Notes: generated from the sequence alone by a model not told the origin. A stretch of DNA of 63,977 bases, filler included, from Candidatus Rokuibacteriota bacterium (GCA_031406795.1; 7 parts of 7 records of this genome joined end to end with filler, not necessarily neighbours in it); one strand, 5' to 3'; shown: positions 1 through 63,977, counted from the whole stretch's first letter. Program-made: numbers and translations.

Positions 1-1
1 G

Positions 2-202
2 ATGTTCCTGCTCTCCGAGTCCTGCACCGGCCACACCAACGGCGAGACGGTCGCCGAGATCACCGTGGCCACCTGTTGGGACGCCGACCGGTTGGACCTT
101 GCGCGTGTCGGCAAGATACCCCGCCCGGAGCGTCTCTGCACAGCTGCCGCCCGCGACCCCGTGATCATCGCTTGGGCCTGTAGCAGGAGCCAGGGTCGAT
201 GA
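2..202 (+). CDS. HD-domain phosphohydrolase-like protein, C-terminal part (5' truncated by window edge)
   Basis: TCWDADRLDLARVG matches the DADRLD motif at the end of HD domains. Confidence 0.7.
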   Translation: MFLLSESCTGHTNGETVAEITVATCWDADRLDLARVGKIPRPERLCTAAARDPVIIAWACSRSQGR

Positions 203-325
203 TGGTCAGCGACATCATGGCCGGCTAAGCCTTGTACAACGTGCAGTCGCATCCACAGCAGCCGTGGTGCATCGAAACAAAAATGTTCAGGCCGCGAAGC
301 AATCATCGACGAAAGGAAACCGATC

Positions 326-490
326 ATGTGGCGATGCCAAGGACATAACTGCGGGTACACTTACGATCCAGCCAAGGGGGATAAACGGGGTAAAATCCCG
401 CCCGGGGTCGCCTTCGAGGACCTCCCTGAGAATTGGAAGTGCCCATGCTGCGGTGCCAGCAAGAAGATGTTCAAGAAGATCGACGGCTGA
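326..490 (+). CDS. Rubredoxin, 54 aa (absent from the ORF track)
   Basis: Manual translation [71 protein letters not shown] signature; AAGGA RBS upstream. Confidence 0.93.
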
Positions 491-574
491 TTTCTCCGTC
501 CTCGTCAGCGGTAGTCGCCCGCGCCCCCGTCGCTCACCCCGGCGGGTCCTTCACCCTGACCGGGTGGGGCAGCT

Positions 575-793
575 TCACCTTACGGCCGCAATCAATCCCA
601 CGAACGCACCGAGCAGCACCATGACCATGGGCTGGCAGGTGATCGCTCAGCCGCTGCCGGCATAACGCGAGAGGAGAGAAACCGTCAAACCAATAGCCGC
701 ACCTGCAGATATGCCAACGACCGCCTTGAGCACAACCTTTGGCTTGTTGTTCATATTGTTTGATAGGATGCGAGGTAGGACTCGACGTTTCAT
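575..793 (-). CDS. Putative small two-TM selenoprotein with UxxxC motif (start 793 or 754; UGA at 649-647)
   Basis: Manual translation (MKRRVLPRILSNN)MNNKPKVVLKAVVGISAGAAIGLTVSLLSRYAGSG-U-AITCQPMVMVLLGAFVGLIAAVR*; hydrophobic helices either side of the UGA; hairpin directly downstream; GGGGAG RBS before ATG 793. Confidence 0.62.
607..646 (-). promoter_or_regulatory. Candidate bacterial SECIS of the small membrane selenoprotein
   Basis: CACC..CAGC-CCAT-[GGTC]-ATGG-T-GCTG..GGTG; apical loop begins with G at +21 from UGA. Confidence 0.55.
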
Positions 794-907
794 CCGGGCA
801 CGGCTCCCCCATCCAGATGATCTTGAGGGACGCGCACCTCTCCCAGCCTCACATCAACGCTCATCCGGACCATGAAGCCTAACTGCTTGTTTTTCCTTCG
901 AAAGAAC

Positions 908-984
<77 letters not shown>

Positions 985-1067
985 TTTTCAGCGATTCTCG
1001 GCTGATTGTACACGCTTCAACGCACCGGACCTACCCCAGCGGCGGTGCAGGCGCGAAGCGGTCTCGT

Positions 1068-1706
1068 TCAGAAGGCATACGCAAGCGACACCAACGCTGA
1101 AACGTCCCCCGTGTCGAAGAACCATTCCACGCCGATCCCGGCAAGTAGCAACTCGTTCAACCAGCCATTCAGCGACAAGCCCGCCGACAGATCGCCGCCG
1201 TACGCCTTCTTGAAGCTTTCGTGATAGGTCGCACCAAGAAGCAGGGAAATATTCCTGCGAACATTGATCTCGGCGCCACCGCCAAATTGAAACATGAGGT
1301 GCTCGTCGGCGAAGGTGGGTCTGCCGTCGACGATCGTGTCGGCCAAGGCGTTCGAGACCCCAACCCTCAGGAAAGGGTCTGCCGTCCGCCTCGGCAAGAC
1401 GTGGCAGGTGAGGCCGATCCCGTATTCGGAGCTCTTGAATTTCACGTGCCTTGCTCCATGGGTGTCGGGTTCGTCGCCCTCCAGCATCGCCTGCTGATGA
1501 AAGGCGTCGAGATCGAAGTTCTTGTTGACCGGAAGACGGACCCTGGCGCTGAAGTCCAGACTGTTCCGATCGATGGTGACATCGCCCACCCAGGTCGTGC
1601 CGATGCCGATGCCGAAATGGCGTCTGCCCAGCGATTCCGCGCCGGCGGGTGAAACGACGACGAACCCCGAGAGCAATGCTGCAAGGACGGCTGCTTTTCT
1701 CTTCAT
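1068..1706 (-). CDS. Outer-membrane beta-barrel protein (OmpA/OmpW-like 8-strand barrel)
   Basis: Signal peptide, alternating amphipathic strands, DPFLRVGV and FQFGGGAE motifs, C-terminal aromatic YAF. Confidence 0.75.
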   Translation of the reverse strand: MKRKAAVLAALLSGFVVVSPAGAESLGRRHFGIGIGTTWVGDVTIDRNSLDFSARVRLPVNKNFDLDAFHQQAMLEGDEPDTHGARHVKFKSSEYGIGLTCHVLPRRTADPFLRVGVSNALADTIVDGRPTFADEHLMFQFGGGAEINVRRNISLLLGATYHESFKKAYGGDLSAGLSLNGWLNELLLAGIGVEWFFDTGDVSALVSLAYAF

Positions 1707-1760
1707 TGCCGTTCGCCTGCCCCGGCGGTGACGGACCCGCCGGTGCTGCGTGTTCTCCCG

Positions 1761-1964
1761 TCAGTTATCTTCCGGCTCCGGCGCCAGCTTGTAGCGGGTG
1801 ATGATTTCCTGCGCCAGCATCGCCGTCCCCTGCCGCATCATCACCTGCTCGCGCTGTTCCGCATCGAGGTTCTCGGGTTCGAGCTTCTCGTTCGCCACGC
1901 GCACGGCGAGTTTGACGTAGGTGAGATACTGGTAGAGCGACTCGCGCGAGAGTTCTTCGGTCAT
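1761..1964 (-). CDS. Small helical hypothetical protein, 67 aa
   Basis: GAGGAG RBS, protein-like composition, GC3-biased codons. Confidence 0.7.
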   Translation of the reverse strand: MTEELSRESLYQYLTYVKLAVRVANEKLEPENLDAEQREQVMMRQGTAMLAQEIITRYKLAPEPEDN

Positions 1965-2156
1965 TTCCGGCTCCTCTGTAAGTTGTCCCGATAGTGAACG
2001 AGGAAGCGGCGGGAGTCAATTCCGGCAACCTCCCGTCGTCGGAGGGCGCGCCGCGCCCGGCTTTTGTCAATTCCGGCGAGTTGGGGTAAATTCGCAGCGC
2101 CCGGCGAGCGGATGCTCCGGGGCGTGGCAACCGGAAAGAGGCGGGAGGAGTTCGAC

Positions 2157-3818
2157 GTGACGGTCGGCGGTGCGGCGCGGGCGAGGAGCCTGCTGGAATC
2201 CGGCCGCTACAAGGAGGCGGGAGAGCTGTTCGTCGCCGCGGGCGAGTTGGCCTCGGCGGCCCGCTCCTTCGTGGGCGCGAAGGATTACTTCCGGGCGGCG
2301 GTCTGCTACGAGAAGGCGCGCAAACCGCTGGACGCGGCGCGGCTCTACCAGCAAATCCGTCACTGGAGCAAGGCCGCCGAGTTGTACGCCGTGGCGGGCG
2401 ACACGCTCCGGGCGGAATTCGCCCGGGAACAGCTGGAGAAGGAGCAGGAGGGGCTGGGGCACTCCCGCACTCCGGCCACGGCCTGGGCCCACACGCCCCT
2501 CAGCACCGCGGCGTCGCACGCGGCTCCGGCGGCCGCCGCGCCGTCGCCCGCCTCGCAGCGGGGCCCCGAGGTGACGTGGCCGACCGGGGAACTCTGGCGG
2601 GCGATCCGTGACGGCGACACCGGCGCCGCCGTCGAGCGCTACCTTCACGGTGGCCGCTCGGGCTGGGAGCTCATCGCCGAGGCCGGGTCCGGCGAGGTGC
2701 TCAAGGCGCTCGCGGAAACCCTGCTCCAGGCGCGCGACCACGCGGTGGCCGCCGAGGCGTTCCACAAGGCCGGGGAGCTGCTGCGATCCGCCCAGTGCCT
2801 GAGCCTCGCCGGCGTCAACGAGGAAGCGGCGCACCTCTTCTACAATCTCGGGCAGAAAGCGCTGGCCGCCCAGCACTTCGAGAAGGCCCAGGCCTGGGAG
2901 CAGGCCGCCGCCGTCTATCTGCAGGAATCGCTGTTCCTGGACGCGGCGCGCTGCCACGAGAAGGACGACGACCCGGTGCGCGCCGCCGCGATGTACCTCA
3001 AGGCGCGCAAGCTCGACCTCGCGCTGCCGCTGCTGCAGTCGGTGCCGCCGACGCACCGCGGCTACGCGGCCTGCCGGCTGCTGGCGGGCAAGATCCTCTT
3101 CCAGAAGGGCCAGAAGGAGCTTGCCGTCTCCCTGCTCTCGCCCCTGCTCGAGTCCCCTCCCCGGACCGAGGAGGACCTCGAGTCGTACTATCAGGCCGCC
3201 ACGCTGATGGAGATGGGCGGCGCCACCGAGCGGGCGCGGGACGCCTATCTGCTGCTTCAGGAAACCCGTTTCGGCTACAAGGACGTCACCGAACGCCTGC
3301 AGCGGGGGCCGTCGGCCGAGCCCCCCGGCGCTCCCCTGGCCGCCCCGGCGCCGTCGGAGGGCGCCGCCCCGCCGCCGGCGATGGACCTCGCGCCGCTGCG
3401 CGACTGCAGCCTCTTCAACCGGTTGGGCAACGAGGAACTCCGGCGCCTCTGGACGATCGGCAGGACGGGAGAGTGCAAGCCGGGCAAGGTGATCCTGAAG
3501 GCGGGCGAGGTTGCGGCGGGCCTGATGGTGGTGCTCTCGGGGGGGATCACGATCACCCCCGACCCGGCGAACCCGATCATGGCCTCGGGCTTCCTGGGGC
3601 CGGGGGACTACGTGGGGTTGGGCAGCCTGTTCAACGGGCCGCCGCTGGCCAACGCGCTGGTCGCGCAGAAGGGCACCCGCCTGCTCGTGCTGCCGCCGGA
3701 GCCGCTGGAAGCCCTGCTGACGGCGGAGCCGGAACTGGGAGCGCGCTTCTACCGCTCCGTCGCGGAACACCTCGTCCAGACGCTGATGGCCGGGAAGTCG
3801 AGCCCGACCCGGACGTAG
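2157..3818 (+). CDS. TPR/SNAP-like helical-repeat protein with C-terminal cyclic-nucleotide-binding-like domain
   Basis: Repeated AA..Y.KA helices; LRDCSLFNRL...GKVILKAGE...LGPGDYVG cNMP-domain pattern; GTG start chosen by GGAGGAG RBS. Confidence 0.75.
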   Translation: MTVGGAARARSLLESGRYKEAGELFVAAGELASAARSFVGAKDYFRAAVCYEKARKPLDAARLYQQIRHWSKAAELYAVAGDTLRAEFAREQLEKEQEGLGHSRTPATAWAHTPLSTAASHAAPAAAAPSPASQRGPEVTWPTGELWRAIRDGDTGAAVERYLHGGRSGWELIAEAGSGEVLKALAETLLQARDHAVAAEAFHKAGELLRSAQCLSLAGVNEEAAHLFYNLGQKALAAQHFEKAQAWEQAAAVYLQESLFLDAARCHEKDDDPVRAAAMYLKARKLDLALPLLQSVPPTHRGYAACRLLAGKILFQKGQKELAVSLLSPLLESPPRTEEDLESYYQAATLMEMGGATERARDAYLLLQETRFGYKDVTERLQRGPSAEPPGAPLAAPAPSEGAAPPPAMDLAPLRDCSLFNRLGNEELRRLWTIGRTGECKPGKVILKAGEVAAGLMVVLSGGITITPDPANPIMASGFLGPGDYVGLGSLFNGPPLANALVAQKGTRLLVLPPEPLEALLTAEPELGARFYRSVAEHLVQTLMAGKSSPTRT

Positions 3819-3866
3819 CCGGGAGGCGGCCGGGACTCAGCCGCGAGAACCGGGGGCGGGAAGAAC

Positions 3867-3933
<67 letters not shown>

Positions 3934-3943
<10 letters not shown>

Positions 3944-4542
3944 ACATCCGTGCCGAGCAATCGTACCATCTTCGGGGCCAGGAGCCGCAACGCGCGCCCC
4001 CGGTGGCTGACGGCGGCCTTCTGCGCCGGGTCCAGTTCGGCCATCGTCCGTCCGTCGGGGAGCAGGAAGACCGGGTCGTAGCCGAAGCCCCCCGTGCCCC
4101 GCGGCGCCAGGGCGATCGCCCCTTCGCAGGCGCCTTCCGCGGACTCCTCGCGCCCGTCCGGCAGGGCGAACACCGCCGCGCAGACGAAGCGGGCGGCGCG
4201 CTGTCCCGGCGGGACGTGCGCCAGCTCGTCCAGGAGCTTCTCGCACCGGGCGCGATCGTCGCCCGCGGCGTAGCGCGCCGAGAAGATGCCCGGCGCGCCC
4301 CCGAGCGCGTCGACCGCGAGCCCCGAGTCCTCGCCGAGCGTCGGCAGCCCGGAGCCGGCCGCACCCGCCCGGGCCTTGATCCGCGCGTTTTCGACAAAGG
4401 TCGTCCCCGTCTCCTCGGGCGAGAGCAGCCCGGGGAAATCGTCGAACGTCAGCACCTCGAAGCGCGCGCCGGTCAGATCGCCGAGGATCGCGGCCAGCTC
4501 CGCGGCTTTCTTGCGGTTGCCCGAGGCCAACAGAAGCCGCAT
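3934..4542 (-). CDS. rdgB: Non-canonical purine NTP pyrophosphatase (Ham1 family)
   Basis: ASGNRKK, ETGTTFVENA..KA, EDSGL, GFGYDPVF, SHRGRA motifs; directly after rph. Confidence 0.95.
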
Positions 4543-4554
4543 CGGCGCCCCGCG

Positions 4555-5292
4555 CTACTTCTTGCCGATGACGATGGAACCGAGCGCCTCGGCCTGCAGC
4601 GCGATCAGGTCGTGGATGCCGCCGCGCGCCGCCGCGCCCAGTTCCTCGAGCCGGTGCCAGGAGAAGGGGGCGCCCTCGGCCGTGCCCTGGATCTCGACGA
4701 GTTTGCCGCCGCCGGTCATCACGACGTTCATGTCGACCTCGGCGCGCGAGTCCTCCTGGTAGCACAGATCCAGCAGCACCGCGCCGTCCACCACGCCGAC
4801 GCTCACCGCCGCGACGTGCTCGATCAGCGGCACGCGGGCGATCTTGCCGGCGGCGCGCAGCTTCTCGAAGGCCAGCGCGAGCGCGACGAAGGCGCCGGTG
4901 ATCGACGCGGTGCGCGTGCCGCCGTCGGCCTCGAGCACGTCGCAGTCGACCCAGACGGTGCGCTCGCCGAAGGCGCCGGTGTCCGTCACGGCGCGCAGCG
5001 AGCGGCCGATCAGCCGCTGGATCTCGTGGGTGCGCCCGCCGATCTTCCCCGCGCTCGACTCGCGCTGCATGCGCGTGTTGGTCGCGCGCGGCAGCATCGA
5101 GTACTCGGCCGTGACCCAGCCCTTGCCGGTGTTGCGCAGGAAAGGGGGCACTTTCTCTTCGATGCTCGCCGCGCACAGGACCGTCGTGCCCCCCACGCTG
5201 ATCAGGGCCGAGCCCTCCGCATTGCGCTGGAACCCCGTCTGGATCTTCACGGGGCGCAGCCCGCTCGGTTCGCGTCCGTCACATCGCTTCAT
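4555..5292 (-). CDS. rph: Ribonuclease PH
   Basis: [41 protein letters not shown]; start at ATG 5292 with GAGGAG RBS. Confidence 0.97.
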
Positions 5293-5432
5293 GTCCACTC
5301 CTCGTTGTCGGTAGGCGCGCATGATACCCCATCGCTGCGGGCGAGGAAACCGGCCCACGCGCGGACTGCCCGCCGGATTGACTTTCGCCCGCGTCGGCGG
5401 TAGAGCTTGCCCATGCCCTCGCCGGAGATCCC

Positions 5433-6146
5433 GTGGTTCGGCGCGCCGCGCTGAAGAAGCTCCGGCGGTGGCTCCTGCGCGCCGCCCTCGTGCTGGCGGC
5501 CCTGCTGGCGCTCTATGAGGGCGCGATCTTCACGCGGATCCTCTGGTGGCGCACGCACAACCCGACGGACACCGCCTTCATGCGCGCCCGGCTGGGCGAG
5601 CTGCGCAAGAAGGACCCGCGGGCGACGCTGACCCAGGTCTGGGTGCCCTACGAGCGCATCTCGCCGCAGCTCAAGCGCGCCGTCGTGGCCGCCGAGGACG
5701 CCAAGTTCCTGGCGCACGAAGGCTTCGACTGGGAGGGGATCCAGGAGGCCTACGAGAAGAACACCCGGCGCGGCCGGGTCGTGGCGGGCGGCTCGACGAT
5801 CAGCCAGCAGCTCGCGAAGAACCTCTTTCTCTCCCGGGCGCGCACGCCCTGGCGCAAGGGCGAGGAGGCGCTGATCACGGTGATGCTCGAAACCGCGCTC
5901 GAGAAGCGGCGTATTCTCGAGCTGTACCTGAACCTGATCGAATGGGGCGAGCGCACCTTCGGCGCGGAGGCGGCCGCGCGCCGGCACTTCGGCGTCGGCG
6001 CCGCGGATCTCGACACCGGGCAGGCCGCGCGCCTGGCGGCGATGGTGCCGAACCCCCGGTACTACGAGCGGCGCGGGGTGACGCCGTTTCTGGCGCGCCA
6101 GAGCGCGGTCATCCGCGCCCGCATGCCCCAGGTGCGCGTCCCGTGA
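5433..6146 (+). CDS. mtgA: Monofunctional peptidoglycan transglycosylase
   Basis: [47 protein letters not shown]. Confidence 0.93.
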
Positions 6147-6214
6147 CGCCGGCCGCGGCGCGATCGCCGGGGAACTTGACATCCGAAGACCGGTCGCGAT
6201 CATAGCGGATTTAG

Positions 6215-7495
6215 ATGGTGACTCAGGGGACGCCGGAGCGGGAGCTTCGGGAACTGCGTTTCGTCGTCGGGGCGCGCAGCCGCGTCGGCCGCTACACGCA
6301 GCGGGCGTGGTGGCGCTCCACCATCCTCGAGGGCGTCGTGCTCGGCGTGTTCATCCTCAACGAGTACGTCGCGAAAAAGACCCTCGGCGCCGGCGACGCC
6401 ATCCTCACGGCGCTGGTCATCGGGCCGACCGCGGCGCTGCTCTTCTCCGCGTGGTGGTCCGGCCTGCTCGACCGCCGCGAGAAATCCTCGACGTTCCTGG
6501 TCTTCGGCATGCTCGGGCGCCTCTCGCTGCTCTTCGTGGCGCTTGCCGGCTCCGCCGGTTCCTTCACCGCCGTCATCGCCGCGGCGACCTTTCTCTTCGG
6601 CGCCATCGTGCCGGCGTCCAACGCGCTGCTCCAGCGCAACTTCACGACGAGCGAGCGCGGCCGCGTCATCGGCCTCGGGATCGCGCTGCAGGCGCTCACG
6701 GCGATCGCGGTCTCGCTGCTGGTGGGCCGCCTGTACGACTGGCAGCCGCAGGCCTACCGGGCCGTCTATCCGCTCGCCGCGGTCTGCGGCTTCTTCTCCT
6801 GCCTGAGCCTCGCGCGGGTGCGCTTCCGCTCGCGCCCCGGCGAACCGTCCGAGCGCAGACTCTTCGGCGCCGGCGTGGGCGGCGCACTGGCCGGCGCGCT
6901 GCGGCGCCCCTTCGGCGGCGCATTGATCCTGCTGCGCGACGACCGCGGCTTCCGGCGCTACGAGATGGGGTTCATGGCCTACGGGCTGGCCTGGATGATG
7001 CTGCAGCCAACGATTCCGGTCTTTCTCGTCGAGAAGCTGCAGGTGGCCTACGCCGAGGTGGCCAACGCGCGCGGGCTGATCTACTTCGCGATGATCGCCG
7101 CGCTCTCGCACCCCTTCGGGCGGTTGCTCGACCGCGTCGGCCCGATCCGGGTCTCCCGGATCGCGTTCACGATCCTGGCGTTCTTCCCGCTACTGCTCGC
7201 CGCCGCCACCGGCGTCCGGATGGCCTATCTGGCCTTTCTCGTCTACGGCTGCGGCATGGCCGCGGTGAACCTGGGCTGGACCACCGGGCCGATCCACTTC
7301 GCGCGCGATCGCGACTCGGCGGGATACATGGGCGCGCACGTCGCGCTGGTCGGGGTGCGCGCCATCGTCGGCGGCCCCTTCGGCATCTGGCTCTACCGGG
7401 CCAGCGGCTCGCCGACGGCGACCTTCGCGCTGGCCTCGGCGCTCTTCCTCACCGGCTCGCTGATCATGGCCAGCGCTAACCGTGACGGTCGCTGA
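6215..7495 (+). CDS. MFS transporter
   Basis: About 12 hydrophobic segments; GLLDRR and GRLLDRVG loop motifs. Confidence 0.85.
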   Translation: MVTQGTPERELRELRFVVGARSRVGRYTQRAWWRSTILEGVVLGVFILNEYVAKKTLGAGDAILTALVIGPTAALLFSAWWSGLLDRREKSSTFLVFGMLGRLSLLFVALAGSAGSFTAVIAAATFLFGAIVPASNALLQRNFTTSERGRVIGLGIALQALTAIAVSLLVGRLYDWQPQAYRAVYPLAAVCGFFSCLSLARVRFRSRPGEPSERRLFGAGVGGALAGALRRPFGGALILLRDDRGFRRYEMGFMAYGLAWMMLQPTIPVFLVEKLQVAYAEVANARGLIYFAMIAALSHPFGRLLDRVGPIRVSRIAFTILAFFPLLLAAATGVRMAYLAFLVYGCGMAAVNLGWTTGPIHFARDRDSAGYMGAHVALVGVRAIVGGPFGIWLYRASGSPTATFALASALFLTGSLIMASANRDGR

Positions 7496-7640
7496 AAAGG
7501 GCCCGCCTGCGGCGGTGGGCGCCTTGCCACCTGCGAGCTTTGCGAGTGGGTGGAAGCCTGCGACGGGCACCAGCCCGTCTCGGCATCTGTTCGTCGTCCG
7601 CCTTGCATCCGGACCCTTTTGATCGACCTCTCCGTTACCG
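7480..7640 (-). repeat. Structured dispersed repeat (MITE-like family A), copy 1
   Basis: Inverted ends GGTCGCTGAAAAGGG/CCCTTTTGATCGACC; core TGCAAGG..GAGACGGGC-TGGT-GCCCGTCGCA on minus strand; overlaps the MFS stop codon. Confidence 0.8.
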
Positions 7641-7670
7641 GAACTCCTTGGGGGCGCGGAAGGGAGTCCG

Positions 7671-7994
7671 TTATTCCCCCCGGCGGACTTTGGCCTTCCG
7701 GCTCTCGCCGCGCTCGCGCAGTCGCGCGATCTCGCCCCTGATCTCCTCTTCCGTCTTGCGCGCCGCCTCGGCGTCCCCGCTCGCGTGCGCGGCGCTCAGA
7801 CGCTCCCGCGACATGATCTCCTCTTCGGCGATCTTGGCCCGGGTTTCGGCCTCGATTTCGGCGATGGCCAGCTTCTGGTCGTGCGTCAGGGGCACGACGT
7901 CGCCCTGCTTCTGCTGCATCCGCTCCATGGCCAGTTCGAGCGCGCTCTTGATGCCGCCCGTCTTCTTCGCATCTTTTTTCGGATCCTTCGTCAT
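7671..7994 (-). CDS. Conserved-looking coiled-coil hypothetical protein
   Basis: IKSALELAMER N-terminus, charged helical body, GGAGGGG RBS. Confidence 0.75.
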   Translation of the reverse strand: MTKDPKKDAKKTGGIKSALELAMERMQQKQGDVVPLTHDQKLAIAEIEAETRAKIAEEEIMSRERLSAAHASGDAEAARKTEEEIRGEIARLRERGESRKAKVRRGE

Positions 7995-8129
7995 GTACCC
8001 CTCCCTCTGCACTGGACGACGGTCACACCCCGCGACCTCTACGGTGCATCCGGTGTCGGCACCTTGTCAAAGCCGGTTGGCGGGAACCGGATTAACCGGA
8101 ACGAGCAGAATGATCATGCACCCGACATC

Positions 8130-8266
8130 GGGCGGGGATCAACCCCGCCCCTACGACGATACCGTACGGGTGTAGGAGAGGGGTTCACGCGAGGGACCCT
8201 TTGCCCTTCGGCGCCAGCCGCCTACGACGATACCGTACGGGTGTAGGGGAGGGGTTCACCCCCTCC
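8130..8266. repeat. GTAG-type REP cluster with a 27-nt direct repeat
   Basis: GGGCGGGGATCAACCCCGCCCCTAC palindrome; CCTACGACGATACCGTACGGGTGTAGG at 8150 and 8221. Confidence 0.8.
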
Positions 8267-8297
8267 AGCGCATCGGACGGGCCTGTTCGACGGCCGG

Positions 8298-9356
8298 TCA
8301 ACCGTTGACGGTGATGCCCGGCGCGCCGGCCTCGACGCTCCCGACGATCGCCGCCCACGGCAACCCCGCCGCGTGCAGATCGCGCACGAGCTCACGCGCC
8401 TGCGCCTCCGGCAGCGCCGCGAGCAGCCCGCCCGAGGTCTGGGGATCGAACAGGACCTCCTCCTGTTCGCGGCGCAGCTTCACGGCCAGGCGCAGACGAT
8501 CGCCGCACAGCGCGCGGTTGCCGGCGTTGGAGCCGGTGCCCACGCCCGCGGCGTACATCTCCACGGCGCCCGGGTACAGCGGCAGCGCCGGGAAGGAGAG
8601 GACGATCCGGACCCCCGAGCCGACGGCCATCTCCTCGGCGTGCCCGGCGATCCCGAACCCGGTGATGTCGGTCAGCGCGTGAATCTCGTACTTGAGCGCC
8701 GCTTCGCACGCCGCCATGTTCAGTGCGGCGGTCACCGGCAGCACGTCGCGCTCCAGATTGGCGAAGGGATACTTCCCGGCGCGGCTGGCGTTGAAGAGCA
8801 CGCCGTTGCCGAGCGGCTTGGTCAGCACGAGCGCATCGCCCGGCCGCGCCCCGCAGTTGGCCAGCACGCGGTCGGGGTGTACCAGGCCGGTCACCGCCAG
8901 GCCGTATTTCGGCTCGGGGTCCTCCACCGAATGCCCGCCGGCGAGGCAGGCGCCGGCCTCCACGACCTTCTCGGCGCCCCCGCGCAGCAGATCGCGCAGC
9001 AGGCCGAGATCGAGTTCCTTCGCGGGAAAGTTCACGATGTTGAGCGCCATGATCGGCCGCCCGCCCATGGCCCAGACATCGGAGAGAGCATTGGCGGCGG
9101 CGATGCGCCCGAACCAGACCGCGTCGTCCACTACCGGCGTGATGTAATCCACCGTAGAGATGATGGCGATTTCGGGGCTGACCCGGTACACCGAGGCGTC
9201 GTCCGCCGTCTCGAAACCGACGAGCAGGTTCGGGTCGGCGCTGCGCGGCAGCCCGGCGAGCACCTCCGACAGCACGGCCGGAGGAAGTTTCGCCGCTCAA
9301 CCGCAGGTGCGCGAGGCACCCATCAAGGTCTTCTTCGACCCGAAAGGCTGCTGCAT
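8298..9356 (-). CDS. selD: Selenide, water dikinase, selenocysteine-containing (UGA at 9299-9297 = residue 20)
   Basis: MQQPFGSKKTLMGASRTCG-U-AAKLPP reads in frame into ETADDA, TVDYITPVVDD, AAANALSDVWAMGG, GGHS, TDITGFG, DPQTSGGLL; GGGAGGGG RBS. Confidence 0.95.
9255..9296 (-). promoter_or_regulatory. Candidate SECIS of selD
   Basis: GGCGA..CCTCCGGC-[CGTGCT]-GTCGGAGG..TCGCC directly 3' of the UGA. Confidence 0.7.
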
Positions 9357-9376
9357 GATCCCCTCCCGTGAGCGCG

Positions 9377-9814
9377 TCAGGCGGCCGGCGCGCGGTAGCG
9401 GCGGTGCTTGCGGCGAACCTTGCTCCCCGCCACGCGATAGTTTGTCTCGAAGAAACGCTCGAACTCCTCGACCGTGCTGAACTCGGCGACGTTGTCGCCC
9501 ACCTCGTCCGCGCGCTCGCAGGCGTCGGAGCCGTAGTTGCGGCAAAGCTGCGGCCGGAGCTCGTAGACGCCGCAGCCGCCGTCGGCGGCGATGTGCCGGC
9601 AAGGAGTCCCGACCTGGATCCACCAGTCCTCGTCCTTGTCGATGTAGATGCAGACACCCAGGTGCGAGAGATACCAGTGGATGAGATCGCGGTCGTCCTC
9701 GCCGCGCGGCGGTTCGAGGGCCACCGCGACGTAGCGGCAGCAGGTCGCGCCGCAGGCGTGACAGGGATGCCCGTGTGCGAGGCCCGCAGTTTCCGCCTTC
9801 GTGCTGTTCGCCAT
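9377..9814 (-). CDS. YkgJ-family cysteine-cluster (Zn/Fe-chelating) protein
   Basis: CHACGATCC...PCRH...CGVYELRPQLCRNY; likely co-transcribed with selD. Confidence 0.85.
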   Translation of the reverse strand: MANSTKAETAGLAHGHPCHACGATCCRYVAVALEPPRGEDDRDLIHWYLSHLGVCIYIDKDEDWWIQVGTPCRHIAADGGCGVYELRPQLCRNYGSDACERADEVGDNVAEFSTVEEFERFFETNYRVAGSKVRRKHRRYRAPAA

Positions 9815-9998
9815 GCCGTCGCGGATTGTCGGGGGATCGCCGGCGCTTGTCAACCATCGCCGGACCCGCCCCGCGATTCCCGCGCCGTTGGAAATCCTCC
9901 CGCCTGATGTATACTTCCCGACAAATGTTCGTAACTGGCACCAGATCTTCGACCAGCACACTGAGACGGCATCGCGGGCCGCATCTCGCGTCGGAGTC

Positions 9999-10808
9999 AT
10001 GAGCGGGCAGAGCCCCCACGGCGCCGCGGACCCTCCGCCGGGAAGCGAGACGCCGACCCGAGACAGCCACGGGCGATGGGTGCGCCGTGCCGCCGAGGAG
10101 GGCGAAGCCCGGCCCGGAAAAACCGCGGTCCCGCGTTTCGTCATCGACGACCGGATCTTCGAGGCCACGGCGCCCGTCGCGGAAGAGCGCCCCCCGGATG
10201 AGGAGGGATTCGGACGCGGCATGTCCCGCCGGCTGCTCCTCGCCGGCGCCCTGCTGCTGGGCGCGGCTCTGTTCGCCTTCCAGCGCGGCTGGTTCACCGC
10301 CGGTCCGCCGGACGCGGTCGATCCGGAGCCTTCCCCCTCGGTCGTCGCGCCCGTGACGGTCCCCACCTTGCGCAAGCAGGCGATCCCCCGCCCGGCCAGG
10401 CCGGCCGTCACCGCCGCGGCGCCCCGCCCGGCTGCGGAGCCGATCGCTCCCGTGCCTGCTCCCGCGCCCGATCCCGCTCCTGCGCCCACGCTGGCGCCCG
10501 CACCGGCTCCGACGCCGGCTCCGGCGGCGACCGCAGTCGAGGTCGCCCCGTCCACCCCCTCCGCCCCGTCGCTGCCGAACGAAGAGGACTTGTTCAACCT
10601 GGCCGAGGAATACCTGCAGCTCGGCGACGACAAGAGCGCCGAGGCGCTCTATCGCCGCATCCTCGACGAGGGGAGCCAGCGGGGCCGGGCGGCCCTCGCA
10701 CTCGGCGACGTCTACTCACGGAAAAACGACTTCGCCCGCGCCCAGCAGTTCTATCGGGCGTCGAAACAATTTTTTCGGGACGAGAGCCGCACGGTGTCGC
10801 CGCCGTGA
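9999..10808 (+). CDS. Single-pass membrane protein with Pro/Ala linker and C-terminal TPR
   Basis: TM segment LLLAGALLLGAALFAF, PAPAP low-complexity linker, two TPR-like helix pairs. Confidence 0.7.
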   Translation: MSGQSPHGAADPPPGSETPTRDSHGRWVRRAAEEGEARPGKTAVPRFVIDDRIFEATAPVAEERPPDEEGFGRGMSRRLLLAGALLLGAALFAFQRGWFTAGPPDAVDPEPSPSVVAPVTVPTLRKQAIPRPARPAVTAAAPRPAAEPIAPVPAPAPDPAPAPTLAPAPAPTPAPAATAVEVAPSTPSAPSLPNEEDLFNLAEEYLQLGDDKSAEALYRRILDEGSQRGRAALALGDVYSRKNDFARAQQFYRASKQFFRDESRTVSPP

Positions 10809-10831
10809 GCGACCGGCGCGGCGGCTGACCC

Positions 10832-11668
10832 ATGCCGCATCCCTGGTTGCTGCCGCTTCTCGCCGGGCTCTTCGGCGCGATCATCGGCAGCTTTCTCAAC
10901 GTGGTGATCCACCGGCTGCCCGCCGGCGAGTCCATCGTCTTCCCGGGTTCGCACTGCCCGCGCTGCGACGCGCCGGTCCGCGCGTGGGACAACATCCCGG
11001 TCCTCGGCTGGATCGCGCTGCGCGGGCGCTGCCGCGACTGCCGCGAGCCGATCTCGACGCGCTACCCGCTCGTCGAGATGGCGAACGCGCTGCTCTGGGC
11101 GGCCCTGGCGCTGCGCTTCGGACCTGGGGTCCAGTTCTTCACGTCCGCCGCGCTGTGCTCCGCGCTGCTGGCGATCACGCTGATCGACGTCGACCACTGG
11201 ATCATCCCCGACGCGATCACGCTGCCCGGCATCCTCGTCGGCCTGGCGACGAGCTTCTTCCTGCCGCCGCGCGACAGCCTGCTCGCCGAATTCCTCCACC
11301 ATCGCCTGGGGCTCGGCCACCTACCCGGCCTTCTCGCGTCACCAGGGTTCTGGGACTCGCTCGCCGCGATGCTGCTCGGCGGCGGGTTGTTCTACCTCGT
11401 CGCCGTGCTGAGCCGCGGCGGCATGGGCGGCGGCGACATCAAACTCACCGCGATGATGGGCGCCTTCCTCGGCATGCGCGACCTCGGCGTCGCGGTCTTC
11501 GTCGGGTTGCTCGCGGGGTCGACGGTCGGGATCGCGCTGATGATCGCCGGCCGCAAGACACGCAAGGACGCGATCCCCTTCGGCCCCTTCCTCGCCCTCG
11601 GCGGAATCTGCGCGGTCTTCTGGGGACGCGCGCTCGTCGCCTGGTATCTGGACCTGCGGGGCTATTGA
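10832..11668 (+). CDS. pilD: Type IV prepilin peptidase/N-methyltransferase
   Basis: GSFLNVVIHRLP, CPRC and CRDC, IDVDH, MGGGDIKL, IPFGPFLA. Confidence 0.96.
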   Translation: MPHPWLLPLLAGLFGAIIGSFLNVVIHRLPAGESIVFPGSHCPRCDAPVRAWDNIPVLGWIALRGRCRDCREPISTRYPLVEMANALLWAALALRFGPGVQFFTSAALCSALLAITLIDVDHWIIPDAITLPGILVGLATSFFLPPRDSLLAEFLHHRLGLGHLPGLLASPGFWDSLAAMLLGGGLFYLVAVLSRGGMGGGDIKLTAMMGAFLGMRDLGVAVFVGLLAGSTVGIALMIAGRKTRKDAIPFGPFLALGGICAVFWGRALVAWYLDLRGY

Positions 11669-11702
11669 CGCTCGAGAAAACCATAAAGGGACACGGCGAT
11701 TC

Positions 11703-11779
11703 GTAGCGGCGGGGTTGACCCCGCCCGGGATGAAACGATCGGGCGAGCGCTGGAGGGAGGGGTTCAACCCCTCCCCTAT
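11703..11779. repeat. GTAG-type REP doublet (REPIN-like)
   Basis: GTAGCGGCGGGGTTGACCCCGCCC ... GGGAGGGGTTCAACCCCTCCCCTAT in inverted orientation. Confidence 0.75.
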
Positions 11780-11822
11780 GACGAACGGCAGGGGTGAGAA
11801 ACGGCCTGCCAAGGAGGGTGCA

Positions 11823-12191
11823 ATGTATTATTCTGCCATTACCGCGACGTTTTCCGCCGCCCACTCGCTGCGCAACTACCAGGGCAAGTGCGAGCGCCTG
11901 CACGGGCACAACTGGAAGATCGAGGTCATGACCGCCACCGAGACGCTCGACGAGGCGGGAATGGGCCTCGACTTCACCGTGCTGCGCGAGCGCCTGGGCG
12001 CCGTTCTCGCGCTGCTCGACCACCGCTTCCTGAACGATCTGGAACCATTCCAGGCCTGCAGCCCCTCCTCGGAACTGATCGCCCGCCACATCTTCGAGCA
12101 GCTCGAGCCGGCGGTGAATGACGCGCGCGTGCGGCTCGTCGCGGTCAAGGTCTGGGAGTCCGAGGGCTCGTGGGCGGAATTCCGGCCCTGA
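11823..12191 (+). CDS. queD: 6-carboxytetrahydropterin synthase
   Basis: FSAAHSL..CERLHGHNW, LDHRFLND, PSSELIA, VWES. Confidence 0.93.
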   Translation: MYYSAITATFSAAHSLRNYQGKCERLHGHNWKIEVMTATETLDEAGMGLDFTVLRERLGAVLALLDHRFLNDLEPFQACSPSSELIARHIFEQLEPAVNDARVRLVAVKVWESEGSWAEFRP

Positions 12192-13441
12192 TCGGCAAGC
12201 CGGCCGGGTCGCGACTCCGGGTCGTCGTCATCGGCGCCGGCCCGGCCGGCCTGATGGCCGCCGGCGAGGCGGCGGCAGGCGGCGCGGCGGTCACGCTGCT
12301 CGACGGCGAGAATCGCCCCGGGAAGAAACTCCTGCTCACCGGCAAGGGCCGCTGCAATCTCTCGAACACGCTGCCGCTCGAGCAGTTCCTCGCCGGGTTC
12401 GGCGCGAACGGCGTCTTCCTGCGCAACGCCTGCCACCGCTTCTTCTCGGAACAGCTGCGGGAGTTCTTCGCCGGGATCGGCGTCGAGACCGCACTCGAGC
12501 GCGGCGGGAGGATCTACCCGGCTCACGGGGGCGCCGCGGCGGTGCTCGAGGCGCTGCTCGCGTGGGTCGCCCGGCGCGGCGTGCGGGTGCTCACCGGGCG
12601 GCGCGTGATGCGCGTGACGGGCGAGCCCGACGGGGGCTTTCTGGTGGCCGGGGCGGACTTCGCGGAGCCCGCCGATCGCGTGGTGCTGGCCGTCGGCGGG
12701 GCTTCGTACCCGCACACCGGCTCGCGCGGCGACGGCTACCGGATCGCGGCGGCGCTCGGGCACCGCATCGTCGCGCCCCGCCCCGCGCTCGTGCCCGTGG
12801 TCTGCCGCGAACCCTTCTTCAAGCGTCTGGCGGGGCTGAAGCTGCGCAACGTCCGACTCGTGGCGCGGCCGGCCGGCCACCCGGCCCTCGAGTCCTTCGG
12901 CGAGGTCCACGCCACGCCCTTCGGGATCTCCGGACCGGCGGTCTTCCCGGTCAGCGCGGCCATCGGCGCGCTGGCGTCCGTCTCCCCCGTGCCGCTGCGG
13001 ATCGATCTCAAGCCGGCTCTGGATGCGACGACGCTCGAAGCGCGCGTGGAGCGCGAGATGAGCTCCCTGGCCAGCCGGAGTCTCGCGACGGCGCTCGCGA
13101 CCCTGCTGCCGCGGCAGTTGATCCCGGTCTTCCTCGAGGTCGCCGCGCTCGACGGTTCACTGGCCGCGGTGAAAGCCGGGCGCGCGGCGCGGCTGAAGAT
13201 CGCAGAACTGCTCCGGGCCTTCCCCTGCACCGCGGTCGGCACCCTGCCGATCGCGTACGGTATGGCCACCGCCGGCGGCGTCGATTTGCGCGAGGTGCAC
13301 CCGGTGACGATCGGCTCGCGGCTGGTCCCCGGGCTCTTCTTCGCCGGGGAGGTGCTCGACCTCGACGGTGACACCGGCGGGTACAACCTCCAGGCGGCCT
13401 TCACCACGGGGCACCTGGCGGGGAAGGCCGCCGCGTCGTGA
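12170..13441 (+). CDS. HI0933/BaiN-family NAD(P)/FAD-dependent oxidoreductase (start uncertain)
   Basis: GAGPAG, GKKLLLTGKGRCN, GGASYPHTGSRGDG, GEVLDLDGDTGGYNLQAAF. Confidence 0.92.
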   Translation: MGGIPALIGKPAGSRLRVVVIGAGPAGLMAAGEAAAGGAAVTLLDGENRPGKKLLLTGKGRCNLSNTLPLEQFLAGFGANGVFLRNACHRFFSEQLREFFAGIGVETALERGGRIYPAHGGAAAVLEALLAWVARRGVRVLTGRRVMRVTGEPDGGFLVAGADFAEPADRVVLAVGGASYPHTGSRGDGYRIAAALGHRIVAPRPALVPVVCREPFFKRLAGLKLRNVRLVARPAGHPALESFGEVHATPFGISGPAVFPVSAAIGALASVSPVPLRIDLKPALDATTLEARVEREMSSLASRSLATALATLLPRQLIPVFLEVAALDGSLAAVKAGRAARLKIAELLRAFPCTAVGTLPIAYGMATAGGVDLREVHPVTIGSRLVPGLFFAGEVLDLDGDTGGYNLQAAFTTGHLAGKAAAS

Positions 13442-14457
13442 TCGATCTCAAGCGGCTCACCCGCGACGAACTCGCCGGGTGTCTGGCCGCGATCGGCCAA
13501 CCGGCGTGGCAGGCCGACGAGGTGCGCCGCTTCCTCTTCGTCAAGGGCGTGAGCGACATCAAAGCGCTGACGACGCTGCCGAAGCCGGCGCGGGCGGCGC
13601 TCGCGCAGCACTGCGCGATCCTGACGCCGGAGGTGGCCGAGCGGCGCGCCGGCGCCGACGGGACCACCAAGCTGCTGCTGCGGTATCACGACGGCGCCGC
13701 GTGCGAGACCGTGCTGATGCCGGCGGGCGGGCGCCTGACCCAGTGCCTCTCGTCGCAGGCCGGCTGCCCCCTCGGCTGCGTCTTCTGCCGGACGGGGGAA
13801 CTCGGCCTGACGCGCAGCCTGCACTGGTCGGAGATCGTCGACCAGTGGCACGCCGCGCGCCGCGCGCTGCCGGCGGGCGCCGCGGTCACCAACCTGGTCT
13901 TCATGGGGATGGGCGAGCCGTTGCTCAATCGCGAGGCGCTGGCCGAGGCCGTGCGCTTTCTGACCTCGAGCGCCGGCGGCGGGATCGCCGCGTCGCGCGT
14001 GACGATTTCCACCGCGGGCATCGTCCCGGGGATCGACTGGCTCGGCGCGGAGCTGCCGCGGGTGAAACTCGCCGTTTCGCTCAACGCCCCGGAGGACGCG
14101 CTGCGCTCGCGGCTGATGCCGGTCAACCGCAAGTACCCGCTGAGCGAGCTGGTCGCGGCGCTGCGCCGCTACCCGACCGGACGGCGGCCGATCACGATCG
14201 AGTACGTGCTGCTCGGCGGGGTCAACGACACGCCGATTCTCGCCGACGCGCTGGCCCGCCTGCTGCGGCGGGTGCACTGCAAGATCAACCTGATTCCGTT
14301 CAACCCCCACTCGGGGCTGCCGTACACCGCGCCGTCGGCCGCAGCCGTGCTGGCTTTCCAGAAGCGGCTCAGATCCGCGGGCTTCACCGTTCTCGTCCGT
14401 CAGAGTCAGGGGGCCGAGATCGGGGCGGCCTGCGGCCAGCTCGGGGCAGGCAGCTGA
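13438..14457 (+). CDS. rlmN: Dual-specificity 23S rRNA/tRNA m2A methyltransferase
   Basis: CLSSQAGCPLGCVFC, FMGMGEP, INLIPFN, AACGQL. Confidence 0.93.
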   Translation: MIDLKRLTRDELAGCLAAIGQPAWQADEVRRFLFVKGVSDIKALTTLPKPARAALAQHCAILTPEVAERRAGADGTTKLLLRYHDGAACETVLMPAGGRLTQCLSSQAGCPLGCVFCRTGELGLTRSLHWSEIVDQWHAARRALPAGAAVTNLVFMGMGEPLLNREALAEAVRFLTSSAGGGIAASRVTISTAGIVPGIDWLGAELPRVKLAVSLNAPEDALRSRLMPVNRKYPLSELVAALRRYPTGRRPITIEYVLLGGVNDTPILADALARLLRRVHCKINLIPFNPHSGLPYTAPSAAAVLAFQKRLRSAGFTVLVRQSQGAEIGAACGQLGAGS

Positions 14458-14482
14458 GGAAAGCTTGCCCGTTTCGCGTTTC

Positions 14483-16264
14483 TCAGCGCCTCGCCACGGG
14501 CTTGCCAGGCTTGCCAGGCTTGGCGGGCTTGGCGGGCTTCATCTCGGGAAACCAGAGCCGGACGCAGGCCCCGCGGCCGGGAAGGTTCTCCGCGGCGATG
14601 CGCCCGCGGTGCGCCGCGACCACCTGGCTGGTGATCGACAGACCGAGCCCGGTCCCGGTCTCCTTGGTCGTGAAGAACGGCTCGAAGATCTTCCCGAGCA
14701 GGTGGGCGGGAATGCCCGGACCGCTGTCGGCGATGCCGACCTCCAGACCCCGGGACCCGCCGCGGACGCGGCGGTCCAGCCGGACGGTGAGCGTGCCGTC
14801 CGCCCCGATCGACTGGGAGGCGTTCATGATGATGTTCAACAGCGCCTGCTGGATCTGCGCGGGGTCCCCCACCATCCACAGCGGCGCCGTCGGCACGGCG
14901 ACCACGAGATCGATGCGCTTCTCCTGCAGCGTCTTGTCGACGAAGGCGAGCATCTGGGAGACCAGGTCGCCGAGGTCGATGGGACGTGTCAGCAGCGGCT
15001 GGTCCTTAGCGAGGATTCCCATTCGTCCGATGATCGCCTCCATCCGCTCCATGTGGTCGATGGTGACCTGAATCCGCCGGTGGAACTCCGCGGGCGTCTT
15101 TTCGAGGAGCCACTCCATGTTGGCGTACATCACGGTCAGCGGGTTCTTCAGCTCGTGCGCGACGTTCGCCGAGATCTCTCCCAGCGAGACGAGCCGGTCG
15201 ATGCGGCGCATCTCGTTGCCGAGCCGCTGATTGTCGGTGATGTCCCGGAAGAGCAGGATCCAGGAGATCCCGGCGCGGGACCGCCGCAGCGGGGTCACCG
15301 AATAGCCGATGCTCTTGCTCTCGCCGTTGCCGATGACGACCGTCGCCTGCGCGCGCGTGATGTGCACGCTGCGACGGCCGAGGCGTCCCAGCAGCGCGGC
15401 GACGAAGTCCGCGCCGAAGAGTTCGGCGAGGTGGCGCCCCTCGACGGGCGCGTCGCCAAGCTGCAGGACCGCTCGCGCCGGGGGGTTCGCGGTGATCACC
15501 CGTCCCGCGCTGTCGAACGTCACGAGGCTGCTGGCCAGGCTGGCGATGACCTGCTCGCTGTAGCGCCGCAGCTCGCGGACCTCGGTCAGGGAACGGCGCA
15601 GGGCGCGGTTGGCCTCGTTGAGCTCGCGCGTCCTCGTGCGCACCGTGGATTCCAGCGCGCGGCCGGCCGCCGCCAGCTTCCGGGTCAGGCTCATCCGGTC
15701 GAGCGCGAGCGAGACGGCCTCGGCGATCGGCAGGAACCACTCCATGTCCGCCGGGGTGCAGCAGCGGGCCCCGGCCGGCGGCGCGAGCACGAGCAGACCG
15801 AGCACGCGGTCGCGGACCACCAGCGGCAGCGCGAGCAGCGACCCCGTCCGCGCGGGCAGCAGCGGGCGCAGGCGCGAGCGGCGCCAGCGGGGGTCACGCG
15901 CGAGATCCGGCGCCACCAGCGGCCGCCCCGCCGCGCACAGCGGTGCGATCAAGGGCTCGTCGGACGCCACCCCCGCCGAGCGCGAGGCGCCGCGGGGGAC
16001 GCCGCGTCCCGCCTTGAGGAAGAAGACGTTCTCGCCTTCCTCCCGCAGCAGCAGCAGCACCACCGAACCGGTATCGAGGCTGCCGGCGAGCAGCTCGACG
16101 AACTTCTCGAGAATCCGGGGCAGCGTGAGCGGCGCCGCGAAGAGCCGCGAAGTCTCGGTGAGCAGGTGCAGCTGGATCGCCGCCGACGCCGACCAGGCGA
16201 CGGCGCCGGCTCCGCTTGCGCCCTCCTTGCCGGCCGGCGGGCTAGCGGAGCGGGATTTCGCCAC
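14483..16264 (-). CDS. Cytoplasmic GAF-PAS sensor histidine kinase
   Basis: GAF, coiled coil, PAS (FRDIT), H-box AHELKNPL, N/G boxes DSGPGI, FFTTK.TGTGLGL; GTG start 16264 inferred. Confidence 0.9.
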   Translation of the reverse strand: MAKSRSASPPAGKEGASGAGAVAWSASAAIQLHLLTETSRLFAAPLTLPRILEKFVELLAGSLDTGSVVLLLLREEGENVFFLKAGRGVPRGASRSAGVASDEPLIAPLCAAGRPLVAPDLARDPRWRRSRLRPLLPARTGSLLALPLVVRDRVLGLLVLAPPAGARCCTPADMEWFLPIAEAVSLALDRMSLTRKLAAAGRALESTVRTRTRELNEANRALRRSLTEVRELRRYSEQVIASLASSLVTFDSAGRVITANPPARAVLQLGDAPVEGRHLAELFGADFVAALLGRLGRRSVHITRAQATVVIGNGESKSIGYSVTPLRRSRAGISWILLFRDITDNQRLGNEMRRIDRLVSLGEISANVAHELKNPLTVMYANMEWLLEKTPAEFHRRIQVTIDHMERMEAIIGRMGILAKDQPLLTRPIDLGDLVSQMLAFVDKTLQEKRIDLVVAVPTAPLWMVGDPAQIQQALLNIIMNASQSIGADGTLTVRLDRRVRGGSRGLEVGIADSGPGIPAHLLGKIFEPFFTTKETGTGLGLSITSQVVAAHRGRIAAENLPGRGACVRLWFPEMKPAKPAKPGKPGKPVARR

Positions 16265-17645
16265 GTGCCGCGACCATGTCGATGACCGGGATCTTCGGCG
16301 CGCCGGCACCGAGCAGCAGGTTCGCCAGCCCCTGGTCGAAGGAGCGGTAGCGCAGGGTCGCCGTCACCGTGAGCCGCCCCTTCGCGTCCACCGGCAGCGC
16401 GAAGCCGTACGAAGGCGCCGCCTCGCCCTTGGGCGGAATCGAGGTGTTCGACTCGAAGTGCACGATCTCCCAGGGCTTGACGGTGTGGCGGCCGTCCTTG
16501 TCGATGGCCACCGCGTGGAACATTACCGCATCCGGGTCGACGGCCCCGGCGCCGTCCAGGGCGCCGCTGTGGAAGACCTCTTTGCCGTCGAGCTGCGCGA
16601 CCACCTCGAGCCAGAGCTGACGCACGTCGGTCAGACTCGTCGGCAGATTGTGCCCGGCCGTTTCGTTGCGCACCCTGACCTGGAACGCGACGGCGCTTCC
16701 CGGCGCGACCTGCGCCGGAAGCTCCAGCGCGATCGACGCCGCGTTCTGCAGGCGCTTCACGGCGATCGCGGCGTGGTTCTTGGCCCCGAGCAGCGCGGTG
16801 ACGACGGCGTTGGCGCCGACGAACTCGTGCGTGTGCATGTGCTCGCGCCTGGGCCCGGTGATGCTGGGCTGCCCGGGGTTGAGCTGCTTCACGAGGGTCC
16901 GGGCGGCCTCGATCGCCTTCTCGACCGGCATCATGTGGCAATCCTGGCACTGGATGCCGGCCTTCGCATAGACCGAGTTCTTCCACTCGCGGTAGGTGTC
17001 CTCGATCGGGAAATTGTTCGAGGGGTGAAAGACGTTGTGGCAGTTGGCGCAGAACTCGCTCTTCGTGTGCAGCTCGGAGTACTCCGAGTCGTGGTACGCG
17101 GAGTCCGAGTCCTTGTACGGGCCGCGCTTGACGTCGCCCGGGTCCACGATGATCGAGGCGTTCTGCGGCTCGCCCGTCGGCGTCTCGTGGGCGCGCGAGC
17201 CCTTGATCGTGTGGCAGAGGTCGCAGATCACGCCCTTCTTCGCGATGTCGCTCGCCTGGAAGACCCCGTCGGCTCCGAGCCGGATTTCGCCGGAGACCGT
17301 GCCGATCGCCGTGTGGCACCCCGCGCAGAGCTTTTCGACCGCCCCGTTCGTCTCTCTGACGCCGATCCGCCACAGCGCCTGGAAGACCGGGTCGACGAAG
17401 GCGTTCGAATGCATCGAGCCGTTCCACTGCTTGAAGATGTCCGGGTGGCAGGCCATGCAGACCGCGGGGTCCTCGAATTCCGACGAGGCCACCTGCCGGC
17501 CATCCGCGGTGGTGAGCAACGAGGGATAGAAGGGGAACGTCGCGCGGACCCGTTCCCGCTCGCGCGATTCCGCCTCCCGCTCCTTCTCGTCGGCGCGGGC
17601 GGAAGCGGAACCGAGCATCACGATCAGCACAAGGACCAGGCGCAT
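16242..17645 (-). CDS. Exported pentaheme cytochrome c (cytochrome c554/c-prime-like N-terminus, beta-sandwich C-terminus)
   Basis: Signal peptide; CMACH, CAGCH, CDLCH, CANCH, CQDCH; WNGSMH and AGHNLPT motifs. Confidence 0.9.
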   Translation of the reverse strand: MRLVLVLIVMLGSASARADEKEREAESRERERVRATFPFYPSLLTTADGRQVASSEFEDPAVCMACHPDIFKQWNGSMHSNAFVDPVFQALWRIGVRETNGAVEKLCAGCHTAIGTVSGEIRLGADGVFQASDIAKKGVICDLCHTIKGSRAHETPTGEPQNASIIVDPGDVKRGPYKDSDSAYHDSEYSELHTKSEFCANCHNVFHPSNNFPIEDTYREWKNSVYAKAGIQCQDCHMMPVEKAIEAARTLVKQLNPGQPSITGPRREHMHTHEFVGANAVVTALLGAKNHAAIAVKRLQNAASIALELPAQVAPGSAVAFQVRVRNETAGHNLPTSLTDVRQLWLEVVAQLDGKEVFHSGALDGAGAVDPDAVMFHAVAIDKDGRHTVKPWEIVHFESNTSIPPKGEAAPSYGFALPVDAKGRLTVTATLRYRSFDQGLANLLLGAGAPKIPVIDMVAARGEIPLR

Positions 17646-17799
17646 GATCACCTTCAAGGCATTTCCTCCGTCATGTCCGGCCATCGCCCGGAGGGCGCGG
17701 CGCACTGTCTGCTCACTCGTCAATTAACCCCAGTTGCCGGGGGAAGTCAACCGGCCGCGCCGTTGTGTCGGCCCGCGACTCCCGCTATCATCGGGCCGC

Positions 17800-18819
17800 A
17801 TGCCTGGACTGGCGTTTCTCGGCCGGATCGGCCTGTTCCGCGAGAGCCTCGCGGAGCACGGCACGGTGCTGGCCGACTACTGGGCCAAGGCCCACGCGGT
17901 GCTCGCGGGCTCGGGGGTGGCGCTCGCCCCGCTGCCCCGGGCCTGGACGACGCTGCGGCACAATCACTTCTCGGTGCTCTTCATCGCCGTGTTCCGACTG
18001 CTCGACATCCCGGCCCCACGCCGGTTGCTGTACGCCCGGATCAACCACTGCCTGCGCGCCTGGGTCACGGCCTGCGACAACCTGCTCGACGGCGAATCGC
18101 GCGAGACGCTGCTGACCGACCTGCCGGCCGGGGCGGCCGTCTTCAAATCGGCGCACACGCTGCTCGTCGTCGACCGGGTCTTCTTCCTGATGCTGCGCGA
18201 GGCCGAACGCGACGGCGTGATCACGCCGGCGGAGGCCGAGCGGCTGATCGGCGTGAGTCTCGGGGCACTCAGCGCCAGCGGGCGCCAGGAGGCGGAGGAG
18301 GAGCACGGCGTCGCCGGGCGGCTGCGCCCGGCGCGGGTCCTGCGGGAGGTTCACGGCCGCAAGGCAGGACTGCTCTTCACCGCGCCGCTCGCCGCTCCCC
18401 GGGCGCTGGGCGACGCCGGCACGGGCCGGCGGTTCGCCGACCTCGCGCGCGGGCTGCACCGTTTCGGGCTGGGCGTGCAGATCCTCGACGACCTCACTGA
18501 TCTCGGGCAGGACCTGGCCGGACGGCGCCAGAACTTCTTTGCCTCGGTGATCGCCCACGGCGCGGATGCCGGCGAGAAGGCCCGGCTCGAAACGCTCGAG
18601 GGCGACGAGGCCGTGCGCGCGAACGAGCTGCTCTGGAGGCAATTCCCCCGGGGCCTCGCCCGGACCCAGGCCGAATGTCTCGCGCAGTTCCGCTCCGGGA
18701 TCGACCTGCTCTGCCGCGGCGGGCTGCCGTTGAGCCGCACGGAGCGCGTGGCGCTCGCCGCCGGACTGGCCGCGGTGGTGCGCCACCCCCCCCTGGCCAC
18801 GCGCCTCAGGGCCCGGTAG
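17800..18819 (+). CDS. Class I isoprenoid-synthase-fold protein
   Basis: All-helical; ACDNLLD and QILDDLTD aspartate-rich motifs, K.G.LF before the second motif. Confidence 0.65.
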   Translation: MPGLAFLGRIGLFRESLAEHGTVLADYWAKAHAVLAGSGVALAPLPRAWTTLRHNHFSVLFIAVFRLLDIPAPRRLLYARINHCLRAWVTACDNLLDGESRETLLTDLPAGAAVFKSAHTLLVVDRVFFLMLREAERDGVITPAEAERLIGVSLGALSASGRQEAEEEHGVAGRLRPARVLREVHGRKAGLLFTAPLAAPRALGDAGTGRRFADLARGLHRFGLGVQILDDLTDLGQDLAGRRQNFFASVIAHGADAGEKARLETLEGDEAVRANELLWRQFPRGLARTQAECLAQFRSGIDLLCRGGLPLSRTERVALAAGLAAVVRHPPLATRLRAR

Positions 18820-18936
18820 CAGGCCGCTGATAAAGACCCATCTGCGGCATTGTCCTTCTCCCCGCTCCCTGTGCGGCGGGCACGAGCCCGCCTCAGTCGC
18901 TGGGTCGTCGTCCGCCTTGCACCTGGGCCTTTCTAA

Positions 18937-19122
18937 CACTACAGCGAATCTTTCCTGTGTTACCCCAGACCGTTAATTTTCGTAGGGGAGAGGGTTTATC
19001 CCCTCCCGCCCGTTTGCGGTGAACTGTCCTCAACTCGGGCGGGGATGAACCCCGCCCCTACGAACCGTTGTGCGTTTATCGCAATATTCTCAATGTGATA
19101 TTCACAAAGGTTCGCTTTAGTG
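18937..19122. mobile_element. 186-bp non-autonomous element (IS701-like ends) carrying a REP doublet
   Basis: TIRs CACTACAGCGAATCTTT / AAAGGTTCGCTTTAGTG (15/17); CTAA duplicated at 18933-18936 and 19123-19126. Confidence 0.75.
18982..19061. repeat. GTAG-type REP doublet inside the MITE
   Basis: GTAGGGGAGAGGGTTTATCCCCTCCC ... GGGCGGGGATGAACCCCGCCCCTAC. Confidence 0.8.
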
Positions 19123-19219
19123 CTAAGCGGCCTGCCGTCCTAGCCCAGCGAAGCGAGGGCAACGAACATGATCAACCCGGCAGTTATTCTTCAGGCACGT
19201 GCTGCCCGGGTCGATCGGG

Positions 19220-19296
19220 AGCGTCCTGACGCGTCCCGGCAAGGCAGCGCCGAGCGCGCGCGGAGGCGCACTCGTGTGCGCCGCACAAGCGACGCG
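19220..19296 (+). repeat. Family A-related repeat, partial at contig end
   Basis: GGCAAGGC...GAGGCGCAC-TCGT-GTGCGCCGCA core. Confidence 0.55.
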
Positions 19297-19396
19297 NNNN
19301 NNNNNNNNNNNNNNNNNNNNNNNNNNNNNNNNNNNNNNNNTTAATTAATTAANNNNNNNNNNNNNNNNNNNNNNNNNNNNNNNNNNNNNNNNNNNN
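19297..19396. other. Artificial contig linker
   Basis: N-run + TTAATTAATTAA + N-run, 100 nt. Confidence 0.99.
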
Positions 19397-19650
19397 AGAG
19401 CCCCGCAGGCCATCAGAAAACTGCCGAAATACAGCGGGTTGCGGGTGTGGGCGTACGGCCCGGTCGTCGCGAGCACTTCGCGCTTGCGAATGTGGCCGGC
19501 GGCCCAGGTGCGCACCGCGGCGCCGAGCGCGAAGAGCAGCGCTCCAGCGGCAATCGACGCGGGGGTCGGGCGGGCGAAGACCACGAAAGCCGCCGCGAAG
19601 ACCCACCCGAGGGTCACGCGCCGCTTCTGGAGGCGATCGGCGAGACTCAC
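19397..19650 (-). CDS. Isoprenylcysteine carboxyl methyltransferase/PEMT-family membrane protein (3' truncated)
   Basis: RTWAAGHI.K...LATTGPYAHTRNPLYFGS; GTGA coupling with the lpxL stop. Confidence 0.85.
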
Positions 19651-20579
19651 GGCTCCCACACGGCCTCCCCCGGGTCCGGGGTACGCTTCCAGCGATCGTG
19701 AACCCAGAACCACTGCTCGGGGTACCGCCGCACGTACCCCTCGATCGCCGCGGTGTACCGCGCGGTCGAGACGCCGACGCGCGCGGCCCGGTCGCCGGCC
19801 TCGGCGAAGGGGATCGGCTCGCCGATCCAGCCCCGGTGGCGGCCGTCCGCGCCGCGGGCCGAGAAGGCCGGCAACACCGGGGCGCCGCTCTTGAGCGCGA
19901 GCATCGCCAGGCCGAAGTTGGCCGCCGCCGGGCGCCCGAGGAAGGGCACGAAAACCCGTTCGCTGCGCAGCGCATTCTGATCGAGGAGCATGCCGACGGC
20001 CTCCCCGCGACGCAGCAGCCGCAGGACGCCGCGCGCCGAATCCCGGGCGCTCATGGTGCGGTTGCCGGCGGCACGGCGCAACGCCTCGACGGTGGCGTCG
20101 ACCAGCGGGTTCGCCATCGGCCGCGCCAGGCCCGTCACCGTGACCTCCCGCGAAATCCGTGCGGCCAGCAGCTCCCAGTTGCCGCAGTGGCCGCCGAGGA
20201 TGAAGGCGCCGCGACCGCGCGCCAGGGCCGCGTGCAGATGTCCGGCGCCCTCCAGGTCCACGCGCTGCAGCAACTCGTCGCTGCGGCTGCCTGAGAGGGA
20301 GAATTCGGCGAGGGTGCGGCCGATGTTCTCGAAGGCGGCGCGGGCGACGCGGGCCGACGCCTGCGGATCGAGCCCGAGCCCGAGCCCGATGTTGCGCGTC
20401 GCGAGACGCCGGTGCCGCCGGTCGAGCGCATGCCAGATCCGGCCGAGGCGCGCCCCGCGCTCGAGCGCTTCATCGAGGGGGCGTTCCGCGACCGAACGGA
20501 GGAGGCTGCTGACGATGGCATGTTCGATCCGGTGCTTCAGCCGCCGCCGCGCGCCACGAGTGAGTTGAGCGTTTCCCAT
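19647..20579 (-). CDS. lpxL: Lipid A lauroyl/myristoyl acyltransferase (LpxL/HtrB family)
   Basis: GHCGNWEL, LLDQN, VPFLGRPA, PEQWFWVHDRWK. Confidence 0.9.
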   Translation of the reverse strand: MGNAQLTRGARRRLKHRIEHAIVSSLLRSVAERPLDEALERGARLGRIWHALDRRHRRLATRNIGLGLGLDPQASARVARAAFENIGRTLAEFSLSGSRSDELLQRVDLEGAGHLHAALARGRGAFILGGHCGNWELLAARISREVTVTGLARPMANPLVDATVEALRRAAGNRTMSARDSARGVLRLLRRGEAVGMLLDQNALRSERVFVPFLGRPAAANFGLAMLALKSGAPVLPAFSARGADGRHRGWIGEPIPFAEAGDRAARVGVSTARYTAAIEGYVRRYPEQWFWVHDRWKRTPDPGEAVWEP

Positions 20580-21634
20580 AGTGTTTCGTGACCGCTGATC
20601 ATAGCAAGTTTCACCTCCGCCCGATAGAGCGGCACCCCGCCGCTCCAGCCGGCCACCCGCACCGCATCCTTGGCCGTCGTCACGGCCGCAACCGCACCGC
20701 TCGCCGCGGCGGCGCGCTGCAGGCGGGCGATCTCCCCGGCCGCATAGACATGGTGGTCCCGGAAGACCTCCTCGCCCTTGATGCGCATCCCGAGCAGCTC
20801 GAGCGTCCGCCGGAACGACCCGGGGTTGGCGATGCCGCTGAAGGCGTAGACCGCGGCGCCGGCGGGAAGTTCCACCGGGACACCGGAGCCGGCATCCCGC
20901 CAGCCGGCGAAGACAAGATCGGCCTCCGCGAGCGCGGCGCGAGGGGCGATCATCGCAACCGTCCGCCGCAGTCCGGGGAGATCGGGAGCCGAGCCGACCC
21001 GGTTGAGCATGACGAACCCGGCCCGCGCCGCCGCGGCCGGCGCTTCGCGCAGCGGGCCGGCAGGGAGCTGGTACCCGTTGCCCAGGCCGCGCGAGGCATC
21101 GATGACCAGGATATCGAGCTCGCGCGCGAGGCGCCGATGCTGGAATGCGTCGTCCGCCACGACCACGGTCGCGCCGCAGGAGCCCACGGCGAGCAGGCCC
21201 GCCGCGTAGCGGTCGCGACCGACGATCACGGGGACGTCCGGGTAGCGCGCGGCCAGCAGCGCCGGCTCGTCGCCGAACCGCCGGGCCGCCGCCGGGCCGC
21301 CGCCGCTCGTGACACGCTCCGGCCCGCGCGCGCTGCCGCCGTACCCGCGGGAAACCACGGCCGGACGCGCGCCGAGGGCGGCCAGCTGATCAACCAGCCA
21401 GGCAACCAGCGGCGTCTTGCCGGTGCCGCCGACGCTGAGATTGCCGACACTGACGCAGGGCACCGGGAGGCGCCGCGCGGCGAGCACTCCCCGCTCGTAC
21501 GCGCCGGCCCGCCCGCGGGCTGCCAGCGCGTGCAGCGCCGCCGCCGCCCGCAGCAGCGCCGGGGGCGGCGCGCCCGCAGATCCGGGGGCGGGATACCAGA
21601 TGCGCTCGAGCCGGGAGGCGAGCTGCCCGATCAC
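20537..21634 (-). CDS. lpxK: Tetraacyldisaccharide 4'-kinase
   Basis: VGNLSVGGTGKTP, SRGYGG, GDEP, DDAFQH, LPAGPLRE, TTAKDAVR; GTGA coupling with waaA. Confidence 0.95.
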   Translation of the reverse strand: MIGQLASRLERIWYPAPGSAGAPPPALLRAAAALHALAARGRAGAYERGVLAARRLPVPCVSVGNLSVGGTGKTPLVAWLVDQLAALGARPAVVSRGYGGSARGPERVTSGGGPAAARRFGDEPALLAARYPDVPVIVGRDRYAAGLLAVGSCGATVVVADDAFQHRRLARELDILVIDASRGLGNGYQLPAGPLREAPAAAARAGFVMLNRVGSAPDLPGLRRTVAMIAPRAALAEADLVFAGWRDAGSGVPVELPAGAAVYAFSGIANPGSFRRTLELLGMRIKGEEVFRDHHVYAAGEIARLQRAAAASGAVAAVTTAKDAVRVAGWSGGVPLYRAEVKLAMISGHETLWETLNSLVARGGG

Positions 21635-22944
21635 GACGCGCGCCCCGGCCCGTCGAGAATCTCGAGCGCGGCGCCGGCGACCGCTTCGACCGCACCCGAA
21701 AACGTCGCGGCGACCGCGAGGGCGCGGCTGCCGGCGGCGACGCGGGCAGCGTCGGCGAAAAGCAGCGCCCGGCAGCGCTCGAAGATCGCGCCGGCATCGT
21801 GCGCCTGGAAGCCGCCGCCCGCAGCCAGCAGCGCGCGGCCCTCGTCCTCGACATGCCGGATGTCCGGACCGAAGATGACCGGCACGCCGTGGTACGCCGG
21901 TTCGAGCAGGTTGTGCCCGCCGTGATCGCCCCAGGTGCCGCCGACGAGGGCGACGGCCGCCGCCGCGTAGAAGTCGGCGAGTTCGCCGAGCGTATCGAGC
22001 ACCACGATCTGGGTCCCGGGGCCGATTGCCCGCTGCGACGCGCTCCAGCGAACCCAGGCGCCCGGCCAGTCGCCGAGCCGTTCGAAGCCGAAGCGCTCGG
22101 GGTGGCGCGGGGCGAGCACGAGCAGCAGCCCGGGATCCAGCGCGCGCAGGCGCCGAAACGCCGCGAGCACGAGATCGCTCTCGCCGCCGCGCACGCTGCC
22201 GGCGACGAGCACCGCGCGCCCGGCGGCGACGCCGAGGCGCTCGCGAATCGCGGCTTGACGGCGCACGCCGGCCAGGTCGCCGCCGTGCCGCCGGGCATGC
22301 TTGAGGTTCCCCGCGACACGGACCCGGGCTGCGGGAAGCCCGAGCTGCCGGTACCGCCGGGCGTCGTCGGCGGTCCGCACCAGCGCCAGCGTGACCGCCT
22401 CGAGAACCGGGCGCAGCGCGCGCCGCAGCAGCCGGTAGCGTCCGAAGCTGCGCGGCGAGATACGGCCGTTGGCGATCAGCACCGGCACCCGGGCGCGCCG
22501 CAGCGCGGTCAGCAGCACCGGCCACAACTCGGTTTCAAGGAGGATAAACAGCGCCGGGCGCTCGCGCCGAATCACCCCTCCCGGGATCCAGCCCCAGTCG
22601 AGCGGCAGCAGCAGGCAGCGCACGCGCGGTTCGCCCTCCGCCAGCGTCCGCGCGGCGACCCGGCGGCCGCTCGCCGTGAACGTCGAGACGAGAATGCGCG
22701 CCCGCGGGCGCCGGCGAAGCAGCTCGCCGACCAGCGGGGCCGCCGCCCGGACCTCGCCGACCGAGGCCGCGTGAATCCAGATCGTCTCGTCGGCCCCGGC
22801 GCCACCGGCGATCGGCCACCAGTCGGCGGGCACGCGCCCGAGGCGCTCCGCCAGTCCCTGGCGCAGGGCCGGAACGAAAAGCGCGAGCAGGCCGAGGACC
22901 AGGGCTGCGACCGCGCCGAAGGCGTTGTAGATGACCAGTTGCAT
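21631..22944 (-). CDS. waaA: Kdo transferase
   Basis: IWIHAASVGE, ETELWP, NGRIS, GNLK, APRHPER, DTLGEL, GGHNLLEPA. Confidence 0.95.
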   Translation of the reverse strand: MQLVIYNAFGAVAALVLGLLALFVPALRQGLAERLGRVPADWWPIAGGAGADETIWIHAASVGEVRAAAPLVGELLRRRPRARILVSTFTASGRRVAARTLAEGEPRVRCLLLPLDWGWIPGGVIRRERPALFILLETELWPVLLTALRRARVPVLIANGRISPRSFGRYRLLRRALRPVLEAVTLALVRTADDARRYRQLGLPAARVRVAGNLKHARRHGGDLAGVRRQAAIRERLGVAAGRAVLVAGSVRGGESDLVLAAFRRLRALDPGLLLVLAPRHPERFGFERLGDWPGAWVRWSASQRAIGPGTQIVVLDTLGELADFYAAAAVALVGGTWGDHGGHNLLEPAYHGVPVIFGPDIRHVEDEGRALLAAGGGFQAHDAGAIFERCRALLFADAARVAAGSRALAVAATFSGAVEAVAGAALEILDGPGRAS

Positions 22945-23111
22945 AGACTATCTATTATACCCGCTGAGGTTGCGAAACGTTCGAGTCAAGCAACGCTTGC
23001 AGCGAGCAGCGCGGTCCGGCAGGAGCCACAACACCCGAAAAGCAAGACCAGGCAACGAACCTGCCGCATTGATCCGCGCGTTACGCGCGGATTTGGGTTC
23101 GATCGGCGTGA

Positions 23112-23139
23112 TTGACACCCCGAGGTCGCGTGTTACCAT
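23112..23139 (+). promoter_or_regulatory. Candidate sigma70 promoter of the kinase/regulator operon
   Basis: TTGACA-N16-TACCAT with a TG extended -10. Confidence 0.5.
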
Positions 23140-23196
23140 TGCCCCCGTCTCACGGACGAAAGAGGGCGTTAACCCCGCCGCCAGGCTCAGGAGACA

Positions 23197-24859
23197 ATGA
23201 CGAAGACAGCCTCCAAGGGTGCTCCGGACAGGAAGCGGGCCCCGTCCCGCTACAGCCTGCGCGTTCGACTCGGGATGACCCTGGCGCTCGCCATCGCCGG
23301 GGCCTCGATTGCTTTCGCGTTCCTGATCATCGCGCACAGCCGCAATGAGGTGCTCGCCCAGACCATCCTGCAGAACCAGCAGACGGCCGAGGTCATCCGT
23401 CGCAGCACCCGCTACGCCATGCTGCAGAACCACCGCGAGCAGGTGGTGCAGATCATCGAGGCGGTGAGCCGCACCCGCAGCATCGAGAAGATCCGCATCT
23501 TCGACCGGGAGGGCGAAATCATCACCTCGACGCAGCCGGGCGAGATCGGCACCCGCGTCGACAAGAGCGCCGAGGCCTGCTATCACTGCCACGCGGCCGG
23601 CCGGCCGCTGCAGCAGATTCCCGGAACGGACCGGCACCGCATCTACCGCTCGCCCAGCGGGCACCGGATCCTCGGCACGATCGACGTCATCCGCAACGAG
23701 CCGGCCTGTTCGAACGCGGCGTGCCACGCGCACCCCGCCACGGTCACCGTGCTCGGCGTACTCGACATCGCCTACTCGCTCGACGCCCTGGACGCCAGCG
23801 AGCGCAGCGACATCCTGGCCGTAGTCGGGATCGCCTTTGGCCTGGGGCTCGCGATCTTCCTGACGGTGACGCTGCTGGTCAGCCGCCTGGTCTACCAGCC
23901 CCTCGGCGACCTCGAGGCCGGCGCACGGCTCGTCTCCGCCGGCGATCGGGAGCACCTGATCCCGGTGCGCCGCCCCGACGAGATCGGCCACCTCGCCGAT
24001 TCGTTCAACCGGATGACCCTCGCGCTGAAGAATTCGGAACGCGACCTCGCCGAGTGGGCCCACACCCTGGAGCAGAAAGTCGCCGAGAAGACGGCCGAAC
24101 TGCGGGTCGCCGAGGGCAAGACCGTCCAGGCCGAGAAGCTATCTTCGGTCGGGTTGCTCGCCGCGGGGATCGCCCACGAAATCAACAACCCGCTCACCGG
24201 CGTATTGACCTTCGCCCACCTGGTGCGCGTCAAGCTCCCCGAGGGGAGCGCCGAGGCCGAGGACATGGACATCATCATCCGCGAGACCAAGCGCTGCGCG
24301 GCCATCATCCGCCGGCTGCTGGACTTCGCGCGAGAGAAGAAACCCGAGATCGTCAGCGGCGACCTCAACGCCGTGGTCCGCGAGACCGTCCAGTTCGTCG
24401 AGCACCAGGCCGGCTTCCAGAACGTCGCCTTCGCGGCCGAGCTCGACCCCGAACTGCCGCCGATCTTCATGGACCCGAACCAGCTCAAGCAGGTGATCAT
24501 GAACCTGCTCGTCAACGCCCGGGACGCGATGAACGGTCGCGGTCGGCTCGCCGTGCGCTCGCGCCGCTCCCCGAGCCTGGTCTCGCCGGGAGCCGGCCGC
24601 CGCGCGGTTCCCGCGGTCGAACTGACGTTCACGGACACCGGCTGCGGCATCCCGGCGGAGGACCTGCCGAAGATCTTCGACCCGTTCTTCACGTCGAAGG
24701 AGCCGGGCAAGGGCGTCGGGCTGGGGCTGTCGGTCGGCTACAGCATCGTCAATGCGCACGGTGGAACGATCGACGTCGAGAGCGAGTTCGGCCGCGGCAC
24801 GACATTCCGCATCGTACTGCCCGTGGAGGGCGTGTCGCCCGAGGGCGCAAAGGAGACCC

Positions 24860-24885
<26 letters not shown>
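23197..24885 (+). CDS. Membrane sensor histidine kinase with heme-c-binding periplasmic domain and HAMP
   Basis: Two TMs enclosing CYHCH and CSNAACH; DEIGHLADSFNRM; AHEINNPL; DTGCGI, FFTSK.GKGVGLGL. Confidence 0.92.
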
Positions 24886-26281
<1,396 letters not shown>

Positions 26282-26299
26282 CACGCCCAGGGAGAAGGG

Positions 26300-26830
26300 A
26301 TGATTCGAAAAGAAACCGCCAAAGACTTCCGGGACATTCGAGAGCTGCATGACCGGGTCTTCTCCGGCCCCACCGAAGGGTCAATTGTCGATGGCATCCG
26401 AAAAGGAAATCCCGATGCGTTGTCGCTGGTCGCCGTGGTCAACGACAGGATCGTCGGCCACATCTTCTTCTCTCCCGTCGCGATCGGCGGTCTCGACGCG
26501 ATACCGGCGATGGGCCTGGGGCCGATGGCAGTCCTGCCGGAGCACCAGAAGCAGGGGATCGGCGCGGCACTGGTCACGCGAGGCATCCAACTGCTTCAAG
26601 AATCCGGCTGCGCCATGGTCTTCGTCCTCGGGCACGCCGGGTACTATCCTCGATTCGGCTTCTCCCCCGCGAGCAGACACGGTTTCACCTGCCAATGGGA
26701 TGGTGCCCCCGATGACGCATTCATGGTCAAGTTCCTGAGAAAGGAGTACGACGGCGTTGTCGGCGGCACGGTTGAATACTTGCCTGAATTCAACGAGGCC
26801 GTCGAGCGGGCGGCGGGCCAGGCGTCGTAG
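26300..26830 (+). CDS. GNAT N-acetyltransferase (YhbS-like)
   Basis: VGHIFFSPV, LGPMAVLPEHQKQGIG, VLGHAGYYPRFGF. Confidence 0.9.
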   Translation: MIRKETAKDFRDIRELHDRVFSGPTEGSIVDGIRKGNPDALSLVAVVNDRIVGHIFFSPVAIGGLDAIPAMGLGPMAVLPEHQKQGIGAALVTRGIQLLQESGCAMVFVLGHAGYYPRFGFSPASRHGFTCQWDGAPDDAFMVKFLRKEYDGVVGGTVEYLPEFNEAVERAAGQAS

Positions 26831-26899
26831 CCGGCCCCGATGCCGCAGCATCGCCCCGGCATGAGGGTGCGAGCAGGGACAGAGAAGGAGGAGGAGCCG

Positions 26900-27643
26900 A
26901 TGAAAGCCGGATGCGAGCACGAGAAGATTCGCGGCGCCGTCCAGAAGCGTTACGCCGAAATAGCCGGAGGTGCCGTCGGCAAGTTTGCCTATGCGACCGG
27001 GCTTGAAGGGGCGCATGCCCTGAACTACGACCCCGCCGTTCTTTCGCTCATACCGCCCGACCTGATGAAGTCATTCTGCGGCGTCGGCAACCCCTTCCTG
27101 GCCGGACCGCTGGGCGAGGGTGAATCCCTGCTCGATGTCGGCTGCGGTGCGGGTATCGATCTGATCGTCGCCAGTCACTCGATCGGCAGCACCGGCCGGC
27201 TCTGTGGCATCGACATCACGCCGGAGATGCTGAGAATCGCACGGGAGAACGCGGCCGCCGTGGGCCTGCACAACGTCGATCTGCGGGAAGGGAGTGCCGA
27301 GGCCATCCCCCATGAAGCCCACTCTTTTGACGTCGTCATCTCGAACGGTGTGCTGAACCTGTCCACCGAGAAGGAACGCGCCTTCCGGGAGATATTCCGA
27401 GTGCTGGTCCCCGGGGGGCGGCTTCAGTTCGCGGACATCGTTTTCGAGGGTGAACAGGCGCGGGAGGCGCCCTGCACCCTCGCGGCCTGGTCCGACTGAA
27501 TCGGCGGGGCGATCCCCGTGCGGGATCTCCTGGACATGATCGGGCGGGCCGGATTTCAGGACGTCGAGTTCCTCGGCAGGACACCGGTTTCCACTTCCCG
27601 CCAGACCCATGGCGCGACTTTCCGCGCCCGGAAACCGGGGTAG
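26900..27643 (+). CDS. ArsM/AS3MT-like SAM-dependent methyltransferase, predicted selenoprotein (UGA 27497-27499 = residue 200)
   Basis: SFCGVGNP, LDVGCGAGID, DVVISNGVLNL; frame continues WSD-U-IGGAIP...RAGFQDVE...FRARKPG* where ArsM has W..CIAGA. Confidence 0.85.
27500..27532 (+). promoter_or_regulatory. Candidate SECIS of the methyltransferase
   Basis: GATCCC-[CGTGC]-GGGATC hairpin at +12 to +28 from the UGA. Confidence 0.65.
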
Positions 27644-27714
27644 CGACCGGGACCGCGGGCTCGCCGCCACCTCCGGGCGGCGAACCCGTTGGGAGATGCA
27701 GCCGGACCTTGCCC

Positions 27715-28326
27715 TCACCGCCTGGTCATGAACGACTTGTACCCGTACTTGCCGATCGCCCAGGCAGCCACGAAGGGGAACGCCACGATATAGGCCAGGC
27801 CGATGAAGGGCGCGGCGAAGAAGAGCGCAACGTTCTTCGCGACATTCTCACGTGCTTCGGCAGCCAGGGCAGGCTCCGCCGCCAGCTCCGGAGCGGTCGT
27901 CGTCGCGGGGGAGATCAGCGCCAGCGCGGACAACCTGATCGCCTCGGCGGTCTCGTCCCGCTCGCGCAGCACGCGCTCGGCGTTCGAGATAATCGCCTCC
28001 GGAGAGAGCGGCTTGTGCAGGAAACCCGCCACACCGAGATCGCGCGCCCTTTGTTCACTCGCTTCCGTCCCGTACCCGGTGATGACGACGACCGGCATCT
28101 CCGGATGGCTCTTCTTCATCCGCGAGGCCATCTCCAGCCCGTCCATGCCGGGCATACGCAGGTCGGTGAACACCATGTCGTAACGCTTCTGGTCCAACTC
28201 CTCCATCGCCTCGGACCCGCTCATCGCCTCCCGCACCAGGTACCCGTGCTCCGTGAGCACGCGGTTGATGCTCCTCCCGACCACCGCGTCGTCGTCCACC
28301 ACCAGCACTCTGCGTGACTCGAACAT
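27715..28326 (-). CDS. Response-regulator receiver with C-terminal membrane anchor
   Basis: VLVVDDD, TDLRMPG, ITGY, KP; tail ALFFAAPFIGLAYIVAFPFV; AAGGAGG RBS. Confidence 0.88.
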   Translation of the reverse strand: MFESRRVLVVDDDAVVGRSINRVLTEHGYLVREAMSGSEAMEELDQKRYDMVFTDLRMPGMDGLEMASRMKKSHPEMPVVVITGYGTEASEQRARDLGVAGFLHKPLSPEAIISNAERVLRERDETAEAIRLSALALISPATTTAPELAAEPALAAEARENVAKNVALFFAAPFIGLAYIVAFPFVAAWAIGKYGYKSFMTRR

Positions 28327-28388
28327 GACCGACCTCCTTGCCGTTGCGCTCGTCGGGCGTCCCTTCAACCCGCCGCCATCCCGGGCCT

Positions 28389-28802
28389 TCACCCGGCCGC
28401 GGACTCGCACTGGATCGTCCAGCGCTTCTGCATCCAGGCTCCGGTGGTCGCCCTGATCACCGCTTCGGGCACCACCGGCTTCGCCAGGTAGTCATACGCG
28501 CCGAGCTTCACCGCCTCCTTGGCCGTCTCGATCGACGGGTACCCGGTGACCACCACGACTTCGCTCTGGGGCCACCGCTGCTTGATCGCCCGCAGGACTT
28601 CCATCCCGTCCATGCCGGGCATCCGCATGTCCAGCAGCACCACGTCGAAGCCGGCATCGCCCATCAGGTCGAGCGCCTCGGCCCCGTTGCCCGCCGCCAT
28701 CACGCGGAATCCGTCCGCCGAGAGCACCCGCCGGTAGCCGAGGCGAACCACTTCCTCGTCGTCCACCACCAGAACTCGAATCCTCTCTTCCATGACCATC
28801 AC
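28389..28802 (-). CDS. Single-domain response regulator
   Basis: VLVVDDE, LDMRMPG, VTGY, GAYDYLAKP. Confidence 0.9.
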   Translation of the reverse strand: MMVMEERIRVLVVDDEEVVRLGYRRVLSADGFRVMAAGNGAEALDLMGDAGFDVVLLDMRMPGMDGMEVLRAIKQRWPQSEVVVVTGYPSIETAKEAVKLGAYDYLAKPVVPEAVIRATTGAWMQKRWTIQCESAAG

Positions 28803-29434
28803 GTCCTTTTCGCGTGCTCGAACTCTTCCTCGTAGCCGGTGAACATCGCCTTGAAGTGCGCGCCCGGGGTGTGCCCGAGCGTCGCGAGGTAGGCGTGGAC
28901 CGGCAGGAAGGCCGTGAAGAAGATGAAGAACAGCACGTGGAGCGTGTCCACGGTGCGCACCCCGCCGAGCGCCGCCACCGCGCCCGAGAAGCGCTGCACA
29001 TCCCAGAGCAACAACCCCGAGAGGAACTGAAGGGGCACCACAAGTAGCATGATCAGGTCGTAGGCCAGCTTCTGCATCGGGTTGAACTTGGTGTACGCCG
29101 AGGCGTGGTGGGGGTTCGCCGAACCGCGGAAGATGCCGTAGCCGTAGTACACCGCCTGGTTGATGGCGTCGGTGTAGAATTTCCTGGGGCGCAGCTCCAT
29201 CTGGTAGTTCTTGATCTTGTCCGAGGTGAGATAGAAGACGAGCCAGAGCAGGTAGCTGCCCATCAGCGCGAAGCCGACGTAGTTATGGAGCCGCACCGAG
29301 GCCTCGAACGAGGCCAGCCCGATCAGGTCGCGGTAGCGGATCTGCAACCCCGAGAGGATGAGCAGCACGAACCCGAGCGCGTTCGTCCAGTGCCAGATCC
29401 GCACCGGCAGCGGGTGGATGTAGATCCTTTTCAT
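28799..29434 (-). CDS. Cytochrome b subunit (Ni/Fe-hydrogenase cyt b / PhsC / FdnI-like)
   Basis: RIWHWTNA, LHNYVG, KFNPMQK, LHV, VHAY, AMFTG; four TMs with heme-ligand His. Confidence 0.9.
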   Translation of the reverse strand: MKRIYIHPLPVRIWHWTNALGFVLLILSGLQIRYRDLIGLASFEASVRLHNYVGFALMGSYLLWLVFYLTSDKIKNYQMELRPRKFYTDAINQAVYYGYGIFRGSANPHHASAYTKFNPMQKLAYDLIMLLVVPLQFLSGLLLWDVQRFSGAVAALGGVRTVDTLHVLFFIFFTAFLPVHAYLATLGHTPGAHFKAMFTGYEEEFEHAKRT

Positions 29435-29440
29435 GACGGT

Positions 29441-31123
29441 TCACCCTTCCTTGCGGGCGCGCGCGGCCCGGAGGCGGAATGTCAGATGAATGGCGACGAC
29501 CGAAAGGCCGCCGGCGACCGCCAGCACGAGCAGCCAGTCGAGCACCCCGTGCCTCGTGGCCCCGAGGGCGTAGAAGCCGTGGATCGACATCACGGAAGCC
29601 GAGTCGGCGAGCATCCCCGGGGAGGCGTCGAAGCGCTTCGGGCGGTTGTCGTCGCGGGCGAGCGTCAGAACGACGCGATCGAACGCCGTGGAGCCATTCG
29701 TGTGGCAGGTCTCGCAGGCCCGGACCGCGCCGGACTTCGCGGCGAGACGGTGGGCGTCGACGCCCCGGGCGACCTGTAGCCGGCCGGTCACGTCGAGCTT
29801 GGCCGCAGAGGCCTGCCGCCGGGACTCGAGCCGGCGCATACTCGACCAGAGATCGAGACCGCTCACCCCGCTGCCTGACGGGTCGAAGGCGGCGCGCGCA
29901 TTGCCGTCGAACAGGTCGCCAACCTCGCGCTCGGTGAGCGCCCGGCCCGTGCCCTCCTCGACGAGGCTCAGGGCGACCACCCGCTCCGCCTGCGGCGCGT
30001 GGCACGCGGCGCAGGAAACGACGTCCAGGTGCAGTGCGGCGTTCGGCAGCCAGGCCGAATGGACCGCCACCGCGGTCGGGTGACAGCCGATGCAGGCCGC
30101 GCGGACCAATTCGGGGCGGGCGCTGCCCTGCACATCGTGGGCGCGGTGGCAGTCCGAGCACAACGGCGCGTCGAAGTGATCGCCTGAGGCGCGGGCCTTG
30201 CCGTGCATGCTCCCCGCGTACGCCGCGAAAACCTTCTGGTGACAGGCGCGGCACGGCGTTCCGGCGACGGAGGCGAACCGCTCCTTCGGCGCCACCTCGT
30301 GCGCGCTGTGGCAGTCGGTACACCCCGGAGCCCCCGCAACCCCCGCCCGCAGCAGTGTGAAATGAACGCTCCCTTCCGCCTGGCGCAGCTTGTCGGCGTG
30401 GCAGCGGGCGCAGATCCGGACGGCCGCGATGGCGCGGTTGCCCTCGTCGGCGCTGGTTTCGGCCGGGTGCGCGGTCGCCGAAAAACCGGTGTGGCAATCG
30501 GAACAGACGTGGTTCGGGTGCACGGAGGCCTTGAGCTTGAGCGCCTCCACCCCGAGTTCCACCGAGGAGCCGTCCGGGCGCTGCAACTTCAGAGCCCGGG
30601 AGTGACAGCTCAGACAGTATTCATCGGGCGCCGCGCCGCGCTTCCAGGCGGCAACGCTTCTCACTCCGTGGGAGCCGTGACATTCGATGCACGCAAGCTG
30701 CTGGTCCTCGAAAACGACGGCCGCGTGCGGGGAATGTGCGCGCAATCCCTCTGCCGGATGGCACGCGAGGCAGTTGCGCGATGCGTCAAGGCGGAATGCT
30801 TCCCGGCTCGCCGCGGGATGCCCATCGGGGTGTGCGTCGAGCCGCACCCCGCGGTGACAGCCCCGGCACTCGATGCCGCGGTGGGCCGAACCGGCGAGGT
30901 CGGCCGCGCTCACCGCGAGCGACACCTTCTCGCCGTTCGCCGTCGTCACCGAGAGACCGACGTCTTCGTGGCACGAGAGGCAGGCCCGCCAGGTCGGCCC
31001 GGAAGCTGCTGCAGCGGCGCCTGCTCCGGCCGGCAGCGACAGCGCCGCGAGGAGGAGCAGCGCGAACGAAAGACGAAGGAGGGGCGACCGCCCCCCCCTC
31101 GCCAACCGATTCCTCGTGATCAT
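29441..31123 (-). CDS. Membrane-anchored 13-heme cytochrome c
   Basis: Signal peptide, 13 CxxCH motifs counted by eye, C-terminal TM containing His. Confidence 0.92.
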   Translation of the reverse strand: MITRNRLARGGRSPLLRLSFALLLLAALSLPAGAGAAAAASGPTWRACLSCHEDVGLSVTTANGEKVSLAVSAADLAGSAHRGIECRGCHRGVRLDAHPDGHPAASREAFRLDASRNCLACHPAEGLRAHSPHAAVVFEDQQLACIECHGSHGVRSVAAWKRGAAPDEYCLSCHSRALKLQRPDGSSVELGVEALKLKASVHPNHVCSDCHTGFSATAHPAETSADEGNRAIAAVRICARCHADKLRQAEGSVHFTLLRAGVAGAPGCTDCHSAHEVAPKERFASVAGTPCRACHQKVFAAYAGSMHGKARASGDHFDAPLCSDCHRAHDVQGSARPELVRAACIGCHPTAVAVHSAWLPNAALHLDVVSCAACHAPQAERVVALSLVEEGTGRALTEREVGDLFDGNARAAFDPSGSGVSGLDLWSSMRRLESRRQASAAKLDVTGRLQVARGVDAHRLAAKSGAVRACETCHTNGSTAFDRVVLTLARDDNRPKRFDASPGMLADSASVMSIHGFYALGATRHGVLDWLLVLAVAGGLSVVAIHLTFRLRAARARKEG

Positions 31124-31157
31124 GACTTCCCGCTCCCCGGCTCGCGGTTCAGATCCG

Positions 31158-31715
31158 TCACCGGGAGCCAAGCGCCAGGCGCACGCAGCAGCGCGCGATC
31201 ATGTAGGCGCCAACGAACGGAAACGCCACGATGTACGCCAGTCCGATAAACGGAGCCGCGAAAAAGAGCGCGATGTTGCGCGCGATGCTCTCCGTCGCTT
31301 CGATCGGGACGGCCGCGCCGACGACCGCGGCCGGGCCGGCCGTCACCGCCGCGATGCGTCCCATGACCCGGGCGGCGACTTCCTCGATGATCGAGGGCGT
31401 GAGCGGCTTCTGGATGAATTCGGCGACACCGATCTCCCGGGCTTGCTCCTCAGCTTCCTGCGTCGCATAACCGGTGACGACCACGATCGGCAGCCAGGGA
31501 TTCATCTCCTTGATCCGGCGCGCCACCTCGAGACCGCCCTGACCGGGCATGCGCAAGTCGGTGAACACCATGTCGAACTCGGCGCCAGCGTACTTTTCGA
31601 ACGCTTCCCTCCCGCTCAGGGCGGTGTCGACCCGATACCCCTTGTTCGTGAGCACCCGTTCGAAGCTGCTTCCCACCACCTGATCGTCATCCACCACCAG
31701 AATCCTTTTTTCCAT
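31158..31715 (-). CDS. Response-regulator receiver with C-terminal membrane anchor (paralog of 27715-28326)
   Basis: ILVVDDD, TDLRMPG, VTGY, KP; identical 20-aa tail ALFFAAPFIGLAYIVAFPFV. Confidence 0.88.
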   Translation of the reverse strand: MEKRILVVDDDQVVGSSFERVLTNKGYRVDTALSGREAFEKYAGAEFDMVFTDLRMPGQGGLEVARRIKEMNPWLPIVVVTGYATQEAEEQAREIGVAEFIQKPLTPSIIEEVAARVMGRIAAVTAGPAAVVGAAVPIEATESIARNIALFFAAPFIGLAYIVAFPFVGAYMIARCCVRLALGSR

Positions 31716-31786
31716 CGTACTCACCCCCTCTTCCCGTTGTGTTGGTTGCTGTTTCGTCCTTCCCGTCAATCCATGACTGGGGATAT

Positions 31787-31802
31787 AGCATCAGGCGTGC
31801 CA
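31787..31802 (-). promoter_or_regulatory. Sigma54 (-24/-12) promoter of the cytochrome operon
   Basis: Minus strand TGGCACGCCTGATGCT with exact GG-N10-GC spacing; AT-rich IHF-like tract (TTCAA-TATG-TTG) just upstream. Confidence 0.8.
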
Positions 31803-31911
31803 GGCGCGACGATCACCGGGATTAAGACAATATTATTGAATATATTCAATATGTTGACATGAAGGTCACCATCGGCTTGCGCGAATTCTGGACGGTTCGG
31901 CACCCATCATT

Positions 31912-32009
31912 GTACAAATAGTTCATACGTACTAGCCCGACAAATTCGACGGCTATTCTGCCTTTTCAAGGGGTTGCGGGCGAAAAATGATTGTATGTTT
32001 TTTGTGTAC
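31912..32009. promoter_or_regulatory. Pair of candidate upstream activator sites GTATG-N7-TGTAC
   Basis: GTACA-AATAGTT-CATAC (31912-31928) and GTATG-TTTTTTG-TGTAC (31993-32009), inverted to each other. Confidence 0.5.
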
Positions 32010-32088
32010 GTCGTTGCCCAGAGCAGCGAAAAACTCCACGCTTCCGCCCCCCTGACGGAGGCCGAGAACATTGTCGCTGAAGTTTCGC

Positions 32089-32116
32089 TTGACACCGGCC
32101 GAATTCCAGCGATAAT
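32089..32116 (+). promoter_or_regulatory. Candidate sigma70 promoter of rplU-rpmA
   Basis: TTGACA-N16-GATAAT. Confidence 0.55.
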
Positions 32117-32158
32117 CAGTCCTCTTTATAGAACTGATGTGCGAGGAGGAGATACGCA

Positions 32159-32488
32159 ATGTACACGATCCTTGAAACCGGCGGCAAGCAATACCGCGTG
32201 GGCGTCGGCGACCTGATCGACGTCGAACTGCTCGACGCGGCACAGGGCTCTACCGTCAATTTCGACCGGGTGCTGCTGCTGGTCGCCCCGGATCAGACCC
32301 TGATCGGCCGGCCGACACTCCCGCAGGTGAAGGTCACCGGCGAGGTGGTGAGCGATGACGAAACCAACCCGGTGAAGGGGCCGAAGATCATCGTCTTCAA
32401 GTTCAAGAAGCGCAAGAACATGCGGCGCAAGACCGGCCACCGTCAGCACTACACCCGCGTGAAGATCAGCGGGATCACCGTCGCGTAA
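32159..32488 (+). CDS. rplU: 50S ribosomal protein L21
   Basis: MY.ILETGGKQYRV..GD, KII.FKFKKRK..RRKTGHRQ.YT. Confidence 0.97.
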   Translation: MYTILETGGKQYRVGVGDLIDVELLDAAQGSTVNFDRVLLLVAPDQTLIGRPTLPQVKVTGEVVSDDETNPVKGPKIIVFKFKKRKNMRRKTGHRQHYTRVKISGITVA

Positions 32489-32500
32489 GGGGAGAGGACC

Positions 32501-32507
32501 ATGGCTC
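32501..32507 (+). CDS. rpmA: Probable first codons of ribosomal protein L27 (cut by contig end)
   Basis: GGAGAGG RBS then ATG GCT C (M-A-H/x) directly after rplU; call rests on synteny only. Confidence 0.55.
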
Positions 32508-32607
32508 NNNNNNNNNNNNNNNNNNNNNNNNNNNNNNNNNNNNNNNNNNNNTTAATTAATTAANNNNNNNNNNNNNNNNNNNNNNNNNNNNNNNNNNNNN
32601 NNNNNNN
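32508..32607. other. Artificial contig linker
   Basis: N-run + TTAATTAATTAA + N-run. Confidence 0.99.
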
Positions 32608-32746
32608 TGAAACTCTCGATTGATCAAACTGGCGTCCCTTTGATGCGCTCGAGAATACTCGTATATTTTACATAATATATCTTATCAGACGTAGTAGTTA
32701 TGACGAAATGATAGCGATTTGAACTTTTTCCTGTTTCAGTGGACTG

Positions 32747-34942
32747 CTAGACGGACCACATCCGGCGCTCGAAATCGGCGTCGGGCACGGTGACCGTGAA
32801 CGACCCGCTCATCGGCCAGGAAGCCAGGCTGTTCCCGGACTTTTCGAGCGACAGGTGAAACTGGACCCGGTCCGCGAGCGACGTGCCGAGAGCAGACCAC
32901 GGGATGCCGGCTTCGAGAATGTCCGCGATGACAACCGTGCCGTCGGGAAGCTCGCGCCGTCCGCTCCCCTCCTCGTCGACGATGTAGCAGCCGCGCCCCG
33001 CCGAGGTCATCGGGATGACGATGCGCAGCGGCCGCGGCTTGGAGATGTGGACCAGCACGGCGTCGCCGAACAGGGCGAGGTCATGGTAGCCGATACGGAA
33101 GTCGACCCGCAGGAAGAGCCGTTCGGTGTTCATGCCGTAGTAGAACATCGAGACGGGCAAGTCGCTGCGGTGCATCGTGGAGGCACGGCGGTGGATCTCA
33201 TAGGCGGTCGCGCCGAGCCACTCGAAATAGCTGCTGACCCGTCCGTCGACCCGCGGTGAGATCAGCGAGGTCACCTCATCCGGCTGCGGGCCGGCGCCCG
33301 CGTTCTCGAGGACGCTGGCGAAAAGCCCCTCGGGTATCTTCTCCCCGATGAGGTGGTAGATGTTCATCAGGTGACGCCGGTACAATTCATCGAAGACCTC
33401 GTCGTTCCCCGAGGTGTGGTCGTCTCCATACCACCAGCACCAGTCGCTCCCCTCGGCGATGAAAAGCTCGTCCCACGCGGCGGCGAGGCGATCGGTCGAG
33501 ACGGCCCTGCCGGCGTCGGCCCGCACCAGCGCCTCACGGGCGTCGGAGAGCAAATCCCACGCGCGATTGTCCTCGCGGTGACCGATCCAGATCGCGAAAT
33601 TGCTGTTGATCCAGGAGCCGGTGAAGATTTCCGGCACTCTCGCGACGGGGGGGTGCCGGTCGAGATAGTCGCGAAAAGTGGTGCTGCGGAACCCGGGGTC
33701 TTCCGTCAGCCGCCGGTAGAGGCCGCGGATGAATTCAAGACCCCCGTCGGGGTAGTACTCCCAGGCATTCTCGCCGTCGAGGATCACCGGGACGACGCGC
33801 CCTTCCCGCCGCCCCCCCGGCAACTCGGCGATGCGCTTGAGCCGGTGGGCGAAATCGCCCACGGCATCCTGCGCGTCCCAGCGGCTGTACGAGAAGCCGA
33901 CGAGGTCGGAAAGCACGTGGTCACGGAAGAAGACCGCCGTGGTCCCGGTGCCGCTGCGATAGGGCTGATAGAGCAGTTCCTCGCGCTTGCCGGAGCGATA
34001 AAACTCCTGGTTGAGGTTCTGTCCGAGAGAGCGAAAGAGCACGTTCTCGTCGGTCGCCGTCCAGCGCAGCCCCTGTTCCTGGAACATCTGGAGGACCGCC
34101 GGGCTCACGCTCCCCTCGGAAGGCCAGATTCCCTGCGGCCGTTCGCCGAAGGCGCACTCGTGGTAGGCGATCGCCTTGCGGATCTGCGCGAGGGCATCCT
34201 CGGGGTGTCGAAAGGCCTGGTGCGGCAGCGTTATCTCAGGCATCGCGATGCGGGCGCAGTCGCTGTCGACGAGCAGCGGCAGTATCGGGTGGTAAAAGGG
34301 CGTCGTCGAGACCTCGATGCGCCCTTCCCGCACCAGGCGGCGCAGCAGCGGGACGACCTGGCCGGCGATCTCGTGCTGGCGCTCGAGCAGGGCGCACTTT
34401 TCGGCTTCCGTGAATCCCTGACCCTTGGTCGCCAGTTCCCGGCACAGGGGATCCGTCTCGAGGAAATAGGGCCCGAACCAGCAGAGATTGAAGAGAACCT
34501 GGAGGTCGAGAAAATCCTTGGCGGCGAAGAGACGCCGCGCCGACTCGAGGTGGCGCTGGTCGCCGGAGGGCCCGCGCTTCTCCAGCAGCTCGAAGTAGCG
34601 CGGGAACGGACGGATCATGGTCCCGTGGTTGGCCATGAAGAAATTGCGCAGCAGGAAGAGCTGCCCCTCCTGGTTCAAATCCGCGGCGGCCACCGTCGAG
34701 AGCACGAGGTGCTCGTCCAGCGTGCGTCCGGCCAGGTAGTCATCGAGCTGGTCGAGCAGCGACGGCACATAGTTGAAGGTCACGCGCAGCCCGGGAAACT
34801 CGTCGACGAGCGCCGCCATCGGGTAGTAGTCCTTGACGGCATGCAGCCGGACCCAGGGCAGCACCGCCCGCCCCTTGAGCTTGTCGCGGTAGTCCGGCTG
34901 GTGCATGTGCCAGAGGACGGCCACCTCGAGCGGGGCGCTCAC
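32747..34942 (-). CDS. Glycoside hydrolase family 57 (amylopullulanase-like)
   Basis: WHMHQP, TPFYHPILPLL, WPSEGSVS, LDGENAWEYY, AEGSDW.WWYG. Confidence 0.93.
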   Translation of the reverse strand: MSAPLEVAVLWHMHQPDYRDKLKGRAVLPWVRLHAVKDYYPMAALVDEFPGLRVTFNYVPSLLDQLDDYLAGRTLDEHLVLSTVAAADLNQEGQLFLLRNFFMANHGTMIRPFPRYFELLEKRGPSGDQRHLESARRLFAAKDFLDLQVLFNLCWFGPYFLETDPLCRELATKGQGFTEAEKCALLERQHEIAGQVVPLLRRLVREGRIEVSTTPFYHPILPLLVDSDCARIAMPEITLPHQAFRHPEDALAQIRKAIAYHECAFGERPQGIWPSEGSVSPAVLQMFQEQGLRWTATDENVLFRSLGQNLNQEFYRSGKREELLYQPYRSGTGTTAVFFRDHVLSDLVGFSYSRWDAQDAVGDFAHRLKRIAELPGGRREGRVVPVILDGENAWEYYPDGGLEFIRGLYRRLTEDPGFRSTTFRDYLDRHPPVARVPEIFTGSWINSNFAIWIGHREDNRAWDLLSDAREALVRADAGRAVSTDRLAAAWDELFIAEGSDWCWWYGDDHTSGNDEVFDELYRRHLMNIYHLIGEKIPEGLFASVLENAGAGPQPDEVTSLISPRVDGRVSSYFEWLGATAYEIHRRASTMHRSDLPVSMFYYGMNTERLFLRVDFRIGYHDLALFGDAVLVHISKPRPLRIVIPMTSAGRGCYIVDEEGSGRRELPDGTVVIADILEAGIPWSALGTSLADRVQFHLSLEKSGNSLASWPMSGSFTVTVPDADFERRMWSV

Positions 34943-34975
34943 TGCACCCTCCCCCGCCGCGCCTCTGGTTGATCA

Positions 34976-35108
34976 AGCCTGGCGCCGAAAAGGGTCCAGG
35001 TGCAAGGCGCGCGAGTCCTGAGGAATGAGGCGTACGAGCAGTACGCCGCAGTGACGAAGGGCGAAGGGCGAAGGGCGACGCCGCAGATGGGCCCTTCTCA
35101 GCGGCCTG
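34976..35108 (+). repeat. Family A repeat copy
   Basis: GCCGAAAAGGGTCCAGGTGCAAGGCG..TGAGGCGTAC-GAGCA-GTACGCCGCA..ACGCCGCAGATGGGCCCTTCTCAGCGGCCT. Confidence 0.85.
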
Positions 35109-35204
35109 GGGGCAGATCGTGGATGGTGAGGGTGATGGCGGCGCGGTCGAACCGCCCGTCCGATCCGGCGGCCGCCCGCACGCTGCCCACCGCGGCCAGC
35201 AGGC
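35098..35204 (-). CDS. Possible 3' end of a truncated gene whose TGA lies inside the repeat end
   Basis: LLAAVGSVRAAAGSDGRFDRAAITLTIHDLPPGR* with GC3-biased codons; too short to identify. Confidence 0.35.
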
Positions 35205-35304
35205 NNNNNNNNNNNNNNNNNNNNNNNNNNNNNNNNNNNNNNNNNNNNTTAATTAATTAANNNNNNNNNNNNNNNNNNNNNNNNNNNNNNNNNNNNNNNN
35301 NNNN
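35205..35304. other. Artificial contig linker
   Basis: N-run + TTAATTAATTAA + N-run. Confidence 0.99.
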
Positions 35305-35342
35305 CCCCGGGGACCCCGCTACCAGGGTCATCTATGAACGCT

Positions 35343-35471
35343 AGCCTGGCGCCGAAAAGGGTCCAGGTGCACGGCGCGCGAGTCCTGAGTAATGAGGCGT
35401 ACGAGCAGTACGCCGCAGTGACGAAGGGCGAAGCGCAACGCAGCAGATGGGCCCTTTTCGGCGCCAGGCTA
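35343..35471 (+). repeat. Family A repeat copy
   Basis: Near-identical to 34976-35108; ends AGCCTGGCGCCGAAAAGGG / CCCTTTTCGGCGCCAGGCT. Confidence 0.8.
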
Positions 35472-36782
35472 GCGTTCATCGATGACCCTGATCGCGGGTT
35501 CCCCGGGGAGCGTCAGGCGCGGGTCGACGAGTTTCACCCGCGCCGTGATGCCCAATTCCTCCTGGACGCGGCGCGAAACCTCCTCGAGCAGCTGCCGCTG
35601 CTGCCGCATGCCGTCGAAGAACATCCCTTCGGAAACCTCGACCCTGATCTCCAGCAAATCCTGCCCGGCCTCGCGCTGCAGAGCCAGCACAAACCGCGGC
35701 GGGGGGCCCTCGACCGTGGAGAGGATGCTCGCGACCTGCGCGGGGAAGAAATGCACGCCGCGCAGGCTGATCATGTCGTCGGTCCGTCCCGCGACGCGGG
35801 CGATGCGGGCGAGTGTCCGGCCGCAGGCACAGGCTGCGGGTTCGAGGCTCGTCAGGTCCCCGGTCCGGTAGCGGATGAGGGGAAAGGCCTCGCGGGTGAG
35901 CGTCGTCAGCACCAGTTCGCCCGTGGCTCCCGCGGGCAGCACGGCGCCCGTGGCGGGGTCGACGATCTCGGCGAGGAAATGGTCTTCCTGCAGATGCAGA
36001 CCGGCGCGCGCGTCGCACTCCCCGGCGACGCCGGGCCCCATGACCTCGCCGACCGAGTAAGCGTCGGCGGCGCTGACCATCAGCCGCGCCTCCAGGTCGC
36101 GCCGCAGCGGCTCCCCCCAGATTTCGGCACTGAAAATGCCGACCCGGAGAAACAGCGTCTTCGGGTCGATGGCCTCGGTCACCAGATGGTCGGCGAGCGA
36201 TCGCGCCACGGACGGTGGCGCGATCAGCACGGTGCTGCGGTAGTCCCGCATGATCTCGAGCTGGTGGTTCATGCGCGCGGCCGACGTCGGGATGACCGAC
36301 GCGCCGATGCGTTCGGCGCCGTAGTGGAAACCGAAGCCGTCGGGAAAGATCCCGTAGTCGAAGGCGATCTGCACGACATCGTCCCGGGTCACGCCCCCGG
36401 CCACCAGCACCCGCGCGGCGAGTTCGCCCCAGGTGCGGATGTCGCGCGCCGTGTGCCCGACGACGACCTGCCGGCCGCCGGTCGCGGTGGAGGCGTGCAG
36501 CCGCACCACTTCGCGTAGCGGCACCGCGAACAGACCGTAGGGGTGGTGCTTCGCGAGTTCGGCCCGGGTCGTGAAGGGCAGCCGCCGCAAATCCTCCAGC
36601 GAGCGGAAATCCCCGGGGTCGAAGCCCTGCTCCTCGAAGCGACCCCGGTAGAACGCCACGCTGCGGTGCACCCGGTTGAGCGTCGTCTGCAGTCGTTCGA
36701 GCTGGAGCTGGTCCAGATCCTCACGGGCCATGCCTTCGTTGCGGGGATCCCAGATCGCCATAGCCCCTCTATTATTGCTCAT
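35469..36782 (-). CDS. Phenylacetate-CoA ligase-like paralog with degenerate catalytic motifs
   Basis: Full-length similarity to PaaK at 41994 (EAFPLIRYRTGD, GRTDDM) but ASTATGGR in place of ASSGTTGK. Confidence 0.85.
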   Translation of the reverse strand: MSNNRGAMAIWDPRNEGMAREDLDQLQLERLQTTLNRVHRSVAFYRGRFEEQGFDPGDFRSLEDLRRLPFTTRAELAKHHPYGLFAVPLREVVRLHASTATGGRQVVVGHTARDIRTWGELAARVLVAGGVTRDDVVQIAFDYGIFPDGFGFHYGAERIGASVIPTSAARMNHQLEIMRDYRSTVLIAPPSVARSLADHLVTEAIDPKTLFLRVGIFSAEIWGEPLRRDLEARLMVSAADAYSVGEVMGPGVAGECDARAGLHLQEDHFLAEIVDPATGAVLPAGATGELVLTTLTREAFPLIRYRTGDLTSLEPAACACGRTLARIARVAGRTDDMISLRGVHFFPAQVASILSTVEGPPPRFVLALQREAGQDLLEIRVEVSEGMFFDGMRQQRQLLEEVSRRVQEELGITARVKLVDPRLTLPGEPAIRVIDER

Positions 36783-37516
36783 TCCCAGACCTCGCGGTAG
36801 CCCTTCCCGAGATAGGCGCGCTGGACCTCGCGGTCGCCGAGCAGGAACGCGGCCTCCCCCTCGAGCACCAGCTTGCCGGTTTCAATGACGTACCCGCGGT
36901 CGGCGATCCGCAGGGCGGCCCGGGCGTTCTGTTCGACCAGCAGTACCGTCCGTCCCTCGTCGCGCAGCCGCTGGATGGCGCGGAAGATGTCGCGCACGAT
37001 CAGCGGCGCCAGGCCCATCGACGGTTCGTCCATCATCAGCAGCCGCGGGTCCGTCATCAGCGCGCGGCCCATGGCCAGCATCTGCTGCTCGCCGCCGGAG
37101 AGGGTGCCGGCGAGCTGCCCGGTGCGCTCGCGCAGGACCGGGAACAGCTGGTAGATCTCCTCCAGCGCCCGGTGGGTCCCCTGCCCGTCCCGGCCGCGCC
37201 GCGCGGCGACGTAACCGCCGAGAAGCAGATTCTCGTGCACCGACATCGCGGCGAACACCTGCCGCCCCTCCGGCACCAGCGCGATGCCCAGATCGACGAC
37301 CCGCTCGGCGGGCAGACCGCGGATCGACCGGCCGTCGAACAGCACCTCGCCGCCGGCGGGTGCGAGCAGCCCGGAGAGCGCGCGCAGCAGCGTGCTTTTG
37401 CCGGCGCCGTTGGCGCCGATCAGCGTCACGATCTCCCCCGGAGAAACGTGCAGAGAGACCTGGACGAGGACTTTCAGCGGCCCGTACCCGGCCTCGAGAT
37501 TACGGACTTTCAGCAT
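36779..37516 (-). CDS. livF: Branched-chain amino acid-type ABC ATPase (LivF family)
   Basis: GANGAGKST, VPEGRQVF, LSGGEQQMLAMGRAL, DEPSMGLAP, VEQNA. Confidence 0.92.
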   Translation of the reverse strand: MLKVRNLEAGYGPLKVLVQVSLHVSPGEIVTLIGANGAGKSTLLRALSGLLAPAGGEVLFDGRSIRGLPAERVVDLGIALVPEGRQVFAAMSVHENLLLGGYVAARRGRDGQGTHRALEEIYQLFPVLRERTGQLAGTLSGGEQQMLAMGRALMTDPRLLMMDEPSMGLAPLIVRDIFRAIQRLRDEGRTVLLVEQNARAALRIADRGYVIETGKLVLEGEAAFLLGDREVQRAYLGKGYREVWE

Positions 37517-38282
37517 CGTCCTCGCCCAGGTAGATCCGGATCACGTCGGGATTGCGCTGGATCGCGCGCGGGTCGCCCTCGGCCACGCGGCGGCCCGCGC
37601 CGAGCACAAGGATCTCGTGGGAGATGTTCATCACCAGGCCCATGTCGTGCTCCACCAGCAGGACCGTCAACCCCGTGGCATTGATGCGGCTGATCGTCCC
37701 GGCAAGGTCCTCGGTCTCCCGCATGTTCAGGCCCGCGGCGGGCTCGTCGAGCAGCAGCAGTTCCGGCTCGCAGACGAGCGCCCGCGCCAGTTCAACCAGG
37801 CGCTGCTGCCCATAAGCCAGGCTCAGGGCCTCGGCGTCGGCGTGATCGGCCAGTCCGAGAAACGCGAGGGTCTCGAGGCAGCGCTCCCGGGCGGCGCGGC
37901 TCTCGCGGACGGTGCCCGGCAGCCGCAGCATTCCCGCGAGGAACCCGCTCCGGGTGTGCCGGTGCCGTCCCGTCAGCACATTTTCGAGCACCGACATGCC
38001 CGGGACGAGTTGGATCTGCTGAAATGTCCGCGCCATCCCGCGGCCCGCGAGCTCGTGGGCCGGGAGCCCCCGGACTTCCTCGCCGCGAAAGCGCACCGAC
38101 CCGCTGTCGGGCAGCGCATAGCCGGAGACCAGGTTGAACAGCGTGGTCTTGCCGGCGCCGTTCGGCCCGATGACGGCCTTGATGCCGCCGCGCGGGACGA
38201 CGAACGAGAGGTCGGCGACGGCCTGGAGTCCGCCGAAGCGCCGGCCGAGATCACGGACCTCAAGCACCGGCTGCATGGTCAC
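37500..38282 (-). CDS. livG: ABC ATPase (LivG family)
   Basis: FGGLQAV, GPNGAGKTT, ARTFQ, LAYGQQR, DEPAAG, VEHDM. Confidence 0.92.
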   Translation of the reverse strand: MTMQPVLEVRDLGRRFGGLQAVADLSFVVPRGGIKAVIGPNGAGKTTLFNLVSGYALPDSGSVRFRGEEVRGLPAHELAGRGMARTFQQIQLVPGMSVLENVLTGRHRHTRSGFLAGMLRLPGTVRESRAARERCLETLAFLGLADHADAEALSLAYGQQRLVELARALVCEPELLLLDEPAAGLNMRETEDLAGTISRINATGLTVLLVEHDMGLVMNISHEILVLGAGRRVAEGDPRAIQRNPDVIRIYLGEDDAESP

Positions 38283-39351
38283 CGCGCCCTCTGCGCACCA
38301 GCAGCGCCCTGAATTGCCGCCAGCGGCCGCCGCCGACGATGCCCTCGGGGGCGAAGAGCATCATGGCCAGCAGGATGCCGCCGAAGACCAGATCGTCGAG
38401 GGTACCGAAATAGCCGCGCAGCGAGAGGAACGTCAGGATGGTGCCCATCACGAGCGCGCCGCGCAGGTTGGCCATGCCGCCGACCGCGACGATCGCCACG
38501 TACCGGACGGACTTCATCACCGAGGCTTCCGACGGGCCGATCCCGCCGTTGTAGTGGGTCAGCAGCACGCCGGCGAGCGCCGCCAGCACGGCCGCGAGGA
38601 CGAAGACGCGGGTCTTGAACCTCGCGATGGGGATGCCGACCGCCGCCGCGGCGTTCTCCGAGCCGTGAATCGCGCGCAGCGCGCGACCGACCCGGGATTC
38701 GATCAGATTGGAGAGCATCCAGAGCGTGAGCAGAACCAGACCCCACGCGGCGTAGTAATTCGGCACCCGCGCGGGCGCTCGTCCGGAGATCGCGAAGCCG
38801 GGCAGCAGCGCGAGCGCCGGGACGTCGGAGATCCCGTCGGCCGCGCCGAACAGCGAGCTGCCGAGGAAGATGCGGTGGACGATGATGCCGAAGCCGAGGG
38901 TCGCCATCGCCAGGTAGTGTCCGCGCAGGCGGAAGACCGGGCCGGCGACGATCCAGGCGACGGCGGCCGCGAGCCCGACGGCGAGCAGTGCGGCCGCCCA
39001 GGGGTGCACATGAGTGATGCTGCCGCCGCTGCCGTCCGGGCGGGTCACGAGCAGGTGCGCCCGCGCGAGGACGACGACCGCGAGCGCCTTGCCGCGCGGC
39101 GCGAGGTCGAACGTCGTGAGGAAGGCCGCGGTGTAGCCGCCGAGCGCAAAGAACCCGGCCTGCCCCAGCGAGGCCTGGCCGGCGTAGCCCATGAGCATCG
39201 CGAGACCGAGGACGACGAGCATCGCGTACGCGGACATCGTCAGCTGGGTCAGGTAGTAGGTCTTGTGCGAGAGGCTGGCCGCGACCTGGATTGCGACGAC
39301 CGCGAGCGCCAGCGCAACCGTGAAGCCCGTTCCCCGACTCCGGGCGCTCAC
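38260..39351 (-). CDS. livM: ABC permease (LivM family)
   Basis: GYAGQASLGQAGF, RLRGHYLAMATLGF, SRVGRALRAI, VGGM. Confidence 0.9.
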   Translation of the reverse strand: MSARSRGTGFTVALALAVVAIQVAASLSHKTYYLTQLTMSAYAMLVVLGLAMLMGYAGQASLGQAGFFALGGYTAAFLTTFDLAPRGKALAVVVLARAHLLVTRPDGSGGSITHVHPWAAALLAVGLAAAVAWIVAGPVFRLRGHYLAMATLGFGIIVHRIFLGSSLFGAADGISDVPALALLPGFAISGRAPARVPNYYAAWGLVLLTLWMLSNLIESRVGRALRAIHGSENAAAAVGIPIARFKTRVFVLAAVLAALAGVLLTHYNGGIGPSEASVMKSVRYVAIVAVGGMANLRGALVMGTILTFLSLRGYFGTLDDLVFGGILLAMMLFAPEGIVGGGRWRQFRALLVRRGRGDHAAGA

Positions 39352-39352
39352 C

Positions 39353-40243
39353 TCAATACTCCCGCAGGCGCGCCGCCTCGGCGCTGCCGAAGATCCCGCT
39401 CGGCCGCAGGAACAGCACGCCGAGCATCACGGCGATCGCGACCGCGTCCTTGTAGGCGGCCGGCAGCATCCAGACGCCGAAGGACTCGAGCAGGCCGAGA
39501 ATCAGTCCCCCGGCGGCCGCCCCGGCCGTGCTCCCGAGACCGCCGAGGATCGCTGCCGTGAAGCCCTTGATCGCCAGCGCCGTGCCGCTGTCGTACTGCA
39601 CGTAGGTGATCGGCGAGACCACACAGCCGGCCAGGGCCCCCATGCCGGCGCTGAGCACGAAGGAGAGCGTGACCATGTTGCGGGTATTGATCCCGCAGAG
39701 CCGCGCCGCGTCGCGGTTGGAGGCGCAGGCGCGCATCTGCCTGCCGAGCGGCGTGGCGCGGAAGAAGGCGCCCAGGAGCAGCACCATCGCGCCGCAGACG
39801 CCGATGACCCAGAGCACCTGCGGGGAAATCTTCGCGCCGGCCACCGTGAGCGCGCTGACCGAGTCGCCGGTGAAATGCGGCAGCGCGTGCGACTTCTCGT
39901 CCCAGAGGTGGAGCGCCAGTTCCCGGATGACGATCGAGACGCCGATGGTGATGATGATCAGCCGCAACACGGAGGGCCGCTTGAGCCAGCGGATGAAGAG
40001 CACCTCGATGGCGGCGCCGACGAGCATCGTGACGGCCACGGCGCCCAGGATCGCCAGCGGCAGGGGCAGATGGCGGTGCAGGGTGACCGCCGTCATGCCG
40101 CCGATCATCAGGAACTCGCCCTGCGCAAAATTGATGATGCCGGTGGTGTTGTAGATGATCGTGAAGCCGATGGCCACGACGCCGTAGATGATGCCGTAGG
40201 TCAGGCCGGCAACGCAGAACTGCAGGAAGATGTCGCTGCTCAT
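39353..40243 (-). CDS. livH: ABC permease (LivH family)
   Basis: GIINFAQGEF, TPLGRQMRA, KGFTAAILGGLG. Confidence 0.9.
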   Translation of the reverse strand: MSSDIFLQFCVAGLTYGIIYGVVAIGFTIIYNTTGIINFAQGEFLMIGGMTAVTLHRHLPLPLAILGAVAVTMLVGAAIEVLFIRWLKRPSVLRLIIITIGVSIVIRELALHLWDEKSHALPHFTGDSVSALTVAGAKISPQVLWVIGVCGAMVLLLGAFFRATPLGRQMRACASNRDAARLCGINTRNMVTLSFVLSAGMGALAGCVVSPITYVQYDSGTALAIKGFTAAILGGLGSTAGAAAGGLILGLLESFGVWMLPAAYKDAVAIAVMLGVLFLRPSGIFGSAEAARLREY

Positions 40244-40303
40244 GGGAGTCGCCCGGCCCGGGGCCGAACACGCGGCCCCGGGCCTCCAGGCAAGCGTGAG
40301 ATC

Positions 40304-41446
40304 TTACGGGGCGAGCGCGAACTTGCCGCCCTTGACGGTCAGCAGTTCGAAAGCGTCCATGCCGAGGCCGTTGTGGTCCTCGGCCGAGAAATTGAAGATG
40401 CCGGCGGTGCCGACGAAGCCCTTGAGACCCTCGAGGGCGGCGCGGGCCTTCTCCTTGTCGGGGCCGCCGATTTCGATGGCCTTGACCAGCAGCGTGAAGG
40501 CGTCGTAAGCGTGCCCGCCGAAGGTGCTCGGCGCCTCCTTGGTCGCCGCCTCGTAGTCTTTCTTGTACTTGAGCAGCAGCGACTTCTGCACGTTCGAGTC
40601 GGGAAGGCCCTCGGCGACGAGCAGGCGTCCGGCCGGGAAGAGAATCCCCTCGGCTGCGGGGCCGGCGGCCTCGACGTACTTGATGTTGCCGAAGCCGTGG
40701 CTCTGGTAGAGCGGCACCAGCCAGCCCATCTTGCGCATGCTCACGGGGACCTTGGACTGCGCCGGCTCGATCGACCAGTTGACGACCGCCTGGACATCCT
40801 TGGACTTGAGCTTGGTGACTTCGGCGTCCAGATCGACCGCGTCCTTGTCGTAGCTCTCGGCGATCACGACCTCGATGCCGAACTCGGGCGCGAGCTTCTC
40901 GAGCTGACCCTTGCCGGCATTGCCGAACCCGGTATTGCTCGCGAGCACGCCAATCTTCTTGAGGCCCTTCTTCTTCAGGTCGCCGTAAATCCAGCGCACC
41001 GCGTTCGCATCGTTCTGCGGGGTCTTGAAGACCCACTTCATGATCGGCGTGGTGATCGCCTCGGCGGCGGCGCAGGAGAGCAGCAGCGTCGCGCTCTCGT
41101 CCACGTACTGCTTGATCTTCATCGACTCGCCGCTGGTCGAGGGGCCGAGGATCGCGAAGACCTTCTCCTCCTCAACGAGCTGCTTGGCCAGGGAGACCGC
41201 CTTTTCGGGGTTGGCGCTCGAATCCTTGATCAGCAGTTCGACCTTCATCCCCTTGATGCCGCCGGCCGCGTTGACCTGGGCCACGAGCATTTCCAGCGTC
41301 TTGGCTTCGGGCGCCCCCAGGAACGCCGCCGGGCCGGTGACCGCGAGAATCGCACCGACCTTGATCGTCTCCGCCGCAGCGGCGGGCAGAGCCGCCAACA
41401 GCGCCACGCACATCGAAAGGATCGTCACCTTACGGATCATTCGCAT
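40304..41446 (-). CDS. ABC substrate-binding protein (LivJ/K family)
   Basis: Signal peptide, IKVGAILAVTGPAAFLG, VNAAGGIKG, ILGPSTSG. Confidence 0.9.
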   Translation of the reverse strand: MRMIRKVTILSMCVALLAALPAAAAETIKVGAILAVTGPAAFLGAPEAKTLEMLVAQVNAAGGIKGMKVELLIKDSSANPEKAVSLAKQLVEEEKVFAILGPSTSGESMKIKQYVDESATLLLSCAAAEAITTPIMKWVFKTPQNDANAVRWIYGDLKKKGLKKIGVLASNTGFGNAGKGQLEKLAPEFGIEVVIAESYDKDAVDLDAEVTKLKSKDVQAVVNWSIEPAQSKVPVSMRKMGWLVPLYQSHGFGNIKYVEAAGPAAEGILFPAGRLLVAEGLPDSNVQKSLLLKYKKDYEAATKEAPSTFGGHAYDAFTLLVKAIEIGGPDKEKARAALEGLKGFVGTAGIFNFSAEDHNGLGMDAFELLTVKGGKFALAP

Positions 41447-41518
41447 TGTCCCCTCCTGCCACGATTCCTCAGGGTGGTGCCCCGCGGCGCCATTCGCCGG
41501 GGGTGCCCTGCGGCACAG

Positions 41519-41950
41519 CTAGAGCGCGTACACTTTCTCGCCGGGCAGAATCGAAACCCCGGCCCGCTGGAGCGCGGCGATCGCCTTTTCGGCCTCGTCG
41601 AACCGGAAGATGACCACGGCGTTGTCGGTCCGCTTCTCGACGAAGGCATACATGTACTCGACGTTGATCCCCGCCGCGCCGAGCAGATCGAGGATGTCCG
41701 CCAGGCCCCGGGGACGGTCGGGGATCTCAACGGCCACGACCTCCGTGGTCCCGACCGTGAAGCCGCTGGCCTTGAGCAGCTCGACGGCGCGCTTGTTGTC
41801 GTTGACGATCAGCCGCAGGATGCCGAAATCCGTCGTGTCGGCCAGCGTCAGCGCGCGCAGGTTGATGCCGCCGTCGCCGAGGATGCGGGTCACCTCCGAG
41901 AGGCGACCGGACTTGTTCTCGAGGAATACTGAAATCTGTTCGACCTTCAT
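41519..41950 (-). CDS. Tandem ACT-domain protein
   Basis: [38 protein letters not shown]. Confidence 0.92.
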
Positions 41951-41993
41951 CGTTCTCTCCCTGGGGGACAGATTGAAATCAGTCCCCGGACCG

Positions 41994-43298
41994 TCAGCCG
42001 TTCAACTTCCGGTTGTCGATCACGCGCCGGGCCTTGCCCTCGCTGCGCTGGATCGACTTGGGTTCCACCAGCTTCACCTTGGCGGTGACGCCGAAGTAGT
42101 CCTTGATGTCGTTCTCGATGCGCCGGGCGAGCGTTTCGAGCTGCTTAACCTCGTCGCTGAAAATCCCTTCGGTCATCTCGACCTGGATCTCCAGGGTGTC
42201 CATCTGGCCGACGCGATCGACGATCAGCTGATAGTGCGGCTCGACACCGGGCAATCCGACGAGGATGCTCTCGATCTGCGAGGGGAAGACGTTCACGCCG
42301 CGGATGATCAGCATGTCGTCGGTGCGGCCGGTGACGCGCACCATGCGCGCGAGCGTCCGGCCGCAGCCGCAGGGGGCGGTGTCCAGCGCCGTGATGTCCC
42401 GCGTGCGGTAGCGGATGACGGGGAAGGCCTCCTTGGTCAGCGAGGTGAACACCAGTTCGCCGCACGCCCCGGGGGCCACCGGCGCGCCGGTGTCGGGATC
42501 GATGATCTCGGCGATGAAATGATCCTCGAAGATGTGCGGCCCGTTCTTGGCCAGGCACTCCATGGCCACTCCGGGGCCCATGACCTCGGAGAGGCCGTAG
42601 ATATCCAGCGCGACCAGGTTCAGCTGTTTCTCGATCTCGCGGCGCATCGCCTCCGACCAGGGCTCGGCGCCGAAAATGCCGACGCGCAGCTTCAGCGAGG
42701 ACGGGTCGACGCCGAGTTCCCGCATCGTCTCCGCCATGTTCAGCGCGTACGACGGCGTGCAGGTCAGCACGGTCGCGCCGAAGTCCTGCAGGATCATGAT
42801 CTGCCGCTTGGTGTTGCCGCCGGAGATCGGGATGACCGTCGTGCCGAGCCGCTCCGCGCCGTAGTGCACACCGAGCCCGCCGGTGAACAGGCCGTACCCG
42901 TACGCATTGTGGACGATGTCGCCGCGCCCGACGCCGGCACACATCAGCGATCGCGCGCAGATCTCCGCCCAGGTCTCGATGTCGCGCCGGGTGTAGCCGA
43001 CCACCGTCATCTTTCCCGTCGTTCCCGACGAGGCGTGGATGCGCGCGACGTCGGCCAGCGGGACCGCGAACAGGCCGAAGGGGTAGTGGTCGCGCAGATC
43101 CTGCTTGGTGGTGAACGGCAGCCGCCGCACGTCCTCGAGACTGCGGATGTCGGCGGCGGTGATCCCTGCGGCGCGCAACTGCTCGCGGTAAAACGGCACG
43201 GACTGCGTAACGCGGTCGATCGTGGAGCGCAACCGCTCCAGTTGCAGCTGCTCGAGCTGCGCTCGCGGGAGCGTGTCGTGGGGGTGGGTTGCCTGCAT
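41994..43298 (-). CDS. paaK: Phenylacetate-CoA ligase
   Basis: [50 protein letters not shown]. Confidence 0.93.
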
Positions 43299-43407
43299 CT
43301 GTGTCGCCTCCGGTGGGCGGCCCGCGTCGGGGCGCGGCCGGAACCACCCGTCTTGTCTGCGCTGCCTTAACCTGTCCGCTGGATGTTAACGGTAGCCACC
43401 CGGGGTG

Positions 43408-44004
43408 TCAACGAACCCGGGGAGGCTCGCGCGTCCCGCGGCCGAGCGCGAACGCCCGCAGATTCAGATCGAGCAGACGCGCGGGGATCTGGTGCCGCAG
43501 CGCCTCCTCCCAAAGCTCGGGAGCGAACGGCATGATCGCGGAGAGCGCCCCGAGGATCACGGCGTTCACCGCCTTGGCATTGCCGGCGGCCAGAGCGATG
43601 GCGTGTCCCTCGACGAAGCTGCAGCGCACTCCCGTGGCCTGCAGGCGGGTCTCGATGTCGGCGGGATACACCGCCTTCCCGACGCCGACCGGCAGCGGCG
43701 CGATCTGCTGGTTGTTGACGAGCACCACGGAGCCCGCGTGCAGAAAGTCGAGATAGCGCAGGGTCTCCAGACGTTCGAACGAAACCAGGTAGTCGGCGGC
43801 GCCGCGGGAAATCAGCGGCGAGAAGACCTCCGCGCCCAGCCGCAGGTGCGAGACCACGCTGCCACCGCGCTGGGCCATCCCGTGGACTTCGCTCTTCTTG
43901 ACTTCGAAACCGGCGAGGGCGGCGACCTCCGCGAGAACTTCGCTGCCGAGGAGCACCCCCTGGCCGCCGACGCCGGCCAGCAGGACATTGGTCGTGCCGC
44001 TCAT
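43408..44004 (-). CDS. iorB: Indolepyruvate:ferredoxin oxidoreductase beta subunit
   Basis: GVGGQG, SEVHGMAQRGGSV, N.VILGA, NLRAFALG. Confidence 0.93.
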   Translation of the reverse strand: MSGTTNVLLAGVGGQGVLLGSEVLAEVAALAGFEVKKSEVHGMAQRGGSVVSHLRLGAEVFSPLISRGAADYLVSFERLETLRYLDFLHAGSVVLVNNQQIAPLPVGVGKAVYPADIETRLQATGVRCSFVEGHAIALAAGNAKAVNAVILGALSAIMPFAPELWEEALRHQIPARLLDLNLRAFALGRGTREPPRVR

Positions 44005-45770
44005 CGCGGGCCTCCCGAAAGCGGGGAGAACGCGCCGCGATCGCAGTGCGCAGCGCACACGCCGCAGCCCGTGCAGAGCGCCGGGTCGACCACGGCCCGG
44101 GCCTCCTTCCCCGCACCGGTGAGCGCGAGCGCCGGGCAGGCGACCACGAGGCAGCGGCGGCACCCGTCGCACTTCACCGGATCGACGACGAGCACGGGCC
44201 CGTGCGGCGCGCGCGTGAGCAGCACGCAGGCGCCGCGGTTGACGAGCAGCGCGGGGCCCGGAGTCGCCAGCAGGCGGTCGAGTTCAGCACCGAGGCGCGG
44301 CAGGTCGTACGCGTCGGTCTGGACGACTTCGGGGATGCCCATGGCGCGGCCGATCGCCGCGATGGAGACCTCGGCGCTCGGCTCACCGGCCAGAGTCCGG
44401 CCGGTTCCGGGATGCTCCTGGCGTCCGGTCATCGCGGTGGTCCGGTTGTCGAGAACGATCGTCAACGTGTGCGCGTGGTTGTAGACGAGATCGACCAGCG
44501 GGGTGAGCCCCGAGTGGAAGAAGGTCCCGTCCCCGATGACCGCGACGACCTGGCGTCGCTCCCCGGGTGGCAGCCCGCGCTCGATGCCGTGCGCCACCCC
44601 GAGGCTCGCCCCCATGCACAGGCAGGTGTCGAGGGCGGACAGCGGCGGCAGCGCCGCGAGCGTGTAGCAGCCGATGTCGCCGGAGACGATGACCCGGCGG
44701 GTCTTGAGCAGCGAGAAAATTCCGCGGTGCGGGCAGCCCGGGCAGAGCACGGGCGGGCGGCCGGGCAGATCGCTGGGGCAGCAGGCGAGTGCCGGCGGTG
44801 CGCCGCCGCCCCAGGCCTCGGCGACCAGCGTGGGGTTGAGCTCACCGACCAGCGAACGGGTCGAGGCGCCTTCGACGGCGATGCCCCAGGAGCGGATCTG
44901 TTCCTCGAGAAACGGGTCGAGCTCTTCGACGACGATGACGCGCTCGTGGCGGGCGGCGAAAGCCTCGATGCGCTTGCGCGGCAGCGGCCAGCACATGCCG
45001 AGTTTCAGAAACGACGCGCCAGGGAAGGCTTCGCGCGCGTACTGGTAGGCGATGCCGGCGGCGATGATGCCCGGCTCGCCGCTGCGACCGGGTATCTCGC
45101 GGTTCAGGTCGGAGGTTTCGGCCAGCGCGACGAGCTTCAGGGTCCGCTCCTCGACGAGGCGGTGACGCCGCCGGCCGAATTCCGGGACCATCACGAGCTT
45201 CTCCGGCTCGCGCGTGAAGCGCTTCTCCACCGGTGAGGCGCTGCGAGTGCCGAAGCTGACCCGCCCCTTGGCGTGCGAGAGCCGGGTCACGCTGCGCAGC
45301 ATGACGGGTGTGTCGAACTCCTCGCTCAACGCGAAGGCGCGCATCGTGAAATCGCGTGCTTCCTGGCTGTCCGCCGGCTCGAGCATCGGCACCTTCGCGA
45401 ACCGGGCGTAGTGGCGGTTGTCCTGCTCGTTCTGGCTGGAGAACAGGTGAGGATCGTCGGCGGAGACGAGGACCAGCCCGCCGCGCACTCCGGTGTACGA
45501 GAGCGTGAAGAGCGGGTCGGCCGCGACGTTGACGCCGACGTGCTTCATCGTGACCAGGACGCGGGCGCCGCACCACGACGCCCCGATCCCGACTTCCAGG
45601 GCGACTTTCTCGTTCACCGACCACTGACAGCGCGGGCCGGGCAGCGTCGCGAGCACCTCGAGGATCTCCGTGCTCGGCGTGCCGGGATACCCGGTGGCGA
45701 AATCGACGCCGGCCTCCCAGGCCCCGCGAGCGATGGCCTCGTTGCCGGAGAGCAGCGCGGCGCTCGTCAC
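44001..45770 (-). CDS. iorA: Indolepyruvate:ferredoxin oxidoreductase alpha subunit
   Basis: GNEAIARG, YPGTPSTEI, NEKVA, MKHVG.NVAAD, LCPGCPH, GDIGCY, two C-terminal 4Fe-4S motifs. Confidence 0.95.
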   Translation of the reverse strand: MTSAALLSGNEAIARGAWEAGVDFATGYPGTPSTEILEVLATLPGPRCQWSVNEKVALEVGIGASWCGARVLVTMKHVGVNVAADPLFTLSYTGVRGGLVLVSADDPHLFSSQNEQDNRHYARFAKVPMLEPADSQEARDFTMRAFALSEEFDTPVMLRSVTRLSHAKGRVSFGTRSASPVEKRFTREPEKLVMVPEFGRRRHRLVEERTLKLVALAETSDLNREIPGRSGEPGIIAAGIAYQYAREAFPGASFLKLGMCWPLPRKRIEAFAARHERVIVVEELDPFLEEQIRSWGIAVEGASTRSLVGELNPTLVAEAWGGGAPPALACCPSDLPGRPPVLCPGCPHRGIFSLLKTRRVIVSGDIGCYTLAALPPLSALDTCLCMGASLGVAHGIERGLPPGERRQVVAVIGDGTFFHSGLTPLVDLVYNHAHTLTIVLDNRTTAMTGRQEHPGTGRTLAGEPSAEVSIAAIGRAMGIPEVVQTDAYDLPRLGAELDRLLATPGPALLVNRGACVLLTRAPHGPVLVVDPVKCDGCRRCLVVACPALALTGAGKEARAVVDPALCTGCGVCAAHCDRGAFSPLSGGPR

Positions 45771-46471
45771 GATGCGGACGGCCCCAACTCGGCCAGTAGA
45801 CGCAGCCGGTCCTTGGCCGTGGCCGTCCACGAACCGTCCGGGTGTTCGGCAAGAAGGTCCTGGTAGACGCGGCGGGCCTCCGCCGGCCGGCCCTTCTTCT
45901 CGTGGATCGCCGCGATTTCCAGCATGATCTGCGCCCGGGCAACCGCCCCGCCCTGCGTCTTGAGCAGTTCCTGGAACGCCGTCAGCGCCGCGTCTGTGGC
46001 CCCGCTGCCAAGGTCGAGATAGGCCAGCGCCTGTCGCGCCAGCATCGCGAGTTCGCTCTGCCGCTGAGCGCCGCCCGCCAGCGCGGTGTAAGCCTGCCGC
46101 GCCTTCTCGGTCTCGCCGGCGGCCGCGTAGGCTCCGGCCAGGAAGAACCGGGCGACGTCTCCCTCGGGCGAGCCGCCGTAGCGCTCGGCGAGCGTGCCCA
46201 GTTCCTGCCGCAGATCGGCGGGGATCGCGCCGGCCGGCGCCTGGGTGTAGCGCGCGACGGCGGTGGCGACCGCGGTCGCGCGCTGCCCGTGCGACCGCTC
46301 GACATAGGCCTTGACGCCGACCGCCAGCAGGACGACCGCGGCGACGCCGCCCGCGAACATCGCCGTCTTCCGACGGTTCTCGTGCGCCCAGAGCCAGATC
46401 TGCTGCGAGAGGCTGAGAAATTCGTCGGGTTCCTGCAGGAGTTTCTTGCGTGAGATCTTTTCGCGTGACAT
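45767..46471 (-). CDS. YfgM-like membrane-anchored TPR protein
   Basis: RKKLLQEPDEF, one TM, TPR helices ending YQDLLAEHPDGSW. Confidence 0.8.
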   Translation of the reverse strand: MSREKISRKKLLQEPDEFLSLSQQIWLWAHENRRKTAMFAGGVAAVVLLAVGVKAYVERSHGQRATAVATAVARYTQAPAGAIPADLRQELGTLAERYGGSPEGDVARFFLAGAYAAAGETEKARQAYTALAGGAQRQSELAMLARQALAYLDLGSGATDAALTAFQELLKTQGGAVARAQIMLEIAAIHEKKGRPAEARRVYQDLLAEHPDGSWTATAKDRLRLLAELGPSAS

Positions 46472-46498
46472 CGCTTGTCGTGCTCCCTCTTGCCGGTG

Positions 46499-47155
46499 TT
46501 AAGTTCGTGCCGCGAGTCTGAGCGCAAGGCGCTCGGCCTCGCGAAACATACCCGCGACCGCCCGTTCCGTCAGCCCGGCGCCGCGGGCAACCCGCGCCGC
46601 CGTCTCCCGCTGGATGAGATCGCCCGGGCTGTGGGCGTCGCTGTTGACCGTCAGGTTCGCGCCGGCGCGCAGCGCGGCCGCCGCGACGTGGCCGTTGGTC
46701 AGACAGTGCCCGCGCCGCGCTGAAATCTCGAGGGTCACCCCCCGGCGCGCCGCCTGGCGCGCGTCCTTCGCCGAAATCAGCCCCGGGTGCGCGAGGATGT
46801 CACAGCCGCCGGCAATGGCCATGGCGTTCGTCCCCTCCGGGACCGGCTCGACGATCGTCTCGCCATGAACGACGACTACCTTGGCGCCCATCCGCCTGGC
46901 TTCGCGGATAAGTTCAGGGAGCAGTTCGGGCGGATTGTGGGTCAGTTCGGCGCCCGGAAGCACCCGGACTTTCCAGTACCGGGCAACCTCGGCCGCAGCC
47001 GCCACGGCGCCGCGGATGGCGTGCTCGAGGGTCGAGCCGTCGACGTGGTCCGTGATCGCGATCCAGCGGTAACCCAGCCGGTCGGCGCGCCGCGTCAACT
47101 CCGCAGGCACCAGCTCGCCGTCGGAAAAGAGCGTATGGGTGTGAAGATCGATCAT
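46499..47155 (-). CDS. PHP-domain protein (histidinol-phosphatase-like family)
   Basis: DLHTHT..SDG, ITDH, VHGET, LAHPG, NSDAH. Confidence 0.9.
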   Translation of the reverse strand: MIDLHTHTLFSDGELVPAELTRRADRLGYRWIAITDHVDGSTLEHAIRGAVAAAAEVARYWKVRVLPGAELTHNPPELLPELIREARRMGAKVVVVHGETIVEPVPEGTNAMAIAGGCDILAHPGLISAKDARQAARRGVTLEISARRGHCLTNGHVAAAALRAGANLTVNSDAHSPGDLIQRETAARVARGAGLTERAVAGMFREAERLALRLAART

Positions 47156-47191
47156 CCTGGTTTCCTTGTCATCGTCGCTTGTCGCGGCCTC

Positions 47192-47268
47192 TGGTGCCCC
47201 CGGCGTGACTCGAACACGCGGCCTACAGATTAGGAATCTGCCGCTCTATCCACCTGAGCTACGGGGGC
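47192..47268 (-). tRNA. tRNA-Arg(CCT)
   Basis: GCCCCCG..GCAGA-TTCCTAA-TCTGT..GCGTG-TTCGAGT-CACGC-CGGGGGC-ACCA. Confidence 0.96.
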
Positions 47269-47275
47269 ATTGCGG

Positions 47276-47791
47276 CTAGAACTGGATCAGCGAGAAGACC
47301 GGGTGCCCGACCTTCTCGCGGCCGTGGAGGAAGAGCAGTTCGACCAGAAAGGCGCATTCGACGATGGAGCCGCCCTGCTGCTCCACCAGCCGGATCGCGG
47401 CGTTCACGGTGCCGCCGGTCGCGAGCAGATCGTCGGCGATCACGACCCGCTGGCCGCGGGAGATCGAGTCCTGGTGAATTTCGAGGGTGTCCGTCCCGTA
47501 TTCGAGCTCGTAGATCGTGCGATGGGTCTTGTAGGGAAGCTTTCCCGGTTTGCGGATCAGGATGACGCCGGCGCCGAGGCGGTACGCCAAGGCCGCGCCG
47601 ATGACGAACCCGCGCGCTTCGACGCCGACGACGACGTCGATCTTCTTCCCGACGTAACGCGCGGCGACCAGATCGACCGCCTTGCCGAAACCCGCCGGGT
47701 CGCGCAGCAGCGGCGTCAAATCCTTGAAGTCGATCCCCGGCTTCGGGAAATCGGGGATGTCGCGTATCAGGCGCTTGAGCTGCTCGGTCAT
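47276..47791 (-). CDS. apt: Adenine phosphoribosyltransferase
   Basis: [37 protein letters not shown]. Confidence 0.96.
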
Positions 47792-47814
47792 GCTGCCCCC
47801 CCAGACTCACAAAA

Positions 47815-47891
47815 TGGTCGGGACGAGAGGATTTGAACCTCCGACCCCTGGTTCCCGAAACCAGTGCGCTACCAGACTGCGCTACGTCCCG
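47815..47891 (-). tRNA. tRNA-Pro(CGG)
   Basis: CGGGACG-TAGCGCAGTCTGGTAGCGC..CTGGT-TTCGGGA-ACCAG..GGTTCAAATCC..CGTCCCG-ACCA. Confidence 0.97.
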
Positions 47892-49528
47892 ACTGCAGCT
47901 GCCTCAATCTCCAAACGGTGAATCTCCGCGTCATTATGGAGCAACTCGAGGAAATGTTCAACCACCAAAGGATCGAATTGCGAGCCGGAACACCGCTCCA
48001 GTTCGGCGATCGCCTCGCACTTCGGCAGCGGCTTGCGATACGGCCGCTCGGTGATCATCGCGTCGTACGCGTCGGCGACGGCGAGGATCCGCGCCTCGGG
48101 AGCGATCTGCTCGCCGGTGAGGCCCCGCGGATAGCCGCGGCCGTCATACTGCTCGTGGTGCTGGGCGATTGCCGGCAGCGCGTCCGCGAGAAACCCGATG
48201 GGCCTGATGATCCGCTCGCCGATCAGCGGATGGTTCTTGATCACGGTGAATTCCTCGGCGGTCAGGCGCCCCCGCTTCTGAATGATCGCCAGGTCGATGC
48301 CGATCTTGCCGATGTCGTGGAGCACCCCGGCGTATTCGATCATCCGGACGTGCCGCGGGGCGAGACCCATGGCGTTCGCGATCTTGACGCTGAAAGCGGT
48401 CACGCGTTCGGAGTGGCCGCGGGTATAGCGGTCCTTCTCCTCGACGGCCTGAACCAGGGCGAGGACGGTTTCGAGGTAGCTGCGCTGGACATCACGGTAG
48501 AGGTTCGCGTTCTCGATGGCGACCGCCGCCTGATTGGCGATGGATTGCAGCATCTCGAGATCGTCGATGGAGAAACTCTCGCCGCCGCGCCGGTTGGTGA
48601 GTTCGATCGTGCCGAGAACCCGGGCTTTCATCTTGATCGGCACGCACAGCACCGAGCGCCGGGTGAAACCGAATCGGCTGAGGGGTTTGATCGCCTGAGT
48701 GCCGTCGACGTGGCGGATCAGCAGCGCCTGCCCGCTCGCGGCGACGATCCCGGAGACGCTCTCTCCCGAAGCGACGAACAGCGACTGGTCCGCGTCGGCG
48801 GGGAGGCCGCTGGAGGCGCGGACGATGAGGTGCTCGCAGCGCTCGTCGAACAGCAGGATCGAGCCGATTTCGACCCGCAGTCCTTTGACCGAGATGTTGA
48901 TGAGCAGCTGCACGAGGCGGTCGATGTCGAGCTCCGAGGAGAGCGCGACGCCGACGCGGTTGAGCGCCGAGATGTTCTTGACCGCCTTTTCGAGCAGCAG
49001 GTTCCGGTCCTCGAGCTGGAGCGCGAGGCGGTTGATCCGCTCGTTGGCTTCGTCGAGCGCCTCGACGCGGCTGTTCAGCAGCCCGTTCATCTCTTCGAGT
49101 TCCCCGCGGTAGCGCTCCTCGCGCAGTGCGGCGAGCAGTTCACGCTCCGCGACGATCTCGATAGCGTGGGCCCGGCGCACTTCGCCGAGCATCCGGTCGA
49201 ACTGGCGGTGCAGCCTCTCGATTTCGTCTCCAGCCGGTTCGCCGCCGTCCAGATCCGCCGCCGCCGCGGCGCGGAACCGCTCGTGGAGGCGATCGAGCGG
49301 CTCGACGACGCTGCGCAGAACGAACAGGCGGGCGAGGACGAAGAGGCCGATCACGATCAAGCCGGCGAGGACGAGCCGCAGGAGGAACGCGGGCGCAGGA
49401 CCCCGGGTATCGAGCGCCAGCGGGAGGATCAGCGCCAGGCCGGCGATGGCGAGACAGAGCGCGCCGGCAATGAAGAGTGAAACCCGCCACCGGAGGCTGC
49501 GAAAGAGCTGCGGGCGTCGCTCTCCCAT
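47882..49528 (-). CDS. Membrane HAMP-GAF-HD-GYP cyclic-dinucleotide phosphodiesterase
   Basis: Two TMs, [40 protein letters not shown]. Confidence 0.92.
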
Positions 49529-49530
49529 CG

Positions 49531-51027
49531 TCAGTGGGTGGCGTGCCAGGCTTGCACCCGGTTGCGCCCCAGGTGTTTCGCCCGGTACAGGGCCAGGTCC
49601 GCTCGTCGGACGAGGTCCGCGGCGTGCAGAACGTCTTCGGGGTACGCGGCGACGCCGAGGCTGACGGTCAGACGTCCGCCCGGGAGCACCTCCTCGCCCT
49701 CGCAGCGACGCCGCTCCACCGTGCGGCAGAGCCGCTTGGCAAGAGCCGTGGCCTGACGCTTGTCGGTCTGCGGGAGCACGAAGGCGAATTCCTCGCCGCC
49801 GTAGCGGGCAACCAGATCGTTCTGGCGCGCGGCGGCCTTGAAGATTCCGGCGAGGGACTGCAGCAAGGCGTCGCCCGCCTGGTGCCCGAGGGCGTCGTTG
49901 TAGGACTTGAAGTGATCGATGTCCACGAGCACGAGCGAGATCGGGTGACCGTAGCGGCGGGCGCGGTTGACTTCCGCCGCGAGCGCTTCGTGGAAGTGCT
50001 TGTGGTTGTAGAGACCCGTGAGTCCGTCGGTGATGGCCATGCGGATCTGCTCGCCGTAGAGCCGGGCGTTGTCGACGGCGATGGAGACCGTGCCGGCGAA
50101 CGTGGAGAGAAATCGCAGTTCTTCCGGTTCGTACCCGCGCGGCCGGCGGTGGTACAGCGTCATGACGCCGATGCAGCGGCCGCGGACGAGCAGCGGCAGG
50201 CAGAGCAGCGAGCGCAGGCCCTCGTGCGCGAGCAGTTCCCCCTTGAGGTAGACGTCGTCCCGGGCGGCGTCGAGGATGTGCACCGGTTCGCCGGTAAGGG
50301 CCGCGCGGCCGGCGGCCGAAGAGCCGAGCGGCACGGGACCGCGGCGGCAGTACTCCTCGCCGAGACCGGCGTGGGCCGCCAGCTCCAGCCGCTCCCCGGA
50401 GTCGTCGACGAGCCGCACCGAGGAGGCCGGCGCCTGGAAGAGCTCCGCGGCGAGACGAAGCACGGTCGCCAGGACATCGCTCAGGGCGAGCTGGGAGGTG
50501 AGAATGCCGGCGGCCTCGTACAGCGTGCTCGTCTCCGACATGCGCCGGTTGAGCTGATCCATGCGCTTCTCAAGCAGGGCGTTCTTCGCGGCCAGGTCGC
50601 GCGTGATGTCGCGATAGAGCCGGCTCGAGCGGAAGCGGCGATCTTCGATCGCCTGGAGCACCACCGCGGCGATCTTCCGCGGCTCGAAGGGCTTGACGAG
50701 ATAGTCAACCGCCCCGGCCTTCATGATTTCGACGGCGACGCGCTCGTTGCCCTGCCCGGTGACGGCGACGCACGCCAGGTGGGGATCCGCGGCGCGCGCG
50801 AGCCGGATCAGCTCGAGCCCGTTCATGTCCGGGAGCTGGAAATCGATCAGCGCGGCGGCTGGCGCGAGCTGTCGCTGCAGGGAGAGGGCCTCGGCGCCGG
50901 AGCGCGCCGCGGTCACCGCCCACCCCTCATGCCGCAGCGTCAGCGTGAGCAGTTCGCGGATGTCGTCGTCGTCGTCGACGACAAGCACCCGCTCGGGCGA
51001 CTCGCCGTGCGGCATCGCATCGTTCAT
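49531..51027 (-). CDS. REC-GAF-GGDEF diguanylate cyclase
   Basis: Receiver, GAF, TDGLTGLYN, DIDHFK, RQND (I-site) then ARYGGEEF. Confidence 0.94.
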   Translation of the reverse strand: MNDAMPHGESPERVLVVDDDDDIRELLTLTLRHEGWAVTAARSGAEALSLQRQLAPAAALIDFQLPDMNGLELIRLARAADPHLACVAVTGQGNERVAVEIMKAGAVDYLVKPFEPRKIAAVVLQAIEDRRFRSSRLYRDITRDLAAKNALLEKRMDQLNRRMSETSTLYEAAGILTSQLALSDVLATVLRLAAELFQAPASSVRLVDDSGERLELAAHAGLGEEYCRRGPVPLGSSAAGRAALTGEPVHILDAARDDVYLKGELLAHEGLRSLLCLPLLVRGRCIGVMTLYHRRPRGYEPEELRFLSTFAGTVSIAVDNARLYGEQIRMAITDGLTGLYNHKHFHEALAAEVNRARRYGHPISLVLVDIDHFKSYNDALGHQAGDALLQSLAGIFKAAARQNDLVARYGGEEFAFVLPQTDKRQATALAKRLCRTVERRRCEGEEVLPGGRLTVSLGVAAYPEDVLHAADLVRRADLALYRAKHLGRNRVQAWHATH

Positions 51028-51114
51028 GGCAGATGATTATAACGCGCAACGCGCGATGACGCCATGAGTTCAGAGTGCGGGGAAGTGTGCTCTGCTGCCC
51101 AGGCACGTCACGGA

Positions 51115-51365
51115 ACGGAGAGGCTGCTCAAAAGGGTCCAGGTGCAAGGAAGGCGACAAGCAGATGCCGAGACGCACTGGTGTGCGTCGCAGGCAGATGA
51201 GCGAAGCCTGACGCCGCAGATGAGCCCTTTTCAGCGGCCGTTACGGTCACGGAGAGGTTGCTCAAAAGGGTTCAGGTGCAAGGAAGGCGACAAGCAGATG
51301 CCGAGGCGGGCTGGTGCCCGTCGCAGGCAGATGCGCGAAGGGCAACGCCGCAGCTGAGCCCTTTT
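51115..51365 (+). repeat. Two tandem family A repeats (51115-51241 and 51250-51365, second cut by contig end)
   Basis: ACGGAGAGG(C/T)TGCTCAAAAGGGT(C/T)CAGGTGCAAGGAAGGCGACAAGCAGATGCCGAG repeated. Confidence 0.88.
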
Positions 51366-51465
51366 NNNNNNNNNNNNNNNNNNNNNNNNNNNNNNNNNNN
51401 NNNNNNNNNTTAATTAATTAANNNNNNNNNNNNNNNNNNNNNNNNNNNNNNNNNNNNNNNNNNNN
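51366..51465. other. Artificial contig linker
   Basis: N-run + TTAATTAATTAA + N-run. Confidence 0.99.
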
Positions 51466-52066
51466 CGCGGGCGTCGATAGCGGCGCCAGCCGCGAGAAGT
51501 GCCTCGACAACTCCGGTGTGATCCAACGCCGCCGCGAGCATCAGCGGTGTGAAGCTAAGGGTGTCCGCAACACTGGTGTCGGCACCTCGCTCCAGAAGCA
51601 CGACGAGGCTTGCTTTCTTTCCTTTCATCGCGGCGTGTGACAGCGCAGACTCCCCACGGTCATCCCGCGCTTCGATCTTTGCCCCCTTGTCTAGCAACAG
51701 CTTGACCATGTCGGCATGGTCAAGGCCAGCTGCGAACATCAGAGCGGTCTGCTTCTCGCGCGTTCGTTCATCGACGTTGCGCCGGTGGGACACGAGTTCC
51801 AAAACTTTCGCAGTGTCATTTCGGATCGTAGCAGCGACCATGTCAGGCGTCGCTGGGTCTTGCAGGTATAGTGCCGTCCACTTCGGAAGTGGCGGCTTGA
51901 TATCTTGGGCCGTGGCCGCCGCTGGCACTCCTGCCGACGAAGTCGACGTTTGAGAGTCTCGCGGGTCTTCCCCGCCCCATACGGGAACTGCCCTAGCTGC
52001 AAGGATTCCCAAAATCAAAAGAGTTGTCTTGATCAAAGCGTAATGTGTAAATCGGTTCCTCATCAT
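51466..52066 (-). CDS. Exported ankyrin-repeat protein (3' truncated)
   Basis: Signal peptide; TALMFAA, SALSHAA, TPLMLAA with LL..GA repeats. Confidence 0.88.
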
Positions 52067-52242
52067 GGTCTCCTCCTCAGAAAACTGAATACGCACACAA
52101 CGTGCCATCTAATGCCGGACTGACTGATGGTTAGATTTTACAAGTATTGCCCTTTGAAAAGGGGAAAAACAAGAGTGCGTCTGAGTCGCACCTTCCAAAT
52201 AATGGACGGAAAATCCAGAAGTTGTATGGAAAGCGCTAGCAC

Positions 52243-52550
52243 TCACCCCATCCCCCATGGTCATGATCGCCGCCTTCGTTGGTGAGTCGTAGAACTGCCA
52301 CTGGATCGCGGTGAGAATGGCGTCCGGGACTTCGGCGAGGTCGCGCTTGTTCTCGCTTGGGATGAGGATGCGCTTGGCGCCTGCTTCGACGGCAAGCTGC
52401 ATGCGCTCGGGGAGCGAGGCGACCTTGAGTAACATTCCCTGCACGCTCATCTCGCCAAGGACGACAGTTCGATCGAGAACGGGCTTCCCCAGGATTGCCG
52501 ACACCAGGGAGATGAAGAAGGCGACGGCGGTCTCGCAGCCTTCTTTGGCC
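52243..52550 (-). pseudogene. brxL: C-terminal Lon-like fragment of BREX BrxL, truncated at the IS3 end
   Basis: VAFFISLVSAILGKPV..VVLGEMSVQG..LQLA-like MQLAVEAGAKRILIPSENKRDL..VP..QFYDSP matches the BrxL C-terminus; no start codon. Confidence 0.72.
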
Positions 52551-52604
52551 TGGAGTTGACCCGCTTTGGTGGACACCTTACGGTTTGGACAGGAGGTGTT
52601 CGTC

Positions 52605-52925
52605 ATGGGAGGAAAGACAAGGCCGCCGTACCCCGCAGAGTACCGTGCCTGGATAATGGAGTTGGCCCGGGCCGGGAGGAGGAACCCCGAGGAGCTGGCG
52701 AAGGAGTTCGAACCCACCGGCCAGACCATCCGGAACTGGCTGCAGCAGGATGACCGCGACAGCGGGCGGCGACAGGATGGCCTGACCACGGCCGAGCGGG
52801 AAGAACTGGTCAAGCTGCGCCGGGAATGCCGCCGGCTCCGTGAAGAGCGGGAAATCTTGGCAAAAGCAGCAGCCTGGTTCGCTCGGGAGACCGGCTCGAT
52901 ACCCCCGAAGTCTTCGAGTTCGTGA
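52605..52925 (+). CDS. IS3 transposase OrfA
   Basis: YPAEYR, HTH (LAKEF..TIRNW), leucine zipper, EREILAKAAAWFA with AAAAG shift motif. Confidence 0.9.
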   Translation: MGGKTRPPYPAEYRAWIMELARAGRRNPEELAKEFEPTGQTIRNWLQQDDRDSGRRQDGLTTAEREELVKLRRECRRLREEREILAKAAAWFARETGSIPPKSSSS

Positions 52926-53769
52926 GAGCTAACCAGGTCAAATGGAAAGTCGCCGCGAAGTGCCGGATTCTGGGCGTCTCCCCCAGCGGCTACTATGCGT
53001 GGAATCACCGTCCGCCCTCTCGACGACGGATCGAGGATGAGAAACTCACCTTGGCGATCAAGGATTGGCATGCCGGCTCCCGAGGCACCTACGGATCGCC
53101 CCGGATTCTCGAGGACCTCCGGGAACAGGGCTGGCGGGTCGGCCGCAAGCGGGTGGCTCGTCTGATGCGTGCTGCGGGCTTGCGCGGCGTCTGCAGGCGC
53201 AAATGGGTCACCACCACGGTTCGTGACCTGCGCGTGCGCCCTGCCGAGGATCTGGTGCACCGTCAGTTCGCGGCGACCGCGCCGGATCAGCTATGGATCG
53301 CCGACATCACGTACATTCCGACCTGGGCCGGCTTTCTCTACCTGGCGGTGGTTCTCGACATGTTTAATCGCCGCGTCATCTACTGGGCCATGGCGACGCA
53401 CCTGCGAACAGAGTTGGTTCTCGATGCACTGGATATGGCTCTCGGGCGCCGCCGCCCTCTTGACGTCATCCACCACTCGGACCAGGCTGCCAGTACACCT
53501 CGATCGCCTTCGGAAAGCGCTGCCGGGAATCCGGGGTGCGACCCTCGATGGGATCGGTGGGCGACTGCTTCGACAACGCCGCCGCCGAGAGCTTTTTCGC
53601 CACCCTGGAGTGCGAGCTGCTCGATCGCACCAAGTTCCGCTCTCAGGCCGAGGCGCGGATGGCCGTCTTCGACTTCATCGAGGGTTTCTACAACACGCGC
53701 CGCCGTCACTCTAGCCTCGGTTACCTCTCACCCTTGGAGTTCGAAAGAAGGTATGCTCTTACCGCTTGA
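52922..53769 (+). pseudogene. IS3 transposase OrfB with a 1-nt frameshift near 53485
   Basis: YGSPR, WIADITY, HHSDQ, then the frame changes to CQYTS...DNAAAESFF...RRHSSLGYLSP (GACCAGGCTGCCAG lacks one G). Confidence 0.88.
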
Positions 53770-53844
53770 CCGGATCAAACCCCTTACCCGTCCACGAAAG
53801 CGGGGTAACTCCAATCCACTTCAATTCATAACCACCACAAGTGC

Positions 53845-53880
53845 AAAGAAAAGCCCCCGCCAGGGCGAACGACGGGGGCT
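53845..53880 (-). terminator. Rho-independent terminator
   Basis: AGCCCCCG/CGGGGGCT stem followed by TTTCTTT on the minus strand, after the 53917 stop. Confidence 0.7.
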
Positions 53881-53916
53881 AAATCCAACATCAGTCCAAC
53901 AACGATATCGCTAACG

Positions 53917-54483
53917 TCAAAATTTCATCTGCATTGCAAAAACCAGATTAGATTTGTTCCGAGGATCTGAGTCGGTGCCACTCAAAAGTTCCTTCTTCAT
54001 AGAATCCTCGGAAAGCAGGGAATCAGGATAGAAGAAGCGCCGACTCGCGCTCAAGTCCGTGTAGCCGAGGTAAGTGACGGCGATTCCAACGAGCGCGGGG
54101 ACTATCCCAGCGCCAAAGGAGTCGCTCATCACCAGGATTCCAACTGTGGCAGTCCCCATGCCGACCGCGAGTTCTGCAAGTCCGAGCGTCCGAAGAGTTC
54201 TTGCCTCCCACTCCTTGGTTTGAGATTGACTACCCACACTGCCTCGTTGATCCTCGAAGAGGCCGGGTTTGGCGGCGCTCGCGAACTGAGCGCCGGCGGG
54301 CAACGTCAATCCAGCCATTCTCGATTGAAGAGGTTCCTGATCATCGGTTCTGTCCATAACCACCCCTGCTTCATCCAGGGGTGACGATGCAATCTGGCCT
54401 GGAGCCCCGTATGACAGTCCAGTCAGAGAAAGAATAGCAATAAATATGGGTAGGTTTGCCAGTACGAGCCACTTTTTCGACAT
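53917..54483 (-). CDS. Hypothetical exported/membrane protein
   Basis: Signal-like N-terminus, two Gly-rich hydrophobic helices, C-terminal strand ending F; AAGGGGG RBS. Confidence 0.6.
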   Translation of the reverse strand: MSKKWLVLANLPIFIAILSLTGLSYGAPGQIASSPLDEAGVVMDRTDDQEPLQSRMAGLTLPAGAQFASAAKPGLFEDQRGSVGSQSQTKEWEARTLRTLGLAELAVGMGTATVGILVMSDSFGAGIVPALVGIAVTYLGYTDLSASRRFFYPDSLLSEDSMKKELLSGTDSDPRNKSNLVFAMQMKF

Positions 54484-54584
54484 TGTTGCCCCCTTGGTGT
54501 TTGCCTGTTCCCTACTGGAATCGCCTTGGACGCCCAAATACAAATACGCTGCCGAGCGGCCGCCTTGCCTCGATGTCTGTTCCA

Positions 54585-54845
54585 TTAACTCAGCCCAAGG
54601 CACCTCCTTCTCCGCTTCGAGACAGTAACGGGCGATGGAAGTCTTCCGCCACTCCCTTTCATATTCATGGGATTAAGCGGACTACTATCAACAAAATCCA
54701 TGTACTTTCCGATCAATCCACTTCTGCCGCTATTGGCTTCTTTCTTGTTGCTGCTTGCGATGATATTTTTATCCGCCGCGATTAAAGTCATTGGTGCTAA
54801 CAGGGTGATGATGCAAATAAATATCCTCAGTATTCCGCTTTTCAT
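54585..54845 (-). CDS. Small exported hypothetical protein, possibly a degraded gene
   Basis: GGGGAGG RBS and clear signal peptide; remainder uninformative. Confidence 0.4.
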   Translation of the reverse strand: MKSGILRIFICIITLLAPMTLIAADKNIIASSNKKEANSGRSGLIGKYMDFVDSSPLNPMNMKGSGGRLPSPVTVSKRRRRCLGLS

Positions 54846-54872
54846 TGCATTGACCTCCCCCGATAAGCTTTC

Positions 54873-54972
54873 NNNNNNNNNNNNNNNNNNNNNNNNNNNN
54901 NNNNNNNNNNNNNNNNTTAATTAATTAANNNNNNNNNNNNNNNNNNNNNNNNNNNNNNNNNNNNNNNNNNNN
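54873..54972. other. Artificial contig linker
   Basis: N-run + TTAATTAATTAA + N-run. Confidence 0.99.
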
Positions 54973-55418
54973 CCCTGCGCCCGCTGCACGGCGGTGGTCA
55001 GGGAGCTGAGCGAGCCGGCTTCCACGCTGATGAAATCCATGTACTTGACGAAGCCCGAATACAGCACGTTGCGGCCGTAGGCGGCCTTGATGATCACCGC
55101 GGAGTCGGGCACCGCGGACAACATCAGCGGACCGTCCATGCGGCTGCGGTGGTTGACGACGTAGACCGCCGGCCCCGCGGAACGGGCCCGCTCCAGACCC
55201 GAGAGCTCGCGGACGCGGTAGACCCCGAGAAAGGGCAGGTAGACACGGGAGAGAAAATAGACATACCACCGGAAGATGCCGTGGATGAACCGGTGCCGCA
55301 GCCCCGGAAAAGGCGCCAGCACGAAGTAGACCGGCACCACGATTACGGTGAAGATCACGTGGCCCGAGAAGTAGAACAGGTAGCCGATGAAGGCGGCCAG
55401 GGGCGTAAGGCTCATCAC
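54973..55418 (-). CDS. Lysophospholipid acyltransferase (PlsC family), 3' truncated
   Basis: N-terminal TM, V.GLE, VYVVNHRSRMD (HX4D). Confidence 0.85.
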
Positions 55419-55508
55419 CGGTTGAGTTTCCCGCCGCTGGCGGCGAAAGTCAACATCGGTGCTATGATCGGCCCCGGTGGTAGAGCTCCGCGCGGCTGGG
55501 GAAAAGGC

Positions 55509-56798
55509 ATGAAGATCTATTTCATCTGGGCCGGCTGGGAAAAACTGTACAAGCTCAACTACAACATCCCGCCGTTGGGCATCCTGCGGGTCGCCGGCGA
55601 GACGCCGCCCGCGATTCCGATCTCCTTCACCGACGAAACGGTCTCCGCCATCGATTTCGACGCCGATGCGGATGTCGTCGCATTATCCTTCCTGACGCCG
55701 GCCGCCGGTCGGGCGTATGAAATCGCCGCGCAGTTCCGGCAACGGGGAAAATACGTCGTGTTCGGCGGCACGCACGCCACGATCATGCCGCAGCAGTGCG
55801 CCGAACACGCCGACACGGTCTTCATCGGGGAAGCGGAGGGCCTGTGGACCCGGTTCCTGGCCGATTATGCGGCGGGAACGCCGCAGAAGACCTATTGCCA
55901 CGCTCAGTTCCCCCGGCTCGACAACCTGGCGCCGGTACCCCGACACCTGCTGAAGACGCACATCTACCCCTACGAGAGCCCTTTTCCCGTCGGGATCGAA
56001 TCGGTGGAACTGTCGCGGGGCTGCACCTCCCGGTGCGCCTACTGCACGGTGCCGATCACGCAGGGGCCGCTCTTCCGCAACCGGCCGCTGGCGGAGATCA
56101 CCGCGGAGTTCGCCTCCATCGCGCCTACCGGCGGCATCATCTTCTTCACGGACAACAATCTGCTCGGCAACAAGGCGTTCACGCGCGGCGCGCTGGAGGC
56201 GCTGATCCCCTTCGAGAAGGACTGGATCGGGTTGCTGGCCCCGGAGGAAACCGCGGCGGATCCGGAGACGCTCGACCTGATGGTGCGCAGCGGGTTGTGC
56301 GGCATCTACGGCACGGTCAAGGCCATCACCGGCCGCGAGACCCAACAGGAGTTGGAGACCCGGAGCGCCTCGCTGAAGCGGCTGATGGACCTGGGGATCG
56401 TCGTAATCGCCACCTTCGCGCTGGGCTGGGACGACCACGACGAGTCGGTTTTCGACCGGACTCTGGAATTCTGCCGTCGATCCGGGTTGCAGGTGCCCGA
56501 ATTCATCATCAACACACCCTTCCCCGGTTCCCGGCTGTTCAAAAAGTACACAGCGGAGAACCGGGTCCTGACGCTGGATTGGGGGAAGTACAACGGGAAC
56601 TACGCGGTCTTCCGGCCGGCGAAGATGTCCCCTGAACGGCTCGAGGCCGGCTACCACCACTGCTATGACCAGTTCTACCGGGAAGTCGACCGCGACAAGG
56701 CCCTGTTCGAGGGGTTTCGCGGTCGCGTCATGAAAGCATTCATCCGGGCCGGTCGAAATACGGCCGCCAGGAATCCCCCGCGACGTTCCCGCGCCTGA
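55509..56798 (+). CDS. B12-binding-domain radical SAM protein
   Basis: PPLGI, VVFGGTHAT, GEAE, SRGCTSRCAYC, FFTDNN, TPFPGS. Confidence 0.92.
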   Translation: MKIYFIWAGWEKLYKLNYNIPPLGILRVAGETPPAIPISFTDETVSAIDFDADADVVALSFLTPAAGRAYEIAAQFRQRGKYVVFGGTHATIMPQQCAEHADTVFIGEAEGLWTRFLADYAAGTPQKTYCHAQFPRLDNLAPVPRHLLKTHIYPYESPFPVGIESVELSRGCTSRCAYCTVPITQGPLFRNRPLAEITAEFASIAPTGGIIFFTDNNLLGNKAFTRGALEALIPFEKDWIGLLAPEETAADPETLDLMVRSGLCGIYGTVKAITGRETQQELETRSASLKRLMDLGIVVIATFALGWDDHDESVFDRTLEFCRRSGLQVPEFIINTPFPGSRLFKKYTAENRVLTLDWGKYNGNYAVFRPAKMSPERLEAGYHHCYDQFYREVDRDKALFEGFRGRVMKAFIRAGRNTAARNPPRRSRA

Positions 56799-56908
56799 CC
56801 CGGTGCTGCTTGACACCGGCGAACCGGTGAGGTATTCAGTGTCGCTTCCTCCAGCCCCGCGGGCCGATACGGGCGCCGCGCCGCCGGAGGGCATATACTG
56901 AAACCGCG

Positions 56909-59900
56909 ATGAAAGTCACCTTCGTTTATCCGAGATTCGAGAAGTTCCTCTCCGGCCTCCCGGAGCTGGATTCCGGCCTGGTCGACTACTTCCTCGGGAA
57001 CTTCACCACCCCGCCGTCGCTCGGCATCCCGATCCTGGCCGCGCTGACCCCGGCCGATATCGAGGTCGAGTTCGTCGACGACAACGGCGGCATGCCGCTC
57101 GACTACGACGCCCCCACCGATCTGGTGGCGATCAACTGCTTCACCCCGCAGGCGACCCGGGCGTTCGAGATCGCCGACGGTTTCCGGGCCCGCGGACGCC
57201 AGGTCATCATGGGCGGCTTCTTCCCGTCGTTCATGGCGGAGGAGTGCCTGAAGCACGCCGACTCGGTCAACATCGGCGAGGGGGAGCCGACCTGGCCGCT
57301 GATCCTGGAGGACGCCCGGCGCGGGATGCTCAAGCCGAAGTACCACGGCGGCCACAGCTTCGACCTCGCGAAGATGCCCATTCCCCGCCGGGAGGTCTTC
57401 TACGGCGTGGAGACCTACGACTGGGACGAGGACCTGGTGCAGGTCACCCGGGGGTGCTCCTACGGCTGCCACATGTGCGCGATCCCGGCGCACATGGGCA
57501 ACCGGATCCGCTTCCGCCCGATCGAGAAGGTCGTCGAGGAGATCCGGGGCCTCAAGCACGAGAACGTCTACCTCGCCGACGACTCCCTGTTCTTCCCGCA
57601 GCGCCGCACGCGCGAGTACGCCGAGGCCCTCTTCCGGGCGCTCGAGCCGCTGGGAAAGAAGTATTTCGTCTCCTCGACGATGGCGCTGAACGTCGACCCG
57701 GCGTTCCTCGACCTGGCCGTCAAGGCCGGCATGCGCAACTTCTACTGCACGATGAACGTCGACCCGGTGTCGATCAAGGCCCTCCAGGGCGAGGAGCGCG
57801 AGCGCCGCCTGCTGGCCGACCTGGTCCGGGCCATCGAGGACCGGGGGGCGCGCTTCTTCGCCTCCTGCGCCATCGGCCGCGACTGGGACGGCCCGAACAT
57901 CGGCGAACGCGTGCTGGAGCTCTTCGACGCCGCCGGCATCCGCACCGCCGAGTTCTTCCTCTTCACCCCGTACCCGGGGACGCCGCTCTGGGACCGCCTC
58001 GAGCGCCAGGGGCGGATCATCGACCGCACCTGGTCCCACTACAACGGCGCCCATGTCGTCACCCGCCCGCTGGCGATGACCCCCGAGCAGTTGCGCGAGG
58101 AGTTTCTGCTCGTCTGGCGGGAGTTCTTCAAGCGACAGAAGGAGCGGCACGCCACGCACCTGGAGCCGGCGACCTGGAAGGAGGGCCGGCAAGTGGTCGG
58201 CAAGCCGCTGCGGCAGCAGGGGGTCGAGAACCAGGCGGTGATCACGGGGATCGGCCTGCTGAGCCCGATCGGCAACGACCCGGAGACCGTCACCGAATCG
58301 CTGCGCACCGGCCGCCACGGCATCGTGCCGATCACCCGGTTCGACGCCAGCTTCTTCCGCTCCAACCTGGTCGGCGAGGTGCCCCTCGACCCGACGCTCG
58401 GGCTGGACGACCCCGAACTGGCGCAGTTCGACGATCCGTACCTGCGCTTCGCCGTCGTGACCGCCCGGCGGGCCCTGCGCGACGCCGGAGTGGCGACCGA
58501 CCCGCGGGCGCCGCGTTCGGACATCGCGATGGTGCTCGGCACCTGCAACGGCGGCCTGCGTTCCGGCGAGGCGGAGTACGCCTGGAAACACGGCAAGAGC
58601 GGGACGGCCTTCGACGAGCGGATGAACCTTCAGGCCCAGTTCTACGGGTTCGGCAAGGCCATGGCCAACGCGCTCGGACTCGGCGCCGAAGCCTGGGTCG
58701 TGACGACCGCCTGCTCTTCCACGACGGCCGCGCTCGGTCTGGCGCAGCTGCTGATTAACCGGGGCCACTTCAACACCGTCCTGGTGGGCGGCGCCGACGT
58801 GCTCTGCGTGGCCAACATGGCCGGCTTCGACGCCCTCAAGGCCACCTCCCCGGGGCGCATGGCCCCCTTCTCCCAGCCCTGCGGGATCAACATCGGCGAG
58901 GCGGCCTGCTTCTGGGTGATCGAGAACATGGAGCAGGCGCTGCTGCGCAAGGCGCGCCTCATCGGCCGTCTGGCCGGCCACGCCACCACCGCCGACGCCT
59001 ACCACCCGACCAGCCCGGACCCGCGCGGCGGTGGCGTCTACCGGACCCTGCGCGACGCGCTGGCCGACTCCGGGCTGCCGCTCGAGCAGATCGGCGCGAT
59101 CAACGCCCACGGCAGCGGGACCGAGGCCAACGACCGGGCCGAGTCCAAGGGAATCCAGAAGTTCCTCGGCGAACACTGCGTGCCGGTGGTCTCGACCAAG
59201 TCCTTCTTCGGGCACTGCATGGGCGCCACCGGCATCCTCGAAACCACCTGTCAGCTGCTGGCCATGAACGCCGGCTTCATCCCGCCCACGCTGAACTTCG
59301 GCGAGGCCCGCCCGGGATGCACGCTCGACTACGTGCCGAACGAGGCGCGCCCGGCCGACTACCCGGCCTTCGTGTCGGCCAACTACGCCTTCGGCGGCAA
59401 CAACGCCGCCGTCGTGGTGACCCGTTGGGACCACCCGACGCCCCCCCGGCCGCGACGCTGCGGCCGGGTGGTCATCACCGGTCTCGGGACGGTCACCGCG
59501 GCCGGGATCGGAACGGCCCGCCTGCTCGAGGCGCTGCGGGAGGGCCGCACCGGCGTGGCGCCGGTGACGCGGTTCCCGCTGCCGGCGCAGATCCGCTCGC
59601 GCATGGCGGGGATGGTCGAGCCGTTCCGCGAAGCCGCCGTCGACCGCCGCCTGGATTTCTCGTCGCTCAACGACATCAGCCGCTACGCGGTGTCCGCGGC
59701 GAAGCTCGCCCTCGACGACGCCCGCCTGCGCGTCGGCCAGGCCAACGCCGATCGGGTCGGCGTGACGATGGGGGTCTGCAACGGCACCGCGGAGACGGCC
59801 CACATGGACAGCGTCTTCGGCAGCGACACCTGCACCGGGCAGGTCAGCAGCTTCTCCAACATCGTGCCCAACTCCACGGCCGGCTGGGTCTCGGCGTCGC

Positions 59901-60664
59901 TCCAGCTCCGCGGGGTGAATTGCACGCTGGCCGCCGGCCCGCACGCCGGGCTCCAGAGCCTGGCCTACGCCTACGAGGCGCTCGCCGAGGAGCGAGCGCT
60001 TGCCGTCGTGGCCGCGGCGTCCGACGAGATCTACCCCCAGACTTACTACAACTACGACACCATGGATTTTCTCTATCAGGGGGCGAAGGAGGAGGAGTTC
60101 CGGATCAGACCGGAGGAGAGCAAGCGCAAGGTCCTCGGCGAGGGTGCCGCGGCGCTCGTGCTGGAGGCCGCGGCGGCGGCGCTGGAGCGGGGCGCGCCGA
60201 TACTCGCCGAGGTCCTGGGCCAGGGGATGACCATGGACACCGGGGGCTTTCTGGAGCCGAACCTCGACCCGGAAGGGCTCTGCCGGGCCATCGAACTGGC
60301 TCTGGACCGGGCCGCGGCCACGCCCGACCAGGTCGACCTGCTGGTCTGGGCGCCCCAGGGGAACCGTCAGGACATCAAGGTGCTGGAGGCCTGCCGGAAG
60401 GTCTTCGGCGACCGGTTTGCCGACCTGCCGCTTGCCGGAGCCACAGCCGCCACCGGCTTCATCGAGTCGGCTTCGATCCTGGTCAGCCTTGCCGCGACCC
60501 TCCAGGCGCTCAAGGAGGGAACGAACCTCTGGCCGGCCAAGACGGGCCTCACAGAGCTTGATGGCCGGCAACTCAAGGCCGCCCCCCGGCTGATCATGGC
60601 AGTAGCGAGCAGCGACGTCGGTTACAACTTCTCGGTGGTGCTCCGCAACGGCTGGGCGGGGTAG
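56909..60664 (+). CDS. Fusion: B12-radical SAM + active beta-ketoacyl-ACP synthase + inactive KS (CLF-like)
   Basis: aa 1-~440 B12/rSAM (TRGCSYGCHMC); ~442-850 KS with TACSS, NAHGSGT, KSFFGH, AFGGNN; ~852-1251 KS fold lacking the Cys-His-His triad. Confidence 0.92.
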   Translation: MKVTFVYPRFEKFLSGLPELDSGLVDYFLGNFTTPPSLGIPILAALTPADIEVEFVDDNGGMPLDYDAPTDLVAINCFTPQATRAFEIADGFRARGRQVIMGGFFPSFMAEECLKHADSVNIGEGEPTWPLILEDARRGMLKPKYHGGHSFDLAKMPIPRREVFYGVETYDWDEDLVQVTRGCSYGCHMCAIPAHMGNRIRFRPIEKVVEEIRGLKHENVYLADDSLFFPQRRTREYAEALFRALEPLGKKYFVSSTMALNVDPAFLDLAVKAGMRNFYCTMNVDPVSIKALQGEERERRLLADLVRAIEDRGARFFASCAIGRDWDGPNIGERVLELFDAAGIRTAEFFLFTPYPGTPLWDRLERQGRIIDRTWSHYNGAHVVTRPLAMTPEQLREEFLLVWREFFKRQKERHATHLEPATWKEGRQVVGKPLRQQGVENQAVITGIGLLSPIGNDPETVTESLRTGRHGIVPITRFDASFFRSNLVGEVPLDPTLGLDDPELAQFDDPYLRFAVVTARRALRDAGVATDPRAPRSDIAMVLGTCNGGLRSGEAEYAWKHGKSGTAFDERMNLQAQFYGFGKAMANALGLGAEAWVVTTACSSTTAALGLAQLLINRGHFNTVLVGGADVLCVANMAGFDALKATSPGRMAPFSQPCGINIGEAACFWVIENMEQALLRKARLIGRLAGHATTADAYHPTSPDPRGGGVYRTLRDALADSGLPLEQIGAINAHGSGTEANDRAESKGIQKFLGEHCVPVVSTKSFFGHCMGATGILETTCQLLAMNAGFIPPTLNFGEARPGCTLDYVPNEARPADYPAFVSANYAFGGNNAAVVVTRWDHPTPPRPRRCGRVVITGLGTVTAAGIGTARLLEALREGRTGVAPVTRFPLPAQIRSRMAGMVEPFREAAVDRRLDFSSLNDISRYAVSAAKLALDDARLRVGQANADRVGVTMGVCNGTAETAHMDSVFGSDTCTGQVSSFSNIVPNSTAGWVSASLQLRGVNCTLAAGPHAGLQSLAYAYEALAEERALAVVAAASDEIYPQTYYNYDTMDFLYQGAKEEEFRIRPEESKRKVLGEGAAALVLEAAAAALERGAPILAEVLGQGMTMDTGGFLEPNLDPEGLCRAIELALDRAAATPDQVDLLVWAPQGNRQDIKVLEACRKVFGDRFADLPLAGATAATGFIESASILVSLAATLQALKEGTNLWPAKTGLTELDGRQLKAAPRLIMAVASSDVGYNFSVVLRNGWAG

Positions 60665-60812
60665 CGTCACCTTTCCCCTCCTCTTCCTGGTTTGCGTCAA
60701 AGAATCGAATCAGATCCGTTGATAATCTGACGAATATCGGTCATAATTTACCGATTACGGGAAACAACATGACGCTTCGCGGATAACGGCACGAGAGGAA
60801 ATCACGGGGACC

Positions 60813-61048
60813 ATGGGGAACGAAGATTTTCAGGGGCTCATCGATCGCCGGGCGGCGATCATCAATACGCTCAAACCGGAGCTGATCAAGCGGTTCAACC
60901 TGCCCTACACTCCGGAAGATCTCCACGAGGATGTCTCGCTGCTCGGCTCCGGGCTCGGGCTCGACTCCCTGGACGCGCTGGAGATCGTGCTGTGCGTCGA
61001 GAGCTGCTTCAAGGTCAAGGTGCCCGACAACAGCATGTCGATCCTGCG
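60813..61048 (+). CDS. Acyl carrier protein (3' truncated)
   Basis: GLGLDSLDALEIV phosphopantetheine Ser motif; acidic helices. Confidence 0.9.
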
Positions 61049-61148
61049 NNNNNNNNNNNNNNNNNNNNNNNNNNNNNNNNNNNNNNNNNNNNTTAATTAA
61101 TTAANNNNNNNNNNNNNNNNNNNNNNNNNNNNNNNNNNNNNNNNNNNN
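61049..61148. other. Artificial contig linker
   Basis: N-run + TTAATTAATTAA + N-run. Confidence 0.99.
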
Positions 61149-61209
61149 TGGCTGCGGACGGCCTGAGCTTCATCGTCGGACAAGCTGACCAGTTGCCCGC
61201 GCAGACGGA

Positions 61210-62808
61210 TCATTCCAGCTCAATCGTGCCGGGCGGTTTTGACGTGCAGTCATAGAACACCCGGTTCACGCCCTTGACCTCGTTGATGACCCGGTTGGAG
61301 ATCCGGCGCAGCAGACGGTCGGGGAGCTTCGCCCAGTCGGCAGTCATGCCGTCGAGCGAGTGCACCGCGCGCAGCACGATCGCCTTCTCGTAGGTGCGCG
61401 AGTCGCCCATGACCCCGACGGACTGCACCGGCAGCAGCACGCCGAAGGACTGCCAGATCTTGCGGGTCAGGCCGGCCTGCTCGATCTCGTCCTGGATGAT
61501 CGCATCGGCGCCCCGCAGCAGCTCGAGATTCGCCGCCGTCACCTCGCCGAGGATGCGGATCGCGAGCCCCGGCCCCGGGAAGGGCTGGCGGCGGACGATG
61601 TGCTCGGGCAGGCCGAGCTCGAGACCGAGTTCGCGCACCTCGTCCTTGAACAGTTCCCGCAGCGGTTCGACCAGCTTCAGGTGCATCCGCTCCGGCAGAC
61701 CGCCGACGTTGTGGTGGCTCTTGATGACCGCCGACGGGCCCTTGAAGGACACCGATTCGATGACGTCGGGATAGAGTGTCCCCTGCGCGAGAAAATCGAC
61801 TTGGCCGATGCGTCCGGCCTCCTCCTCGAAGATCTTGATGAACTCGTTGCCGATGATTTTGCGCTTGCGCTCGGGGTCGGTCACCCCGGCGAGCTTCCCC
61901 AGGAAGCGCGCCGCCGCGTCCACCACGTCGAGATTCAGGTGGAAATGATCGCGGAACGTGCGTTCGACGTCCAGGCGCTCGCCACGGCGCAGCACGCCGT
62001 TGTCCACGAAAATACAGCTCAGCCGCTCGCCGATCGCCCGGTGGATCAGCAGCGCGGCCACGGCGGAATCGACGCCGCCGGAGAGCGCGCAGACCACCCG
62101 CCCTTTCGGGCCGACGGTCTTTCTGATCTGCGCGATCGCGTAGTCCACGAAGGAGTGCATGTCCCAGGCGGCGGAACAGCCGCAGACCCCGTGCACGAAA
62201 TTCCCGAGCAGCTCGCGGCCGCGGGGGGTGTGCGCGACCTCGGGGTGGAACTGGATGCCGTAGAAACGCCGCACCGGGTCGGCCATCGCGGCGACAGGGG
62301 AGTTCCCCGTCTTCGCAATCGGACGGAACCCCGGCGGCAATCGCTCGATGCGATCGCCGTGGCTCATCCAGACGACCTCCCGCGCCTGCCCCCTGCCGCC
62401 GAACCCCTTGAAGAGTTCCGTGGCTCGCGCGATTGCCAGGTGGGCGCGCCCATATTCGCGGCCGGCGGCCTTCGCCACGACACCTCCCAGACGATGGGCC
62501 ATCAGCTGCATCCCGTAACAGATGCCGAGCACCGGCACGCCGAGATCGAACACCCCCGGCGGCCCGAGCGGCGCCTCCGGTTCGTAGACCGAGGCGGGCC
62601 CCCCCGAGAGAATGATGCCCCGGGGGCGGAAGGCGCGCACGGCTGCGTCGGCGGCGGTGCACGGCCAGATCTCGCAATACACCTTCTGCTCGCGCACCCG
62701 CCGCGCGATGAGCTGGGTGTACTGCGAACCGAAATCAAGAATGAGAATCCGCTCGGCGTGAAGATCCCGCGCAGTTGGCTTCGCTGTCTTTCCCGGTGCT
62801 TTCTTCAT
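61210..62808 (-). CDS. guaA: GMP synthase (glutamine-hydrolysing)
   Basis: [49 protein letters not shown]. Confidence 0.98.
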
Positions 62809-62832
62809 CCTCTCCTCAAATCTCCCGTGACG

Positions 62833-62959
62833 GGGGCGTGAGCGCGATTTTTCGTGCTGGCAAGGCGCGCGACGAGTCCCGACTGAGGCGTACGAGCCGT
62901 ACGCCGCAGGGAGGGACGAGGAAGCGCAACGCCGCCAGCGCGGAAAAGCGCCTCACGCC

Positions 62960-62960
<1 letters not shown>
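62833..62960 (+). repeat. Family A-related repeat between guaB and guaA (different termini, same core)
   Basis: GGGCGTGAG...CTCACGCCC ends; GGCAAGGCG..TGAGGCGTAC-GAGCC-GTACGCCGCA..AACGCCGCC core. Confidence 0.78.
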
Positions 62961-63976
<1,016 letters not shown>

Positions 63977-63977
63977 G

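Follow-up and report, generated by a model that had tools for sequence, protein, structure and literature searches.

A candidate selenocysteine-encoding gene for a small membrane protein related to DUF6132 in a Candidatus Rokuibacteriota genome

Does a UGA that interrupts a short reading frame end a protein, or does it encode selenocysteine within one? The question is raised by a minus-strand frame near the start of the window, the whole stretch of DNA analysed here (63,977 nucleotides, filler included, in which seven parts of the records of a Candidatus Rokuibacteriota genome, GCA_031406795.1, are joined end to end). The mechanical ORF list cuts this frame at 647, after 48 aa. A reading of the sequence alone had attributed the absence of the frame from the ORF track to a UGA at 649-647, and this is indeed where the listed frame stops. 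The gene and its main landmarks are as follows.

793..575, minus strand: candidate selenoprotein gene, translated from ATG 793-791 through 72 codons to the terminal stop TGA 577-575
752..754, minus strand: alternative start ATG (M14) of a 59-aa form; M14 is kept in all close relatives, and the same-class homolog in G005 begins nearby
647..649, minus strand: in-frame TGA (U49); 14 genomes and L047 have TGA in this column, 24 genomes have Cys, and the column aligns with the invariant second Cys of DUF6132
635..637, minus strand: codon TGC for C53, the partner of U49 in U-x3-C, unchanged in every row of the 18-row U/C-x3-C alignment

With the TGA at 649-647 taken as a residue, positions 793..578 of the minus strand translate to MKRRVLPRILSNNMNNKPKVVLKAVVGISAGAAIGLTVSLLSRYAGSG-U-AITCQPMVMVLLGAFVGLIAAVR. 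This is the one internal TGA in the frame, whether 72 or 59 aa are counted. The sequence-only reading had given 72 aa from ATG 793 or 59 aa from ATG 754 and had placed a U and a C four residues apart in a loop; translation agrees on both lengths and numbers the two residues U49 and C53. Sequence comparison favours ATG 793 as the start over M14, because conservation among close relatives (P0003-P0005) begins exactly at MKRR, with divergent sequence upstream. A GTG stands at the position of ATG 793 in the metagenome locus L047. The 59-aa form from the conserved M14 is possibly an alternative product.

Two genes flank the candidate.

326-490, plus strand: rubredoxin gene (Pfam, 71.7 bits), converging on the 3' end of the candidate gene and ending in TGA
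908-984, minus strand: tRNA-Arg(TCT) gene, upstream of the candidate gene on the same strand

The rubredoxin gene had been noticed earlier as a convergent neighbour, and it was found as described. Since it ends in TGA, this codon is an ordinary stop in the window's genome. Rfam detected four tRNAs in the whole window and nothing else, and a scan of 300-1100 found neither promoter nor terminator.

The codon can be judged by what homologs carry in the same column. With a hidden Markov model (HMM) built from 26 family members, 401 genomes were searched, a set with about one genome for each family of the domain. Matches came from 38 genomes, with TGA at the Sec column in 14 and Cys in 24, so that the search for homologs with Cys or TGA, suggested together with the original reading, found one or the other in every case. 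The 14 genomes with the TGA form, including that of the window (G000), represent 13 GTDB families. Every match with an internal stop was inspected in this search; the codons flagged in G352 and G222 (TAA and TAG) mark the ends of the frames. In a six-frame search of relatives, the gene is present with TGA at the same column in G001 of the same genus (76% identity) and in G005 of the same class (50% identity). Within the window's phylum, three of the six species examined have the gene. Metagenome contig L047 also has the gene, with the same TGA and 83% identity, and a 76%-identical copy lies on a genome-contig record.

Protein databases give a similar picture. A word-based search of a collection of 5.8 billion proteins returned only three close matches, all of which end in ...YAGSG at the TGA, and five database proteins (P0003, P0004, P0005, P0009 and P0010) stop at ...GSG, which is again the TGA. 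A profile made from four Sec forms gave 31 matches at E <= 1e-3 among 1.84 billion representatives. In the 26 of these that were retrieved there are two further proteins ending at the TGA, many proteins of 50-70 aa with Cys at the Sec column (e.g., ...GGG-C-PLT-C-NPY...), and some of DUF6132 type (...G-C-xSGx-C-P-[IL]-T-S-NP...). Three have W at the Sec column (P0012, P0023, P0037), and several have a C-terminal thioredoxin domain. The spacing of the Sec/Cys pair varies among Sec forms: U-x3-C occurs in the window's clade, G005, G307 and G362, C-x3/4-U in G122, G327, G096, G272, G108, G344, G343 and G260, and U-x2-C in G186. Metagenome pattern matches L048-L051 were discarded as chance occurrences of the motif with no hairpin proteins, and weak matches from the six-frame search (G050, G014, G020 and others) proved unrelated on inspection.

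It is very improbable that translation simply ends at the UGA as at an ordinary stop, or that the gene is decaying, with a 48-aa peptide or nothing made and only residual similarity downstream. Gene callers do end the ORF at this codon, and the RNA behind it has an unexceptional folding energy: relative to shuffled sequences, the minimum free energy of the 58-66 nt past the UGA of this GC-rich sequence gives z = -0.3 to -0.6. When Sec and Cys forms were compared by whole-segment energy (z -0.37 for G000), the two did not differ. However, the TGA column recurs in 13 GTDB families and is followed by a conserved, stop-free frame 0. When the 19 codons past the TGA were compared across 13 lineages, mean pairwise identity in frame 0 was 36.7%, with a BLOSUM62 score of +1.81 per site and 0 stops. 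The corresponding identities are 17.5% in frame 1 and 16.1% in frame 2, with negative BLOSUM62 scores and 19 and 4 stops, respectively. Past the TGA, the sequence is conserved and stop-free in frame 0 only. Loss of the second helix beyond the UGA had been named as grounds for abandoning the selenoprotein reading; the helix is kept. An in-frame UGA aligned with Cys and recurring in Sec-using organisms is found here together with in-frame protein conservation past the UGA. Of the 15 Sec-form ORFs, eight terminate with TAA or TAG and the other seven with TGA; TGA is therefore no general sense codon in these organisms, and stop usage argues against a code in which it is a sense codon throughout.

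Contigs from RNA libraries also bear on the ordinary-stop explanation. Four metatranscriptome libraries from three studies hold contigs over positions ~530-713 with 95-99% identity and an unchanged TGA. Past the TGA they differ by two synonymous changes and one conservative change, Ala to Thr, that is also present in L047; such a pattern speaks against decay. These contigs are a weak hint of transcription, with DNA carry-over possible. The part of the gene at ~732-812 has no contig cover in three of the four runs, which counts neither way. The contig ends near 712-717 in three runs were considered as a transcript end and rejected, as unitigs break at strain variation too.

Decoding of the UGA as selenocysteine needs its own machinery, of which one gene lies in the window.

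8400-9320, minus strand: selD, with one in-frame TGA (TIGR00476, 351 bits, above cut-off); part of the Sec machinery, outside the candidate gene and on the same contig

This is the Sec-type selD to which the earlier reading had pointed. The rest of the machinery is spread over the genome: selA (541 bits) lies at a contig end, and the C-terminal, SelB-specific part of selB (130 bits) at the start of another contig, its score falling below cut-off because the gene is cut by the contig end. A tRNA-Sec scores 69.2 bits, above the gathering score. G000 is thus a genome with selA, selB (as a C-terminal fragment), selD and tRNA-Sec. All 13 other genomes with the TGA form have selA (12 above cut-off), in contrast to nine of the 24 with the Cys form, in a comparison of genomes that come from different families and are not strictly independent. 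G005 has a partial selA match; this genome is 77% complete. The constant company of selA is a further argument against an ordinary stop.

The same distribution bears on readthrough of another kind, in which a near-cognate or suppressor tRNA would insert Trp, Cys or Arg at the UGA in place of selenocysteine. The W residues at the Sec column of P0012, P0023 and P0037 could be taken for this. They are more simply explained, we suspect, as TGA translated by a gene caller under another table. TGA forms are confined to genomes that have selA (13 of 13), SECIS-like hairpins follow the TGA, and homologs have Cys, the usual counterpart of Sec, in the column. Such decoding has very little probability.

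The hairpin of the window's gene is the next feature.

604..646, minus strand: SECIS-like hairpin of 43 nt (-15.6 kcal/mol), with a GGUC apical loop at 626-623 and a bulged U at 618

In the bSECIS model, a stem-loop right after the UGA carries a G within its first two loop nucleotides, the loop being 16-37 nt away (PMC13188914, where the model is outlined). The hairpin here is of this type: counting the U of the UGA as 1, the GGUC loop occupies nt 24-27 and the bulged U nt 32, with 20 nt from the UGA to the loop. A G-initiated loop and a bulged U had been noted from the sequence alone, and folding places them there. Sec and Cys forms were compared using our own criteria rather than bSECISearch (a single hairpin with G within the first two loop nucleotides and the loop 13-37 nt past the codon). 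Left out of the test were G017, whose loop motif was unaligned, and the second copy in G220; the de-duplicated test also omits G001 and L047 as near-identical to G000. A qualifying hairpin occurs in 12 of 13 de-duplicated Sec lineages versus 12 of 23 Cys forms. Median hairpin energies are -14.7 kcal/mol for Sec forms (15 sequences, before de-duplication) and -1.8 kcal/mol for Cys forms, and the two groups differ after de-duplication with a Mann-Whitney p = 3.7e-4. Within GC strata, p = 0.015 (10 Sec vs 10 Cys) and p = 0.052 (3 vs 13). The G307 Sec form has no hairpin under these criteria. Four separate lineages (the G000 clade, G362, G327 and G108) have a GGUC loop 19-20 nt past the UGA, and one Cys form, G128, also has a GGUC loop. 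In G000, G001 and L047, the 53 nt after the first post-TGA codon are identical, with synonymous differences before the TGA; in these three sequences the identity fits an RNA constraint on top of the coding constraint.

From these comparisons, the gene at 793..575 is very probably a genuine Sec-encoding gene that had previously gone unannotated, and we infer incorporation of selenium in its product. The parts present suggest that SelB and tRNA-Sec would insert selenocysteine at the UGA of 649-647, with guidance from the hairpin, which starts directly behind this codon and presents its GGUC loop 20 nt on.

What kind of protein would this be? Two helices are predicted, one on each side of the Sec codon.

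668..736, minus strand: helix 1 (about residues 20-42; AlphaFold2 helix at 4-31 of the 59-aa form), with a G-x3-G-x3-G glycine zipper
581..628, minus strand: helix 2 (about residues 56-71, after the Sec codon; AlphaFold2 helix at 42-58 of the 59-aa form), with an invariant G66

The sequence-only reading had proposed a helical hairpin with U and C in the loop. AlphaFold2, given a 26-row alignment, likewise models a helix, a 10-residue loop and a second helix, at modest confidence (mean pLDDT 67). The Sec and Cys lie in the loop directly before a conserved (N/Q)-P. Four glycines, G31, G35, G46 and G66, are invariant in the 18-row alignment, and G-x3-G patterns occur on both helices; these suggest tight helix packing, perhaps with oligomers. 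In the U/C-x3-C group, Lys and Arg number 2.7 in the N-tail, 1.2 in the C-tail and 0.67 in the loop. Such counts weakly favour a topology with the loop outside and the two termini inside. By charge counts the loop would therefore be on the opposite side of the membrane from a C-terminally fused or cytoplasmic thioredoxin.

The family to which this hairpin belongs was at first tentatively likened to DUF6132. The homology stands; membership at the Pfam threshold does not. At E <= 10, Pfam gives no DUF6132 match for the window protein (P0001), and no family scores above cut-off. Against the DUF6132 (PF19628) gathering cut-off of 23.2 bits, the 76%-identical P0006 scores 13.2 and the G005 protein 9.6, both as full-length, sub-threshold matches. 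Sec forms are also found inside DUF6132 as Pfam defines it: with U read as C, G327 (33.5 bits) and G260 (30.4 bits) pass the cut-off, and G344 (22.2 bits) is just under it. When the U/C-x3-C group (18 rows) was aligned with DUF6132-type proteins (28 rows) by hhalign, full-length homology was evident (99.0% probability, E 2.8e-18, 62 columns), with the Sec column falling on the invariant second Cys of the DUF6132-type proteins. The profile search with Sec forms also recovers DUF6132-type proteins.

DUF6132 proteins resemble the window protein in size (~55-75 aa) and in their two glycine-rich helices. In their loop, P/A-[ILM]-T-x-N-P comes after an invariant Cys, and the Sec of the window protein takes the place of that Cys. 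The two differ in the partner residue. DUF6132 has C-x4-C, in the 28-row alignment C-x4-C-P-x-T-S-N-P, whereas the window protein has Y/G at the position of the first Cys and an extra Cys four residues after Sec (U-x3-C). It is almost certainly, as judged from these alignments, a divergent relative of DUF6132 and not a Pfam-threshold member. DUF6132 has no recorded function, and a full-text search on its name gave a single, unrelated paper. No NCBIfam model matched any family member tested, and a sequence-profile search of the PDB found no solved structure related by sequence. As a separate lead, DUF6132 clusters appear at 0.89 among the Atlas neighbours of the Cys homolog P0011.

For function, the reading that we prefer as a whole is fairly likely: a selenoprotein of 72 aa, possibly 59 aa, decoded by SelB, that forms a membrane hairpin with a thioredoxin-linked redox loop. 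A glycine-zipper helical hairpin would sit in the membrane and display U49-x3-C53 in a loop before the (N/Q)-P helix cap. Sec would replace the invariant second Cys of DUF6132, and C53 would substitute for the usual upstream Cys. The pair would cycle between selenol/thiol and selenenylsulfide at the membrane surface, and electrons would be exchanged with thioredoxin-fold proteins for thiol redox or peroxide defence. For the thioredoxin-linked function taken by itself, the chances are about even. It is supported by thioredoxin-fold neighbours and by fusions.

Neighbours were scanned at 30 loci (+-1.5 kb, 122 ORFs). A thioredoxin-fold gene lies within 1.5 kb at 10 of the 30 and is the next gene on the same strand at nine, at some loci with a spacing of 2 nt or an overlap; some of these loci come from related genomes, and about seven GTDB families are represented. 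Pyridine-nucleotide disulphide reductases (five loci), OsmC (four), rubrerythrin (four) and rhodanese (three) also recur. The adjacent thioredoxins are of two kinds. One is a cytoplasmic type with WCxPC, often accompanied by a reductase; the other has a signal peptide, a lipoprotein signal or a membrane anchor. CcmH is present at one locus. In P0030, P0035, P0039 and the Sec form of G260, the hairpin is fused to a C-terminal thioredoxin, with P0028 a weak case; a search of the protein collection for longer forms returned one fusion. A scan of +-4 kb around the 13 other Sec-form loci found redox neighbours at three only: G096 (three thioredoxins, OsmC, ArsR and a rhodanese), G307 (OsmC) and G260 (the fusion and a redoxin). 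The thioredoxin context comes mostly from loci of the Cys-type DUF6132, and the window's own clade has only the convergent rubredoxin. A complex predicted for a thioredoxin and the adjacent DUF6132 protein (the G170 pair) scored 0.01, which counts neither way. The initial proposal of a membrane redox or metal-binding protein has thus fared unevenly: neighbours and fusions strengthen its redox half, and the metal half has gained little.

CcdA and DsbD, membrane thiol-disulphide transporters, have Cys pairs beside prolines at or within the membrane and six to eight helices. The window protein has two helices and no sequence relation to them; the likeness is in Cys pairs near prolines and in a family whose neighbours include cytoplasmic-type and exported thioredoxins as well as CcmH. 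The hairpin, probably as a glycine-zipper oligomer, might be pictured as a minimal transmembrane selenol/thiol relay from cytoplasmic thioredoxin to exported thioredoxin-like proteins. The loop would dip into the membrane, and a 60-aa protein would do the job of DsbD/CcdA, with selenium in some lineages. Points for such a relay are the cytoplasmic-type and exported or anchored thioredoxin-fold neighbours, CcmH, the C-terminal fusions and the N-P cap, but it is an unlikely arrangement. A distribution complementary to that of DsbD_TM was ruled out by a census that found this domain in 37 of the 38 genomes carrying the family; the family is therefore no replacement for DsbD.

MerT, MerF and MerE are very small membrane proteins that rely on Cys pairs at the membrane. 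By analogy, a real selenoprotein could use its U-x3-C loop to bind or pass a soft metal or metalloid (Hg, Cu, Cd, As), as do small proteins of mer operons. Like them, the window protein is tiny and has a Cys (or Sec) pair, here a pair of soft ligands at the membrane surface in a hairpin, and genes for ArsR-family regulators lie near the family gene at L059 and L080. The difference is in the absence of a Pfam match and of mer genes nearby. No mer, cop or ars structural genes were found in the 30 + 13 loci scanned, the MerT-type family PF02411 is absent from Pfam matches at E <= 10, as are other metal families, and the recurring neighbours are thioredoxins, reductases, OsmC and rubrerythrin. Selenium in metal transport would have company, since the catalogue of known selenoproteins, as far as its table goes, includes a putative mercuric transport protein (PF02411), the SO_0444 Cu/Zn efflux transporter and a cation ATPase (PMC13188914). 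For the window protein a metal role is nonetheless improbable.

A real selenoprotein might instead carry sulfane sulfur or selenium, as persulfide or perselenide, at the membrane and take part in sulfur trafficking or detoxification with rhodanese-type proteins. Rhodanese genes are adjacent or near at L072, L073 and L079 and within 4 kb at G096; L079 has an MBL-rhodanese fusion, and DUF302 is adjacent at L072. However, rhodanese at three of 30 loci and at G096 (L102) is less frequent than thioredoxin-fold neighbours, and the window's clade has no rhodanese neighbour. This role is doubtful, and the thioredoxin-linked hairpin is the reading kept here.

How does the family compare with selenoproteins already described? 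The May 2026 review of the prokaryotic selenoproteome (Zhang et al. 2026, PMC13188914) lists 119 families in its Table 1. Within that table there is no DUF6132/PF19628 and no small membrane family with U-x3-C or C-x4-U. The only U-x3-C motif in the catalogue, as the table presents it, is that of TsoA (LULAxC, NF045695; PMC13188914), and the TsoA model (NF045695, 144 positions) had no match in G000 at E <= 10. What the window family shares with the catalogued selenoproteins, as the review's table and accompanying text describe them, is a Sec/Cys pair at a redox-type motif, a hairpin after the UGA and an occurrence only in genomes with Sec machinery (PMC13188914). The available text of the deep-Sep and BSepDB papers makes no mention of a DUF6132-related family, and other literature searches for the family gave nothing relevant.

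The gene would belong to a selenoprotein family that is new, or to a Sec branch within a family without known function, and would represent no new kind of system. If selenium is present, a widespread family absent from the 119-family catalogue is added, and its members would be among the smallest selenoproteins and among the few in the membrane. The Sec/Cys pair, by marking the catalytic residue, would offer a first handle on DUF6132 function, with thioredoxin neighbours and fusions naming the likely partner. There is also a systematic annotation error, in that public gene calls stop at the UGA and lose the second helix. Cys forms in cultivable bacteria could offer a route to function, and Sec forms could then show what selenium contributes at a membrane surface. 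Deng et al. (2026), as summarised in the review (PMC13188914), predicted 63 selenoprotein genes in a metagenome-assembled genome (MAG) of Methylomirabilota, along with unvalidated new candidates; the window family could be among these.

The genome of the window encodes genes of the selenocysteine (Sec) machinery, listed here with their positions and scores.

Sec machinery genes of the window's genome (contigs C93 and C88 of this genome, G000; the selA/selB loci are L026 and L027)
Window 8400-9320, minus strand: selD with one in-frame TGA, 351 bits
G000:C93:4480-5745: selA, reaching the contig end
G000:C88:4-1422: selB, its SelB-specific part, beginning at the contig's first bases

The selD product is, as predicted from its sequence, itself a Sec-containing selenophosphate synthetase. 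The selA and selB genes are probably one selAB operon that was broken by assembly. The window itself joins several contigs by paired N blocks (19297-19396, 32508-32607, 35205-35304, 51366-51465, 54873-54972 and 61049-61148), so that distances across these blocks are meaningless; contig C234 of the genome corresponds to window 1-19296 only.

Public annotation truncates the Sec forms of the candidate gene. The gene calls P0003, P0004, P0005, P0009 and P0010 all end at ...GSG, the residue preceding the TGA, and some of them use spurious upstream start codons. The second helix is absent from all of these, the database entries found for the gene. In three other homologs (P0012, P0023 and P0037) the Sec/Cys column holds Trp, in sequences such as ...GSS-W-AFTCNPY... 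The Trp residues probably stem from TGA codons that were read with a table in which TGA means Trp, which would make these proteins further Sec forms.

Sec forms in two other genomes are found among redox genes. In G260 the Sec form is fused to another domain:

L088:126-665, minus strand (also L096): 180-aa protein combining the Sec form with a thioredoxin-fold domain (Pfam 28.5 bits)

The thioredoxin-fold domain seems to lack a CxxC motif. An encapsulin-type (Linocin_M18) gene lies upstream of the fusion, and downstream are genes for a multihaem cytochrome and for a redoxin with a membrane anchor. In G096 (L080 / L102) the Sec-form gene is preceded by three tandem thioredoxin genes, the nearest of which has a signal peptide and shares 11 nt with the Sec-form gene; on the downstream side are OsmC and a regulator of the ArsR type, and a rhodanese-domain gene occurs within 4 kb.

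The 3' end of the gene differs in the same-genus genome (locus L004), where, in the stretch aligned with window 540-577, 12 nt of the window have no counterpart and the stop region is lost with them. The L004 ORF extends four codons beyond the window's and ends at the next TGA (...AVPTRSG); the 3' flank, CCCCAC.CGGTCAGGGTGA, is otherwise kept between the two. Inside the ORF, at window ~712-717, the ends of RNA-library contigs from three runs fall a few bases apart, which may merely reflect unitigs broken by strain variation.
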